64,000 nucleotides of DNA from Eledone cirrhosa (taxonomy: Eukaryota). The notes beneath the pieces were generated by a model that was given only the letters and a program-made list of their open reading frames with translations, was not told the origin of the DNA and made no database searches. Location: positions 75,888,001 to 75,952,000 of the forward strand of contig OZ024744.1 in the NCBI GenBank assembly GCA_964016885.1, in the 5' to 3' direction. The translations under genes and the position numbers were made by a program. This document shows, in pieces, positions 1 through 64,000 of this stretch (its first letter is position 1; the number at the start of each line of letters is the position of its first letter).

Positions 1-3000
1 TCAAGATAGTCAGCTACACGGACCACAAATTCGTGATCTGTGTGCTTGACTTAGATAGGCTTCATAGACGAGGACCCGGCTACTGGAAGCTAAACGCGTC
101 CTTACCAGCGCGCAAGGCCTACAGAGACCGGATTAGCGAACTAGTTAAGCGGGCGTTGACGGGGGCCATCGTCAACAACAAGTGGTGGTTTGCTCTGAAA
201 AGAGCAATTAGAATAGAGTCCATTAGGTTTAGTAAGACTTTAGCAATAGAGAAAAATAGAGCAGAGGGAGAATTAGTTAGAAAATTAGATGAGGCGCTTA
301 GCAAAGGCATCTCGACCGACGTACTTGCGGCGAAATTGGCCCTTGACCAATTCTTCAATGCAAGGCACGAAGGCTGCGTTGTCAGAGCTAGGGTGCGTGC
401 TCTCAGACACGAGGGGACGAAAGCCGTTCAATGGGCCCGAGTGGCGGAGGCGCGTCGTAGCAACAAAGCCACGATCCGGTCTTTGGTGGACCACGACGGG
501 CGCATGCTACTCGATCCCGGGCAAATGTGTGAAGCTTTTCAGCGACACTTCGCTCAACTGTTCGGGGGCAGTGGCGGGCCGGATCGAGGGATGGACTTTA
601 GTGTCTACCTCGACGGACTGCCGCGGCTTTCGGCCACTGAGGCGGAGTGTTGCGAAAAGCCGATAACAACCGCTGAAGTACGGGATGCAATGACTAGTTG
701 CACAAGGGGCAAATCGCCTGGTTTGGATGGTCTGCCCTATGAACTTTACGTACAAATGCCAAACTTGTTCGGAGGCCTCTTGGCGGACGTCTATTGCAAC
801 TGGCAACAGAACGGTAGAATTCCCAGCTCTGTGAGCCGAGGAGCGGTGGCGCTGCTGAGAAAGGATCCGAACAAGGGGGATAACATAGATAATTTTAGGC
901 CCATAACTCTGCTAAACACAGAGTTCAAGATTTTGGCCAAGGTGCTAGCAAAGAGGTTGGCGCTTGTCGTTGGTGGTCTGGTGGGAGAGGCACAGACATG
1001 CACCATTCCCGACAGATCCATCCAAGACAACCTCCACCTCATGCGATACATCGTAGAGAGGGTAGCTAGGGAACCTGGCACGGGTGGGTCTTTGATCAAT
1101 TTAGATCAGTCGAAAGCCTTCGATAGGGTCGACCATCGTTTCCTAGCGGCAGTCCTGAGGGCGGCTGGCTTTGGGCCCGTCTTCAGAGGCTGGATCGCTG
1201 CCATGCACAGCGACATCTGCTCTGTAGTGAGAGTGAACGGTCACCTTTCGGAACCGTTCAACATCATGCGCTCGGTCCGCCAAGGATGTCCCCTCTCGTC
1301 CCTATTGTACGTATTGACTCTCGAGCCATTACTGCACAAACTGGAGACGTTGAGGGGGGTCCCGCGCGAACTAGGATGCGGAAGATCCGTGTCAGCATAT
1401 GCCGACGATGTCACCGTAGTGGTGTCGAGCGCCAAACACATCGAGGCGATCGGCACTACACTAAGAGAATACGAAGCGGTGACAGGAGCAATGATCAACC
1501 AGGAAAAGTCAGTGGGCCTGCAGCTCGGCACCTGGAGAGGCAGGTCCATGCCGTCCAACAGTGTCGTCGGGCGCTGGACGGACGGACCGGTTAAATTGCT
1601 AGGGGTCTGGTTCGGTCCAGACCTCCAGACGGACAAAAACTGGGACGAGGTGACGAGCAGGGTGGCTTCTCTCACCCAGAAATGGGCCGAGAGGAAGCTA
1701 TCCCTGAAAGGTCGAGCGGAGGTGGCGAATGCGTACATCGCATCCGTCATCTACTACCGCCTGACCGTCGTACCTTGTCCTAAGCCCCGCCTGACTGCGC
1801 TGGAGCGTTTGCTCTTTCGCTTCTTGTGGAAGGGACGCGCTCCGATGGTCAGGCGGTCCATCTGCTGTCAACACCCGCTACGTGGAGGGCTGGGCATGCC
1901 GTGGCTGATGATGCGCAGACACGCGCTCAGGCTACGACATCTCCACCTCTTCCTCGACGGGGATCAGGTGTGGTCGCCGTTTGCAAGACACGTTTTATCC
2001 CAACTCGTCTCCTTGACGGAACTGCAGTCCTGGGTCAAGCGAAGACCGAGAGGGAGCGCTTGGAGACTGGAATGTCTTCAGGCGCTCACAGCCCTCGACC
2101 AATCGGGCAATGTGATCGGTGGAAACTCCACCTTGGCGTTCTATAGGGGATTAGTGGAGGGGAAGAGCGACGACGTACTTGGAGAAACTCTAGGCGTCGA
2201 CGAAAATCAACTAGCCAATCTCTTCGGAAGGACTTTCGGGCCGGGGCCTATGGACAACTTCCAGAAATCCCTGGCCTGGCAGTGCTACCGAGGAGCTTTG
2301 CCAGTTCGGGATAAACTCTACAGGCATGGAGGTGCCGTCAGCCGGGCATGTCCGAGATGCGCGCAGGGCGACGAAACCGTCCTGCACGCACTCGTCCAGT
2401 GTCCGAGCATTGCTGACTTGTGGGTTTATGTCGAACACCTGCTGTCACGTGTAGGACCTATCCAGCTATCAGCTGAGTCCATCGTGAGGATTGCCCCGCC
2501 CCCTTCCTTTTGCCTGGAAGGGCAGGCAGTTTTTTTCTGTCTGGTGGCCATGGCGAAAGAGATAGTATGGTGGACACGTTTGAAAGGGCTGAAGACGAGC
2601 ACTTACCTCTTCGGTGATGCCCTGATTAACTTTTTCAAATTTCATTTGAAAAGGAAAATCAGGGTAGAGAGGGAAGTGCTCTCTTCCCAGCATTTTGTTG
2701 AAAGATGGGTGAGAGAAGCAAGTATGGCCCGAATGAATGGGCCTTCTCTGAGTATGTGTCTGTAAATTAAAGGTGGAAAACTGGGAGAGGGCACTTGCCC
2801 TGGTGGTCAGGGCCACTGTGGTCTTTTAATGGGCTTTCTCCACAAATGTCCCTTGGAAGTCTCCCCCCTATTGGGGAATTTTTCTTTGTTATTTTATCTC
2901 AACCTCTGTTTTTTTACACGCAAAATGCCCATTTGTACCGTCCTGTATTGTCCTGTACTGTCCTTAATGTCTACTTTATGTGAACCCTTGTGGTTAATAA

Positions 3001-3006
3001 AGAAAA

Positions 3007-3061
<55 letters not shown>
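1..3061 (+). mobile_element. Tx1/L1-clade non-LTR retrotransposon copy 1 (5' part outside window), with 3' UTR, AATAAA and (TTA)n tail
   Basis: ORF with end of APE (DH, GPGYWKLN), RT motifs (KSPGLDGLP, FRPITLLNTEFKILAK, LDQSKAFDRVDH, VRQGCPLS, AYADD) and C-terminal CPRC..ETVLHALVQC; tail 3009-3061. Confidence 0.95.
33..2765 (+). CDS. Tx1-like ORF2 (APE end, reverse transcriptase, zf-RVT); uninterrupted in the window, true start upstream
   Basis: 910-aa open frame with canonical RT motifs. Confidence 0.93.
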   Translation: MICVLDLDRLHRRGPGYWKLNASLPARKAYRDRISELVKRALTGAIVNNKWWFALKRAIRIESIRFSKTLAIEKNRAEGELVRKLDEALSKGISTDVLAAKLALDQFFNARHEGCVVRARVRALRHEGTKAVQWARVAEARRSNKATIRSLVDHDGRMLLDPGQMCEAFQRHFAQLFGGSGGPDRGMDFSVYLDGLPRLSATEAECCEKPITTAEVRDAMTSCTRGKSPGLDGLPYELYVQMPNLFGGLLADVYCNWQQNGRIPSSVSRGAVALLRKDPNKGDNIDNFRPITLLNTEFKILAKVLAKRLALVVGGLVGEAQTCTIPDRSIQDNLHLMRYIVERVAREPGTGGSLINLDQSKAFDRVDHRFLAAVLRAAGFGPVFRGWIAAMHSDICSVVRVNGHLSEPFNIMRSVRQGCPLSSLLYVLTLEPLLHKLETLRGVPRELGCGRSVSAYADDVTVVVSSAKHIEAIGTTLREYEAVTGAMINQEKSVGLQLGTWRGRSMPSNSVVGRWTDGPVKLLGVWFGPDLQTDKNWDEVTSRVASLTQKWAERKLSLKGRAEVANAYIASVIYYRLTVVPCPKPRLTALERLLFRFLWKGRAPMVRRSICCQHPLRGGLGMPWLMMRRHALRLRHLHLFLDGDQVWSPFARHVLSQLVSLTELQSWVKRRPRGSAWRLECLQALTALDQSGNVIGGNSTLAFYRGLVEGKSDDVLGETLGVDENQLANLFGRTFGPGPMDNFQKSLAWQCYRGALPVRDKLYRHGGAVSRACPRCAQGDETVLHALVQCPSIADLWVYVEHLLSRVGPIQLSAESIVRIAPPPSFCLEGQAVFFCLVAMAKEIVWWTRLKGLKTSTYLFGDALINFFKFHLKRKIRVEREVLSSQHFVERWVREASMARMNGPSLSMCL

Positions 3062-3270
3062 GGCGACCTACGTAGTAAATCTTATCATCGTGAGCTCCGC
3101 AAAGGTTTGTTATTTCCGTTTGTTAAAAATTGCTATTTATGGAAATTTTTTATTGTTAACTATATATAAGCGCACATACATTGTTTTCCGAAAAGAACAC
3201 CCAAAAAGATTGGGGCCCTGTGCCCAAAATTTAAACTTTTATGATTAGCAAAACATTTCTTTTTTAAAAA

Positions 3271-5281
3271 ATGGCTAATTCACCACTGCACCAAGCAGCT
3301 GAAAGCCTTTCTCACAAATTAACACCTCACACCGACACCACCATTGCAAATGTTACTACGGTTGCCAACACAAAAAAAAATATAAGCACTAGCAATATTT
3401 TAAATTTGTCTCAGGCAGACATTCATTTCCCGCCATTACCAATGACTGCAGGTGTTAAAGCCTCTACCACCACCACCACCACCGCGACAACCACCACCAC
3501 CACCACCATAACCACCACCACCGCGACAACAGAAACAAAAGAAGAAAAAAATAAATTAACTCGTGATGTCGAAATGAAATCAAGCAAAATGGACTCTTCC
3601 CCACCAAAGACGACTGACGTCACCACCACCACAAATGAAACTAAAATTAATAATAACAAAAATAACGATAGCAACAACAACAACAATGACGTTAAAAAAA
3701 CCGCCCTCAGTTTTGCCAGAGTAGCAAAACAGTTCGAAGCATTTACGGTAACTCAGGAGGATTTAGAAAATGCCAAACAAATGGTAAAGAAAGATGGGTA
3801 CAGGGTCAGCCTCACCCCCCCCCCCCACCTAATAAAATGGAGCTTCGGCGCCTATGCACCGTGTCGTATCGAACAATAAATTTAAAATCCCGCCGAGTGG
3901 AACGGGCATCCGAATCCCAAATCCAAAAAGCTTTGGGACATGTGTGGGCAAGAAAAACCCACATCAGACGTGGGCAGAAATATGGAACCGTGGACGTGTT
4001 CTTTGAAACACCAGAGGAGGCTAGAGAACACTCCATGGCCCCATTAAGAAGTGACGACTTCACACTCGTCCCAAGCTATTGAGGCCAGCGACTCGTAAAG
4101 ATCAGGGTGACCCACGTTCCACAGGCCATCGAAATTCCCTGGCTAATAGCGGCCGTCCTCGCCGGCATCGAAGCCAACACAAAAATAATAGCAATAGCAA
4201 AAGAAAAGCAGGAGAACTGGTCCGGATCTGGGATGGAGCTCCTGATCCAAGGGGACCAAAAAAGCATTGAGGAGATCACAGAGGTAATAGACCTCACTGA
4301 CGGCAGCCACCTCACCGTAATTGTCGAGGGCAGAAGGCCTAGGTGTGTCGTTTGTGGTGAAGGAACCCACCTAAGGGCTTTCTGCCCTCAGGCTAAAAGG
4401 TTGAGGCCACCTCTCCTACCCACCCCAGTGACACAACCATCAACACCACCAGTAGCAGAGATGGCAGCAACAAATGTAGCAGCAACAACAGAAGCAACTA
4501 TAACGGCAACAACCCCAGCAACAGTAGCAAAACCAACACCACCACCTCCAGCAAAACCAACACCACCACCACCCAACGCTTCAGAACTAGCACCAGCGCC
4601 TACACCATCCACCACGCCACAACCAAAACTAACGCCTGTGGACGATTTTCCACTCCCCGGCCTATCACAACTGGAGACAGATTGTGACGACGAGGAGTGG
4701 GAAACGATATCCGGAAAAAAAAAGAAACCAAAAAAGAAAAAATTCTCTTCCTTCCCCCTCCAAAAACAAAATACAGAGAGAAACAAATAAATTAACAAAC
4801 AAAAAAAGTTAGGACAAATAAACCACCATCCACACCAGCATCACCAACCCCATCAACCCAAACACCAACACCATCACCATCATTAACCCCAACACCACCA
4901 TCACCTACACCACAAAAGTCACCAAAATGCGAAACAGAAACAAACCCACAACAAACGCAAACAAAACAAAACAACCAAAACGATACACACTACACAGCAT
5001 TAAATTTGAACAACAAGCAATTATTACACTACATCCAACACAACACCAGCATCACAGAAAAAGACTACACAGCCAACCAAAAATTCACACCACCTCCACA
5101 CATACAAATCACTCGCATCACACAGAAAACGTACATGACACTAAAAAAAAAATTCCCCAAAGACATCGGAGACTTCCGACAAGCACTCTCCAGGAGGATT
5201 TATAAGGACATCCTTCCTGAGGAGACCACAAGCAGTGAAAAGGATGGAAAAACCGTCCTTCCCCTACGAGAAGTAAGGTAA
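3271..5281 (+). pseudogene. Tx1 ORF1 type A (gag-like, CX2CX4HX4C knuckle, Pro/Thr-rich linker), frameshifted
   Basis: Fragments 3271-3879, 3837-4082, 4107-4790 (CVVCGEGTHLRAFC), 5006-5281. Confidence 0.85.
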
Positions 5282-5315
5282 GTGGTCTTTCCCATCTTTT
5301 CCACTCCTTTTCAAC

Positions 5316-8300
5316 ATGACCTCACTCAGAATAGGCAGCATAAATGCGCGTGGCTTGGGGTCGTCATGGAAGCAGGGCCACCTGCTCAACGACCTCAGAT
5401 CACTAAACATAGATGTAGTGGCCATCAGCGAGACCAGAATCTCCGAAACACGGGCTTTCGCACCGATCTTCGGCGGCTACGATGTGTACGCATCTCCCAG
5501 CCGTCCTGGATCGGGGGTGAGGAGTTGCTGTGCTTTTTCTGAGAGGTTTGGATCTTGCCATACGGGCCATCTTCCTGGACCCAGAAGATAAGTTGGTGGT
5601 GCTGGACGTGACCAGCGGAGACAGGAAAGCTTTCAGGTTAATGGCCGTCTATGCCCCGACAGGAGCAGGGCGGCCTGATTTCTTCCGGCGTCTGGAGACC
5701 TTTCTTGGAACGTCCCGCTCTTTAGTGTTAGTGGGCGACTGGAACGGGATCTTAGATGCACGCTGGGATTGTGTGGGATTAGTGGATAGAGAAGGAGGGT
5801 GCAAGAGTCTCACCAACCTGCTCAGGCGTTTTGAACTGTTTGACAGGATTTCCCGAATGTAATTAGCAAAGGCATCTCGACCGACGTACTTGCGGCGAAA
5901 TTGGCCCTTGACCAATTCTTCAATGCAAAGCACGAAGGCTGCGTTGTCAGAGCGAGGGTGCGTGCTCTCAGACACGAGGGGACGAAAGCCGTTCAATGGG
6001 CCCGAGTGGCGGAGGCGCGTCGGGGCAATAAAGCCACGATCCGGTCTTTGGTGGACCACGACGGGCGCATGCTACTCGATCCCGGGCAAATGTGTGAAGC
6101 TTTTCAGTGACACTTCGCTCAACTGTTCGGGGGCAGTGGCGGACCGGATCGAGGGATGGACTTTAGTGTCTACCTCGACGGACTGCCGCGGCTTTCGGCC
6201 ACTGAGGCGGAGTGTTGAGAAAAGCCGATAACAACCGCTGAAGTACGGGAGGCAATGACTGGCTGCACAAGGGGTAAATCGCCTGGTTTGGATGGTCTGC
6301 CCTATGAACTTTACGTACAAATGCCAGACTTGTTCGGAGGCCTCTTGGCGGACGTCTACTGCAACTGGCAACAGAACGGGAGAATTCCCAGCTCTGTGAG
6401 CCGAGGAGCGGTGGCGCTGCTGAGAAAGGATCCGAACAAGGGGGATAAAATAGATAATTTCAGGCCCATAACTCTGCTAAATACAGAGTTCAAGATTTTG
6501 GCCAAGGTGGTAGCAAAGAGGTTGGCGCTTGTCGTTGGTGGTCTGGTGGGAGAGGCACAGACATGCGCCATTCCCGACAGATCCATCCACGACAATCTCC
6601 ACCTCATACGATACATCGTAGAGAGGGTAGCTAGGGAACCTGGCACGGGTGGATCTTTGATCAATTTAGATCAGTCGAAAGCCTTCGATAGGGTCGACCA
6701 TCGTTACCTAGCGGCAGTCCTGAGGGCGGATGGCTTTGGGCCCGTCTTCAGAGGCTGGATCGCTGCCATGCACAGCGACGTCTGCTCTGTGGTAAGAGTG
6801 AACGGTCACCTTTCGGAACCGTTCAACATCATGCGCTCGGTCTGCCAAGGATGTCCCCTCTCGTCCCTATTGTACGTATTGACTCTCGAGCCATTACTGC
6901 ACAAACTGGAGACGTTGATGGGCGTCCCGCGCGAACTAGGATGCGGAAGATCCGTGTCAGCATATGCCGACGATGTCACCGTAGTGGTGTCGAACGCCAA
7001 ACACATCGAGGCGATCGGCACTACACTAAGAGAATAAGAAGCGGTGACAGGAGCAATGATCAACCAGGAAAAGTCAGTGGGCCTGCAGCTCGGCACCTGG
7101 AGAGGCAGGTCCATGCCGTCCAACAGCGTCGTCGGGCGCTGGACGGACGGACCGGTTAAATTGCTAGGGGTCTGGTTCGGTCCAGACCTCCAGACGGACA
7201 AAAACTGGGACGAGGTGACGAGTAGGGTGGCTTCTCTCACCCAGAAATGGGCTGAGAGGAAGCTATCCCTGAAAGGTCGAGCGGAGGTGGCGAATGCGTA
7301 CATCGCGTCCGTCATCTACTACCGCCTGACCATCGTACCTTGTCCTAAGCCCCGCCTGACTGCGCTGGAGCGTTTGCTCTTTCGCTTCTTGTGGAAGGGA
7401 CGCGCTCCGATGGTCAGGCGGTCCATCTGCTGTCAACACCCGCTACGTGGAGGGCTGGGCATGCCGTGGCTGATGATGCGCAGACACGCGCTCAGGCTAC
7501 GACATCTCCACCTCATCCTCGACGGTGATCAGGTGTGATCGCCGTTTGCTAGACACGTTTTTCCCCAGCTCGTCTCCTTGACGGAGCTGCAGTCCTGGGT
7601 CAAGCGAAGACCGAGATGGAGCGCTTGGAGACTGGAATGTCTTCAGGCGCTCACAGCCCTCGACCAATCGGGCAATGTGATCGGTGGAAACTCCACCTTG
7701 GCGTTCTATAGGGGATTAGTGGAGGGGAAGAGCGACGACGTACTTGGAGAAACTCTAGGCGTCGACGAAAATCAACTAGCCAATCTCTTCGGAAGGACTT
7801 TCGGGCCGGGGCCTATGGACAACTTCCAGAAATCCCTGGCCTGGCAGTGCTACCGGGGAGCTTTGCCAGTTCGGGATAAACTCTACAGGCATGGAGGTGG
7901 CGTCAGCCGGGCATGTCCGAGATGCGCGCAGGGCGACGAAACCGCCCTGCACGCACTCGTCCAGTGTCCGAGCATTGCTGACTTGTGGGTTTATGTCGAA
8001 CACCTGCTGTCACGTGTAGGACGGATCCAGCTATCAGCTGAGTCCATCATGAGGATTGTCCCACCCTCTTCCTTTAGCCGGGAAGGGCAGGCAGTTTTTA
8101 TCTCTCTGGTGGCCATGGCGAAAGAGATAGTATGGTGGACACGTTTGAAAGGGCTGAAGACGAGCACTTACCTCTTCGGTGATGCCCTGAATAACTTTTT
8201 CAAATTTTATTTGAAAAGGAAAATCAGGGTAGAGAGGGAAGTGCTCTCTTCCCAACATTTTGTTGAAAGATGGGTGAGAGAAGCAAGTATGGCCCGAATG

Positions 8301-8330
8301 AATGGGCCTTCTCTGAGTATGTGTCTGTAA
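5316..8330 (+). pseudogene. Tx1 ORF2 copy 2 with stops and a ~400-bp deletion
   Basis: MTSLRIGSINARGL APE start, SET, VYAP, GDWN motifs; RT broken by stop codons. Confidence 0.9.
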
Positions 8331-8571
8331 ATTAAAGGTGGAAAACTGGGAGAGGGCACTTGCCCTGGTGGTCAGGGTCACTGTGGTCTTTTAATGGGCT
8401 TTCTCCACAAATGTCCCTCGGAAGTCTCCCCACTATTGGGGAATTTTTCTTTGTTATTTTATTACATCCTCTGGTTTTTACACGCAGAAATGCCCATTTG
8501 TACCGTCCTGTATTGTCCTATACTGTCCTTAATGTCTACTTTATGTAAATCCTTGTGGTTAATAAAGAAAA

Positions 8572-8617
<46 letters not shown>

Positions 8618-8962
8618 GTTATTCCTTGAATCTCAGTCATTGATGTTGGTTAACTGGAAAGTCCGTTGGATTGAATATCAAGCCACTACCTGCAGCCTCA
8701 GATATTCAGGACGTATCGGAGGGTTCTTGCTGTTCCAAGCAAGCATGCCTTTTGAAGCGTTCCAAAAAGCGTGAAGGGGCCGATTTTCTTTAACCATCCA
8801 TGGAAACCTTTGGAGATAGTCCCCAGTGCGCCTATGACAATTGGGATCACTTTGACTTCATGGCAGTTCCAAATCCTTTTCACCTCCCACTTTAGGTCCT
8901 GGTATCGGTTAATTTTCTCCCTCTCCTTCTCTTGCACTCTCGTGTCGAACGGGCAGGCCACA
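8618..8962 (-). mobile_element. 5'-truncated R4/Dong-like retrotransposon (RLE C-terminus and 3' UTR) in (TTA)n
   Basis: ACPFDTRVQEKEREKINRYQDLKWEV...VIPIVIGALG; matches 38945-39290; flanked by (TTA)n. Confidence 0.88.
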
Positions 8963-9001
<39 letters not shown>

Positions 9002-10802
9002 TGTTTGTTTGTTTGTTTGTTTGTTTATTAGTTTGGTTGTCTATTTGTTCGTATCGTGGCACGTGTGTACAGATCACTCCGTACGTTTGTTGTTCATTCA
9101 CCTTGTTATAAAACTTTGTTTTTGTGTGGAAAATGTTGTCTCTTTATCTTTCTTGTTTTCTGGTTAAGCTGACAGGGATCCTGATGAACTAATCAGTTTT
9201 TTTCTATCTGTGGTCGTTATAGGGTAAATCTGCACATGTATTTCATATATACAGTCTTTTTTTTTTTAAAGCACGGCGGACGAAGAGGTGCCACCCACAG
9301 AAAGACACAGCCGACTGTCTGTAAAATAGAACAGCCAAAGTTCAAACACTACAGAAAACAAAAGCAACAGTGACTACAAAGCACATAAATCAAGTGCAAA
9401 AATGTTTTCCTAGGATTTAAAAAACTTGATAACTTCGCTGCCATTACTATCACCAGATCAACAACAAACAACGCAATGATAAGAACAATAACAACAGCAA
9501 AAACGGTAACAACAACAATACATTTGCATCAAGTCCAAAGAGCTGGAGCTGACACTACAATCCCACGTGGAGAAAGCTCTGACGAGCTCGATGTCAGACA
9601 TACAACACGTTGCAAATGCCATGCAGTCTAACATTTCATTTCTCTTCAAAAGCAAGAGCCTTGAAATGAAATACTCTGTAGTCCCCTATAACCCGGGCCA
9701 ATTCATAATATGTCCCTCTTAGATGGGAAGAAGAACAGTGAGTGTCCGAGTAGCTGGGATACCGCCAGAATCAGACATCTAGTGGATCATAACTAGCATC
9801 GCCCTTGAGCGCACTAAAACCCTTCTGGAAGTAAAGTGGACTCGGAAGGAGAACAACATGTAACAACATGAAACAACGCCCACCGCAGAAAACACCATAC
9901 ACACACTCATACCAACACAAACACACCGGCAACAACACCTACTCCACTATCAGTCCAGCTGGCAATACAACACCATCAGTAGCACCATCAACTCTACCAA
10001 AACCACAAATAACCACGACAGAATGAAATCATACGGACACACAACAGCAAACAAACGCGAAAGCACCCAACTTCGTGTTACTGAGGAAGGCAAACCAAGA
10101 AATAATGTTCTTCATAACACGAAGTGCAGATATCGTGAAAGAGGGAGAACTCTTTGAAACCAGAACACATAAAGTACCAGAAATACTAATCATGGTCCAC
10201 ATGTACACGAAAAATAAAAAAAAACATTACTGAGAGTTTCCCATACAACGTAGGGGTCCCTAACGTAAAAGCCACTTCTAGACTTTTAAAGGGGTTCTCA
10301 AAAGAACCCCAACCAGACATGGAGGTCGAGCCAACCGATCTCAAAGAGTGATGGGCAGGTAAGTAACCAATATATATTTCCTTGTCTATCCAACCAGCAT
10401 GACAATTCTAAAAGTGAGGTGGGTTTGTTCTGAAAGCATGGTCACTTACTCAATGATCTCAGGTGAATTGTTATGGATTTGACAGGCGTCAGCGAGACAG
10501 AGATATCTGACGCGTGCTCCATCTTCCATTCTTGACGAACCCATGCATCTTTTAGTCGACCTGGAATGGGAGGCGGGGTAGCAGTACTTTTTAGGAAAGG
10601 CCTGGATCTCGAAGTATGGACGATCTTCTTGAACCCGTGCGGTAAGTTGGTGGTCCTGTATGTGAGTAATGGTGAAGGAACTGCTTTTAGTTTGATGCTC
10701 ATCTGGGGATGGACGGCCGGATTTATTTAAGCGTCTGGAAGCCTTTCCCGGAACGTCGCGCCCGTTACAGTTAGTGTGGGGCTGGAATGGCATCTTGGAC
10801 GT

Positions 10803-11265
10803 ATGCTGGTTGGATAAAAAGAGTAAATATATATGGGATTCCTACCTGCCTGTCGCTCTTTGAGATCGGGTGGCTCGACCTCCATGCCTGGTTAGGGTTC
10901 TTTTGAGAACCCCTGTAAAAACCTAGAGGTGGCTTTTACGTTAGGAACCCCTACGTTCTATGAGAAGCTCTCAGTAATGTTGTTTTTTTTCGTGTACATG
11001 CGGACCATGATTAGTATTTCTGGTACTTTATGTGTTCTGGTTTCAAAGAGTTCTCCCTCTTTCACGATATCTGCACTTCGTGTTATGAAGAACATTATTT
11101 CTTGGTTTGCCTTCCTCAGTAACACGAAATTGGGTGTTTTCGCGTTTGTTTGCTGTTGTGTGCCCGTATGCTTTCATTCTGTCGTGGTTATTTGTGGTTT
11201 TGGTAGAGTTGATGGTGGTACTGATGGTGTTGTATTGCCAGCTGGACTGATAGTGGCGTTGGAGT
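10803..11265 (-). repeat. Inverted diverged copy of ~9938-10400 inside the APE region
   Basis: Reverse complement matches the ORF1 end and inter-ORF spacer. Confidence 0.85.
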
Positions 11266-11743
11266 AACTAGATTTCCCGAATACACCAGTGTGAAACTGT
11301 ACCAATCGCATTAGCTCATCCAGATCATATTTAGACAGGTTGTTCATTAGGTTAAGGAGTTTGAACAAGATACGATGTCCTCGCATGCAGATCACGAATT
11401 TGTAATCTGAATAGGCGACCGTTTGTGATCTAGGTTGAATATGTAGACAGGGACCTGGTTACTGGAGGCTTAACACGTCGTTCCCGGTGCGTAAAGCCTA
11501 CAACCAATTGACAGGGGTTATAGCCAACAACAGGTTGTGGGTCGCTGTGAAGAGTGTAATTAGCGTAGAATCAATAGCATTTAGTACATAATTAGAGTAG
11601 GAGAACATAGACCAGAGGTGTAGTTAGTAACTAAATTAGAAGAGGCGATTAGGGATGTCATTGCAATCAACGTTCTAACGGTGAGAATGGTACTTGAACA
11701 TGAAACGTGAAACACAAAGCTTGCATTGTCAAAGCTAAGAAAC

Positions 11744-11859
<116 letters not shown>

Positions 11860-13128
11860 AAAAGCTGTTTGATGAGCACGATTGGAAGAGGTGCAGCATG
11901 GAAACAAAGTCATAATACGGTCTTTGATAAACTGAGAGGAGCGTGGGCTGCTCCATGTGTGCGGTTTTTCAACGACACTTTACGCGACTATTCAGAGCGA
12001 GCGGGAGGTGGGGTCGGAAATAGTAGTATACTACAGTAACTGACACGATGGCCAGCCGTATTTCTGGGCAACTGATGCGGAGGACTATGAGACACCGATA
12101 ACAGTAGCTGAGATACGGGAACCCCTGGCAGACTGTACGAGGCCCAAATCACCCGGTTTTGATGGCCTATCCTACGAACTTTTCGAAGACATATAAACCG
12201 TGTTCGATGTTCCAGGAGAACGGGAGAATTTCCAGTTCTGTAAGCCGGAGCGTTGTTACTCTGATGAGGAAAGAGGCAAACAAGTGGGGCGTTATGAATC
12301 ATTCATTACGCATAACTGCTCAACACAGAGATTTTAGCCGAGGTGTTAGAAACGAGGTTGTTGCTTGTCATCAAATATCTGGTAGGAGAAGCGCAAACTT
12401 GCGCAATCCCAAAGAGGTTAATGTACGATGCGCTCCACTTCATGCGATACATCATACAGAAGGTAGGGAGCAAACCTGGCTTCGGTGGTGTTATGATCAA
12501 TTCAGAACAATCTAAAACTTTCGATAAGGTCGATCATTTACATGGTACCTGTCCTCAAGGCAGCCGGCTTCGGTCCTGTCTTCAGCAGCTAAATTGCTAC
12601 AATGCACAGCAGTATATGTTGTTTGTTGTTACTGTTGCTATAATTGTTGTTGTTGTTGAAGTGGCATGTTAGCTGGCTTGAATGTTTATTCAGCTGCACT
12701 TTTTTCTCTTTGCTTAGCTCTGCCACGCGTCAGAGTCACTCCCTGCCATTTCGGATGCTTTCCGGTCGTTCCTGAAATTTTCCTCATTCGAAGAGAGTAG
12801 AGGATATTGAGGTTATGTCCATGTCTCCAGGCATTTGTCTAGCTTTTGTTGTTGGTTTGAATACATCTTTATGAACTGTATGTCTATTGTAAAACTTTGT
12901 GTCTGCTACAGTAACAACAGTACCAACAACAAAGGCATAAAAAAAGAGAGAGAGAAAAAAAAAAACTCCTCAACTTTACCAATTTTCTAACAATACCCAA
13001 ATGAAACATTTACTAAATACTAGATTTTTTTCAACACGCTGACGCATATGTGTATATGTGTGTGCGTGTGTGTGTGTAGATTGTACACACAAGTGTAGTG
13101 AATGTTAGATACTGTTTTCCGTAGCTTG

Positions 13129-13240
13129 TCATCACCCCTTCCTTCCTCAGTAATCTCTAGTGCGTGACGTAATCACCCCTTCCTTTCTCAGTCATCTCTA
13201 GTGAGTGACGTCATCACCCCTTCCTTCCTCAGTAATCTTT
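13129..13240. repeat. ~41-bp tandem repeat, about 3 copies
   Basis: ATCACCCCTTCCTTcCTCAGTaATCTcTAGTG repeated. Confidence 0.85.
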
Positions 13241-13374
13241 CGTGTGGCAGTAGGATGGACGAAAGTCGCTTAAATATATATAGAGATTGTTAAGAAATTC
13301 AACTAAGATATAAAAATGAGTATGGAATTAAACAAATGTACTAAATCTATAATAACAAGAAGCTGAGAATATTA

Positions 13375-14162
13375 TCTCTATATATAAAACAGAGGATGTC
13401 TGTGTGTCTGTTTCCCTAAAACTCGAGAAGTACCCAACTGGTTTTTTTCAAACTTTATACATGTAACTCGTATGACCCCGGAAGTGTTTTGAGCAAAAAC
13501 AATTTCAAATTTTCAATGCCCTAGGGACCGCATTAGGCGATTTAGCGATCTCTTTCTCTTTCTCTTAGTCTTTCTCTTTTTAGATAGATACATAGATATG
13601 ACGTCGCGCCTTCATAATATCTGTCTGTATGCCTGACTGTCTGCATTACGTCATTATGACGCGATCAGTGTGTGTGTATATATATTCTTATGCCAGGGAA
13701 CGTCTTCACGAACCAAAGTATCGTCTTCCTGTTTTCCAGATTGATTTTTTTAGTTTAAGAAGATCCCGTTAAGGTTGAAAGCAGCGATTCTTTGCTTAAA
13801 CATTAATATGTTATTTTAATATAGATATTCGTGTACAGATATTTTTGCATACACAAAAACAAAATATAAACAAACAAGGCCAAAGATTACATCAATTAGT
13901 CTTAGTGTATGTACTTCATACTGCTTTTAGGTAGAATATCCCGTTAAGGGTGAAAGCAGTGATTCTTTGCTTAAACTTTACTCTGTTATTTTAATATATA
14001 TATATATATATAAATATATATTTATGGACAGATATTTTTGCATACACAATAACAAAATATAAACAAACGTATTTATTTCACGAGGTTCGATAAGGATAAA
14101 TATATATCAAATATATAAGAACCCTATAGCAAATCCCGAGCAACGCCGGGCCATTCTGCTAG
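13375..14162 (+). mobile_element. Non-autonomous Helitron
   Basis: A|TCTCTATATATAAAAC start; CCCGAGCAACGCCGGG hairpin then CTAG|T; homologous to 15877-17211. Confidence 0.8.
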
Positions 14163-14549
14163 TATAATATAAAGACACCGAAATCTGAGAAGTAGTCTAG
14201 AACCAGTCAAAGAATTATTTAGAAGGAAATGAAAAAAGTGTTTCAACACAGAGAAATGATGGAGAATATTAAATGATATATATCACTAAAGGGTCAGAAT
14301 ATTCTTTATATTTTATTTATGGAATATATGATGTAAATACAGTTTAATAGAAAAAGAAAAAAAAATAGATTGAAAAGAAAGAATGGAATGTAAAATTTAA
14401 AAAATATAAAGAAAAAAGAAAAACCGAAAAAAGGGAGTAATGGCAAGGATACTAGTGTCACAGAATAATGGGGAGGTGGGGGGTGATTGGACTCTGAGCC
14501 TAGGGCGTGGCAGTAAAGGGACTGCGCCTCGCGGACAACACTGCAACAA

Positions 14550-15242
14550 TCTATACATAATATAAAAGAAAGGTGTTTATTGGTTGGCTGGTTGGTTTAA
14601 TCACACGAAAAGTACACACTCACACACACACACACAAATAGATGGACACACATCTAAAGAGAGAGAGACACACACAGAGGGTAAGGCAGAAAGAGAGAGA
14701 TAGGGCGTTACAGAAAGAGATACAGATACAGAAAGAGATACAATTTAAGTGTTAGATATTCAGACAGAGAGAGTGAGTGAGTGATGTCCCACAAAAGTAT
14801 CAGTTGAAGGTTTAACAATATTGTGTTAGCTTTTATAAAGTAGTTTTACAGTCTTTGATTTTTACAGAACAAAGAAAAGTTGATACTATTTGAAATTAAT
14901 TTACCCTCCAGCTTTTATCCATATACTACTTACAGTCTGTACTAACAAAGCAACACTTCAGAAGCAATGTTATGCGGTATATTGTTGTATTTCAGATGAT
15001 GTCCTTTGGAACTGAAAAAGATCATACTGACTTTGGTTATTTCACAACATTTAAAATCCAAGGCCGATGTTACCATTTAATCGGCAGTATACTCCCCCAG
15101 CCTAATAAGGAAGTTTTATGATTGTCTCTCTCTCACATATACTCACACACACATTACGGTCTCACCTCATACCAGACAACACATTAAATACAATCGTTTA
15201 CTCTTAACTGTTCTCCCGGGCGAAACCGGGTACCTCAGCTAG
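14550..15242 (+). mobile_element. Non-autonomous Helitron retaining a Rep/Hel coding fragment
   Basis: A|TCTATAC start; CCCGGGCGAAACCGGG hairpin then CTAG|T; ~14990-15112 translates FQMMSFG...FTTFKIQGRCYHLIGSILP, resembling the Helitron Rep N-terminal motif. Confidence 0.82.
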
Positions 15243-15477
15243 TGAGAAATAAAATAATAGAAATAAATGCACAAGTTATTAGCTACAGCTTCAAAGTAAT
15301 ACACTGGAGGTTGATAGAAAAATGCAGGAAAATACTACGAGTGTTCCAAAATCGATGGAACTAGTATATAGGTATTGTGCACGGAAGGAGGATGGAGTCT
15401 GATACAAACTGAAATCTTACTATAGAGTAAAAACAATGAAACTAGAAACAATACATAGAAACAAACAAAAGAAAACT

Positions 15478-15666
15478 GATGATGGCATTGGCGGCTCACT
15501 TGTTGTTGTTGTTGAGGATGATGGTGGTGGTGGTGGTGGTGGTGGTGGTGGTGGTGGTAAGGATGATGATGATGGTGGTGGTGGTGGTGGTGGTGGTGAT
15601 GATGCTGATGATAATGGTGGTGATGATGGTGATGGTGATGATGATGATGATGATGATGATGATGAC
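15478..15666. repeat. Compound (GTT)/(GGT)/(GAT) microsatellite
   Basis: direct. Confidence 0.9.
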
Positions 15667-15876
15667 GGCAATGATGATCCCTGTTATTGGCCACAAGGAT
15701 CCGTGGCGTAGAGGACATCATAATTACCCCACAGAATATGGTTTACATCTAATGAAAATGGTCGAACTTCCCCCAAACAAAAATGACTTTAATCCTCTTT
15801 ATAGCGTCAGGTAAGAGAAAAGGAAATGTCGAACCTCAAAATGATCAATGCTTTATAGAATATAACCCAATTCTTA

Positions 15877-17211
<1,335 letters not shown>

Positions 17212-17365
17212 TAAAGACTAAATAAATCAAGGCACTCAGTCTCTACTACAATTACTCTTCCCACAAAACAACGAGAGAATCTCTCACTCACTGTCTGGCT
17301 GCTTGGCCCGCCTGAAAGAGTAGCCAAATCTCCCTGAAATCACATCCTATCACTACTTTTGGACA

Positions 17366-17538
17366 AGGAGGAGAAGAAGAAGAAGAAGGAGCAGGAGGAG
17401 GAGGAGGATGAGGAGGAGGAGGAGGAGGAGAAGAAGAAGAAGAAGAAGAAGAAGAAGAAGAAGAAGAAGAAGAAGAAGAAGAAGAAGAAGAAGAAGAAGA
17501 AGAAGAAGAAGAAGAAGAAGAAGAAGAAGAAGAAGAAG
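17366..17538. repeat. (GAG)/(GAA)n microsatellite
   Basis: direct. Confidence 0.95.
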
Positions 17539-17793
17539 GTAGCGTAAGAGATAAAGTGATCATGATTATGATTATGATCATCATCGTTGGCAGCAGTAGC
17601 ATTATTTTATGCAGATTTAACATTTATTCACGCAATCTATACGCAATCTAACGAAAAAAGAGAGAAAAAAAAAAAAAAAAAAAAAAAGCAACCATTGTAA
17701 AGGGGAACAACTTTGCACCGCGGATTTTGCGACTTACTGGCCTTCACCAAAGAAAAGAAAAAAAGTTGTTTAAAGCTTTAAGATTATCAATCC

Positions 17794-17881
<88 letters not shown>

Positions 17882-18389
17882 CACATGTATACACAAATAC
17901 ACCTCATTCTCAAATAAACAAACAAATATACTCATATACAGCCCCCATCCACCCCATCAAACTCGAACTCTCGACTGTCGAATAATCATCCACTTCTCCA
18001 CCGCTTAATAGTTTTTTAAGATTTGTCCAGCTCCCCAGCTTATTAAATTTTGCTAATCTGTCTCCGGCGAAATTTTATTTTCAGTGATAGCATTCCTGCA
18101 ACAATTAATTTTCTTTAAAAAATCATTATACATGACAAAAAGTTACATTTCTAGAAATCCCATAAGTTAGAAAATAAATAGGATGGATTGGAGTCTCAAT
18201 ATATAAACTAAACCAGTAATTCTAGTTTTTAAAATAAATCAAGGAAGACAACCTAGAAAAATTATCGATTTTTTCCAACCCCACAGCTTATCCCCCACTC
18301 CCATTATTTGGGACGCGTGAGTATAATTACATATAATGCTATGAACAACAGAAGCAGTACTTAGTACGTTGTAAAATTTTGATGTTAAT

Positions 18390-18793
18390 GAATCTTGGGT
18401 AATGATCGAAGGAATACGATCGTGAATAGAAGCGGCTGAAATAGGGTTCCTCCGAAAGGTCTTTGAGATCAGAGAGTCACTCCAGGTAGAGCCACTCCTT
18501 CTACGAATTGAGAGATCACAGCTCGGATACTATGGACATGTGGTTAGAATATCTCAGAAAAGAATCGCTGGATAGATTTTACGGGTAAAACCAGCAGATA
18601 GGAGACCCAGAGGTAGACCCCCAGCAAGATGGTTGGATAACCTCCATGAGCTTGGTTGGTCACTCTTGGAGATCTAGCTGGATCTATTGGAGGCGGTTGG
18701 TTCTGGCAGGAGCCGCTGAAAGGAGTGTTTGAGGACTCTGCCCCCATGACCCTCTGATGAATAAGTGGGCGATAAAAGAAGAAGAAAAAGAAG
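18390..18793 (+). mobile_element. RTE-clade LINE 3' fragment
   Basis: ESWVM...IEAAEIGFLRKV, PLLLRIERSQLGYYGHVVR, RRPRGRP; short (GAA) tail. Confidence 0.7.
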
Positions 18794-18848
18794 AGTGTGT
18801 GCATATGTGTGTGTATGAGGTGGTGGTGGCGGTGGTGGTGGTGGTGGT

Positions 18849-18910
<62 letters not shown>

Positions 18911-19769
18911 CGAGTTGGCCTCCGAGGAATTTGAACTGAGAACGTTCAGATGGTGGAACAAATATCGCAAAGCTTTCGTTCGACGCTCAAATGATTCTAC
19001 TAATCAATAATATCATGTCCGATCTTGTCCACGGGGCGCAGCCCCAGCACTGGACGCTCTAGGCTTCGAGTCCATCCCCCTCCTCATCGCCCTCCTAAGC
19101 TTCTGTGACCCTACAGTCCTTGCCTTTTCCTCCATTTTCCGTTTTTAAATATTTGTAGTGTTGCTGTTATTTGAAATAAATTTACTCTTTTACTCTTTCA
19201 ACTGTTCCAGCGATCCAGGCAAGGACATGCTGGGGCACCACCCTTGATGACTTTTTAAAATATTTTTTATTAATAATAACTTATTTAATTGTTTTAACCA
19301 AGTGAATTCAATTGAATCATGTCATGTTGAACCCCACCTCCACCTTCACCGCAACACCTTCATAACGAACATATATATAAGACATTTTGACAGAAAATTC
19401 ACATAAATTCAAACTGCGCACAGAATATATGAAAAAAAACTTTTTTGATATTTAATATTTGATAAAATTGACATACCCATCGAAACCGGTTATATCTGAC
19501 AAAATTTAAATCCATTTAATTTAACAACTATAGAATAATTATGTCGGCTTAAAGAAAAAATAATTTTTTTTAAAAATATATTAAAGTAGGGTTATGTAAG
19601 GAAAGTAACTCTTGCACCAGACATCAATTATTATCTCCCTTGCTTTTATAACTTCATTCAGATTGTCACTAAATTTTTTATTTGAAAATATTTTGTTTCG
19701 GACGGTAAGATATAATTTCAGAGAGGTTTAGCTGTTTTGTTACAACTATGACTATAATAATAATAATAA

Positions 19770-19893
19770 TATTGGTTTCTATATTTGGCACAAGGCCAGC
19801 AATTTGAAGGGAAGGAGAAAATCAATTAAATCGACACCAGTGGGTTACTAGTACTTTATTTTACCCACCTCGTAAGGTTTAAAACCAAAGTTA
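19770..19893 (-). mobile_element. Partial SINE (family of 42277)
   Basis: Shares CACAAGGCCAGCAAT and GTACTTTATTTT segments with 32122-32500. Confidence 0.6.
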
Positions 19894-19945
19894 ATATACG
19901 CATTCAATCATTCATTGGACAAACCATCGGTGAGAAAACACGCAT

Positions 19946-19990
<45 letters not shown>

Positions 19991-20023
19991 ATTAGTTATG
20001 TAATAAATAACATAAGGTAATTA

Positions 20024-20084
20024 TTTCATTTATCAGTGGTTTCTTGAAAGCAAACAAATTTTGCTTTCAATCATCAGAATGAAA
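20024..20084 (-). ncRNA. Type I hammerhead motif (family b)
   Basis: TTTCATT-CTGATGA-TTGAAAGCAAA..TTTGCTTTCAA-GAAA-CCACTG-ATA-AATGAAA; stems I and II perfect, stem III imperfect. Confidence 0.7.
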
Positions 20085-20264
20085 AAACCTGGTGTATTTA
20101 TTGACATTGGATTTTAAAAACAAAAATATAATCTATATGAAAGTGAGGCTGGAAAAGGAAGAATAAAAGGAAAAATAAACGCACATGTACACACACACAT
20201 ATACATACACACGCACATATACATACACAATACATATACATACATATATATATATACATATATT

Positions 20265-20302
<38 letters not shown>

Positions 20303-20308
20303 TATATG

Positions 20309-20401
<93 letters not shown>

Positions 20402-20521
20402 GCATATATACACACATACATACACGTACAAATACACATACATATACATATACATACATACACACATATATATCCACATATCCATACATACACATACACA
20501 CAAATACACAAACACACACAC

Positions 20522-20565
<44 letters not shown>

Positions 20566-20611
20566 GAAAGGTATAGAAAGTATTGTAGCAAGAAGCCAAC
20601 AGTATTCCATA

Positions 20612-20642
<31 letters not shown>

Positions 20643-20845
20643 AAGTATGTACACGTACATACATATATGTATACAGACGTACAGTAGTATGTATATATAT
20701 ATATACATACATGCACACATATATATGTATGTACGTATGGATTCACCGAACATTTATTATAATGCTCGGTGTGTTTGTAAACAAACATCCCGTATTAAGC
20801 CGTAGTGTCTAGCAACCATCGTTGCTCGTTTGTTCAACACTGACA

Positions 20846-20886
20846 AAGGTACTAGTTTCAAGCTTATTAGCTATCGTCAGCAACAT
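20846..20886 (-). ncRNA. Minimal hammerhead motif (family c), 3' arm of stem I lost
   Basis: GTTG-CTGACGA-TAGCTaataAGCTT-GAAA-CTAG-TA. Confidence 0.6.
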
Positions 20887-21077
20887 ATACCATCCTGCCA
20901 GATTGTTGAACGTATATACTTACCTTATGCATATTAACGGCTGAGTAGCCCAATTTGCAGGATGTTTGTTTACAAACACACCGAGCATTATAATAAATGT
21001 TCGGTGAATCCATACGTACATATATTTAAATGAAATAACAGGAGGCTGGACTGGTGTAAATCCTTGAAAGGTTTATT

Positions 21078-21135
21078 ATACTATGATCATTTCAATGACC
21101 GGGTTCCATATGAATCCGGTGATATCATCAGGTAT
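21078..21135 (-). ncRNA. Type I hammerhead motif (family d)
   Basis: ATAC-CTGATGA-tatcACCGG..CCGGTcatt-GAAA-TGATCA-TA-GTAT; palindromic stem III. Confidence 0.7.
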
Positions 21136-21390
21136 TGGAATATAACAAAGGAATATGTAAAAAGCCATGGGTCCGAAAAACCATGGGTCCGAGAAACCAG
21201 AGACGAACACACCTTAAGATATATATATATATATGTGTATATATATATGTATGTATATGTATTGTGTATGTATATGTGTGTCTGTGCATGTGTGTTTATT
21301 TTTATTTTCCTTCTTCCTTTTCCAGCCTCACTTTCATATAGATTATATTTTTGTTTTTAAAATCCAATGTCAATAAATACACCAGGATTT

Positions 21391-21451
21391 TTTCATTCTG
21401 ATATTTGAAAGCAAAATTTGTTTGCTTTCAAGAAACCACTGATAAATGAAA
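21391..21451 (+). ncRNA. Degenerate hammerhead (family b), core mutated to CTGATAT
   Basis: Inverted copy of 20024-20084. Confidence 0.5.
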
Positions 21452-22000
21452 TAATTACCTTATGTTGTTTATTACATAACTATTAAGCTCTGTAACCTAC
21501 ATAGAGCACTTTTTTTCCTGGACCTTTCCGACGGAATTACTTCATATATATATATATAATTAGAATTGGTGCTCTGGAATAGCGATATATATATATATGA
21601 ATGTATATATAGTGTATTTTGTAATACACTGTATGCTTAATTAAAAGCATTCTGAAGACCTTACGCTATTGTTTTAAAGTAGTGACTATGTCACTTACTT
21701 CTACTTTCAGCAAACAAGGGGAGATAAGCTGACAGAGCTCTGTTTCGTACTTGTTGGTACTTATCAAAGCTAAGCACTCCTCCTGTTTGCTGAAAATTAT
21801 GAATGTTGGATGTATATACATTCATATATATATCGCTATTTCAGAGAACCAATTCTAATTTTCAATTTCTGCTGGACCGGCAACCGGTCTGTATAACCAG
21901 TTCCTGATTATTACTGGAATTCTATAAGAATCCCACATTTATAATTTTCAGCAAACAGGAAGAGTGCTGAGCTTTGATAAGTACCAAGATGTCAGCTTAT

Positions 22001-22474
22001 CTTCCTGTTTTATGTGAAAAAAGTGGTTTGGGAGGCATTAAGATTTGGTTGGTTGTCGAATGTCACGTGAATAAGCACTATAAATTTCGCGCCAATTCAT
22101 GTTGCAAACATTCTTGTAGTCAAAACAATTTTGATTGGTCGGTAGAAGTCACGTGAATGTTTAAATTGATTTGAGCGGGAGCTGGTTTAGCGCCAAATGT
22201 AGGTTTGTCGAAGAGTGTCCTTTTCCGCTTGATTGAGTTGCAGTCATGTTGAGAGGTTTCAACAGTTCAGGTGTCTATTAAGACAAATAAGTGTGTGTGT
22301 GTGTGTGTAGCAAAGTGGTTCATTGTTGTGATAATGGAAATGAATCGGTCAGTAGGAATGTGTGTGTACGTGTGTGTGAGAATTTTGCAATACGAATTGG
22401 CGCGAAATTTATAGTGCTTATTCACGTGACATTCAACAACCAACCAAGCCACTTTTTTCCCATAAAACAGGAAG
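22001..22474. mobile_element. Fold-back or MITE-like element with ~100-bp inverted arms
   Basis: 22001-22108 is an imperfect reverse complement of 22384-22474. Confidence 0.6.
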
Positions 22475-22682
22475 AATTTTCCAAACTGATCAGATTAGAG
22501 CAAAAATCACGAGCACTCTATCTCAAAATTATTTTTGAAAAGCATAAGAAATGCGCAACCGGTAAAAACTTAAAACTAAAACTGAATACTAACTAATACT
22601 TATTACTAATTTATACCTATTCCTAATTAAACTATTTTTCACTGGGAAAAATTTGTCACCATTTTCTTTTCCTTTTTACTAC

Positions 22683-22773
<91 letters not shown>

Positions 22774-22984
22774 AAAAACAAGCGTTTTAAGGCTACTTTC
22801 CCCGACAGTGCGGGATTTTAGATTTACAGGCTGCATGATTGGCTTCACATTCATCAAAACTCCTTTTTGAGAGAGAGAGAGGGGGAGGGGGGGGGGGGTG
22901 ACAGCTCATACCTATGCAGGTTTAGCTGGCCTCCTCCAAGGTGCATCTCGTTGGAGGTGTCTTGGTTAATTAAATGATAGGAAC

Positions 22985-23143
22985 CGCAGTCCCTATCATC
23001 TCATTTCTACAGCTGAGTAAACTGGAGCAATGTGAAATAAAGTGTCTTGCTCAAGGAAACAACACATCACCCGGTCTGAGAATTGAACTCACAACCCTTC
23101 GATTGCAAGCCCAATGCTCTAACCACTAAACCCTGCGCCTTCA
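22985..23143 (-). mobile_element. tRNA-derived SINE with CORE-like segment
   Basis: Minus strand: A box TAGTGGTTAG, B box GAGTTCAATTC, then TCCTTGAGCAAGACACTT. Confidence 0.7.
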
Positions 23144-23276
23144 CGAGAGAGAGAGAGAGAGAGACTGCGTGTATGTGTGTGTAAAAAAAAGAGACCAGCG
23201 GACAAACGAACAGATAGATAGATATGTATATTAATGACCATAAACATTTACTGAGGTCTCAATATATATGCGGGTG

Positions 23277-23376
<100 letters not shown>

Positions 23377-23576
23377 TCCTCCTGTCTGTGTCTGCTTACG
23401 CTCACTTTTTGTTAATGAAGGAAAACCAAAATCTCATCTGATGGCATCCCGTCTCAAACACACACATAGTCTCAACCACACGCACACACACACGCATATA
23501 TCCGGGTGCTTCCAATCGACATGGTCGCATTCTTTAAGGGTATGTCAATATTTGTTTATAAAACTGATCTATATTA

Positions 23577-23641
23577 TATTTTATCTGATGAAAGAACACC
23601 ATAATTTGCTTTGGTGTCCTTGAAATATGTATAATGAAATA
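23577..23641 (+). ncRNA. Minimal type I hammerhead (family e)
   Basis: TATTTTAT-CTGATGA-AAGaACACCA..TGGTGTcCTT-GAAA-TATGTA-TA-ATGAAATA. Confidence 0.85.
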
Positions 23642-23958
23642 AATATGGTTTTATAAATATAGTTTCCATTTGTTAATATATTGTATATATATATATATAT
23701 TATTCAAAATATTAATAAATGAAGACATTCACATAATCAAAATATATGTTTTATTTCACCTCCTCCTTTCTTTCTCTCCCCTCTATTTCTCTGTGTTTTC
23801 TTTACCTCCGTTTCTTCTTTCTCTCCGTCTTTTTTCGAACTGTGCTTAACACTATAACTAAATAATTATAAACAAATCACTACCCAGACAGCTTCCTAAT
23901 TTAATGGTCGCTTATAATATGGTACGTCAAAATTATTTATAAAACTGTTTATATATTG

Positions 23959-24024
23959 TATTTTATCTGACGAAGGCATGCCATATTTTTAATATGGTAT
24001 CCCTGAAATATGTATAATGAAATA
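23959..24024 (+). ncRNA. Minimal type I hammerhead (family e), 382 bp after the first
   Basis: TATTTTAT-CTGACGA-AGGcATGCCATA..TATGGTATcCCT-GAAA-TATGTA-TA-ATGAAATA. Confidence 0.85.
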
Positions 24025-24065
24025 AATATGGTTTTATAAATATAGTTTCCATTTGTTTAATATCG

Positions 24066-24137
24066 TATGTTTTATTATATATATTTCGGAGGTATTGTGC
24101 TGTTTTTTCAGTACGTCCTCATCAGATAAAATACATA
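24066..24137 (-). ncRNA. Minimal type I hammerhead (family f), minus strand
   Basis: TTTTAT-CTGATGA-GGA..TCC-GAAA-TATATA-TA-ATAAAA. Confidence 0.8.
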
Positions 24138-24197
24138 AATTGATGTATGACATACCTCAACTGTGTTGATGGTTCAATTCCAGTCTTGGCAGTCATT

Positions 24198-24269
24198 TAT
24201 GTATTTTATCTGATGAGGATGTACTGAAAAAACAGCAGAGTACCTCCGAAATATATATAATAAAACATA
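24198..24269 (+). ncRNA. Minimal type I hammerhead (family f), plus strand
   Basis: TTTTAT-CTGATGA-GGAtGTACT..AGTACcTCC-GAAA-TATATA-TA-ATAAAA. Confidence 0.85.
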
Positions 24270-24406
24270 TATTTTGATTATGTGAATGTATCCATTTATT
24301 AATATATTGAATAATATTAATAACTCCAGAAAACTTCATTGTTGCGTGCTTTTAATCTATTGTAAAACTATATTCATTGTATAATGAACCTTGTTTACCA
24401 TTTGGT

Positions 24407-24524
<118 letters not shown>

Positions 24525-24645
24525 GGTAGCTAAGATGCGTCCATAGGCGGTATGCCGGTTGATCACTCTATGCTCCTAAGGAGCAGAATATGATAGAATG
24601 GAAAAGTAAAATTCAGTGATGCATCGGAACTCATTTTATTGTGTA

Positions 24646-27444
24646 CTAGCAGTAAAGCCCGGCGTTGCTCGGGGTCGCTCAGTAGCTGTGTTAAAGTTAC
24701 AATGTTAAGTTTCTTTATTGGCTTACAAACTGTAGTGTCTACTGTGTAGACTTGCATGTGGTGTTTTTGATTAATATTCCCTCAACCAACAATATGCCTT
24801 ATGAAGTTAAGAAAACATAACGATAACCCGAATGTTATAACAAAAGAGGATGCTGGGGATAAAAACTGCACTGGTTATTTATTAACAAAGATCGAAAATG
24901 TAAACACTGCAACGCAGAGAAAAACATTAGCGTAACCAAATTATCAGTTATGTCTGTCTGCACGCCTATATCACCTCTCTGCACGACTGTCTGTCTGCAC
25001 GCGTATATCACCTCTCTGCACGACTATCTGTCTGCACGCGTATATCACCTCTCTGCACGACTATCTGTCTGCACGCGTATATCACCTCTCTGCACGCCTA
25101 ACGAAATTTACAGATACATATATTTTAAATAAACTTATATAATTTTTGCTTTTTTTTACGAAATATTTGCTTGTTTTACGTAGTCTTTAAATAGACTTGT
25201 TTTCAAGTAAAAATATTGTTTTAAAAGGCTTTTAAATGGAAATGAAGCAAAACGGAAGCTTAGTGTTCGAACTGATGAATTTTGCAGGTCAAAATTTTGC
25301 TGGCTCGACAACTGTTCGTGTATTGTGTTAATGTCATTTTAAACGCTGAGAAAGCCAGCGTAATTTTTTTAATTTTTGCCAGCGTAATTTTTTTAATTTT
25401 TGCACGCAGAAAATGTAAAGAGAACGTAAGACGCTACGCTGAATGTAAACAGAACAAAGGGAAATCATTTTTTTAATTTTTGCACGCAGAAAATGTAAAG
25501 AGAACGTAAGACGCTACGCTGAATGTAAACAGAACAAAGGGAAATAACTCATCACTTACGCTCAAAAATCGATACATTATATTCGATTTCGTCAGATAGG
25601 GCGGGTCAATTTGAAATATTTTTTTCCGATGTCTTCGCTAGGGCTCAATGTACAAGTATAGCAATTTCGGTGCAATTCCGTGAGAGATTCTAAGAGGAGA
25701 TGTGTGCCAAAAATCGATAGAGAGACAGACAACCTCAGTTTTATATATATAGATGTCTGTCTGCACGCCTATATCACCTCTCTGCACGACTTCTGTCTGC
25801 ACGCCTATATCACCTCTCTGCACGACTGTCTGTCTGCACGCCTATATCACCTCTCTGCACGACTGTCTGTCTGCACGCCTATATCACCTCTCTGCACGAC
25901 TATCTGTCTGCACGCCTATATCACCTCTCTGCACGACTGTCTGTCTGCACGCGTATATCACCTCTCTGCACGCCTAACGAAATTTACAGATACATATATT
26001 TTAAATAAACTTATATAATTTTTGCTTTTTTTTTACGAAATATTTGCTTGTTTTACGTAGTCTTTAAATACACTTGTTTTCAAGTAAAAATATTGTTTTA
26101 AAAGGCTTTTAAATGGAAATGAAGCAAAACGGAAGCTCAGTGTTCGAACTGATGAATTTTGCAGGTCAAAATTTTGCTGGCTCGACAACTGCTCGTGTAT
26201 TGTGTTAATGTCATTTTAAACGCTGAGAAAGCCAGCGTAATTTTTCTAATTTTTGCCAGCGTAATTTTTTTAATTTTTGCACGCAGAAAATGTAAACAGA
26301 ACGTAAGACGCTACGCTGAATGTAAACAGAACAAAGGGAAATCATTTTTTTAATTTTTGCACGCAGAAAATGTAAAGAGAACGTAAGACGCTACGCTGAA
26401 TGTAAACAGAACAAAGGGAAATAACTCATCACTTACGCTCAAAAATCGATACATTATATTCGATTTCGTCAGATAGGGCGGGTCAATTTGAAATATTTTT
26501 TTTCCGATGTCTTCGCTAGGGCTCAATGTACAAGTATAGCAATTTCGGTGCAATTCCGTGAGAGATTCTAAGAGGAGATGTGTGCCAAAAATCGATAGAC
26601 AGACAGACAACCTCAGTTTTATATATATAGATGTCTGTCTGCACGCCTATATCACCTCTCTGCACGACTGTCTGTCTGCACGCCTATATCACCTCTCTGC
26701 ACGACTGTCTGTCTGCACGCCTATATCACCTCTCTGCACGACTGTCTCTCTGCACGACTGTCTGTCTGCACGCCTATATCACCTCTCTGCACGACTGTCT
26801 GTCTGCACGCCTATATCACCTCTCTGCACGACTGTCTGTCTGCACGCGTATATCACCTCTCTGCACGCCTAACGAAATTTACAGATACATATATTTTAAA
26901 TAAACTTATATAATTTTTGCTTTTTTTTACGAAATATTTGCTTGTTTTACGTGGTCTTTAAATAGACTTGTTTTCAAGTAAAAATATTGTTTTAAAAGGC
27001 TTTTAAATGGAAATGAAGCAAAACGGAAGCTTAGTGTTCGAACTGATGAATTTTGCAGGTCAAAATTTTGCTGGCTCGACAACTGTTCGAGTATTGTGTT
27101 AATGTCATTTTAAACGCTGAGAAAGCCAGCGTAATTTTTTTAATTTTTGCCAGCGTAATTTTTTTAATTTTTGCACGCAGAAAATGTAAAGAGAACGTAA
27201 GACGCTACGCTGAATGTAAACAGAACAAAGGGAAATAACTCATCACTTACGCTCAAATATCGATACATTATATTCGATTTCGTCAGATAGGGTGGGTCAA
27301 TTTGAAATATTTTTTTCTGATGTCTTCGCTAGGGCTCAATGTACAAGTATAGCAATTTCGGTGCAATTCCGTGAGAGATTCTAAGAGGAGATGTGTGCCA
27401 AAAATCGATAGACAGACAGACAACCTCAGTTTTATATATATAGA
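24646..27444 (-). mobile_element. Non-autonomous Helitron with three tandem ~0.8-0.88-kb 5' units and a 37-bp minisatellite
   Basis: Minus strand A|TCTATATATATAAAACTGAGG start occurs 3 times (27444, 26631, 25753); single CCCGAGCAACGCCGGG...CTAG|T end at 24646. Confidence 0.82.
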
Positions 27445-27528
27445 TTACAATTGTTTCCCCGGCGAACAGCTCAGGTGCGATCTGTATGTGGATCGACCTG
27501 ACTCTAGACTCGCTGGTTCCTCAGACAC
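27445..27528 (-). ncRNA. Hammerhead (family g) with extended stem II, interrupted by the Helitron (stem I 3' arm continues at 24645)
   Basis: GTGT-CTGAGGA-aCCAGCGA...TCGCCGGgg-GAAA-CAATTG-TA-A|TAC-acAATAAA. Confidence 0.72.
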
Positions 27529-27899
27529 GTCTATTGATTTCGGAGCAGATCCTCTTTCTGTGGTTCTGACCCTACGGGTCTATATCGTCCAATTTCATGC
27601 TGTTTACGCGTCCTTGGGTTGGTCACGGGTGAGTGACGTCATCATAATTCTGACCACTGGGAGCAGCGCACTGACCATCGGGGCTTGAGCTGTCACTGAC
27701 CCAGAGTCCCATCGGCAAAATTACTGCTGTGTTTGCCTGTTATCACTCCCATACGCACGGACACACACATGCACAGAGACACGGACAGATACATATAGTG
27801 TGGCTCGCGTGCTTACGTTCACACACGTGCCCACAGAAACATATACGTATATTCATATATACACACACACATAAACAGTCACACAAATATACACATACA

Positions 27900-27934
<35 letters not shown>

Positions 27935-28224
27935 ACCTGTATATATACATACACACACTCACCCATACATACAGACATACGCACACATGCACATATATAT
28001 ATATACACATGGACATATATACATACACATACGCCCACACGGACATATACACAAATAGATATACATACACGTACATATATATATATATCTACATATTTGT
28101 CCCTCTACACGTGTGTAGACACACACACACAGACACACACACTCACACATATACATACACACACACGTCTACTCTTACATGTATAAATGTATATATATAT
28201 ATATACACACACACATAAACAAAT

Positions 28225-29768
28225 ATGTAAAAATATATAAGAAAAGTATATAAAGATACAGATTGGGCTGTACGTGAGAACATACACCTTGATGTACATG
28301 CTGACAGAGTTGGTATTATGATGCGAGCGTTGATTACTCCACGTTTAGAATCCTTAAGCATATGGGGAGCTCATGGTAGTAATGTAAAAAGTATGCCCAG
28401 ACCATACATAGTAAATGCCTGCAGAATATATAAAAGATATATCAGAAATATAAAGAAAAAGTATATAACGATACACATTGGGTTGTACATGGAAAAATAC
28501 ATGAGGTGTTACATAATGGAATGCGTGCAGAATATGCACACACTACTGAAAAGATAGACATGCCAGGAGTGTGTGAACAGGCTATAATAGAGTATGTTAC
28601 TGTGGGTGAGATAGAGTGTCTTATTGATGTATGGTATGGGACTGAATATCCACGGAAGTTGAGCCACTGTGTCCCGGCTCCTGCGATGTCGTTGTTTAAG
28701 ATGACGTGCAGAGTCCGATAGGTAGCATAGATTGTGTCGACTTACCCCACAGGACATACATATTCAACAAGGTATGGTGTCAGTCCCTTTGAACCCGAGC
28801 CGCCGCCACCCCGACTGACGTCCCCTTCCCCGTATGCCTTTAGTTATGGACCATCCGGTGGTGTCCATGCGGAGAGTGTGCACATTCTCTGGTGTCTGCA
28901 TGTTATGATAATCCCCGATTTCAGGTTGACTGCGTCATCCTTTAATCTCACTATCTCCATGGCCTCGGATAAGCATAGCCTACACTTCCTCTCTCCAGCC
29001 GAATATGCATTTGCATGATGAACGATACTCCAGTTGAGATCATACGGGGTGTTGGTGTCTTTCAAATCCCATATTAGGTCCGCCAGCCTTGTGGAGTGTC
29101 TCTTGCTCCGGTCCTTGAAAGAGTTTGTGTGATTATACATCCTCAACTTAAAGTTCGTGGATGTTGCGCCGATGTAGGTGCGTTTGGTGTTGTGCGTGTT
29201 AACCACACATTTATATACTAGGCCCTTCGTTAGGCATCTTCCCTGTAGAGGACATTGTGTTCCCGCCCTGCAGTTGCATGCTCGGTCGTTATGTTGCTCA
29301 TCTCTTACGCTGGGCCCTGGGTCTACTGCGGCATTCCCCCGATTTTCTGGGTGTTGTTCTGTCAGTGCGATGGGTTCCTCTCCGTCATTCAGTTCCGCCT
29401 GGCATTCGTTTACAGCGTCATCCACGAGTGTGGCGGCCGCCGCGGGGACCGGACCATAGTTGAAAACCCTGTCTCCAAGTGGCCCTCCAGGCCTCGCGGG
29501 ACCGTCAGCCGCCCGCCGCAGTGGGCGGTCGAATTTCCCCAACCTCACCGCGTTGGGTTTGGCCATGTAGTCTGCCATGTTAGGTGCGGTGGAGAAGGAG
29601 AACTTCACTGTGTGGCGGTTGAACATTCTGTGGTATCTGTTCGATGGCGGGAAGCACTCGTCCAACGCTCCGAAGAAGAGGCCTGGTACATTGCTGCATA
29701 CATGCTTCGAATACGGCGCGTTAAACCACGTAATGGTCTTAGACCTTGTCCTATTCCGTCGTCTCTGT

Positions 29769-29852
<84 letters not shown>

Positions 29853-31390
29853 ATGTGTGTTAGGTCAGGTGTCCCTCCCGGGTTGTGTCTACCCGTTATT
29901 TCGTCCCCAATGTTACGCTACGCTATCTATATATCTACCGTGTGTGTCAGGATTACGCCGATCGCTTACTGAAATGTTCTGTTCTCTATTGTCGGCTCTA
30001 CTGTTAATCCCGTTAATGCTATCTGGTGCTGTTGCCGGGGCTGTGTCTATGCTATTGACCCGAGTGATCCCTCTATCTGGTTCTACGTCCAGATCTGTCC
30101 TTACTCTGGCACTAGTTTCAGTGTCCGCGTCGCGTATTGTGTCTGTGTCCGGATTCAGTCTACGTGTACTGTGTGGCAACCGCGTGTGCCTTCGTCTGTC
30201 TTATTGTCAGTCTTGTGTCCTTGCGGTAATCTATATTACTAGCCCTATTCCTAGATGCGTATTCCGGGTTGTTCTGCCTACCTATGGAAGTACTAATACT
30301 ATCCTTATATCTGCTTGTCTCGCCACTGGGCCCTTCCCTGTCTGGGGTGTACACTATGGCTTCTGTGTAACCGGCCCTGCGCAGTGCCTCATTATAATAA
30401 TCGGCGTGCTGGTTAAACACGTCTGCGTTAGCCGACAGGGTGGATATGCGTTTGGATGCCCCTTTTACTATGGCGTCTATTACGGACTGGGGGTGGTTCG
30501 AGTGCCTGTTCACATAATGCAGGTTCTCGTTGGGCTTGTGGTAAGGCAGGTGTATGCCTCTATTCAGTTCCAGAGTTACATCAAGGAAATTCACTGTCTT
30601 AGTGCTAGGGTCTATCAGCACGGATAAGCCGTGCTGCTTATCCGAGGCCATGGAGATAGTGAGATTAAAGGATGATGCGGTCAACCTGAAATCGGAGATT
30701 GTCATGGCCTTGAGACACCAGAGAAGATGCCCACTCTCTGCATCGACACCACCAGACGGTCCATAACTAAAGGCATACGGGGAAGGGGACGTCAGTAGGG
30801 GTGGCGGCGGCTCGGGTCTAAGGGGACTGACACCATACCTTGTTGAATATGTATGTCCTGTGGGGTAAGTCGACACAATCTATGCTACCTATCGGACTCT
30901 GCACGTCATCTTAAACAACGACATCGCAGGAGCCGGCGCACAGTGGCTCAACTTCCATGGATATTCAGTCCCATACCATACATCAATAAGCCACTCTATC
31001 TCACCCACAGTAACATACTCCATTATAGCCTATTCACGAACTCCTGGCATGTCTATCTTTTCAGTAGTGTGTGCATATTCTGCACGCATTCCATTATGTA
31101 ACACCTCATGTATTTTTCCATGTACAACCTAATGTGTATCGTTATATACTTTTCTTTACATTTCTGATATATCTTTTATATATTCTGCAGACATTTACTA
31201 TGTATGGTCTGGGCATACTTTTTACATTACTACCATGAGCTCCCCATATGCTTAAGGATTCTAAACGTGGAGTAATCAACGCTCGCATCATAATACCAAC
31301 TCTGTCAGCATATACATCAAGGTGTATGTTCTCACGTACAGCCCAATCTGTATCTTTATATACTTTTCTTATATATTTTTACATATTTTT
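28225..31390 (-). mobile_element. 5'-truncated Penelope-like element with inverted copy of its 3' region at 30636-31390
   Basis: VNFLDVTL, YHKPNENLHYVNRHSNHP, ITWFNAPYS, CNCR..CPL, GLVY..YIG, CRLCLSE; ~750-bp inverted repeat. Confidence 0.9.
28844..30630 (-). pseudogene. PLE RT thumb plus GIY-YIG endonuclease, disrupted; (TAG)n in linker
   Basis: ORF fragments 28844-29665 and 30160-30630. Confidence 0.85.
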
Positions 31391-31393
31391 TCA

Positions 31394-31524
<131 letters not shown>

Positions 31525-31582
31525 CAGAGAGAGAGAGAGAGTGAAGTATATTTCTAATGTCTTGATTTTTATTTCATTGTTT

Positions 31583-31674
<92 letters not shown>

Positions 31675-32121
31675 CTATATATATATATATATATATATAT
31701 CACAAAACAGAGTCAGTAGTATTTATTACAACATACACACGGAAAACAACTTGAATCTGGATATTTTCAAAACATATTTCATAGGGATCGATTAGCAGTT
31801 TGACATGGAATACTTGAACATACAAGCGTCATCGTAATAATATTGTTGGCTATTGTTTCCCCACAGAACCTTTCAATATCATAAATATAGATATACATGT
31901 TGCTGATGAAGTGCCACAATTCCTAATTATATGTAGACAACAATCTGGATGACGACATCAATAATGACGCTGTTGATGACAATTGTAATCATATAGACAA
32001 GTTAAACAAGAATAATTGCAATCTAAACTATAATAAAAGAAGGTCTGCGGGACTGCGGGACTGCGTACGGTTTTTTCTTTTTTTATCCCGTTAGTAAAAT
32101 AAGTTGGATTACTTTGAATAA

Positions 32122-32500
32122 ATAATTGTTTCTACTTTAGGCACAAGGCCAGCAATGACCCAGTGCATTACTGGTACTTTATTTTAGCGACCCTGTAAGG
32201 ATGAAAGGCAAAGTAAACCTCGGCGGGATTTGAACTTAGACCATAAAGGGACGTAACTATGCTGGAAAGCATGGCGTCCGACCCTCTACCGATACTGCCA
32301 ATCCACTGCATTGAATAAATAATTGTTTCTACTTTAGGCACAAGGCCAGCAATTAACCAGTGTATTACTGGTACTTTATTTTATCGACCCCGTAAGGATG
32401 AAAGGCAAAGTTAACCTCGGCGGGATTTGAACTCAAAATGGCAAGGGCCGTAACTATATTCGCCAAAGCATGGCATCCGACACTCTACCAATACTGCCAA
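32122..32500 (-). mobile_element. Two tandem tRNA-derived SINEs with Nin/Deu-like domain
   Basis: Each copy is the reverse complement of 42277-42466 (GTTCAAATCCCGCCGAGG, CCTTTCATCCTTAC.GGGTCG). Confidence 0.8.
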
Positions 32501-33117
32501 TGAATGGATATTACATAATTTATCTACTAAATTTCGTAAACAAAAATAATTTCGTAAAAATAAACAATTTAAAATTGACTTCTTTTCAAAGTTGCACTTC
32601 CGGTATATCGATGCCACCACCATCACTTCAACTACCATATATATAGAAAGAGAGAGTGTGTGATGTCAACACTTCCGGTGGCGATCACTTAAATAAACAT
32701 ACTAATTTTCTGTCACTAATTTTCTCCTAATGCAGTTTATATATAATATCGTCTTTTTTTAATGTATCATGGATTACGTTACTGATTACATAAGACAGTG
32801 TAACAACGTCTTTGTTCAATTTCTGTTTATATTGTCAACTACCATTTTATTTGATGTATCATATCTATATGTATATATACTTGCGTATAATATCAATATA
32901 CACACTACACATGCTAGCAGAAAACCACACGTAGGGTAGTTTATCTGTTAGTGACGTTAATGATAATGATATATATTATATTACAAATATTCTATGAATA
33001 AAACCCAACGACAAAAACATAAATACATACAGATACAAATATGAACATATAAACACAAACATTCCGACACTCACACATACAGAGACACACTCGCTCTCTC
33101 AAACACTACACACACTG

Positions 33118-33159
<42 letters not shown>

Positions 33160-33703
33160 CGAAGGAAGTGTGGTAAGGAACCAGCTGAACTAAAACGCAC
33201 CAGAGTACTCGATACGTTGGATAGTAGAGAGGGTAATAGGAAAAGGTTCAAGACCCCCCCCCCTCTGACGACCATGCACACACACACACACACCATCTAT
33301 ATCTATAACTATCTATCTCTTTGTGCTCCTGTCGAGGGGCGTAGGTCACATATATTTATACATACGCATACACACGCATACACACACGCATGTTTATATT
33401 GGAGAAGAAAAAGAATATAATTATTCCATTCGCCAGGAGAACGTGGCTAACAACGGCTCCTTAAATTGCACAAATGCAAAATTGCTTACTTACAAACTAA
33501 GGGAGATAAACACTTCGATAATTTATTCAGTTATCTCCCTTATAATCTGTGTCTGTAATTTGTCATTTTAATTAGTGTATTTTTTTTTTAAATTAAAATA
33601 TAAAAGTTTATTCATGGAATATATAATGTAAATACAGTTTAATAGAAGAAAAAAAAGAAAATTTATATTAAGAAGAAAGAGTGGAATGTAAAATAGGGAA
33701 ATA

Positions 33704-36700
33704 TTGGTCTACCTGGCCATTTACAGTCCAGTGTATGGTCTACCTGGTCATTTACAGTCCAGTGTATGGTCTACCTGGTCATTTACAGTCCAGTGTATGG
33801 TCTACCTGGTCATTTACAGTTCAGTGTGTGGTCTACCTGGTTATTTACAGTCCAGTGTATGGTCTACCTCGCCATTTACAGTCCAGTGTATGGTCTACCT
33901 GGTCATTTACAGTCCAGTGTATGGTCTACCTGGTCATTTACAGTTCAGTGTGTGGTCTACCTGGTTATTTACAGTCCAGTGTATGGTCTACCTCGCCATT
34001 TACAGTCCAGTGTATGGTCTACCTGGTCATTTACAGTCCAGTGTATGGTCTACCTGGTCATTTACAGTTCAGTGTGTGGTCTACCTGGTTATTTACAGTC
34101 CAGTGTATGGTCTACCTCGCCATTTACAGTCCAGTGTATGGTCTACCTGGTCATTTACAGTCCAGTGTGTGGTCTACATGGTTATTTACAGTTCAGTGTG
34201 TGGTCTACCTGGTTATTTACAGTCCAGTGTATGGTCTACCTCGCCATTTACAGTCCAGTGTATGGTCTACCTGGTCATTTACAGTCCAGTGTATGGTCTA
34301 CCTCGCCATTTACAGTCCAGTGTATGGTCTACCTGGTCATTTACAGTCCAGTGTGTGGTCTACATGGTTATTTACAGTTCAGTGTGTGGTCTACCTGGTT
34401 ATTTACAGTCCAGTGTATGGTCTACCTCGCCATTTACAGTCCAGTGTATGGTCTACCTGGTCATTTACAGACCAGTGTATGGTCTACCTCGCCATTTACA
34501 GTCCAGTGTATGGTCTACCTCGCCATTTACAGTCCAGTGTATGGTCTACCTGGTCATTTACAGTCCAGTGTATGGTCTACCTTGTCATTTACAGTCCAGT
34601 GTGTGGTCTACCTGGTTATTTACAGTCCAGTGTATGGTCTACCTCGCCATTTACAGTCCAGTGTATGGTCTACCTGGTCATTTACAGTCCAGTGTATGGT
34701 CTACCTGGTCATTTACAGTCCAGTGTATGGTCTACCTGGTCATTTACAGTTCAGTGTGTGGTCTACCTGGTTATTTACAGTCCAGTGTATGGTCTACCTC
34801 GCCATTTACAGTCCAGTGTATGGTCTACCTGGTCATTTACAGTCCAGTGTATGGTCTACCTGGTCATTTACAGTTCAGTGTGTGGTCTACCTGGTCATTT
34901 ACAGTTCAGTGTGTGGTCTACCTGGTTATTTACAGTCCAGTGTATGGTCTACCTCGCCATTTACAGTCCAGTGTATGGTCTACCTGGTCATTTACAGTCC
35001 AGTGTATGGTCTACCTGGTCATTTACAGTTCAGTGTGTGGTCTACCTGGTTATTTACAGTCCAGTGTATGGTCTACCTCGCCATTTACAGTCCAGTGTAT
35101 GGTCTACCTGGTCATTTACAGTCCAGTGTATGGTCTACCTGGTCATTTACAGTTCAGTGTGTGGTCTACCTGGTTATTTACAGTCCAGTGTATGGTCTAC
35201 CTCGCCATTTACAGTCCAGTGTATGGTCTACCTGGTCATTTACAGTCCAGTGTGTGGTCTACATGGTTATTTACAGTTCAGTGTGTGGTCTACCTGGTTA
35301 TTTACAGTCCAGTGTATGGTCTACCTCGCCATTTACAGTCCAGTGTATGGTCTACCTGGTCATTTACAGTCCAGTGTATGGTCTACCTCGCCATTTACAG
35401 TCCAGTGTATGGTCTACCTGGTCATTTACAGTCCAGTGTGTGGTCTACATGGTTATTTACAGTTCAGTGTGTGGTCTACCTGGTTATTTACAGTCCAGTG
35501 TATGGTCTACCTCGCCATTTACAGTCCAGTGTATGGTCTACCTGGTCATTTACAGTCCAGTGTATGGTCTACCTCGCCATTTACAGTCCAGTGTATGGTC
35601 TACCTCGCCATTTACAGTCCAGTGTATGGTCTACCTGGTCATTTACAGTCCAGTGTATGGTCTACCTTGTCATTTACAGTCCTGTGTGTGGTCTACCTGG
35701 TTATTTACAGTCCAGTGTATGGTCTACCTCGCCATTTACAGTCCAGTGTATGGTCTACCTGGTCATTTACAGTCCAGTGTATGGTCTACCTGGTCATTTA
35801 CAGTCCAGTGTATGGTCTACCTGGTCATTTACAGTTCAGTGTGTGGTCTACCTGGTTATTTACAGTCCAGTGTATGGTCTACCTCGCCATTTACAGTCCA
35901 GTGTATGGTCTACCTGGTCATTTACAGTCCAGTGTATGGTCTACCTGGTCATTTACAGTTCAGTGTGTGGTCTACCTGGTCATTTACAGTCCAGTGTATG
36001 GTCTACCTCGCCATTTACAGGCCAGTGTATGGTCTACCTGGTCATTTACAGTCCAGTGTATGGTCTACCTGGTCATTTACAGTTCAGTGTGTGGTCTACC
36101 TGGTCATTTACAGTTCAGTGTGTGGTCTACCTGGTTATTTACACTACAGTGTATGGTCTACCTGGTCATTTACAGTCCAGTGTATGGTCTACCTCGCCAT
36201 TTACAGTCCAGTGTATGGTCTACCTGGTCATTTACAGTCCAGTGTATGGTCTACCTGGTCATTTACAGTTCAGTGTGTCGTCTACCTGGTTATTTACAGT
36301 CCAGTGTATGGTCTACCTCGCCATTTACAGTCCAGTGTATGGTCTACCTCGCCATTTACAGTCCAGTGTATGGTCTACCTGGTCATTTACAGTTCAGTGT
36401 GTGGTCTACCTGGTTATTTACAGTCCAGTGTATGGTCTACCTGGTCATTTACAGTCCAGTGTGTGGTCTACATGGTTATTTACAGTTTAGTGTGTGGTCT
36501 ACCTGGTCATTTACAGTCCAGTGTATGGTCTACCTGGTCATTTACAGTCCAGTGTGTGGTCTACATGGTTATTTACAGTTTAGTGTGTGGTCTACCTGGT
36601 CATTTACAGTCCAGTGTATGGTTTACCTGGCCATTTACAGTTCAGATTGTGGTCTACCTGGTCATTTACAGTTCAGTGTGTGGTCTACCTGGTTATTTAC

Positions 36701-38778
36701 AGTCCAGTGTATGGTCTACCTCGCCATTTACAGTCCAGTGTATAGTCTACCTGGTCATTTACAGTCCAGTGTATGGTCTACCTGGTCATTTACAGTTCAG
36801 TGTGTGGTCTACCTGGTTATTTACAGTTCAGATTGTGGTCTACCTGGTCATTTACAGTCCAGTGTATGGTCTACCTGGTCATTTACAGTCCAGTGTGTGG
36901 TCTACATGGTTATTTACAGTTTAGTGTGTGGTCTACCTCGCCATTTACAGTCCCGTGTATGGTCTACCTGGTCATTTACAGTCCAGTGTGTGGTCTACCT
37001 GGTCATTTACAGTCCAGTGTATGGTCTACCTAGTCATTTACAGTTCAGTGTGTCGTCTACCTGGTTATTTACAGTCCAGTGTATGGTCTACCTCGCCATT
37101 TACAGTCCAGTGTATGGTCTACCTCGCCATTTACAGTCCAGTGTATGGTCTACCTGGTCATTTACAGTTCAGTGTGTGGTCTACCTGGTTATTTACAGTC
37201 CAGTGTATGGTCTACCTGGTCATTTACAGTCCAGTGTGTGGTCTACATGGTTATTTACAGTTTAGTGTGTGGTCTACCTGGTCATTTACAGTCCAGTGTA
37301 TGGTCTACCTGGTCATTTACAGTCCAGTGTGTGGTCTACATGGTTATTTACAGTTTAGTGTATGGTCTACCTGGTCATTTACAGTCCAGTGTATGGTTTA
37401 CCTGGCCATTTACAGTTCAGATTGTGGTCTACCTGGTCATTTACAGTTCAGTGTGTGGTCTACCTGGTTATTTACAGTCCAGTGTATGGTCTACCTCGCC
37501 ATTTACAGTCCAGTGTATAGTCTACCTGGTCATTTACAGTCCAGTGTATGGTCTACTTGGTCATTTACAGTTCAGTGTGTGGTCTACCTGGTTATTTACA
37601 GTTCAGATTGTGGTCTACCTGGTCATTTACAGTCCAGTGTATGGTCTACCTGGTCATTTACAGTCCAGTGTGTGGTCTACATGGTTATTTACAGTTTAGT
37701 GTGTGGTCTACCTCGCCATTTACAGTCCCGTGTATGGTCTACCTGGTCATTTACAGTCCAGTGTGTGGTCTACCTGGTCATTTACAGTCCAGTGTATGGT
37801 CTACCTGGTCATTTACAGTTCAGTGTGTGGTCTACATGGTTATTTACAGTTTAGTGTGTGGTCTACCTGGTTATTTACAGTCCAGTGTATGGTTTACCTG
37901 GTCATTTACAGTCCAGTGTATGGTCTACCTGGTCATTTACAGTTCAGTGTATGGTCTACCTGGTCATTTACAGTCCAGTGTATGGTCTACCTGGTCATTT
38001 ACAGTCCAGTGTGTGGTCTACATGGTTATTTACAGTTTAGTGTGTGGTCTACCTGGTTATTTACAGTCCAGTGTATGGTTTACCTGGTCATTTACAGTCC
38101 AGTGTATGGTCTACCTGGTCATTTACAGTCCAGTGTGTGGTCTACCTGGTTATTTACAGTCCAGTGTATGGTTTACCTGGCCATTTACAGTTCAGATTGT
38201 GGTCTACCTGGTTATTTACAGTCCAGTGTATGGTCTACCTCGCCATTTACAGTCCAGTGTATGGTCTACCTCGCCATTTACAGTTCAGATTGTGGTCTAC
38301 CTGGTTATTTACAGTCCAGTGTATGGTCTACCTCGCCATTTACAGTCCAGTGTATGGTTTACCTGGCCATTTACAGTTCAGATTGTGGTCTACCTGGTTA
38401 TTTACAGTCCAGTGTATGGTCTACCTCGCCCTTTACAGTCCAGTGTATGGTTTACCTGGCCATTTACAGTTCAGATTGTGGTCTACCTCGTCATTTACAG
38501 TCCAGTGTATGGTCTACCTCGCCATTTACAGTCCAGCGTATGGTTTACCTGGCCATTTACAGTTCAGATTGTGGTCTACCTGGTCATTTACAGTCCAGTG
38601 TGTGGTCTACCTGGTTATTTACAGTCCAGTGTATGGTTTACCTGGCCATTTACAGTTCAGATTGTGGTCTACCTGGTCATTTACAGTCCAGTGTATGGTC
38701 TACCTCTCCATTTACAGTCCAGTGTATGGTTTACCTCGCCATTTACAGTTCAGATTGTGGTCTACCAGTTCAGTGTGT
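33704..38778. repeat. 31-bp satellite (TGGTCTACCTGGTCATTTACAGTCCAGTGTA), about 163 units, with higher-order repeats
   Basis: Direct; rare variants recur at 1085-bp and 775-bp spacing. Confidence 0.97.
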
Positions 38779-38944
38779 TGGCTGTTCCTCGAAGCTATTG
38801 TTGAACAAACGGATGATGACAGTCATCAAAACAAAGCATAGTCATCGAAACATAGCAGAGTGAGGATGTTTGCTTGCAAATGAATCGATTATTATTATCA
38901 TTATTATTATTATTGTTAATAAAGAAATCATTATTATTATTATT

Positions 38945-41900
38945 GTTCTTTGAGTCTCAGTCATTGATGTTATTTAACTGGAAAGTTTGTTGAAATGAAT
39001 ATCAAGCCGCTACCTGCAGCCTCAGATATTCAGGACGTATCGAAGTGTTCTTGCTGTTCCCGGCAAGCATACCTTTTGAAGTGTTCCGAAAAGCGGGGCT
39101 GGACTAATCTTCTTTAACCATCCTTGGAAACGCTTTGAGATTAGTACCTAGTGCGCCTATGACAATCGGGACGACCTTGACTTCATAGCAGTTCCAAATC
39201 CCTTTTTTACCTCCCACTTTAAATCCTGGTATCGGTTAATTTTCTCCCTCTCCTTTTCCTGCACTCTTGTGTCGAATGGGCAGGCTACATCTACAATCAG
39301 GCACGATCTTTTTTCCTTGTCCAAAACCACCAGGTCGGGCCTTTTGTGTTCTAATATCTTGTCCGTCTGTATCCTATAAATCCCATAGCACCTTCACCTG
39401 ATCGTTTTCTATCACCGACTCTGGCTTATGCTCATACCACTTCTCAGAATGTGGTAAATTGTTTACTTTGCATAGGTGCCAATGGATCACCCTGCCCATC
39501 ATGTCATGTCTCTAGCCTTTATAGTGAGTCTGGGCTATGTGTTTACACTCGGATACAATGTGAGCCACAGTCTCCTCTCTCTCTCCACAGATCCTGCACA
39601 GTGGGCTAGCCTCCTCCTTGCAAATATGGTGTTTCACCAACTTCGTTCTGTGGGCTTGCTCTTGCGTAGCCATTAGCATTCCTTCTGTAGCTTTTTTAAG
39701 GTCTCCTCTTTTTAACCAGTTCCATGTCTGTGGATCTCTAAATTCAGTTTTCCTAAAGAAGGTACTATGAAGGGATTTTTCATGATGGTTGCTCTTCCTC
39801 CTTGCTGTTATTTCCTCTTTGGACATCCCCTGGTCTATTGTCCTCTCCTTCAGTACAATTCTGAGCATTGGCTCCCTACTGTCAGTCACGTATTTGTGTA
39901 GGTTGTTTTTCTCCATCTGAACACAGTCCTCTATGCTGATAAGACCCCTTCTACCTTCAGATCTCTTTAAGTAGAGTCTATCGACATTACTCCTCTTGTG
40001 GAACATGTTGTAGATAGTCAATAGCTTCCTAGTCTTCCTATCCATTTCTTTTTGTTCAGCAACATTCCATCTCAGAATTCCGGCACTGTACCTAATAATA
40101 GACACAGCTCGGGAATTCACTGCACTTATGACATTCCTACTATTTAGATGTGATTTTAATACGCTCCTTATTCTCCTATTGTACTCAGATCTTATCAATT
40201 CCTTCATTTTTTGGTTCTTGATGTCATCTGCCTCCTCCAGAACACTCAAATATTTGTATCCTTGTTCAGTGTCAATTTCCTTTATCATCTCACCTGTTGG
40301 TACCTGGATTCCGTTGCTTCTGCTCAATTTACCCACTTCATCACTAGGATTCCACACTTATTAATACCAAATTCCATACATATATCATTGCTGAAAATAC
40401 GGACAGTGTCAACAAGTACACCCAAATCCTTCTCACTCTTCCCAAAGAGTTTAAGATCGTCCATGAAGAGGAGGTGGTTGATGGTAAGCTCTCCCTTTCC
40501 CAACTTGTATCCTGCTCTCACTTTTCGCAATATAAAGGTCAGGGGTATCAGGGCAAGGACAAACAGTAGAGGGGACAAACTATCTCCCTGGAAGATATCT
40601 CTCTTGATCTTCACGCCTTCCAAGGATTCTCCACCCGATGTTAACTCTGTTTCCCAGGACTTCATATTCTTGCTCAACAAATGTCTGATATTATCTGCCA
40701 TCTTGAAGATCTCTGGGCTTTTCGTTATCCAAGAATGAGGTACCATGTCGAATGCCTTTTTGTAATCTATCCATCCCATGGCAAGAGCAGAGTGTCTCTT
40801 CTTGCAATTCCTCATTACCATCTTATCAATAAGTAAATGGTCTTTTGTACCAAGGGACTTCTTTCGGCATCCTTTCTGTTCATCCGGCAACAAGTTGTTT
40901 ATGTGGAGGTTATGGTAGATTTCCTCAGACACAATGCTTGCTAACAGTTTCCACATTACAGACAGACATGTGATAGGTCTATAGTTGGTAACATCATTAC
41001 CCTTGATTCGGTCTTTCATTACCAGAACTGTGGTACCTTTTTTCAACCACTCTAGTACCTCACCCGACATCAAGCAGTCATTACACATGGTTGTCAGTTT
41101 CGGGTGGAGGGATGTTATATTTTTAATCCAATACCCCTGCACACCATCTGGGCCTTGTGATTTTCAGTTGGTTAGTCTTTTGGCCTGCCCTTTAAGAGTT
41201 TCAACTGTGATACTCAAATTAGTTTGTTGGTGTGCTTGTTCACTAATCTCCTTTTGAACTGTCTCAATCCACGCTACCTGACTATTATGTTCAACATCCT
41301 GCTCCTATATTCCTCTCTACAATGTATTAGTCTGTTTCGCCTCAGGGATCACGTCGTTGCCTCTTTCTTTCGCTTCAAGCTGTCCAAACAACATCTTCTG
41401 GTTGTTGTCAAACATGCGGTTTTGTCTATACTGACTGACTCTGCTCTCATATCGCCTAATCTTTGCACTTTTTGCTACAATGCGTTGCTTCAGTTCCTCT
41501 ATGATAATACTTAGCTATTTCCCCCTAGTTTTGTATTTTATTTCCAATCTATCTTTAGTGTCTATGTTTTGTAATGTCCCATTCTGTAAGGACTGAAGCT
41601 TTCCAATGTATTTTCTCATTTCCTAGATTTGACCATTCAGTCGTTTCTTCCACGAAGGTTCTGATCTTTCTTGTTTGTTGTTTCCTTTCGTTTTTATGCC
41701 AAGTAATTTCGTCACCGCATTTGCTGTTACTTTGAGGATATTGTTGCATTGGTGAAGGTTCCTCGTCTCAAGGTATGGGATGACTTTACCTTAGCTGTTG
41801 TTTCTTTTAACTTTTTCCTGTCTACAAATCTTAGGTTCATAGGTTTTCCACTATCATTATTCATTTCATCTACCACTAACTATAGGACATCAACCAAATC

Positions 41901-42235
41901 TTGTCCTAGCCCGTCAGCATTCATTTCCTCAATGGTCGTATCTTTGTTCCAGATGTTATTTATTTCAGCATTCAGATCATTGTCTGCTTCGGATGCTTCC
42001 TCGGGTCTCTCAACCTCTTCACCTTCATTTCGAACTGGCTCGTTTGCCTGACATACTCCACTCTCCATTACCAACTTAATCTTTCTACTCATTTCCTCCA
42101 GTTCCACCCATTAGTTCTTATTACCAGAGCCTGCCCGGCCAATTTTTGTTCATCTAATTTAAATAGACCAATCTCGTTCCAGATGTTATGCATCCGTTTC
42201 CTTTAGCCTTTTTCCTTGGGGTTAATCTTCAGGTA

Positions 42236-42237
<2 letters not shown>
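38945..42237 (-). mobile_element. R4/Dong-like non-LTR retrotransposon (RT, CCHC, RLE), degraded, flanked by (TAA)n
   Basis: NYRPITCL, IDYKKAFDMVPH, IFQGDSLSPLLF, HLLFMDDLKL, CRICGEREETVAHIVSEC, RPDLVV..IVDVACPFD. Confidence 0.9.
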
Positions 42238-42273
<36 letters not shown>

Positions 42274-42276
42274 CAT

Positions 42277-42464
42277 TGGGTGGTGGATTGGCAGTATCGG
42301 TAGAGGGTCGGACGCCATGCTTTGACGCATTGAGTTACGGCCCTTGCCATTCTGAGTTCAAATCCCGCCGAGGTTAACTTTGCCTTTTATCCTTACGGGG
42401 TCGATAAAATAAAGTACCAGTAATACACTGGTTAATTGCTGGCCTTGTAGCTAACGTAGAAACA

Positions 42465-42515
<51 letters not shown>
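42277..42515 (+). mobile_element. tRNA-derived SINE (Nin/Deu-like domain) with (TTA)n tail
   Basis: A box TGGCAGTATCGG, B box GAGTTCAAATCCC, GGGGTCGATAAAATAAAGTACC. Confidence 0.8.
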
Positions 42516-42730
42516 GAATGCTATGGTTGACGGAGGCTCGGCTCTGTAAGGTATTGTATATTTTGACCGCTATAACAATTGTAAATTGTTTAAAACTTTA
42601 ACCAACTTGTAGACAAAAACACCCTCCTCCTCGTGAGAGGGGTCTTTCTGCCCGTTATTTGGCCCTTCGGGGTTAAATAACCGCCTATTGGGGTTTTGTG
42701 CCCAATATTTATTTTAAACAAAAAAACAAC

Positions 42731-44855
42731 ATGGCTACGAAAAATAATTTTCATAGGTCACTCCCACTCATTCCGTCTTCTTCTTCCTCAATCGTCACTA
42801 CAGCAGAGAGAAGATTGTCCCTCTCCCTCCCTTCTCTAAATGTGTCTCTCTCCCTCCCTTCTCTTTCGCAAGCGACGCCAGAAAAGAAAAATCACGTGCA
42901 AAGCGAGCAAGATTTCTCCACGACGACGACGACAACGACGAAAAAGGTGTGCGGGAAATACGAAAACCCATTTCATTCGTCTGACCTCAGGAATAATAGC
43001 AGTAGCAGCCGTAATAACAGCAGCAGCAGCAACAGTGACTAGGAAAACAACAGTAGCAGCCGCAACAGCATCAGCATCAGCATAAACAACAACAGCATTA
43101 GCAGCAACAACAACAGCAGCAGCAGCACCAGCAGCAACAACAACAACAACCACAGCAACAGCGGCGGCGGCAGTAGTCGTAGTACCTGCAGCAACAACAA
43201 CAGTAACAGCAGCTCTGACGACAACAACAACCACAACAGCAGCAAAGAAAAATCAATCTCGTTTGCAGGTATCGCAAAGAACCTGGAAACCATCCTCATA
43301 ACAAATGAGGAATTAGAGGAAGCGAAGAAGATGGTGACAAAAACTGGACACCGAGCAACCTGCAAGGCAGTGGAACATTTTTTCGAAACCCAACAGCACT
43401 GTACGGTCACGTACCGTACAGTAAGTACAAAATCCCGTAGGGTTGAAAGATCCACAGAGGCTCAAATACAAAAAGCCCTGGGGTCTGTGTGGCAGCGGAA
43501 AACGCACATCACCCGAGGCAAGAAATATGCCACCGTAGACGTACTTTTTGCCACACCCCAGGAGGCAAAGGCTCAATCCTTAGTGACCCTAAGGAGCGAG
43601 GAAATGGTGTTGATGCCCTCCTACTGCGGGCAAAAATTGTGAAGGTCAAACTGACCCCCCCCCCCCGGGATGGCCCCTTCTTGGCTGGCCGCGTCTGACT
43701 CGTCGGAATCGAGGACAAAACAACTGTACTGCAAGTACAGAAAAAAGTAAGAGAAGATTGGGTCGGCACTTCCATTGAGATGTTAATCCAAACCAACCAG
43801 GAGTGCATCGAAGCTATCCCGGATGTGATAGACTTCGATAACGGCACTCAACTGCCCATAAGTGTTGAGGGCAAACGCCCGAAATGCTTTCGCTGTGGAT
43901 CGAAGACTCACCTCAGGGCCTTCTGCAACGAGAAGACCCTGAGAAAGGAGAAAACCCCCCTCCTTCCGAAACCGGCTCCACGGCTACCAGCAACAGGACA
44001 AGCGGCAACCAGGAACGATAGGTCCGTGGCACCCATACCCACGCCACGGAAATCAAAAACAGCAGCAGCAGTGGAAGTATTAACAACAACAACAGCAATA
44101 ACAAATGCAGCTGCAACAGAGACTCCAGTGCAAACATCACCAACAACAACAAGTGAAAGAGTGGAGCTGGTACCCCTCCCCGACCTCACAGAATCAGACA
44201 TGGAGTGTGAGGTGGGAGAGGGATGGCAAAAGGTCGTAAGAAGGCACAAACGCAGAGCAGCGCATCGTCGCCTTTGAAAAGGGAGGAGAGAAATGAAAAA
44301 AGGGTAAAGGCTATTGCAAAGAGACTCACAGCAGCAACACCACCAACACCACCACCACCCACACTAGCACCACCATCACCACCGGCGACAACCCAACCGC
44401 CAACAACACCTTCAACACCACCACCACAAGCACCAACATCGCAAACACAACAAAACACACACACCCAGCAACAACGACAAGAAAATAGCAGAACCACACC
44501 CCACCCCCAGAAAAACAAATGCACAGCAATAAATACACACAACAGAGAAACTAATGACTTACATAATTGAACACACAGACATTTCACAACACGACTACCA
44601 GCACCAATCAAAACGCCAACTAACATAAGACTGCTAAGAATAGCACAGAAACAATACCCAAACATTAAAACGAAATTCCCCAACGCTGTTGGTGATTTCA
44701 GAGACCTAGGAGGGACACTCAACGGAAGAGTATATTCGGACATACTCATAGAAGAGCCGACGCCCAGCCGAAGGGACGATTCAACGGTTCCTTCACCAGA
44801 CGATCAAGTGAAAAGTGATGGAAAAACCATCCTTCCTCTACGAAAAGTACGGTAA
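42731..44855 (+). pseudogene. Tx1 ORF1 type B, frameshifted
   Basis: Protein similar to type A (KSRRVERSTEAQIQKALG, TVDV.F.TP) but divergent. Confidence 0.8.
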
Positions 44856-44889
44856 GTGGTCTTTCCCATCTTTCCACTCTATTTTAAAC

Positions 44890-47800
44890 ATGACCTCACT
44901 CAGAATAGGCAGCATAAATGCGCGTGGCTTGGGGTCGTCATGGAAGCAGGGTCACCTGCTCAACGACCTCAGGTCACTAAACATAAATGTGGTGGCCATC
45001 AGCGAGACCAGAATCTCCGAAGCACGGGCCTTCGCACCGATCTTCGGCGGCTACGATGTGTACGCATCTCCCAGCCCTCCTGGATCGGGGGTGGGGTGGG
45101 AGTTGCTGTGCTTTTTCGGAGAGATTTGGATCTTCCTAGACCCAGAGGGTAAGTTGGTGGTGCTGGACGTGACCAGCGGAGATGGGCAAGCTTTCAGGCT
45201 AGTGGCCGTCTATGCCCCGACAGGAGCAGGGCGGCCTGATTTCTTCCGGCGTCTGGAGAACTTTCTTGGAACGTCCCGCTCTTTAGTGTTAGTGGGCGAC
45301 TGGAACGGGATCTTAGATGCACGCTGGGACTGTGTGGGATTAGAGGATAGGGGTGGAGGGTGCAAGAGCCTCACCAACCTGCTTAGGCGTTTTGAACTGT
45401 CTGACAGGTACCGATTGGATTTCCCGAATGTGCCAATGTGGACTTGGACAAATCGCATAGGGGTCATCCAGATCATATCTAGATAGAGTATTTTGTAGGG
45501 AAATAGATAGGTCTAGCATAGGCTGTCCACAATTCAAGATAGTCAGCTACACGGGCCACAAATTCGTGATCTGTGTGCTTGACTTAGATAGGCTTCATAG
45601 ACGAGGACCCGGCTACTGGAAGCTAAACGCGTCCTTACCAGCGCGCAAGGCCTACAGAGACCGGATTAGCGAACTAGTTTAGCGGGCGTTGACGGGGGCC
45701 ATCGTCAACAACAAGTAGTGGTTTGCTCTGAAAAGAGCGATTAGAATAGAATCCATTAGGTTTAGTAAGGCTTTAGCAAGAGAGAAAAATAGAGCAGAGG
45801 GTGAACTAGTTAAAAAATTAGACGAGGCGCTTAGCAAAGGCATCGCGACCGACGTACTTGCGGCGAAATTGGCCCTTGACCAATTCTTCAATGCAAAGCA
45901 CGAAGGCTGCGTTGTCAGAGCTAGGGTGCGTGCTCTCAGACACGAGGGGACGAAAGCCGTTCAATGGGCCCGAGTGGCGGAGGCGCGTCGTGGCAACAAA
46001 GCCACGATCCGGTCTTTGGTGGACCACGACGGGCGCATGCTACTCGATCCCGGGCAAATGTGTGAAGCTTTTCAGCGACACTTCTCTCAGCTGTTAGGGG
46101 GCAGCGGTGGGCCGGGTTGAGGGATGGACTTTAGTGTCTACCTCGACGGACAGCTGCGGCTCTCGGCCACTGAGGCGGAGTGGTGCGAAAAGCCGATAAC
46201 AGCCGCTGAAGTACGGGAGGCAATGACTGGCTGCACAAGGGGTAAATCGCCTGGTTTGGATGGTCTGCCCTATGAACTTTACGTACAGATGCCAGACTTG
46301 TTCGGAGGCCTCTTGGCGGACGTCTACTGCAACTGGCAACAGAACGGAAGAATTCCCAGTTCTGTGAGCCGAGGAGCAGTGGAACTGCTGAGAAAGGATC
46401 CGAACAAGGGGGATAACATAGATAATTTCAGGCCCATAACTCTGCTAAACACAGAGTTCAAGATTTTGGCCAAGGTGCTATCAAAGAGGTTGGCGCTTGT
46501 CGTTGGTGGTCTGGTAGGAAAGGCGCAGACATGCGCTATTCCCGACAGATCCATCCACGACAACCTCCACCTCATGCGATACATCGTAGAGAGTGTAGCT
46601 AGGGAACCTGGCACGGGTGGGTCTTTGATCAATTTAGATCAGTCGAAAACTTTCCATAGGTTCGACCATCGTTACCTAGCGGCAGTCCTGAGGGTGGCTG
46701 GCTTTGGGCCAGTCTTCAGAAGCTGGATCGCTGCTATGCACAGCGACATCTGCTCTGTGGTGAGAGTGAACGGTCACCTTTCGGAACCGTTCAACATCAT
46801 GCGCTCGGGCCGCCAAGGATGTCCCCTCTCGTCCCTATTGTACCTATTGACTCTCGAGCCATTACTGCACAAACTGGAGACGTTGATGGGCGTCCCGCGC
46901 GAACTAGGATGCGGAAGATCCGTGTCAGCATATGCGGACGATGTCACCGTAGTGGTGTCGAACGCCAAACACATCGAGGCGATCGGCACTACACTAAGAG
47001 AATACGAAGCGGTGACAGGAGCAATGATCAACCAGGAAAAGTCAGTGGGCCTGCAGCTCGGCACCTGGAGAGGCAGGTCCATGCCATCCAACAGCGTCGT
47101 CGGGTGCTGGACGGACGAAGCGGTTAAATTGCTAGGGGTCTGGTTCGGTCCGCCAGACGGACAAAAACTGGGACGAGGTGACGAGCAGGGTGGCTTCTCT
47201 CACCCAGAAATGGGCGGAGAGGAAGCTATCCCTGAAAGATCGAGCGGCGGTGGATAACGCGTACATCGTGTATGTCATCTGCTACCGCTTGACCGTCGTA
47301 CCTTGTCCGAAGCCCCGCCTGACTGCGCTGGAGCGTTTGCTCTTTCGGTTTTTGTGGAAGGGATGCGCTCCGATGGTCAGGCGGTCCATCTGCTGTCAAC
47401 ACCCGCTACCTGGTGGGCTGGGCATGCCGTGGCTGATGATGCGCAGACACGCGCTCAGGCTACGACATCTCCACCTCTTCCTCGACGGTGATCAGGTGTG
47501 GTCGCCGTTTGCTAGACACGTTTTTCCCCAGCTCGTTTCCTTGACGGAGCTGCAGTCCTGGGTCAAGCGAAGACCGAGAGGGAGCGCCTGGAGACTGGAA
47601 TGTCTTCAGGCGCTCACAGCCCTCGACCAATCGGGCAATGTGATCGGTAGAAACTCTACCTCGGCGTTCTATAGAGGATTAGTGGAGGGGAAGAGCGACG
47701 ACGTACTTGGGGAAACTCTAGGCGTCGACGAAAATCAACTAGCCAATCTCTTTGGAAGAACTTTCGGGCCGGGACCTATGGACAACTTCCAGAAATCTCT

Positions 47801-48293
47801 GGCCTGGCAGTGCTACCGAGGAGCCTTGCCAGTTCGGCATAAACTCTACAGGCATGGAGGTGCCGTCAGCCGGACATGTCCGAGATGCGCGCAGGGCGAC
47901 GAAACCGTCCTGCACGCACTCGTCCAGTGTCCGAAAATTGCTGACTTGTGGGTTTATGTCGAACACCTGCTGTCGCGTGTAGGACGGATCCGGCTATCAT
48001 CTGAGTCCATCGTGAGGATTGCCCCGCCCTCCTCCTTTAGCCTGGAGGGGCAGGCAGATTTTATCTGTCTGGTGGCCATGGCCAAAGAGATAGTATGGTG
48101 GACACGTTTGAAAGGGCTGAAGACGAGCACTTACCTCTTCGGTGATGCCCTGATTAACTTTTTCAAATTTCATTTGAAAAGGAAAATCAGGGTAGAGAGG
48201 GAAGTGCACTCTTCCCAGCATTTTGTTGAAAGATGGGTGAGAGAAGCAAGAATGGCCCGAGTGAATGGGCCTACTCTGAGTACGTATCTGTAA
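44890..48293 (+). pseudogene. Tx1 ORF2 copy 3 (APE-RT-zf), disrupted
   Basis: ORF fragments 44815-45486, 46124-47257, 47178-48293. Confidence 0.9.
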
Positions 48294-48567
48294 ATTAAAG
48301 GTGGAAAACTGGGAGAGGGCACTTGCCTTGGTGGTCAGGGTCACTGTGGCCTTTTACTGGGCTTTCTCCACAAATGTCCCTCCGAAGTCTCCCCCCTATT
48401 GGGGAATTTTTCATTGTTATTTTTTTGTTACATCCTCTGTTTTTGTTTTTTCACGCAGAAATGCCAATTTGTACTGTCCTGTATTGTCCTGCACTGTCCT
48501 TAATGTCTACTTTGTGTAAACCCTTGTGGTTAATAAAGAAAGCATTATTATTATTATTATTATTATT

Positions 48568-51500
48568 GGCGACCTACCTAGGAAATCGTATTATCGTGAG
48601 ATCCGCAAAGGTTTGTTGTTTTCAGTTGTTTCAAATTGCCTGTTATGGAAAATTTTTGTTGTTAAGTGTTTATAAGTTCACATATATTGCTTTCTGAAAA
48701 GGACACAAAACAACAAAAAAAGAAATTATTATTTTGTGACATCGGAATGGATTCATCCAGAATCGACTCTTCCACGCCGAACACCACTGACACCACCACC
48801 ACCTCCACCACAGCTGAAACTATAAATAACAATAACAACAACAGCAACAACAAAACAACAATCATAATAACAACAACAACATCAACACCACCGCAAAACA
48901 AAATGTGTCGTTTGCCAAAGCAGCCAAGAAAAGCGAAACAATCGAGGTAAGCCAGGATGAATTAAATGAAGCCAAGTGAATGGTAAAAAAAGCTGCGTAC
49001 AGGGTCAGCCCCCCCACACACACCTAATAAAATGGAGCATCGGCGCCTATGCACCGTGTCATATCGGATTATAAACACAAAATCACGCCGAGTGGAACGG
49101 GCATCCGAGTCGCGAATACAAAAAGCTTTGGGACATGTGTGGGGAAAAAACCCCACATCAGACGTGGGCAGAAATGTGGAACTGTGGACGTGTTCTTTGA
49201 AACACCACAGGAAGCCAGAGAGCACTCCATGGCCCGATTAAGAAGTGACGACTTCACACGTCCCAAGCTATTGTGGTCAGAGTCTCGTGTAGATCAGGGT
49301 GACCCACGTTCCACCGGCCATCGAAATTCCCTGGCTAATGGCTACCGTCCTCGCCGGCATCGAGGCCAATACGAAAATATTGAAGTAACAAAAGAAAAGC
49401 AGGAGAACTGGTCCGGATCTGGGATGGAGCTCCTGATCCAAGCGGACCAAAAAACAGTGAGGAAATTCCAGAGGTGATAGACCTCAATGACGGTAGCCAC
49501 CTCACCGTAATCGTTGAGGGTAGAAGGCCTAGGTGTGTCGTTTGTAGTGAAGGAACCCACCTAAAGTCTTTCTGCCCTCAGGCTAGAAAGTTGAGGCCAC
49601 GTCGCTTGTCCACCCCAGTGACTCAACCATCAACACCACCAGCAGTAGAAATGGCAGCAACAACTGTAGTAGCAACAACAGAAGCAACTGTAGCAGCAAC
49701 AACCCCAGCAACAGTAGCAAAACCACCACTACCACCACCGTGCTAGAATTAGCACCAGCGCCTCCACCAAACTCCACGCCACAACCAAAATCACCGCCTG
49801 TGGAGGATTTTCCACTCCCCGACGTATCGCAACTGGAGACAGATTGTGACGACGAGGAGTGGGAAACTGTATCAGGAAAAAAGAAAAAAAGAAAAAGAAT
49901 CCGAAATGAAGAAATTCTCTTCCTTCACCCTCCAAAAACAAAACACGGGGGGAAACAAATAAACAAACAAACAAAAAAGTTAAGACAGCTATACCACCAT
50001 CTACACCAGCATCACCAACCCCATCACCACAAACACTAACACCATCACCGTGATTAACCCCAACACCATCATCACCTACACCACAAAAGTCACCAAAAAG
50101 CGAAACAAAAACAAACCCACAACAAACGCAAACAAAACAAAACAACCAAAACGATACACACGACACAGCATTACATTTGAACAACAACCAATTACTACAC
50201 TACATCCAACACAACACCAGCATCACAGAAAAAGACTTCACAACACCCCAAACATTCACACCACCTTCACACATACAAAATCACTCACATCACACAGAAA
50301 ACGTACATGACACTAACACAAAAATTCCCCAAAGACATCGGAGACTTCCAACAAAGGACATCCTTCCGGAGGAGGCCACAAGCAGTGAAAAGGATGGAGA
50401 GACCATCCTTCCTCTACGAGAAGGTAAGTGATCTTTCCCTTCTTTCCCACTCGATTTCAACATGACCTCACTCAGAATAGGCAGCATAAATGCGCATGGC
50501 CTGGGGTCGTCATGGAAGCAGGGCCACCTGCTCAACGTCCTCAATCACTAAACATAGATGTCGTGGCCATCAGCGGGACCAGAATCTCCGAAGCACGGGC
50601 CTCCGCACCGATCTTCGGCGGCTACGATGAGTACGCATCTCCCAGCCGTCCTGGATCGGGAGGAGAAGATGCTGTGCTTTTTCGGAGAGGTTTGGATCTC
50701 GCCATACGGGCCATCTTCTTGGACCCAGAAGGTAAGTTGGTGGTGCTGGACGTGACCAGCGGAGACGGGCAGGTTTTCAGGCTAGTGGCCGTCTATGCCC
50801 CGACAGGAGCAGGGCGGCCTGATTTCTTCCGGCGTCTGGAGACCTTTCTTGGAACATCCCGCTCTTTAGTGTTAGTGAGCGACTGTAACGGGATCTTACA
50901 TGCACGCTGAGCTTGTGTGGGATTAGCGGATAGGGGATAAGGGTGCGAGTGCCTCAACAACCTGCTCAAGCGTTTTTAAATGTCTGACAGGTACCGATTG
51001 GATTTCCTGAATGTGCCAATGTGGACTTGGACAAACCGCTTCGGGTCATCCAGATCATATCTAGATAGAGTATTTTGTAGGGAAATAGATAGGTCTAGCA
51101 TAGGCTGTCCACAATTCAAGATAGTCTGCTACACGGACCACAAATAAGTGATCTGTGTGCTTGACTTAGATAGGATTCATAGACAAGGACCCGGCTACTG
51201 GAAGCTAAACACGTCATTAACAGCGCGCAAGGCCTACAGAAACCGGATTAGCGAACTAGTTAAGCAGCGTTGACGGAGGCTATCGTCAACAACAAATGGT
51301 GGTTTGCTCTGAAAAGAGCGATTAGAATAGAGTCCATTAGGTTTAGTAAGGCTTTAACAATAGAGAAAAATAGAGCAGAAGGCGAACTAGTAAGAAAATT
51401 AGACGAGGCGCTTAGCAAAGGCATCGCGACCGACGTATTTGCGGCGAAATTGGCCCTTGACCAATATTTCAATGCAAAGCACGAAGGCTGCGTTGTCAGA

Positions 51501-53785
51501 ACCTGGGTGCGTGCTCTCAGACACGAGGGGACGAAAGCCGTTCAATGGGCCCGATTGGCGGAGGTGCGTCGTAGCAATAAATCCACGATCCGTTCTTTGG
51601 TGGACCACGACGGGTGCATGCTACTCGATCCTCGGCAAATTTGTGAAGCCTTTCAGTGGCACTTCGGGGGCAGGGGTGGGCCGGATCGAGGGATGGACTT
51701 TAGTGTCTATCTCGACGGACTGCCGCGGTTCTCGGCCGCTGAGGCGTAGTGTTGCGAAAAGCCGATAACAGCAGCTGAAGTACGGGAGGCAATGACTGGC
51801 TGCACAAAGGGTAAATCGCCTGGTTTGCCCTATGAACTTTACGTACAGATGCCAGACTTGTTTGTAGGCCTCTTGGCGGACGTCTTCTGCAACTGGCAAC
51901 AGAACGGGAGAATTCCCAGCTCTGTGAACCGAGGAGATATGGCGCTGCTGAGAAAGGATCCGAACATAGATAATTTCAGGCCCATAACTCTGCAAAACAC
52001 AGAGTTCAAGATTTTGGCCAAGGTGCTAGCAAAGAGGTTGGCGCTTGTCGTTGGTGGTCTGGTGTGAGTGCCGCAGACGTGCGCCATTCCCGACAGATCA
52101 ATCCACGACAACCTCCACCTCATGCGATACATCGTAGAGAGGGTAGCTAGGGAACCTGGCACGGGTGGGTCCTTGATCAATTTAGATCAGTCGAAAGCTT
52201 TCGATAGGGTCGACCATCGTTACCTAGCGGCAGTCCTGAGGGCGGCTGGCTTTGGGCCCGTCTTCAGAGGCTGGATCGCTGCCATGCACAGCGACATCTG
52301 CTCTGTGGTGAGTGTGAACGGTCACCATTCTGAAGCGTTCAACATCATGCGCTCGGTCCGCCAAGGAATTCCCCTCTTGTACATATTGACACTCGAGCTA
52401 CTACTGCACAAACTACAGACGTTGAGGGGGGGGGGGTCCCGCGCGAACTAGGATGCGGAAGATCCGTGTCAGCATATGCAGATGATGTCACCGTAGTGGT
52501 GTCGAACGCCAAACACAACGAGGCGATCGGCACTACACTAAGAGAATAAGAAGTGGTGACAGGAGCAATGATCAACCAGGAAAAATCGGTGGGCCTGCAG
52601 CTCGGCACCTGGAGAGGCAGGTCCATGCCATCCAACAGCGTCGTCGGGTGCTGGACGGACGAAGCGGTTAAATTGCTAGGGGTCTGGTTCGGTTCGGACC
52701 TCCAGACGGACAAAAACTGGGACGACGTGACGAGCAGGGTGGCTTCTCTCACCCAGAAATGAGCAGAGAGGAAGCTATCCTTGAAAGGTCGAGCGGAGGT
52801 GGCGAATGCGTACATCGCGTCCGTCATCTACTACCGCCTGACCGTCGTGCCTTGTCCTAAGCCTCGCTTGACTGCGCTGGAGCGTTTGCTCTTTCACTTT
52901 TTGTGGAAGGGACGCGCTCCGATGGTCAGGCGGTTCATCTGCTGTCAACACCCGCTACGTGGAGGGCTGGGCATTCCGTGGCTGATGATGCACAGACACG
53001 CGCTCAGGCTACGACATCTCCACCTCTTCCTCGACGGTGATCAGGTATGGTCACCGTTTTCTAGGCGCGAAGACTGAGAGGGAGCGCTTGGAGACTAGAA
53101 TGTCTTCAGGCGCTCACAGCCCTCGACCAATCGGCCAATGTGATCGGTGGATACTCCACCTTGGCGTTCTATAGAGGATTAGTGGAGGGGAAGAGCGACG
53201 AGGTACTTGGGGAAACTCTAGCCAATCTCTTCGGAAGAACTTTCGGGCCGGGGCTATCACAACTTCCAGAAATCCCTGGCCTGGCAGTGCTACCGAGGAG
53301 CTTTGCCAGTTCGGGTTAAACTCTACAGGTATGGAGGTGCCGTCAACCGGGAATGCCCGAGATGCGCGCAGGCGACGAAACTGTCCAGTGTCTGAGCATT
53401 GCTGACTTGTGGGTTTATGTCGAACACCTGCTGTCGCGTGTAGCATGGATCCGGCTATCAGCTGAGTCCATCGTGAGGATTGCCCCGCCTTCTTCCTTTA
53501 GCCGGGAAGAGCAGGCAGTTTTTATCTGTCTGGTGGCCATGGCGAAATGTATAATATGGTGGACGCGTTTGAAAGGGCTGAAGACGAGCACTTCGGCGAT
53601 GCCCTGATTAACTTTTTCAAATTTCATTTGAAAAGGTAAATCAGTGTGGAGAGGTAAGTGCTCTTTTTCCAGCATTTTTTTTGAAAGATGGGTGAGAGAA
53701 GCAAGAATGGCCCGTGTGAATGGGCCTACTCTGTGCCTGTAAACTGAAGGTGCAAAACTGGGAGAGGGCACTTGCCCTGGTGGTC
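48568..53785 (+). mobile_element. Tx1-like copy 4 (type A), more degraded; 3' UTR cut off by a PLE
   Basis: Starts GGCGACCTAC after the copy 3 tail; ORF2 remnants 50462-53742; ends GCCCTGGTGGTC|. Confidence 0.9.
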
Positions 53786-53792
53786 ATTTCAG

Positions 53793-53903
53793 GTATTAAC
53801 AATTGTTTCATTGATCAGGTGAGTCTAGAGGCCGCTAATCGCTCGAAGTTGCGTCACTCGATCTCCATTACATTATTTACCTCTGATCAAATCCTCCGAA
53901 TAC
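53793..53903 (-). ncRNA. pLTR hammerhead (family h), core mutated to CGGAGGA
   Basis: Copy of 57190-57300. Confidence 0.55.
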
Positions 53904-56900
53904 AGATAATTCATACATGGCATGATATAAATAGAGAAATAGCGTAGAATCAAAACAATAACAGTAATAATAACGTATACGATAAATAGGTAAAGAAGTT
54001 ACAGATGTAAAAAGTAAAAAGTAAGAAAAAAGATACAAGAAAAAAACTAAGAAAATGGAAAAATAATAAAAATATAAATAAATAAGGATAAATGAGAGCA
54101 TATATGTACAGAATATGATAGTGGTGGTGGTGAGTAAGTGTCCGTATAAAGATGCTGTGGTGGATTTAGTGCTAACATGAAAAGCCATATTCGAAACGTA
54201 CATAGATACGTGTAGAGAATCTGAGGTAGTGACAGATAAAAGAAAAAACAATAAATAAAAAATCAATTGGGAGATACTAGTATGAGACCCAAGGGCTAAG
54301 GGTGGATGGTGAAGGAGGGGGGTTGACAAGTGTGTGGGGTAAATGTTTTGCTGATTGTCTTGTCTTATTGGGGTTGATGTGGTTTCAGGGAGAGAGGGTG
54401 AAAGATATGTTAAGAGATTTATCATCTAGTGACCAGTCGGCTGTTTGACAGCTAATAGCGGCGTGATGGTATGTATTCCGTACGTTAAAATCCAGGTGGT
54501 TCAGTTCTAATTTTGGGATTGCTGGGTCGAATCACGGTGGTTTGAAATTTGTGAACTTGGTAGCTATTTTATACTTACAGAAAATTGATCTTTCTATTTT
54601 GCTGTTAAGCAGCATCTTATCGTACCTTAAAATATGGAGTAGCTCCATATTGCAAAGTCTGCAGTGGGACATTCCATTGTCGTAGGCCCTTGCTCTCGAT
54701 AATTTTGACCAGCTAATCCTATATTCCCGAGTTTGTGCTTTTAAGCTGCCAGATTTTATTGGCGAGCGTTGTAGAGTTCTCCAGTCTAAGGTTCTTCATG
54801 GAGTGTCTGTGAACGTACCATCTTTATTTGAATTCCCCAGCCGTGGAACCTATGTAGTGCCAAGTAAAGTTGCCTGAATTTATAGTACACAGGTACACCA
54901 TACTTGAATCCAGGCATTTATTTTGTAGTGGGCACTTATCCGGTAGGTGGCAGTTACAGTTGGAGGATTTTCTGGTTCTCCATTGCGGTTTTGTATGTTG
55001 TTATGGGTGGGTTGAGATTTAGGCCTATTAATGTTTTGTTGTGATGCACCTTGATGTGTGTGTGGTTGCGATTTGTTATGTGTTTGCATTTTGTATTTGG
55101 TACTATGGTGTATGTTGGTAGCCTATTTTATTTAGAGATATTTTTGTGGTTGATTTTATGTATGTGTGATTCTATGTTGGCTGCAGTAGAGTAAGATAGT
55201 TTGATAGTTCTTCTATTAAAGATTCTCTGGTATTTGTGAAGTTTAGGGATGTGTTTGTCGATTAGCTTAAAGAATGTAGAAGGTAGTTTGGTTTTTATAG
55301 AGGAGTTGAATATTGGATTGAACCATAAATATTTTCTATCTCTGGATCCTCTGTAGTTCCTAGGGATCCTTATAATTAGTGTTCGGTTCAGTTATTTTTG
55401 GTGCTCGTCTATTTCTATGTTTAGTCCTATGTTTGTTATTTCTATAGGTGTGGGTAGTGTAGTTGTCGTTAGGTTTGTTGCTGCTGTCTCTATCTGCTAT
55501 GTATTCGAGCCCCTCTTAATGTAAAGCTATGTTATAATAGATTGCGTGTTCGTTAAAAATCTCTAGGTTAGAATATAGGCGGGATATTCTGAGGGATATA
55601 CTATGTGCTATGGAGTTAATTATGGATCGGAGTGGTTTGAGTTATAACTAATGTAGGCTAGATTCTCGTTATTTTTATGGAAGGGCTCTATTAATCCTGT
55701 GTTTAGGTTGAGTGTTACATCTAAGAAGTTTGCTTTTTTAGAGTTAAGTTCGAAAGTGATACCTAGGCCTAGTGTGTTGAAGAAGACTCTGATGTTTTTC
55801 CGTAATTTTTCCATGTTTTGATTATTTAAGTCTTTGGCTAAAAGGAGTGTATCGACTCTATAAATTCCTCCATGGAGGTTATTAAATTCCTTATGTAAGT
55901 TGTGCGCTATATATATTCCCACTAAGTCTGTTACCTGTGTTGAGTCGTTAGATCCCATTGTGATATCGAAGCTATTCTGTCTGGGTTTTTTTCGTTCCCA
56001 GTAACTATCTTCGAATCTAATGATAGTTATCTTAGCAGCTAGTATTATTCTAATTTCCTCAGAGGATAGGTCCGAGTTTTTCTGGGCAAAGGTTAGCGCT
56101 TTATCTAGGGTAACGGGGGTTATGGAGAAGTAGTAGTCATTAATGTCAAACTGTACGAAGTTGGATGTTCCCAACTGTCTATTTTGCTGAACCAGTCTAT
56201 TGCTTCGTTAGTGTTACCCCCATGGCTTAATTACTAGTTTGTCCTTGATTTGTGCGATTACTCTATCTAGTATATACTTGCTAATTCTACCTATATCCGA
56301 CTTCGATGGGCATATTAATCTAATTGTGGGGTCTGTTTCGAAATTATTTTTGTGATCCTTTAGGATAAATGTGGGGTTGCAAGGGGTTAGAGGCTCGGTT
56401 CTATCAGATATTTTCAGTTCTTTTACTATGCTAAACCCTTCCTTATTAATGCTAGTGAGTGCAGATTATGTAGTTTTCTTGTATTTTTTGTGCAGTTCAC
56501 GGCGTATAAAGTTATTGTATGTATTAAGGCTCATGGTGTATACGTTTGATGTTTTGTCCGCTTTTACTATAATACCGTTGGTGTTGCGTAGTTTTTTTAG
56601 TAGTGCATTGATGTCGTTTTGCAGTTTGTTGTGATGGGTCCGTTTTTTAAATTTGGTTCCACTTATCATGTTCATGAGCTCGAGTCGAAGGCATTGAGCT
56701 GGGTGTTATTCGGTGTTACTGGGTGTTATTCGGATTTGAATCCGTATTTTTCCCTAGTAAATTCCTCTGTGTTATTAGTGTGCCCCTTATCGTAATTATA
56801 GGCCATCCATCGGATTCGACGGATGAAGTCGTTAGTACGCTGTATCGTACCGGGTGTATAGTCCTTGTTTGTAGGTATAGGTATGTTTTTCAAGGACATG

Positions 56901-57189
56901 CCTATGTGGTGCTTTTCCATGTTAGTGCCGTGCGTTAAGGTTGTTGCTCAACCTAGTGGGAGCTGGGTATATGGGATAACAAGTTATCGTTATAGGTAAT
57001 CCAGTTAGAGGTTGTGAGTACTCTGCGTCGTGGATAGTTTTAACGTACGGTTTTGTTTGACTCAACAAGATGTTTCCATAGTTAGGCAGCGAGTTCGCGG
57101 TAATTCGTATGCAGGTTATACTTGGAGTAATAATAGTGAAAGAATGAAGAGTAACATGGTTGGCTGTACAACAAGGAGCTTTATTTCAG

Positions 57190-57300
57190 GTATTAACAAT
57201 TGTTTCATTGATCACTTGAGTCTAGAGGCCGCTAATCGCTCGAAGTTGCGTTACTCGATCTCCATTACATTATTTACCTCAGATCAAATCCTCAGAATAC
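57190..57300 (-). ncRNA. pLTR hammerhead (family h) with long loop II insert
   Basis: GTATT-CTGAGGA-tTTGATC...GATCAAt-GAAA-CAATTG-TT-AATAC. Confidence 0.75.
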
Positions 57301-57333
57301 AGATAATTCATACATGACATGATATATATATAG

Positions 57334-57404
<71 letters not shown>

Positions 57405-57467
57405 GACAAACTACAAACTACAATAGAACATTTTTAAAAGACTCCAGTTGCATTTTCAATTTATTTT

Positions 57468-57583
<116 letters not shown>

Positions 57584-57626
57584 ATATTAAATAAATGGAA
57601 ACTATATTTATTTATAAAACCATATT

Positions 57627-57688
57627 TATTCTATTATATATATTTCAAGGGTACCAAAAACTTTGGTACGCTTTCATCAGATAAAATA
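57627..57688 (-). ncRNA. Minimal type I hammerhead (family e), third copy
   Basis: TATTTTAT-CTGATGA-AAGcGTACCAAA..TTTGGTACcCTT-GAAA-TATATA-TA-ATAGAATA; flank matches 23642-23670. Confidence 0.85.
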
Positions 57689-58664
57689 CAAAGAGGGTTT
57701 TCATAAATTTTGACATAGCCAAGGAAAACATACCTTATCAGTTGAATATTCCTTGGGTAGTGAGATTATAGAACGGATTTTTCAAACTTATGGATGATTA
57801 TGCAAAAGAATATGTAAATACGGTTGAGTTATATGATTGAAAAACCGTTATTTTAAACGCTATGGAAAGTTTTGATATATTAGTAAGAGAGAAAGAAAAA
57901 AAGAAAAAAACGAAAAGGAGGAAGAAGAAGGAAAAGGGAAAAAGGAAGAAGACCACTAATATACGTTAATTTTGGGGAAATAAATTTTATGTATATATTT
58001 ATATGGAGAATTATGTTTGTAAGTATTTATCTTATTATAATATTGTAGTGGGTTAAATAAATATCTATATAAATTTTAATAATAGCTTATATATTTTTAT
58101 TATAAAGATAATTTGCGATTATTAGTTGTTTATAATATGAGTTACGAGGGAAGTTGATTTTGTGTTTTATGTAGATAAATAAATAAATAAATAAATAAAT
58201 AGGTAGTTCAAGTTTTAGGTTGTTTTTAATATGAGTTACGAGGGATGTTGTATTTTATGTAAATAAATAGGTAGTTAAAATTATGAATTTATATATTTGG
58301 ATAACTTAACGGAGATAGGTATAATGAATTTAAATGATTGAGAAAGGAAAGATAACTCCAATTTTATTTGTTAATAGATAAATTTTTAAGAGTTAGTGTG
58401 AGATTAATTAATTATTTAGTCGAAAGAAATATGAACGTTTAAACATCGTCTTGAATAGGATACATTTTCCTAAAGTCAGTTAATGGTTATTAATCTACGT
58501 TTAAAATATAGCTTTAGAGGGTATCATTGGAAAAATAAAGAATTAAAAAAAAAAAAAATGATATAGATAAACAAAATATATATAAATATCTATACACATA
58601 TATATATATAAATAAATATATATATATATGTGTATAGATATTTATATATATTTTGTTTATCTAA

Positions 58665-58728
<64 letters not shown>

Positions 58729-58819
58729 CGAAGGAAATGTGGTAAGGAACCAGGTGGACCATAACGCACCAAAGTACTCAATACTTGAGGTAGTAGAGTG
58801 GGTAATAGGAACCAGTAAG

Positions 58820-58913
58820 ACCCCGACAGCTGAGCTCAAGCCGTTTCGACGGCTAATTCTGGACTAAATGAAAATTTATCCTGGTATTTAAATAGCCGAT
58901 CTTCTCAAGGGGT
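58820..58913 (-). ncRNA. Type I hammerhead, U3-A8 core variant (family i)
   Basis: Inverted copy of 60316-60409. Confidence 0.75.
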
Positions 58914-60315
58914 AATTCCATATATGGTCAAAGTGATTGTCAAAAATCAGTAGTAATTCTGTGGTTGCAAATTAGTAGGGGAGATGGTGGCTAAACCTGC
59001 CAGTAGGAGAAAGAGGGGAGGGGGTGGAGTAGACCCAATCAAGCGTTGGTAGTGCCAGCTACATTTATGCTCGGAGGAAACTTTACAAATGCTGTTTTCG
59101 ACGGACCAACTCCTAAACAAGAAAGATGAACTGGTTACTGCATGTAAACATAGATTGCGTAGGACTTACCTCGCCCTCAAACCCCATAATGACCCGGGGG
59201 GGGGGGGGTAGACTAGGGCTATAACACCCCAGTTGCCGATTTTGCAATGGGTAACCCCTGCTTGCCAAGGAAGACGTAAGATCTTCTTTGTATTCTTTTA
59301 TCGCTTCCTTTATTTCCTTCCCCCCTCTCTCCTTTGTCCTTCTACCCCAGCTCTTCTTCTTTGTCGGCGTCTTTTCTCGCCCACCCGAGGCTGCCCTTTG
59401 GCCCCATGTAGCCTTAGTACCCCCACCCCCCCTCCCCTAGTCTTTGATAGATTTGGCGGACTCCGCCCTTTATAGCAGTTGGCTTAGACCCCGGATACTT
59501 TCCCCCTTTTTCCGACCGCTCCCACTATTCTCTGTGCCCTCTATATTTCTTAGTGGCACATGCCTTATTTTTTCGTTTCAGTATTTCTTGCTTCGCTTTT
59601 CTTCTGGGCGGGGTGGATTCTGAATTTATTTCTCCGTATTCTACCTTTATTTCGTACGAACTTTCATGTAGCTTGTTTTAGATCTTTTAGAGTTAGCATT
59701 AGTATATATTTTTCTCGGGACTCAGAATTATTATCTCGTACAAGTTCACTTTGCTGCACTGGGTCGTTGCTGGCCCGGGATGGAAACCTTTATTGTTTAT
59801 TTCGTGGTAGTCTCTTTAGTATTTTGGCCTCTTTTGTTGACCCGTCACCGTATCATTTACGTACTTATACCTCTTAAAAGGGTCCTTGCCTTATCCGTCC
59901 CACCTAGTTCTCTTACTTATTTCCTTATTTATTTATTTATTTATTTATTTACTTCTTTCTTTCTTTCTTTATTTTATTCTCGCCTAACAATAGCCTGACA
60001 CCTAGGTCGTAGAATTTAATTTACTTTACTTTTTTCTTTACACTTATTTGCTTTTCTTCACTCTCAGTATTTTTTCTTTCCTATTTCTACCCCCCATTGT
60101 TCTACCTACCGTTCCGACTTCCTCCCCCTCCCCCTCCCCTGTATCTTCTTTGACCTCATGCCCAGCTGTAGCTGGCACTACCAACGCTTGATTGGGTCTA
60201 CTCCACCCCCTCCCTCTTTCTCCTACTGGCAGGTTTAGCCACCATCTCCCCTACTAATTTGCAACCACAGAATTACTACTGATTTTTGACAATCACTTTG
60301 ACCATATATGGAATT

Positions 60316-60409
60316 ACCCCTTGAGAAGATCGGCTATTTAAATACCAGGATAAATTTTCATTTAGTCCAGAATTAGCCGTCGAAACGGCTTGAGCTCAGC
60401 TGTCGGGGT
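60316..60409 (+). ncRNA. Type I hammerhead, U3-A8 core variant (family i)
   Basis: ACCCC-TTGAGAA-GAtCGGCTA...TAGCCGTC-GAAA-CGGCT-tgagctc-AGCTG-TC-GGGGT. Confidence 0.75.
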
Positions 60410-60419
60410 CTTACTGGTT

Positions 60420-60510
<91 letters not shown>

Positions 60511-60646
60511 TAAGAGTGGGAAATGAAATTTCGTTTCATTTTTTACGTTTATCGATTTCGGTGCACCCGGCCGATTAACCAACTCGATATGCAAATTGGG
60601 CTACTCAGCCGTTAATATGCATAAGGTAAGTATATACGTTCAACAA

Positions 60647-60687
60647 TTTGCTGACGATAGCTAATAAGCTTGAAACTAGTACAGCGT
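60647..60687 (+). ncRNA. Minimal hammerhead motif (family c)
   Basis: TTG-CTGACGA-TAGCTaataAGCTT-GAAA-CTAG-TA-CAG; module 60508-60958 homologous to 20640-20960. Confidence 0.65.
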
Positions 60688-60979
60688 TCCTTTGTCAGTG
60701 TTCAACAAACGAGCAACGATGGTTGCTGGACACTACGGCTTAATACGGGATGTTTGTTTACAAACACCCGAGCATTATAATAAATGTTCGGTGAATCCAT
60801 ACGTACACATATATATATATATGTGTGCATGTATGTATATATATATACATACTACTGTACGTCTGTATACATAGATGTATGTACGTGTACATACTTATAT
60901 TTAAGTAACAGCCGTACTAAGAATGGGAAATGAAATTTCGTTTCATTTTTTCCGTTTATATATATATATATATATATAT

Positions 60980-62075
60980 GTTAAAAGGTGAAAGTACTAC
61001 AAACATTAGAGATATTATGATTTAGAGCTATTATTATAGTGCAAATATAAATTGTTAAAAACGATAGGATCATTTTGAAGGAATATTATAAATTACACAT
61101 AGTTCTGAATGTAGAATTTTGGCGATGTCTGCAAGAATTAAATAATTCTGTTCTGAGATTAATAGAGTTTTGACAGTTAATTATATAAACATTTCTTCAA
61201 TACACAATTTACAGAATTTTGATAAAGCCATATTTCGGTGCGCAGGTTCTTCTGAAATCGTTTTCCAAGATATTGAATAGTCTATATTCTTGCTTTTTAA
61301 GTTCCACATAACATGTGGAAGAAAGGTAGAAGATTTTTCATCGGATCTTCTAAAAGAATGATTGTGGTTAATCCAGCGACCTTTAAATTTTGTAGAAGTG
61401 GCACCGACTTAGTTAAATATATTATCACAAGTTTTAACTATGCATTTATAGACTACATTTTTATCTAAACACTTATTTTGTAAAGAGCAGTTTGATTTGA
61501 TTCTACAGTTACATTTTACGGAGTTGTTGTTGCTCGGAACGGTACTATTGTGTTGGTTATTGCTAGAAATATTATTATTGCTATTTTTGTTAGGGTTTAA
61601 ATTTAAGTTTCTATTATTAATTCTATTTATATTTTGTGCTATGTCTGTTAAAGATTGAGTGGCATCTGTTGGCTTTAGGAAAACATTTGTCTAGTGCTTT
61701 AAAGAATAGTTTTGTTAAAGGTGTTTTAACGCTTAATGAGAATGGGGTGTGAGTACCAAATAATATTTCTAGTTCTAGTTCTTTTGTTTGGTTTAGAGTT
61801 TAAGTTAAATTGTTTATTATTATTATAATTATCACTAGGGTGATTTGCCATGTTATTGTTGTCAATGTATTTAATTGTATTCGAATACCCTGCTCTATTT
61901 AAAGCTTCATTAAAATATTCAGCCTTATCATCAAAAATATTTTTATTAGCAGGGATGCGTGAAATTCGTTGTTGGACACTATTGACAATAGTATTCTTAA
62001 TAGATCTAAGATGATTAGAGTTAAAACTTACGTAATTTAGATTCTCACTCATTAATTTTATGGAAAGGATAATAA
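60980..62075 (-). mobile_element. AT-rich Penelope-like 3' fragment (RT thumb plus GIY-YIG)
   Basis: ENLNYVSFNSNH, RISRI, TRNIIWY; CNCR..CSLQNKCL and CKLCIEE in the 61200-61520 remnants. Confidence 0.8.
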
Positions 62076-62187
62076 AGCCCCTATTTACTCCAGAAATTTG
62101 TAGAGTGCTCTGAATCAGTTATAAACATTTATATTTGTTGAATTTCCAACAAATTAAATATCCCTTCCACTTATATATATATATATG

Positions 62188-62259
<72 letters not shown>

Positions 62260-62266
<7 letters not shown>

Positions 62267-62347
62267 AAAAAGGGATGAAATCGAAAATGCAACTGAAGTC
62301 TTATAAGACTTCAGTTGCATTTTCGATTTCATCCCTTTTTCTTTATA
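62260..62347. repeat. Perfect 88-bp spacerless palindrome
   Basis: ...GCAACTGAAGTCTTA|TAAGACTTCAGTTGC... Confidence 0.9.
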
Positions 62348-62402
62348 CTTCCATTCGTGTAGGACACCTCGGTTATTTTTCATTTTGTAAAAAAAACCTC
62401 AC

Positions 62403-62463
<61 letters not shown>

Positions 62464-62469
62464 CATACA

Positions 62470-63212
62470 TATATATATATATAAAACTGAAGTTGTCTGT
62501 GTGTGTGTGTCCTAATTTTGGCAAAGTCTATACAAATTCACATTTCTACTCCGATTGACTTCAAACTTGCATTTATATATTCCTTGCGGTCTAAAGATAT
62601 TAACTGCACATTTTATTTTTCAATTTTCTGTTGTTAAAGACGTTTTTTTCACTAAAACTTTAGGCCTTTTTTGTCAGTTCGTTCGGAAATTTTGACTACA
62701 ATGTACAATTCTTTAGTATTTTGAAAGAGTTACCTCTCTTTATAGACTATGTTATCCCTACTTAAACGTACAGCCCTTGAAATTGTTGATGGTGACCCCA
62801 ATGGTAATTCCGAAGCGTTCGGCATCCGATATAACATTTCGGTCTATATTAGATTTTTGTAACCTTAAATGTATCCAACTAAATTCCTTCATGCTCTCCA
62901 CCACTGCTCTCCCACATGCTTACTGCTCTGTAACTATTGCTTTCATTGTACCATAGCACAACAAATACATGTTCGGTTTGTCGAATGCCTTTTTACTTAA
63001 CCCTATCGTCTTGGCTTTCGTGGGTTGAACATTTTACTCTCAGGCACCCAATTAAGTTAAACCCCTGGTAATCTACGACGAGCATAAGCACAAAATGTAG
63101 ACACCATCCCCAGGCCGAGGTATTCCGTACTTCTCTGTACTGTTTCAGAAAGGAGGGATAAACCTGCCAATCTATGTTTAGAAGCCCGAGCAACGCCGGA
63201 CCATTTTGCTAG
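62470..63212 (+). mobile_element. Non-autonomous Helitron (5' TC obscured by (TA)n)
   Basis: ATATAAAACTGAAGTTGTCTGTG start; CCCGAGCAACGCCGG...CTAG|T end. Confidence 0.7.
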
Positions 63213-63399
63213 TATATATAAATATTTAATATAGAAATGGCTTCAATGAAGCCATTTATAAATTAAATAGTTATACTCTGCTTTGTATTGAGTACTTTAC
63301 TTACTGTGGTTACCCCTGATTGAACCCGGCATAAACTTCGATGAAGTTATACAAAGACTCACCAAATCCAACCAGACCAACTTAGATTCAATAGTTATG

Positions 63400-64000
63400 C
63401 CTTTAGCCACAATGTTGTCTCTCTCTACACTACAGTCCCTGTTCACTCAGCTATCAACCTATTGACTGACTGCATAGTCTCTGAGAACATTTACCGCTAG
63501 GGACTCCACCTGACAGACATACACCAGCTTCTAACTATCACAGTGGATAATACTTACTTCACCACCACCACACAAGCAGACAGACAACAGGACTACCTAT
63601 GGGATCCAGCCTATCGGGCCTGCTGGCCATCACATATGAACCAGCTGGAACGTTGGGCCCTGAACACCTGCGACTCTTGTGCCTTCTTCAGCCGATATGT
63701 AGATAAAATACTCATCTTTACACCATCCCGTGAAGAAGCGGACAAAATGTACACGGCATTCTCCAGCATGGACGTTACCATAAGGGTCAGCATGGAACAC
63801 CATGGTGACACTGGATCCTTCTCCTTGCTAGACTTCCAGCTCAGGCTAATGGAAGAAGGCAGCATCCACACCGGCTTCTACAGAAAAAACACTAGCAGGG
63901 ACGTGTTCGCTCATATTAAATCGGCCCTCCTCCTTGGTGCCAAGTCCGGACACATAAGGAAAGAACTGACACGTATCCGGAATAAATGCAGCACCACAGG
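63400..64000 (+). mobile_element. Penelope-like RT fragment, continues beyond the window
   Basis: RQTTGLPMGSSLSGLLA, FFSRYVDKILI, FSLLDFQL, FYRKNT. Confidence 0.75.

What the first reader, a model, noticed from the sequence alone, without database searches (positions are those of the whole stretch)
23520..24320. Four hammerheads in 700 bp in both polarities: tandem pair plus inverted pair
Seen: two family e motifs in direct tandem 382 bp apart, then two family f motifs back to back (24066 minus, 24198 plus). 23700-23755 is the reverse complement of the family f downstream flank (24258-24315). Inference: cleavage at both family e sites would release a ~382-nt unit, the size expected of a retrozyme monomer. 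Tandem minimal hammerheads with self-complementary stem III can act as dimers.
Basis: partly seen in the sequence, partly recalled or inferred. Interest (0 to 1): 0.75.

Follow-up and report, generated by a model that had tools for sequence, protein, structure and literature searches.

The report
Nested Penelope transposon ends, not retrozyme
The four hammerhead (self-cutting RNA) motifs are real, but they are the ends of three different, very common Penelope-type jumping-gene families, one copy sitting inside another, so the apparent 383-base repeat unit occurs only at this spot and is likely an accident of repeated insertion into AT-rich DNA rather than a circular-RNA element.

Summary
The four type I minimal hammerheads are real, but they are not one element. 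The cluster is three 5'-truncated pLTR fragments of Hydra-clade Penelope-like elements. (1) F: a head-to-head pair with one short arm and one arm with a 90-nt tail, like 34 of 34 F pairs examined. (2) E2 (23756-24065; 39 other copies at 96-99%) splits F's reverse arm and is flanked by an 11-nt duplication. (3) E1 (23499-23683; 39 other copies at 97-99%) abuts F's TA run. Longer copies of all three lead into Hydra-type ORF sequence. The 383-nt 'monomer' is a chimera: both diagnostic junctions occur once in the 3-Gb assembly, and e1 and e2 share only about 180 nt at 82%. Similar accidental tandems occur at 4 of 109 other loci. An e1/e2 double hammerhead is sterically possible; the f motifs would be locked in a long hairpin. 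Transcription is untested. This scan's notes report the one-sided-tail layout and true retrozyme arrays on other DNA of this genome. Verdict: ordinary nested transposon debris; low interest.

The parts
23499..23683 (+). E1: 5'-truncated pLTR of a young Hydra-type Penelope-like family, short 3' end; hammerhead e1 (stem I 23577-23584 with 23634-23641, predicted cut after 23633)
   Evidence: 39 other copies at 97-99% among 40 scored; window copy stops at 23499 while others run further 5'; EN C-terminus upstream in L100
23684..23699 (.). (TA)n run between the 3' ends of E1 and of the reverse F arm; the usual flank of all three families
   Evidence: sequence; flanks
23697..23755 (-). Detached 3' end (short end) of the reverse F arm
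   Evidence: contiguous with the 24066+ segment in other F loci; uninterrupted site in 57 of 72 F loci
23745..23755 (+). Left copy of an 11-nt duplication flanking E2 (likely target-site duplication; 2 nt at this side could equally be E2's own)
   Evidence: sequence; E2 native context
23756..24065 (+). E2: 5'-truncated pLTR of a second young Hydra-type family, short 3' end; hammerhead e2 (predicted cut after 24016)
   Evidence: 39 other near-full-length matches at 96-99% among 40 scored; 19 of 19 other loci continue 5' of 23756; full element with ORF in L041, L042, L051
24066..24076 (+). Right copy of the 11-nt duplication (3 nt could be E2's own); on the minus strand it is N17 plus the 3' strand of stem I of the reverse F hammerhead, which therefore stays intact
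   Evidence: sequence
24066..24200 (-). Reverse arm of the F pair, 5' part (from -75 relative to CUGA), with hammerhead f- (predicted cut after 24076 on minus)
24195..24200 (.). 6-nt microhomology at the inversion junction of the F pair
   Evidence: arm coordinates -75 and -15 overlap; native 5' sequence seen in non-inverted copies
24195..24317 (+). Forward arm of the F pair with hammerhead f+ (predicted cut after 24259)
   Evidence: F-linked ORF in L170
24318..24407 (+). About 90-nt 'tail' of F, present on one arm only; homologous tails exist in E1 and E2
24408..24521 (.). (TA)n then (TG)n run, right flank
23634..24016 (+). The 383-nt cut-to-cut interval (26% GC): a chimera unique to this locus

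Best explanation
The cluster consists of fragments of three different multi-copy Hydra-type Penelope-like families (E1, E2, F), with E2 splitting the reverse arm of F between an 11-base duplication, and it likely arose by three separate insertions into TA-rich DNA, so the 383-nt interval is a one-off chimera that likely has no role of its own. Shown: three families; E2 interrupts a sequence that is continuous elsewhere; junctions unique; longer copies carry Hydra-type ORF sequence. Inferred: (a) F came first (its arms are 92-95% like their relatives, against 98% for E1 and E2). Its endonuclease-RT likely nicked a TA run and primed both target ends, starting at two fixed sites about 90 nt apart, which gave one short and one tailed arm joined head to head over a 6-nt microhomology. 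(b) E2 later used the TA-rich stem III/stem I region of F's reverse hammerhead as its target. (c) E1 landed in the TA run left of F. Each insertion carries one hammerhead 50-60 nt from its short 3' end, so even heavily truncated copies keep it, and each leaves TA flanks that are new targets; nearby hammerheads in both polarities follow.
For: E2: 39 other copies at 96-99%, all 19 inspected continue upstream of the window's breakpoint and none has the window's flanks. The F site it interrupts is continuous in 57 of 72 F loci. The 11-nt duplication is close to the 8-10-bp TSDs reported for Penelope elements (PMC3846280, passages). Both junction patterns have 1 exact match in 2,996 Mb; a DNA search across the left junction found it whole only here among 40 scored of 731 candidates. 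The upstream haplotype of the reverse arm goes with C at position +80, the allele on the detached piece, in 17 of 20 readable other insertions, so the two pieces fit as one arm. No same-family direct tandem in 19 E1, 19 E2 or 71 F loci. ORFs: E2 has RWR, DKT, YRDD, CxCx5C, CxxC, CxH; F has DKT, YRDD, CxCx5C, CxxC, CxH; E1 has CxCx5C, CxxC, CxH; by eye the RT blocks follow Hydra-1_Obim. One of 40 arbitrary 10-kb stretches held another F inverted pair. Four other direct hammerhead pairs with unrelated spacers among 109 loci.
Against: The two F arms differ at both subfamily-diagnostic positions (+80, +82), whereas 28 of 34 pairs agree at both: a plain one-template origin for F does not explain this. 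The duplication begins exactly at N17 of the reverse hammerhead, a coincidence I attribute to the TA-rich stem III but did not test. Up to 5 of the 11 duplicated bases could belong to E2 itself. The order of E1 versus F rests on divergence only. Exact patterns miss diverged copies, and DNA searches scored only 40 candidates each. P0001 has no Pfam or PDB match, so its identity rests on motifs and a by-eye comparison, with no tree.
Confidence: 0.88

Rival explanations
1. Same nested origin, but the locus is read through on the plus strand, e1 and e2 cut as a double hammerhead, and a 383-nt RNA is released and circularised: an accidental proto-retrozyme that has not spread. This adds a function to the best explanation rather than replacing its history.
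For: e1 and e2 have identical stem I and stem III strands; cross-pairing of stem I is -5.8 kcal/mol and the shared stem III duplex -2.2; forming both motifs' stems I and II costs only 2-3 kcal/mol in context. Size and low GC fall in the range of animal retrozymes (150-450 bp, <50% GC; PMC7229834 passages). The circle folds better than 50 shuffles (-49.3 against -37.4 +/- 3.7).
Against: PLE minimal hammerheads cut weakly even as dimers (PMC4209133), and the anole one needed its protein (PMC11167929). Both copies are 5'-truncated and no promoter was shown. Only 49% of the circle is paired. The unit lacks the tail, which lies between the two RT start sites in the published model, and it has not been copied.
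Confidence: 0.06
2. One complex insertion event: the RT switched templates among E2, F and E1 RNAs, and the detached F piece was copied from the 3' product of hammerhead cleavage.
For: The detached F piece starts at the predicted cut site; the F arms carry different subfamily alleles, which suggests more than one template.
Against: An overlap of 11 nt between the two F pieces is what a later insertion leaves. F is more diverged from its relatives than E1 and E2. The two reverse pieces share a haplotype group.
Confidence: 0.04
3. A true non-LTR retrozyme dimer: a 382-nt monomer amplified through circular RNA.
For: Spacing and GC content fit; tandem hammerhead arrays are noted elsewhere in this genome (unchecked notes).
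Against: No tandem repeat; junctions unique; e1 and e2 belong to different families, each with its own ORF-bearing copies.
Confidence: 0.01
4. Misassembly of collapsed repeats.
For: Repeat-dense region; no public contig spans it (uninformative).
Against: The junctions are base-precise, with a duplication and family-typical ends; a misjoin would not be expected to make these.
Confidence: 0.01

Closest known systems
Hydra clade of Penelope-like elements (Craig et al. 2021, PMC8557442; includes Hydra-1_Obim and Penelope-13_HM)
   Same: C-terminal GIY-YIG, RW[K/R], DKT, CxCx5C linker, CxxC and CxH, no CCHH, (TA)n targets, hammerhead near the 3' end often cutting after A, 5'-truncated inverted copy attached.
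   Different: E2 is longer (3.8 kb between hammerheads in L041, against under 3 kb for most listed families); RWR instead of RWK; stem I, stem II and stem III letters differ from the listed Hydra motifs; the tail is about 90-95 nt rather than the 30-40 bp given for PLEs in general.
Inverted pLTR with one-sided tail (Arkhipova et al. 2013, PMC3846280; Craig 2021 Fig. 2 legend; two RT start sites in Frangieh et al. 2024, PMC11167929)
   Same: Head-to-head pair, tail on one arm, microhomology at the junction, 8-10-bp TSDs, insertion of one Penelope into another, AT-rich targets including pLTRs.
   Different: Here the one-long-one-short rule holds in 34 of 34 F pairs, whereas the in vitro anole study saw no difference in start site between strands.
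Minimal hammerheads of metazoan PLEs (Cervera and de la Pena 2014, PMC4209133)
   Same: Long stem II, palindromic stem III region, dispersed single motifs from truncated copies, and dual motifs 100-700 bp apart on opposite strands.
   Different: e1 and e2 start stem II with A-U directly after the core, not with a bulge plus G-C; stem I is 8 bp or more.
Animal non-LTR retrozymes (Cervera and de la Pena 2020, PMC7229834; Li et al. 2026, 10.64898/2026.07.22.740005)
   Same: Two type I hammerheads in direct orientation 383 nt apart, low GC, pLTR ancestry.
   Different: No repeated monomer, no genomic copies of the unit, two different families at its ends, no RNA evidence.

Membership tests
Non-LTR retrozyme | Type I hammerheads in direct orientation 150-450 nt apart | tested here: met
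   383 nt cut to cut
Non-LTR retrozyme | Head-to-tail tandem repeat of a monomer (TRF array; at least 80% identity over 80% of the unit) | tested here: not met
   No TRF array near period 383; unit against its neighbours 54-55%
Non-LTR retrozyme | Unit is a multi-copy family | tested here: not met
   Each junction has 1 exact match; whole left junction only here among 40 scored
Non-LTR retrozyme | Low GC | tested here: met
   26% GC
Non-LTR retrozyme | Expressed as linear and circular monomer; self-cleaves | not testable with these tools
   No RNA holder listed
Penelope-like element pLTR fragments | Hammerhead-bearing end linked to an RT plus C-terminal GIY-YIG ORF | tested here: met
   E2: L041, L042, L051; F: L170 (51% to P0001 over 723 columns) and EN upstream in 4 of 25 loci; E1: EN part only, 1 of 2 extended loci
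Penelope-like element pLTR fragments | 5' truncation, head-to-head inverted copy, one-sided tail | tested here: met
Hydra clade PLE | RWK-like motif and DKT | tested here: met
   E2 RWR and DKT; F DKT (its N-terminus was not seen); E1 RT not recovered
Hydra clade PLE | CxCx5C linker, CxxC and CxH, no CCHH cysteine pair in the GIY-YIG core | tested here: met
   All three families
Hydra clade PLE | (TA)n insertion preference | tested here: met
   3' flanks
Hydra clade PLE | Phylogenetic placement with reference Hydra proteins | not tested
   Only a by-eye comparison with the supplement's printed proteins; no tree
Hydra clade PLE | Generally under 3 kb | tested here: not met
   3.8 kb between hammerheads in L041; the paper gives this as a tendency only

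The most novel reading that the evidence does not exclude
This locus is a retrozyme at birth: TA-targeted Hydra elements keep landing in each other's ends and so build thousands of unique 290-380-nt hammerhead-to-hammerhead units with compatible stems; read-through RNA excises and circularises some of them, and this nesting is how new animal retrozyme families start. The mismatched F arms would also record that the two ends of one insertion were copied from two different RNAs by a dimeric enzyme.
Probability: 0.06. Interest if true: 0.55.

Novelty: new member of a known kind. Interest (0 to 1): 0.17.

Why it matters
As it stands it is a caution: two hammerheads at retrozyme spacing are not a retrozyme. 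With roughly 50,000 such motifs in this genome (7 in 400 kb; my extrapolation, Poisson range about 21,000-108,000) and chance direct pairs near a few percent of sampled loci, spacing-based screens would collect many false dimers. Two by-products bear on the open question of how Penelope-like elements make inverted ends: a strict one-short-one-long arm rule, and occasional pairs whose arms come from different subfamilies. If the e1/e2 interval were excised and circularised, it would give a concrete route from pLTR fragments to retrozymes.

Tried and rejected
Rfam at gathering thresholds: nothing. Public runs: no RNA holder listed; four runs of unknown kind, contigs only, one study, none spans the stretch: no evidence either way on expression or assembly. 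Pfam on P0001 and 8 homologues, and PDB by sequence: no family at threshold; the protein atlas gave no answer. The homologue search returned 37 proteins at 28-44% identity, mostly unnamed. I first took an endonuclease fragment 2 kb upstream of an F copy (L046) as F's parent; 9 extended loci of that fragment showed no F end, so it belongs to another family and was dropped. A gapped pattern meant to ask whether E-family ends recur at F's hammerhead returned an error, so recurrence of that target site is untested beyond the exact E2 junction. I considered that the 310-nt E2 fragment might be the 310-nt retrozyme in this scan's notes: the sequence look-up found nothing and E2 copies form no arrays, so rejected. 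The idea that the F pair is one amplified palindromic element was rejected because junction positions differ from locus to locus. Whether E2 is absent in other individuals could not be told from contigs.

Full report
Observation. A descriptor for type I hammerheads finds five motifs in the window, four of them between 23577 and 24269, and none in 20 shuffled windows. The predicted cuts lie after 23633, 24016 and 24259 on plus and after 24076 on minus. Stem II covaries across families (7 pairs with two-sided changes among 12 distinct motifs; related sequences, structure read from them). Rfam does not detect the motifs. The direct similarity between e1 and e2 covers only about 180 nt at 82%.

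The clue. The detached piece 23697-23755 and the reverse arm starting at 24066 overlap by the same 11 bases, which suggested that 23756-24065 is an insertion. Searching the genome with that stretch gave 39 other near-full-length matches at 96-99% among the 40 candidates scored (of 1,979). In all 19 other loci inspected the element continues upstream of 23756, and its 3' end runs into (TA)n or into a tail of about 95 nt, never into F. The F sequence it interrupts is continuous in 57 of 72 F loci. So E2 is a 5'-truncated insertion into F. Two bases on the left and three on the right of the duplication could be E2's own, so the duplication is 6-11 nt. Penelope TSDs of 8-10 bp, and one Penelope inserted into another, are described in PMC3846280 (passages).

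Three families. e1 belongs to a separate family: 39 other copies at 97-99% among 40 scored (of 1,154), truncated here at 23499. F is also multi-copy (2,147 candidates, 40 scored). No E1, E2 or F locus holds two full same-family motifs in direct orientation (0 of 19, 19 and 71). Mean best identity to relatives is 97.8% for E1, 98.4% for E2, and 91.9% and 95.4% for the two F arms, so F is likely the oldest; these means come from top-ranked hits and overstate closeness for all three.

Parents. L041 shows the full E2 layout: TA run, truncated pLTR with hammerhead, tail, broken ORF, 3' UTR, pLTR with hammerhead, TA run. The ORF has RWR, DKT, YRDD, CxCx5C, a GIY-YIG-like core with one cysteine, CxxC and CxH. 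These are the features given for the Hydra clade in PMC8557442 (section 11), and the RT blocks follow the printed Hydra-1_Obim protein by eye (supplement hits; the family list is). F's parent is L170, 51% identical to P0001 over 723 columns and followed by an F hammerhead; the endonuclease lies upstream of F in 4 of 25 loci. For E1 only the endonuclease end was recovered, in 1 of 2 extended loci (66%). Pfam, PDB and the atlas gave nothing, and no tree was built.

The f pair. Head-to-head motifs 100-700 bp apart are described for truncated PLEs in PMC4209133 (parts 1-2 of 4 read). Here junction positions vary between loci, so the pairs form independently. One of 40 ten-kb stretches taken at round coordinates held another F pair, and 7 motifs lay in those 400 kb (shuffles: 1, 0, 0, 0, 0). 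All 34 distinct F pairs found, the window's included, have one short arm and one tailed arm; the first set of loci was found with a query that held part of the tail, the last set with a pattern upstream of the motif. E1 gave 9 of 9 (query biased to a short arm) and E2 4 of 5. A tail on one end only is in print (PMC3846280; PMC8557442 Fig. [quoted passage not shown] This scan's notes on other DNA report the same two-end layout; I saw them.

Is the 383-nt interval a retrozyme? It is E1's 3' end, a TA run, antisense F and a truncated E2 body. The two junction patterns have one exact match each in 2,996 Mb, and the left junction is whole only here among 40 scored candidates. TRF finds no such period, and the interval matches its neighbours at 54-55%. 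It fails the tandem-array definition in 10.64898/2026.07.22.740005 (part 1 of 5 read) and PMC7229834 (passages). Among 109 other loci (some overlapping), four hold direct pairs 287, 292, 373 and 925 nt apart, each with its own spacer containing a TA run. Chance pairs of retrozyme size are thus a regular by-product of TA targeting.

Could it still cut? e1 and e2 share stem I and stem III strands; their stems form at a cost of 2-3 kcal/mol in context, and the dimeric stem III is weak (-2.2 kcal/mol). The f motifs would be buried in a long hairpin in read-through RNA (79 kcal/mol penalty for f+, against 3.5 alone). No RNA data were available, so expression is open.

Unexplained. The two F arms differ at both subfamily-diagnostic sites; 28 of 34 pairs agree at both, 3 differ at one and 3 at both, the other two through gaps or heavy divergence. 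The reverse arm's upstream haplotype goes with C at +80 in 17 of 20 readable insertions and with A in 1 (5 more unreadable). That supports the two reverse pieces being one arm, and implies a second template or later gene conversion for the forward arm. The duplication also starts at N17 of the reverse hammerhead; the TA-rich stem III is the simplest reason, untested.

Verdict. Real motifs, known kind of element, known layout, accidental tandem. My three paper searches were not aimed at the idea that nesting seeds retrozymes, so I make no claim that it is absent from print; supplements of the bioRxiv preprint were not seen. The animal group (likely a cephalopod) is an inference from homologue names and scan notes. 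Interest 0.17.

Noticed in passing
window:54541-57690 (minus): The fifth hammerhead (CUGA at 57680) lies about 750 nt upstream of a decayed Hydra-type ORF (56920 to about 54540), i.e. a near-complete element of a fourth family.
   Followed up: partly
window:28892-30636 and 61193-62052 (minus): Two more decayed Hydra-type ORF fragments.
   Followed up: no
window:6219-8327 and 46121-48290 (plus): Two broken non-LTR retrotransposon copies with RVT_1 and zf-RVT matches.
   Followed up: no
window:24628-25379: A separate repeat (96% match in random stretch L130) that holds a 37-nt tandem array at 24953-25100.
   Followed up: no
window:22973-23145: A short dispersed repeat present in 5 of 40 random stretches; possibly a SINE (guess).
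   Followed up: no
window:24318-24407; L022:1811-1910; L060:1779-1880: The tails of F, E2 and E1 share a conserved block and appear to end in a small hairpin: a candidate RT-binding or start signal of Hydra elements.
   Followed up: no
L012, L168: Other F pairs whose arms differ at diagnostic site +80, possible further two-template insertions.
   Followed up: partly
L037:1200-1810: The one E2 inverted pair with a tail on both arms.
   Followed up: no
L022, L031, L196, L201: Other accidental direct hammerhead pairs, 292, 373, 287 and 925 nt apart.
   Followed up: partly
alignment A2, columns 26 and 50: A mismatch, mostly C opposite C, after the third pair of stem II is kept across the E, F and related families.
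   Followed up: no
L094:3446-5299 (minus); L084: A further high-copy Hydra-type family, about 36-38% identical to P0001, with a 463-aa open frame in L084.
   Followed up: partly

What the first reader, a model, noticed from the sequence alone, without database searches (positions are those of the whole stretch)
58805..60423. Hammerhead with U3-A8 core on both arms of a fold-back element
Seen: core TTGAGAA instead of CTGANGA, with 5-bp stem I, long stem II, a stable stem III with self-complementary TGAGCTCA, and a GUC site; identical in both arms. Known: positions 3 and 8 pair in the active hammerhead, so C3-G8 to U3-A8 is compensatory. Standard CUGANGA searches would miss it. About 1.1 kb of non-coding DNA lies between the arms.
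Basis: partly seen in the sequence, partly recalled or inferred. Interest (0 to 1): 0.7.

Follow-up and report, generated by a model that had tools for sequence, protein, structure and literature searches.

The report
Penelope retrotransposon copies record ribozyme cuts
This is a broken, head-to-head copy of a young Penelope-type jumping gene whose self-cutting RNA motif carries an already published core variant; hundreds of its sister copies begin exactly at the predicted cut, which likely records the ribozyme working in the animal.

Summary
The hammerhead is real and identical in both arms; U3-A8 core, predicted cut after 60404, and it is the lowest-energy fold. The element is not a separate non-coding fold-back family. 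It is a 5'-truncated copy plus an inverted end of a young Hydra-clade Penelope-like retrotransposon (3,543-bp unit, 719-aa ORF, about 70 intact copies seen, over 10,000 end fragments), inserted in (TA)n. The true left end is 58725, and 59065-59211 is coding. U3-A8 hammerheads in Penelope elements were published in 2014. 2,120 of 2,172 cores of this subfamily have it, so it is inherited, not local compensation.

Two additions. Genome-wide, arms start sharply at the first base after the predicted cut (256, against 28 two bases earlier and 18 one base later), likely a fossil of in vivo cleavage. The lineage ran U3-A8, then a C3·A8 mismatch (1,068 cores), then U3-A8 again, and the mismatch copies still show that peak at a lower rate. 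This scan noted similar elements and end pile-ups before on other DNA. New member of a known kind; interest 0.4.

The parts
58668..58724 (.). (TA)n target microsatellite, left flank
   Evidence: sequence; Hydra-clade elements prefer (TA)n (PMC8557442)
58725..58804 (-). 80-nt 'tail' of the pseudo-LTR (pLTR positions 116-195), present on this arm only; long 3' end, likely the downstream reverse-transcription start
   Evidence: one long and one short end in 32 of 37 long inverted insertions
58820..58913 (-). Hammerhead, left arm; core TTGAGAA 58908-58902; predicted cut between 58825 and 58824
   Evidence: identical to the right arm
58725..59063 (-). Inverted 5'-truncated copy: last 144 nt of the 3' UTR plus pLTR with tail; 335 of 335 tested bases (58729-59063) identical to an intact copy
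59063..59063 (.). Head-to-head junction; one base (A) is shared by both copies
59065..59211 (+). Last 48 codons of the RT-endonuclease ORF (end of CxxC, E, N, CxH motifs); a G-run expansion changes the last residues
   Evidence: 97.9% identity over 47 aa
59212..60309 (+). Long pyrimidine-rich 3' UTR of the parent element
   Evidence: 98.2% identity of 59063-60424 to an intact unit
60316..60409 (+). Type I hammerhead with U3 (60321) and A8 (60326), 54-nt stem-loop II, 6-bp stem III with palindromic loop, GUC site; predicted cut after 60404
60362..60367 (+). TTAGTC inside loop II; A60364 (pLTR 55) is the likely transcription start (inferred)
   Evidence: 5' ends of arms pile up at pLTR 55-61; TTAGT is nearly invariant across subfamilies while the rest of loop II varies; likeness to an initiator motif is recalled
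60422..60424 (+). Short 3' end (pLTR 115); TAT shared with the target, likely the upstream reverse-transcription start
   Evidence: 49 of 56 partner arms end here
60425..60510 (.). (TA)n target microsatellite, right flank

Best explanation
The locus is a protein-less insertion of a young Hydra-clade Penelope-like retrotransposon, made of two head-to-head 5'-truncated copies of the element's 3' end in a (TA)n tract, each carrying the family's inherited U3-A8 hammerhead, which likely self-cleaves after GUC in the element's RNA. Shown: parent element, copy numbers, end positions, core states, subfamily order. Inferred mechanism: the element's protein nicks both strands of a (TA)n tract. It starts reverse transcription inside the RNA at two sites (pLTR 115 and 195), one per strand, and the two cDNAs are joined head to head wherever they stop. 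Starts in the downstream pLTR give long copies like this one. Short copies stop at physical RNA 5' ends: mostly the transcription start (pLTR 55), and in a few per cent the ribozyme cut (pLTR 96). A perfect 3-8 pair is likely not required for the element to multiply.
For: Parent: tandem 3,543-bp units with a 719-aa ORF. About 70 of the 150 best-scored N-terminal matches lie in open frames of 770 aa or more (counted by eye). Window copy 98-100% identical. Hydra motifs RWR, DKT, CxCx5C, no CCHH, CxxC-E-N-CxH (against paper section); by eye clearly alike to Hydra-1_Obim in the supplement. Inverted truncated copy and one-sided tail are the described PLE layout. Two internal RT starts and cutting of both strands were shown for an anole PLE. 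One long plus one short end: 32 of 37 long insertions; 49 of 56 partner arms of tailed arms end at 115. Cut-site peak: arms with two foreign bases before position 96: 256; before 94: 28; before 97: 18. Before 95: 177, of which 81 of the first 100 listed are blunt CCC/GGGG head-to-head joins. 20 of 22 inspected 96-starts are true truncations. 27 of the first 50 of 191 mini-hairpins have both arms at 96 (by eye): about 100 observed against about 15 expected if arms stopped independently. Position 7 varies (G/T/A/C) and loop II varies, while U4, G5, A6, A8, A9 and GAAA are invariant and stems I-III are mostly invariant in 20 copies from seven subfamilies.
Against: No raw RNA reads were available, so neither the start nor the cut is seen in RNA. 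The mismatch-core (C3·A8) lineage also shows the 96 peak: 203 starts against 17,377 uncut arms, versus 256 against 14,680; mini-hairpins 104 versus 191; 22 of the first 50 have both arms at 96. Its tails point to the C3·A8 copies themselves. A core expected to be nearly dead in vitro (recalled) should not do that, unless helped by protein or cut in trans. Blunt CCCCGGGG joins can also be read as ends at 95 with a 2-bp overlap. For the anole PLE no RNA-seq reads ended at the cut and ribozyme mutants inserted normally. Stems show conservation but almost no compensatory change in this close lineage (1 of 26 pairs). Pfam and PDB gave no hit for the ORF, so the RT and GIY-YIG domains rest on motifs and homologues.
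Confidence: 0.82

Rival explanations
1. The element is as described, but the hammerhead is vestigial or barely active. The peak of ends at position 96 comes from reverse transcriptase stalling or switching at the GGGG run or at the foot of stem III.
For: The peak persists in the C3·A8 lineage at roughly 40-65% of the rate. That lineage amplified to more than 17,000 arms with a mismatched core. Ribozyme mutants did not impair insertion in vitro for another PLE.
Against: The peak is one base wide and sits on the predicted cut. A stall at stem III would be expected to copy C95 too (inference). Both arms co-terminate about 7 times more often than independence predicts. The rate is lower where stem III is stronger (G-C in place of G-U). 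The core and stems are conserved and only position 7 drifts; the lineage returned to U3.
Confidence: 0.2
2. A non-autonomous fold-back or retrozyme-like element with its own fixed structure, mobilised by a separate partner.
For: Long, near-perfect inverted arms and no complete ORF at this locus.
Against: All of it aligns to one autonomous unit, ORF end included. Junctions differ in every long insertion examined (L067-L083), so there is no fixed internal structure. No tandem array of short monomers was seen at this locus.
Confidence: 0.03
3. U3-A8 arose at this locus or recently in this subfamily by double compensation from C3-G8 and was homogenised between the arms.
For: A neighbouring PLE family has canonical CTGAGGA. 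Another family in the genome shows both TTGATAA and CTGATGA relatives.
Against: 2,120 of 2,172 cores share it. The most diverged relatives found (77-89% protein identity) also have U3-A8. Only 2 of the 28 G8 matches in both subfamily groups are C3-G8.
Confidence: 0.02

Closest known systems
Hydra clade of C-terminal-endonuclease Penelope-like elements (Craig et al. 2021, PMC8557442), e.g. Hydra-1_Obim
   Same: Single ORF with RT and C-terminal GIY-YIG-like domain; RW(K/R), DKT, CxCx5C linker, no CCHH, CxxC and CxH around E and N; (TA)n targets; hammerhead in the pLTR; tandem and inverted insertions with a one-sided tail.
   Different: Unit is 3.5 kb with a 1.1-kb 3' UTR (Hydra generally under 3 kb). 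Tail is 80 nt (30-40 described). The two Hydra hammerhead rows I saw in the supplement have C3-G8 cores and short stems II and III.
U3-A8 minimal hammerheads of Schistosoma mansoni Cercyon PLEs (Cervera and De la Pena 2014, PMC4209133)
   Same: U3-A8 core in a PLE pLTR, about 1,300 hits, short helix I, larger helix II, pairs of motifs on opposite strands.
   Different: Those lack a stable helix III and are very heterogeneous. This one has a 6-bp stem III, folds as a monomer in prediction, has a 54-nt stem-loop II and is nearly invariant.
Poseidon element of Anolis carolinensis, PAc (Frangieh et al. 2024, PMC11167929)
   Same: AT-rich targets, two internal RT starts that define the tail, hammerhead in the pLTR.
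   Different: Different clade and a C3-G8 core overlapping the ORF start. No RNA ends were found at its cut site, whereas here genomic copies pile up at the cut.

Membership tests
Hydra-clade PLE | Single ORF, RT followed by C-terminal GIY-YIG endonuclease | tested here: met
   719-aa ORF in intact copies with QFDI, SMGA, YRDD, FLD and VIY...YIG at 591-608; 2,027 homologues at E<=1e-20 among 7,997 scored; Pfam and PDB silent
Hydra-clade PLE | RWK and DKT motifs, CxCx5C linker, no CCHH, CxxC and CxH around E and N | tested here: met
Hydra-clade PLE | (TA)n insertion preference, pLTRs, tandem and inverted copies with tail | tested here: met
Hydra-clade PLE | Placement in an RT phylogeny with reference clades | not tested
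   reference proteins were seen only in a paper supplement and compared by eye
Type I hammerhead ribozyme | Three-helix junction with core (C/U)UGAN(G/A)A, GAAA, U16.1-H17 | tested here: met
   the hammerhead fold equals the MFE; no Rfam hammerhead hit
Type I hammerhead ribozyme | Watson-Crick pair between positions 3 and 8 | tested here: met
   U60321-A60326; 2,120 of 2,172 in this subfamily. Not met in 1,068 of 2,208 sister cores
Type I hammerhead ribozyme | Self-cleavage after H17 | not testable with these tools
   indirect support only: peak of genomic 5' ends at the first base after the cut; no raw RNA reads
Type I hammerhead ribozyme | Loop I - loop II tertiary contact | tested here: inconclusive
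   stem I extends past a 6-nt bulge in the MFE, but bulge and loop II vary between subfamilies with little covariation
Non-autonomous fold-back / retrozyme element | Fixed non-coding structure shared by many copies, no ORF-derived interior | tested here: not met
   interior is ORF end plus 3' UTR, and junctions differ between insertions

The most novel reading that the evidence does not exclude
The genome holds a fossil record of a Penelope ribozyme cutting in vivo: hundreds of insertions begin at the first base after GUC. The master lineage also went from U3-A8 to a C3·A8 mismatch and back while multiplying, and its RNA was still cut at the same bond at about half the rate. That implies the element's protein, or a U3-A8 sister RNA pairing through the palindromic loop, rescues a core that should be dead.
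Probability: 0.45. Interest if true: 0.65.

Novelty: new member of a known kind. Interest (0 to 1): 0.4.

Why it matters
Whether Penelope hammerheads cut in vivo, and whether transposition needs them, is open: the 2014 paper had no in vivo evidence, and the 2024 paper found no RNA ends at the cut. Here a young family with many intact copies gives a base-precise genomic signal at the predicted cut. It also gives a natural series of cores (U3-A8, C3·A8, U3-A8) on one lineage that can be assayed side by side. The U3-A8 variant itself and the inverted layout are already known.

Tried and rejected
Rfam scan: no hammerhead model matched. DNA search of the genome with the arm found nothing because common words are skipped; patterns worked. 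Pfam and PDB searches of the ORF: no hits. Sequencing runs: six listed, all contigs; the one RNA run laid a single 140-nt piece, so nothing can be said about expression. Two guessed patterns for a sister subfamily gave 1 match each. Control for cut-site hairpins in the neighbouring C3-G8 family: 0 matches, uninformative because that family's copy number is unknown. Covariation in the stems: 1 of 26 pairs, too close a lineage to be informative. The first tree (360 nt around the ribozyme, positions 3 and 8 masked; 50 of 102 usable rows, subfamily A cut to 11 rows in the tree) showed the C3·A8 copies as one group but had no outgroup; the endonuclease-region tree replaced it. I first hoped the 96-starts in the mismatch group came from its U3-A8 minority; a tail marker rejected that. 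Literature searches. None of the passages I read describes genomic 5' ends at a PLE hammerhead cut or a C3·A8 subfamily, but Przybilski and Hammann 2007, Lunse et al. 2017 and Martick and Scott 2006 could not be read, and the supplements of the 2014 and 2024 papers were not opened.

Full report
Observation. The window is G000:C28:75888001-75952000 of a 3.0-Gb genome. Arms 58805-59063 and 60167-60424 are inverted and identical except for one C indel outside the ribozyme. The right arm reads stem I ACCCC, core TTGAGAA, a 54-nt stem-loop II closed by G10.1-C11.1, GAAA, a 6-bp stem III with palindromic TGAGCTCA, GUC, and GGGGT. The predicted cut is after 60404. The MFE fold is this hammerhead fold, with pair probabilities 0.48-0.98, although the energy is not unusual (z -0.46) and Rfam gives no hammerhead hit. 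I number the pseudo-LTR (pLTR) from 60310 = 1: core 12-18, C17 = 95. Both ends run into (TA)n through a shared TAT.

What it is. The stem III 27-mer has 10,939 exact copies. Full cores lie in tandem arrays with a 3,543-bp period. One unit holds an intact 719-aa ORF starting about 190 nt after the predicted cut. About 70 of the 150 best-scored matches to its N-terminus lie in open frames of 770 aa or more (by eye). The window element is unit 2297-3658 on the plus strand (98.2% identical, mostly homopolymer indels) joined with one shared base to unit 3400-3738 on the minus strand (335 of 335 tested bases identical). So 59065-59211 is the end of the endonuclease and the rest is 3' UTR. The protein has RWR, DKT, a CxCx5C linker, no CCHH, and CxxC and CxH around E and N. 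These are the listed marks of the Hydra clade of Penelope-like elements (PLEs), which also prefer (TA)n (PMC8557442 section 11). By eye it is alike to Hydra-1_Obim in that paper's supplement. Pfam and PDB gave no hit; 2,027 unnamed or hypothetical homologues did. This copy cannot make protein.

The core. 2,120 of 2,172 matches with a free 7-nt core are TTGAGAA, and none is C3-G8. The variant is published. Cervera and De la Pena found U3-A8 in Schistosoma Cercyon PLEs, about 1,300 hits, and pairs of motifs on opposite strands (PMC4209133, parts 1-2 of 4 read). Perreault et al. report natural U3-A8 and cite earlier in vitro activity (PMC3088659, passages). The inverted truncated copy and one-sided tail are the described PLE layout (PMC8557442, passages).

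History of the core. Sister subfamilies (2,208 cores) include 1,068 with a C3·A8 mismatch. G8 occurs in only 28 matches in both groups together, 2 of them C3-G8; those placed in the tree are scattered singly. A tree of the endonuclease region (29 rows, midpoint root) has the most diverged copies, all U3-A8 where a core was found, on one side (100/100). Next comes a ladder of C3·A8 copies, then U3-A8 again (100/99), ending in the youngest subfamily, to which the window copy belongs. The order depends on that root, and recombination between subfamilies was not tested. Across 20 copies of seven subfamilies position 7 and loop II vary, while U4, G5, A6, A8, A9 and GAAA are invariant and the three stems mostly so; compensatory changes are nearly absent, 1 of 26 pairs.

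Ends. 3' ends fall at two places, 115 and 195. 32 of 37 long inverted insertions have one of each (crude classifier), and 49 of 56 partner arms of tailed arms end at 115. This fits the two internal RT starts and cutting of both strands shown for an anole PLE (PMC11167929, parts 1-2 of 4). In 70 tail-anchored insertions (70 of the first 100 listed), 41 tailed arms and 42 of 56 partners begin at 55-61, and only 4 and 5 at 51-54. Position 55 is the A of a conserved TTAGTC, likely the transcription start (inference). RNA from there lacks the 5' core and folds a hairpin over GAAA, so only the read-through downstream pLTR holds a whole ribozyme.

Cut-site peak. Arms preceded by two foreign bases number 256 at position 96, the first base after GUC, 28 at 94 and 18 at 97. 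The 97 pattern excludes a C two bases upstream, about half of the first 100 hits at 96, so the fair ratio is nearer ten-fold. At 95 there are 177, but 81 of the first 100 are blunt CCC/GGGG joins of two arms, readable as 96/96 or as 95/95 with a 2-bp overlap. 20 of 22 inspected 96-starts are true truncations. Of 191 mini-hairpins, 27 of the first 50 have both arms at 96, often with a few added A/T between (by eye): about 100 against about 15 expected for independent stops. The simplest reading is that both cDNAs ran off an RNA whose 5' end was made by the ribozyme.

Against that reading. The group dominated by C3·A8 also peaks at 96: 203 starts against 17,377 uncut arms versus 256 against 14,680 (p 3e-5); mini-hairpins 104 versus 191 (p 1e-10); 22 of the first 50 with both arms at 96. 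5 of 30 inspected were not truncations, and a tail marker assigns those with tails to the C3·A8 lineage, not to its U3-A8 minority. Either the mismatch core still cuts at a reduced rate, helped by protein (reported for the anole ribozyme) or in trans through the palindromic loop (the stem III strand is predicted to dimerise, -26.3 versus -4.9 kcal/mol), or the peak is an RT stall. That single 3/8 mismatches nearly abolish activity is shown for other substitutions; for C3·A8 it is recalled, as the primary papers were not held. No raw RNA reads exist for a direct test, and a control in a neighbouring family was empty.

Verdict. The locus is an ordinary truncated-plus-inverted copy of a new Hydra-clade family with a known core variant: new member of a known kind. 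The value lies in the family: a base-precise genomic trace at the predicted cut and a natural U3-A8, C3·A8, U3-A8 series, neither of which I found in the passages read (searches). Other papers seen as passages only: PMC6765202, PMC3884650, bioRxiv 10.64898/2026.07.22.740005. The scan's earlier notes record similar elements in this and other genomes; none matched this sequence. Interest 0.4.

Noticed in passing
window 53780-57330 (-): A near-complete, frameshifted Hydra-like PLE of another family (38-56% protein identity in pieces) with two direct pLTRs; one has a canonical CTGAGGA hammerhead with a long stem II and a minimal palindromic stem III, the other CGGAGGA.
   Followed up: partly
window 21700-21780 (-): An unrelated hammerhead with a U3-A8 core (TTGATAA) and palindromic loop III; relatives in fetched loci include a CTGATGA (C3-G8) version (L161), i.e. 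covariation within that family.
   Followed up: partly
window 33141-33257 (-): A stub of an older relative of the same lineage (83-85% identical) whose match begins at pLTR 96, the predicted cut.
   Followed up: partly
window 62260-62347: Perfect 44-bp hairpin in (TA)n from another abundant repeat family (36 related pieces in the fetched loci); both arms start just after an A-run of the longer copies. A related piece lies at 57437-57472.
   Followed up: partly
window 28844-30879 (-) and 61130-62106 (-): Two further PLE ORF remnants with RT and GIY-YIG parts.
   Followed up: no
G000:C1:91489170-91492740 (L065-L066): A 55-bp piece of the ORF is repeated about 65 times in tandem at the junction between an array of the element and its inverted copy, possibly repeated template slippage or an assembly effect.
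   Followed up: no
L134:300-400 (G000:C1:93.31 Mb): Another family with a U3-A8 hammerhead, a long stem II and palindromic loop III.
   Followed up: no
window 1-8330 and 43000-53750: Several decayed copies of a non-LTR retrotransposon (AP endonuclease and RT motifs recognised from recall), and a long tandem repeat at 33670-38860.
   Followed up: no
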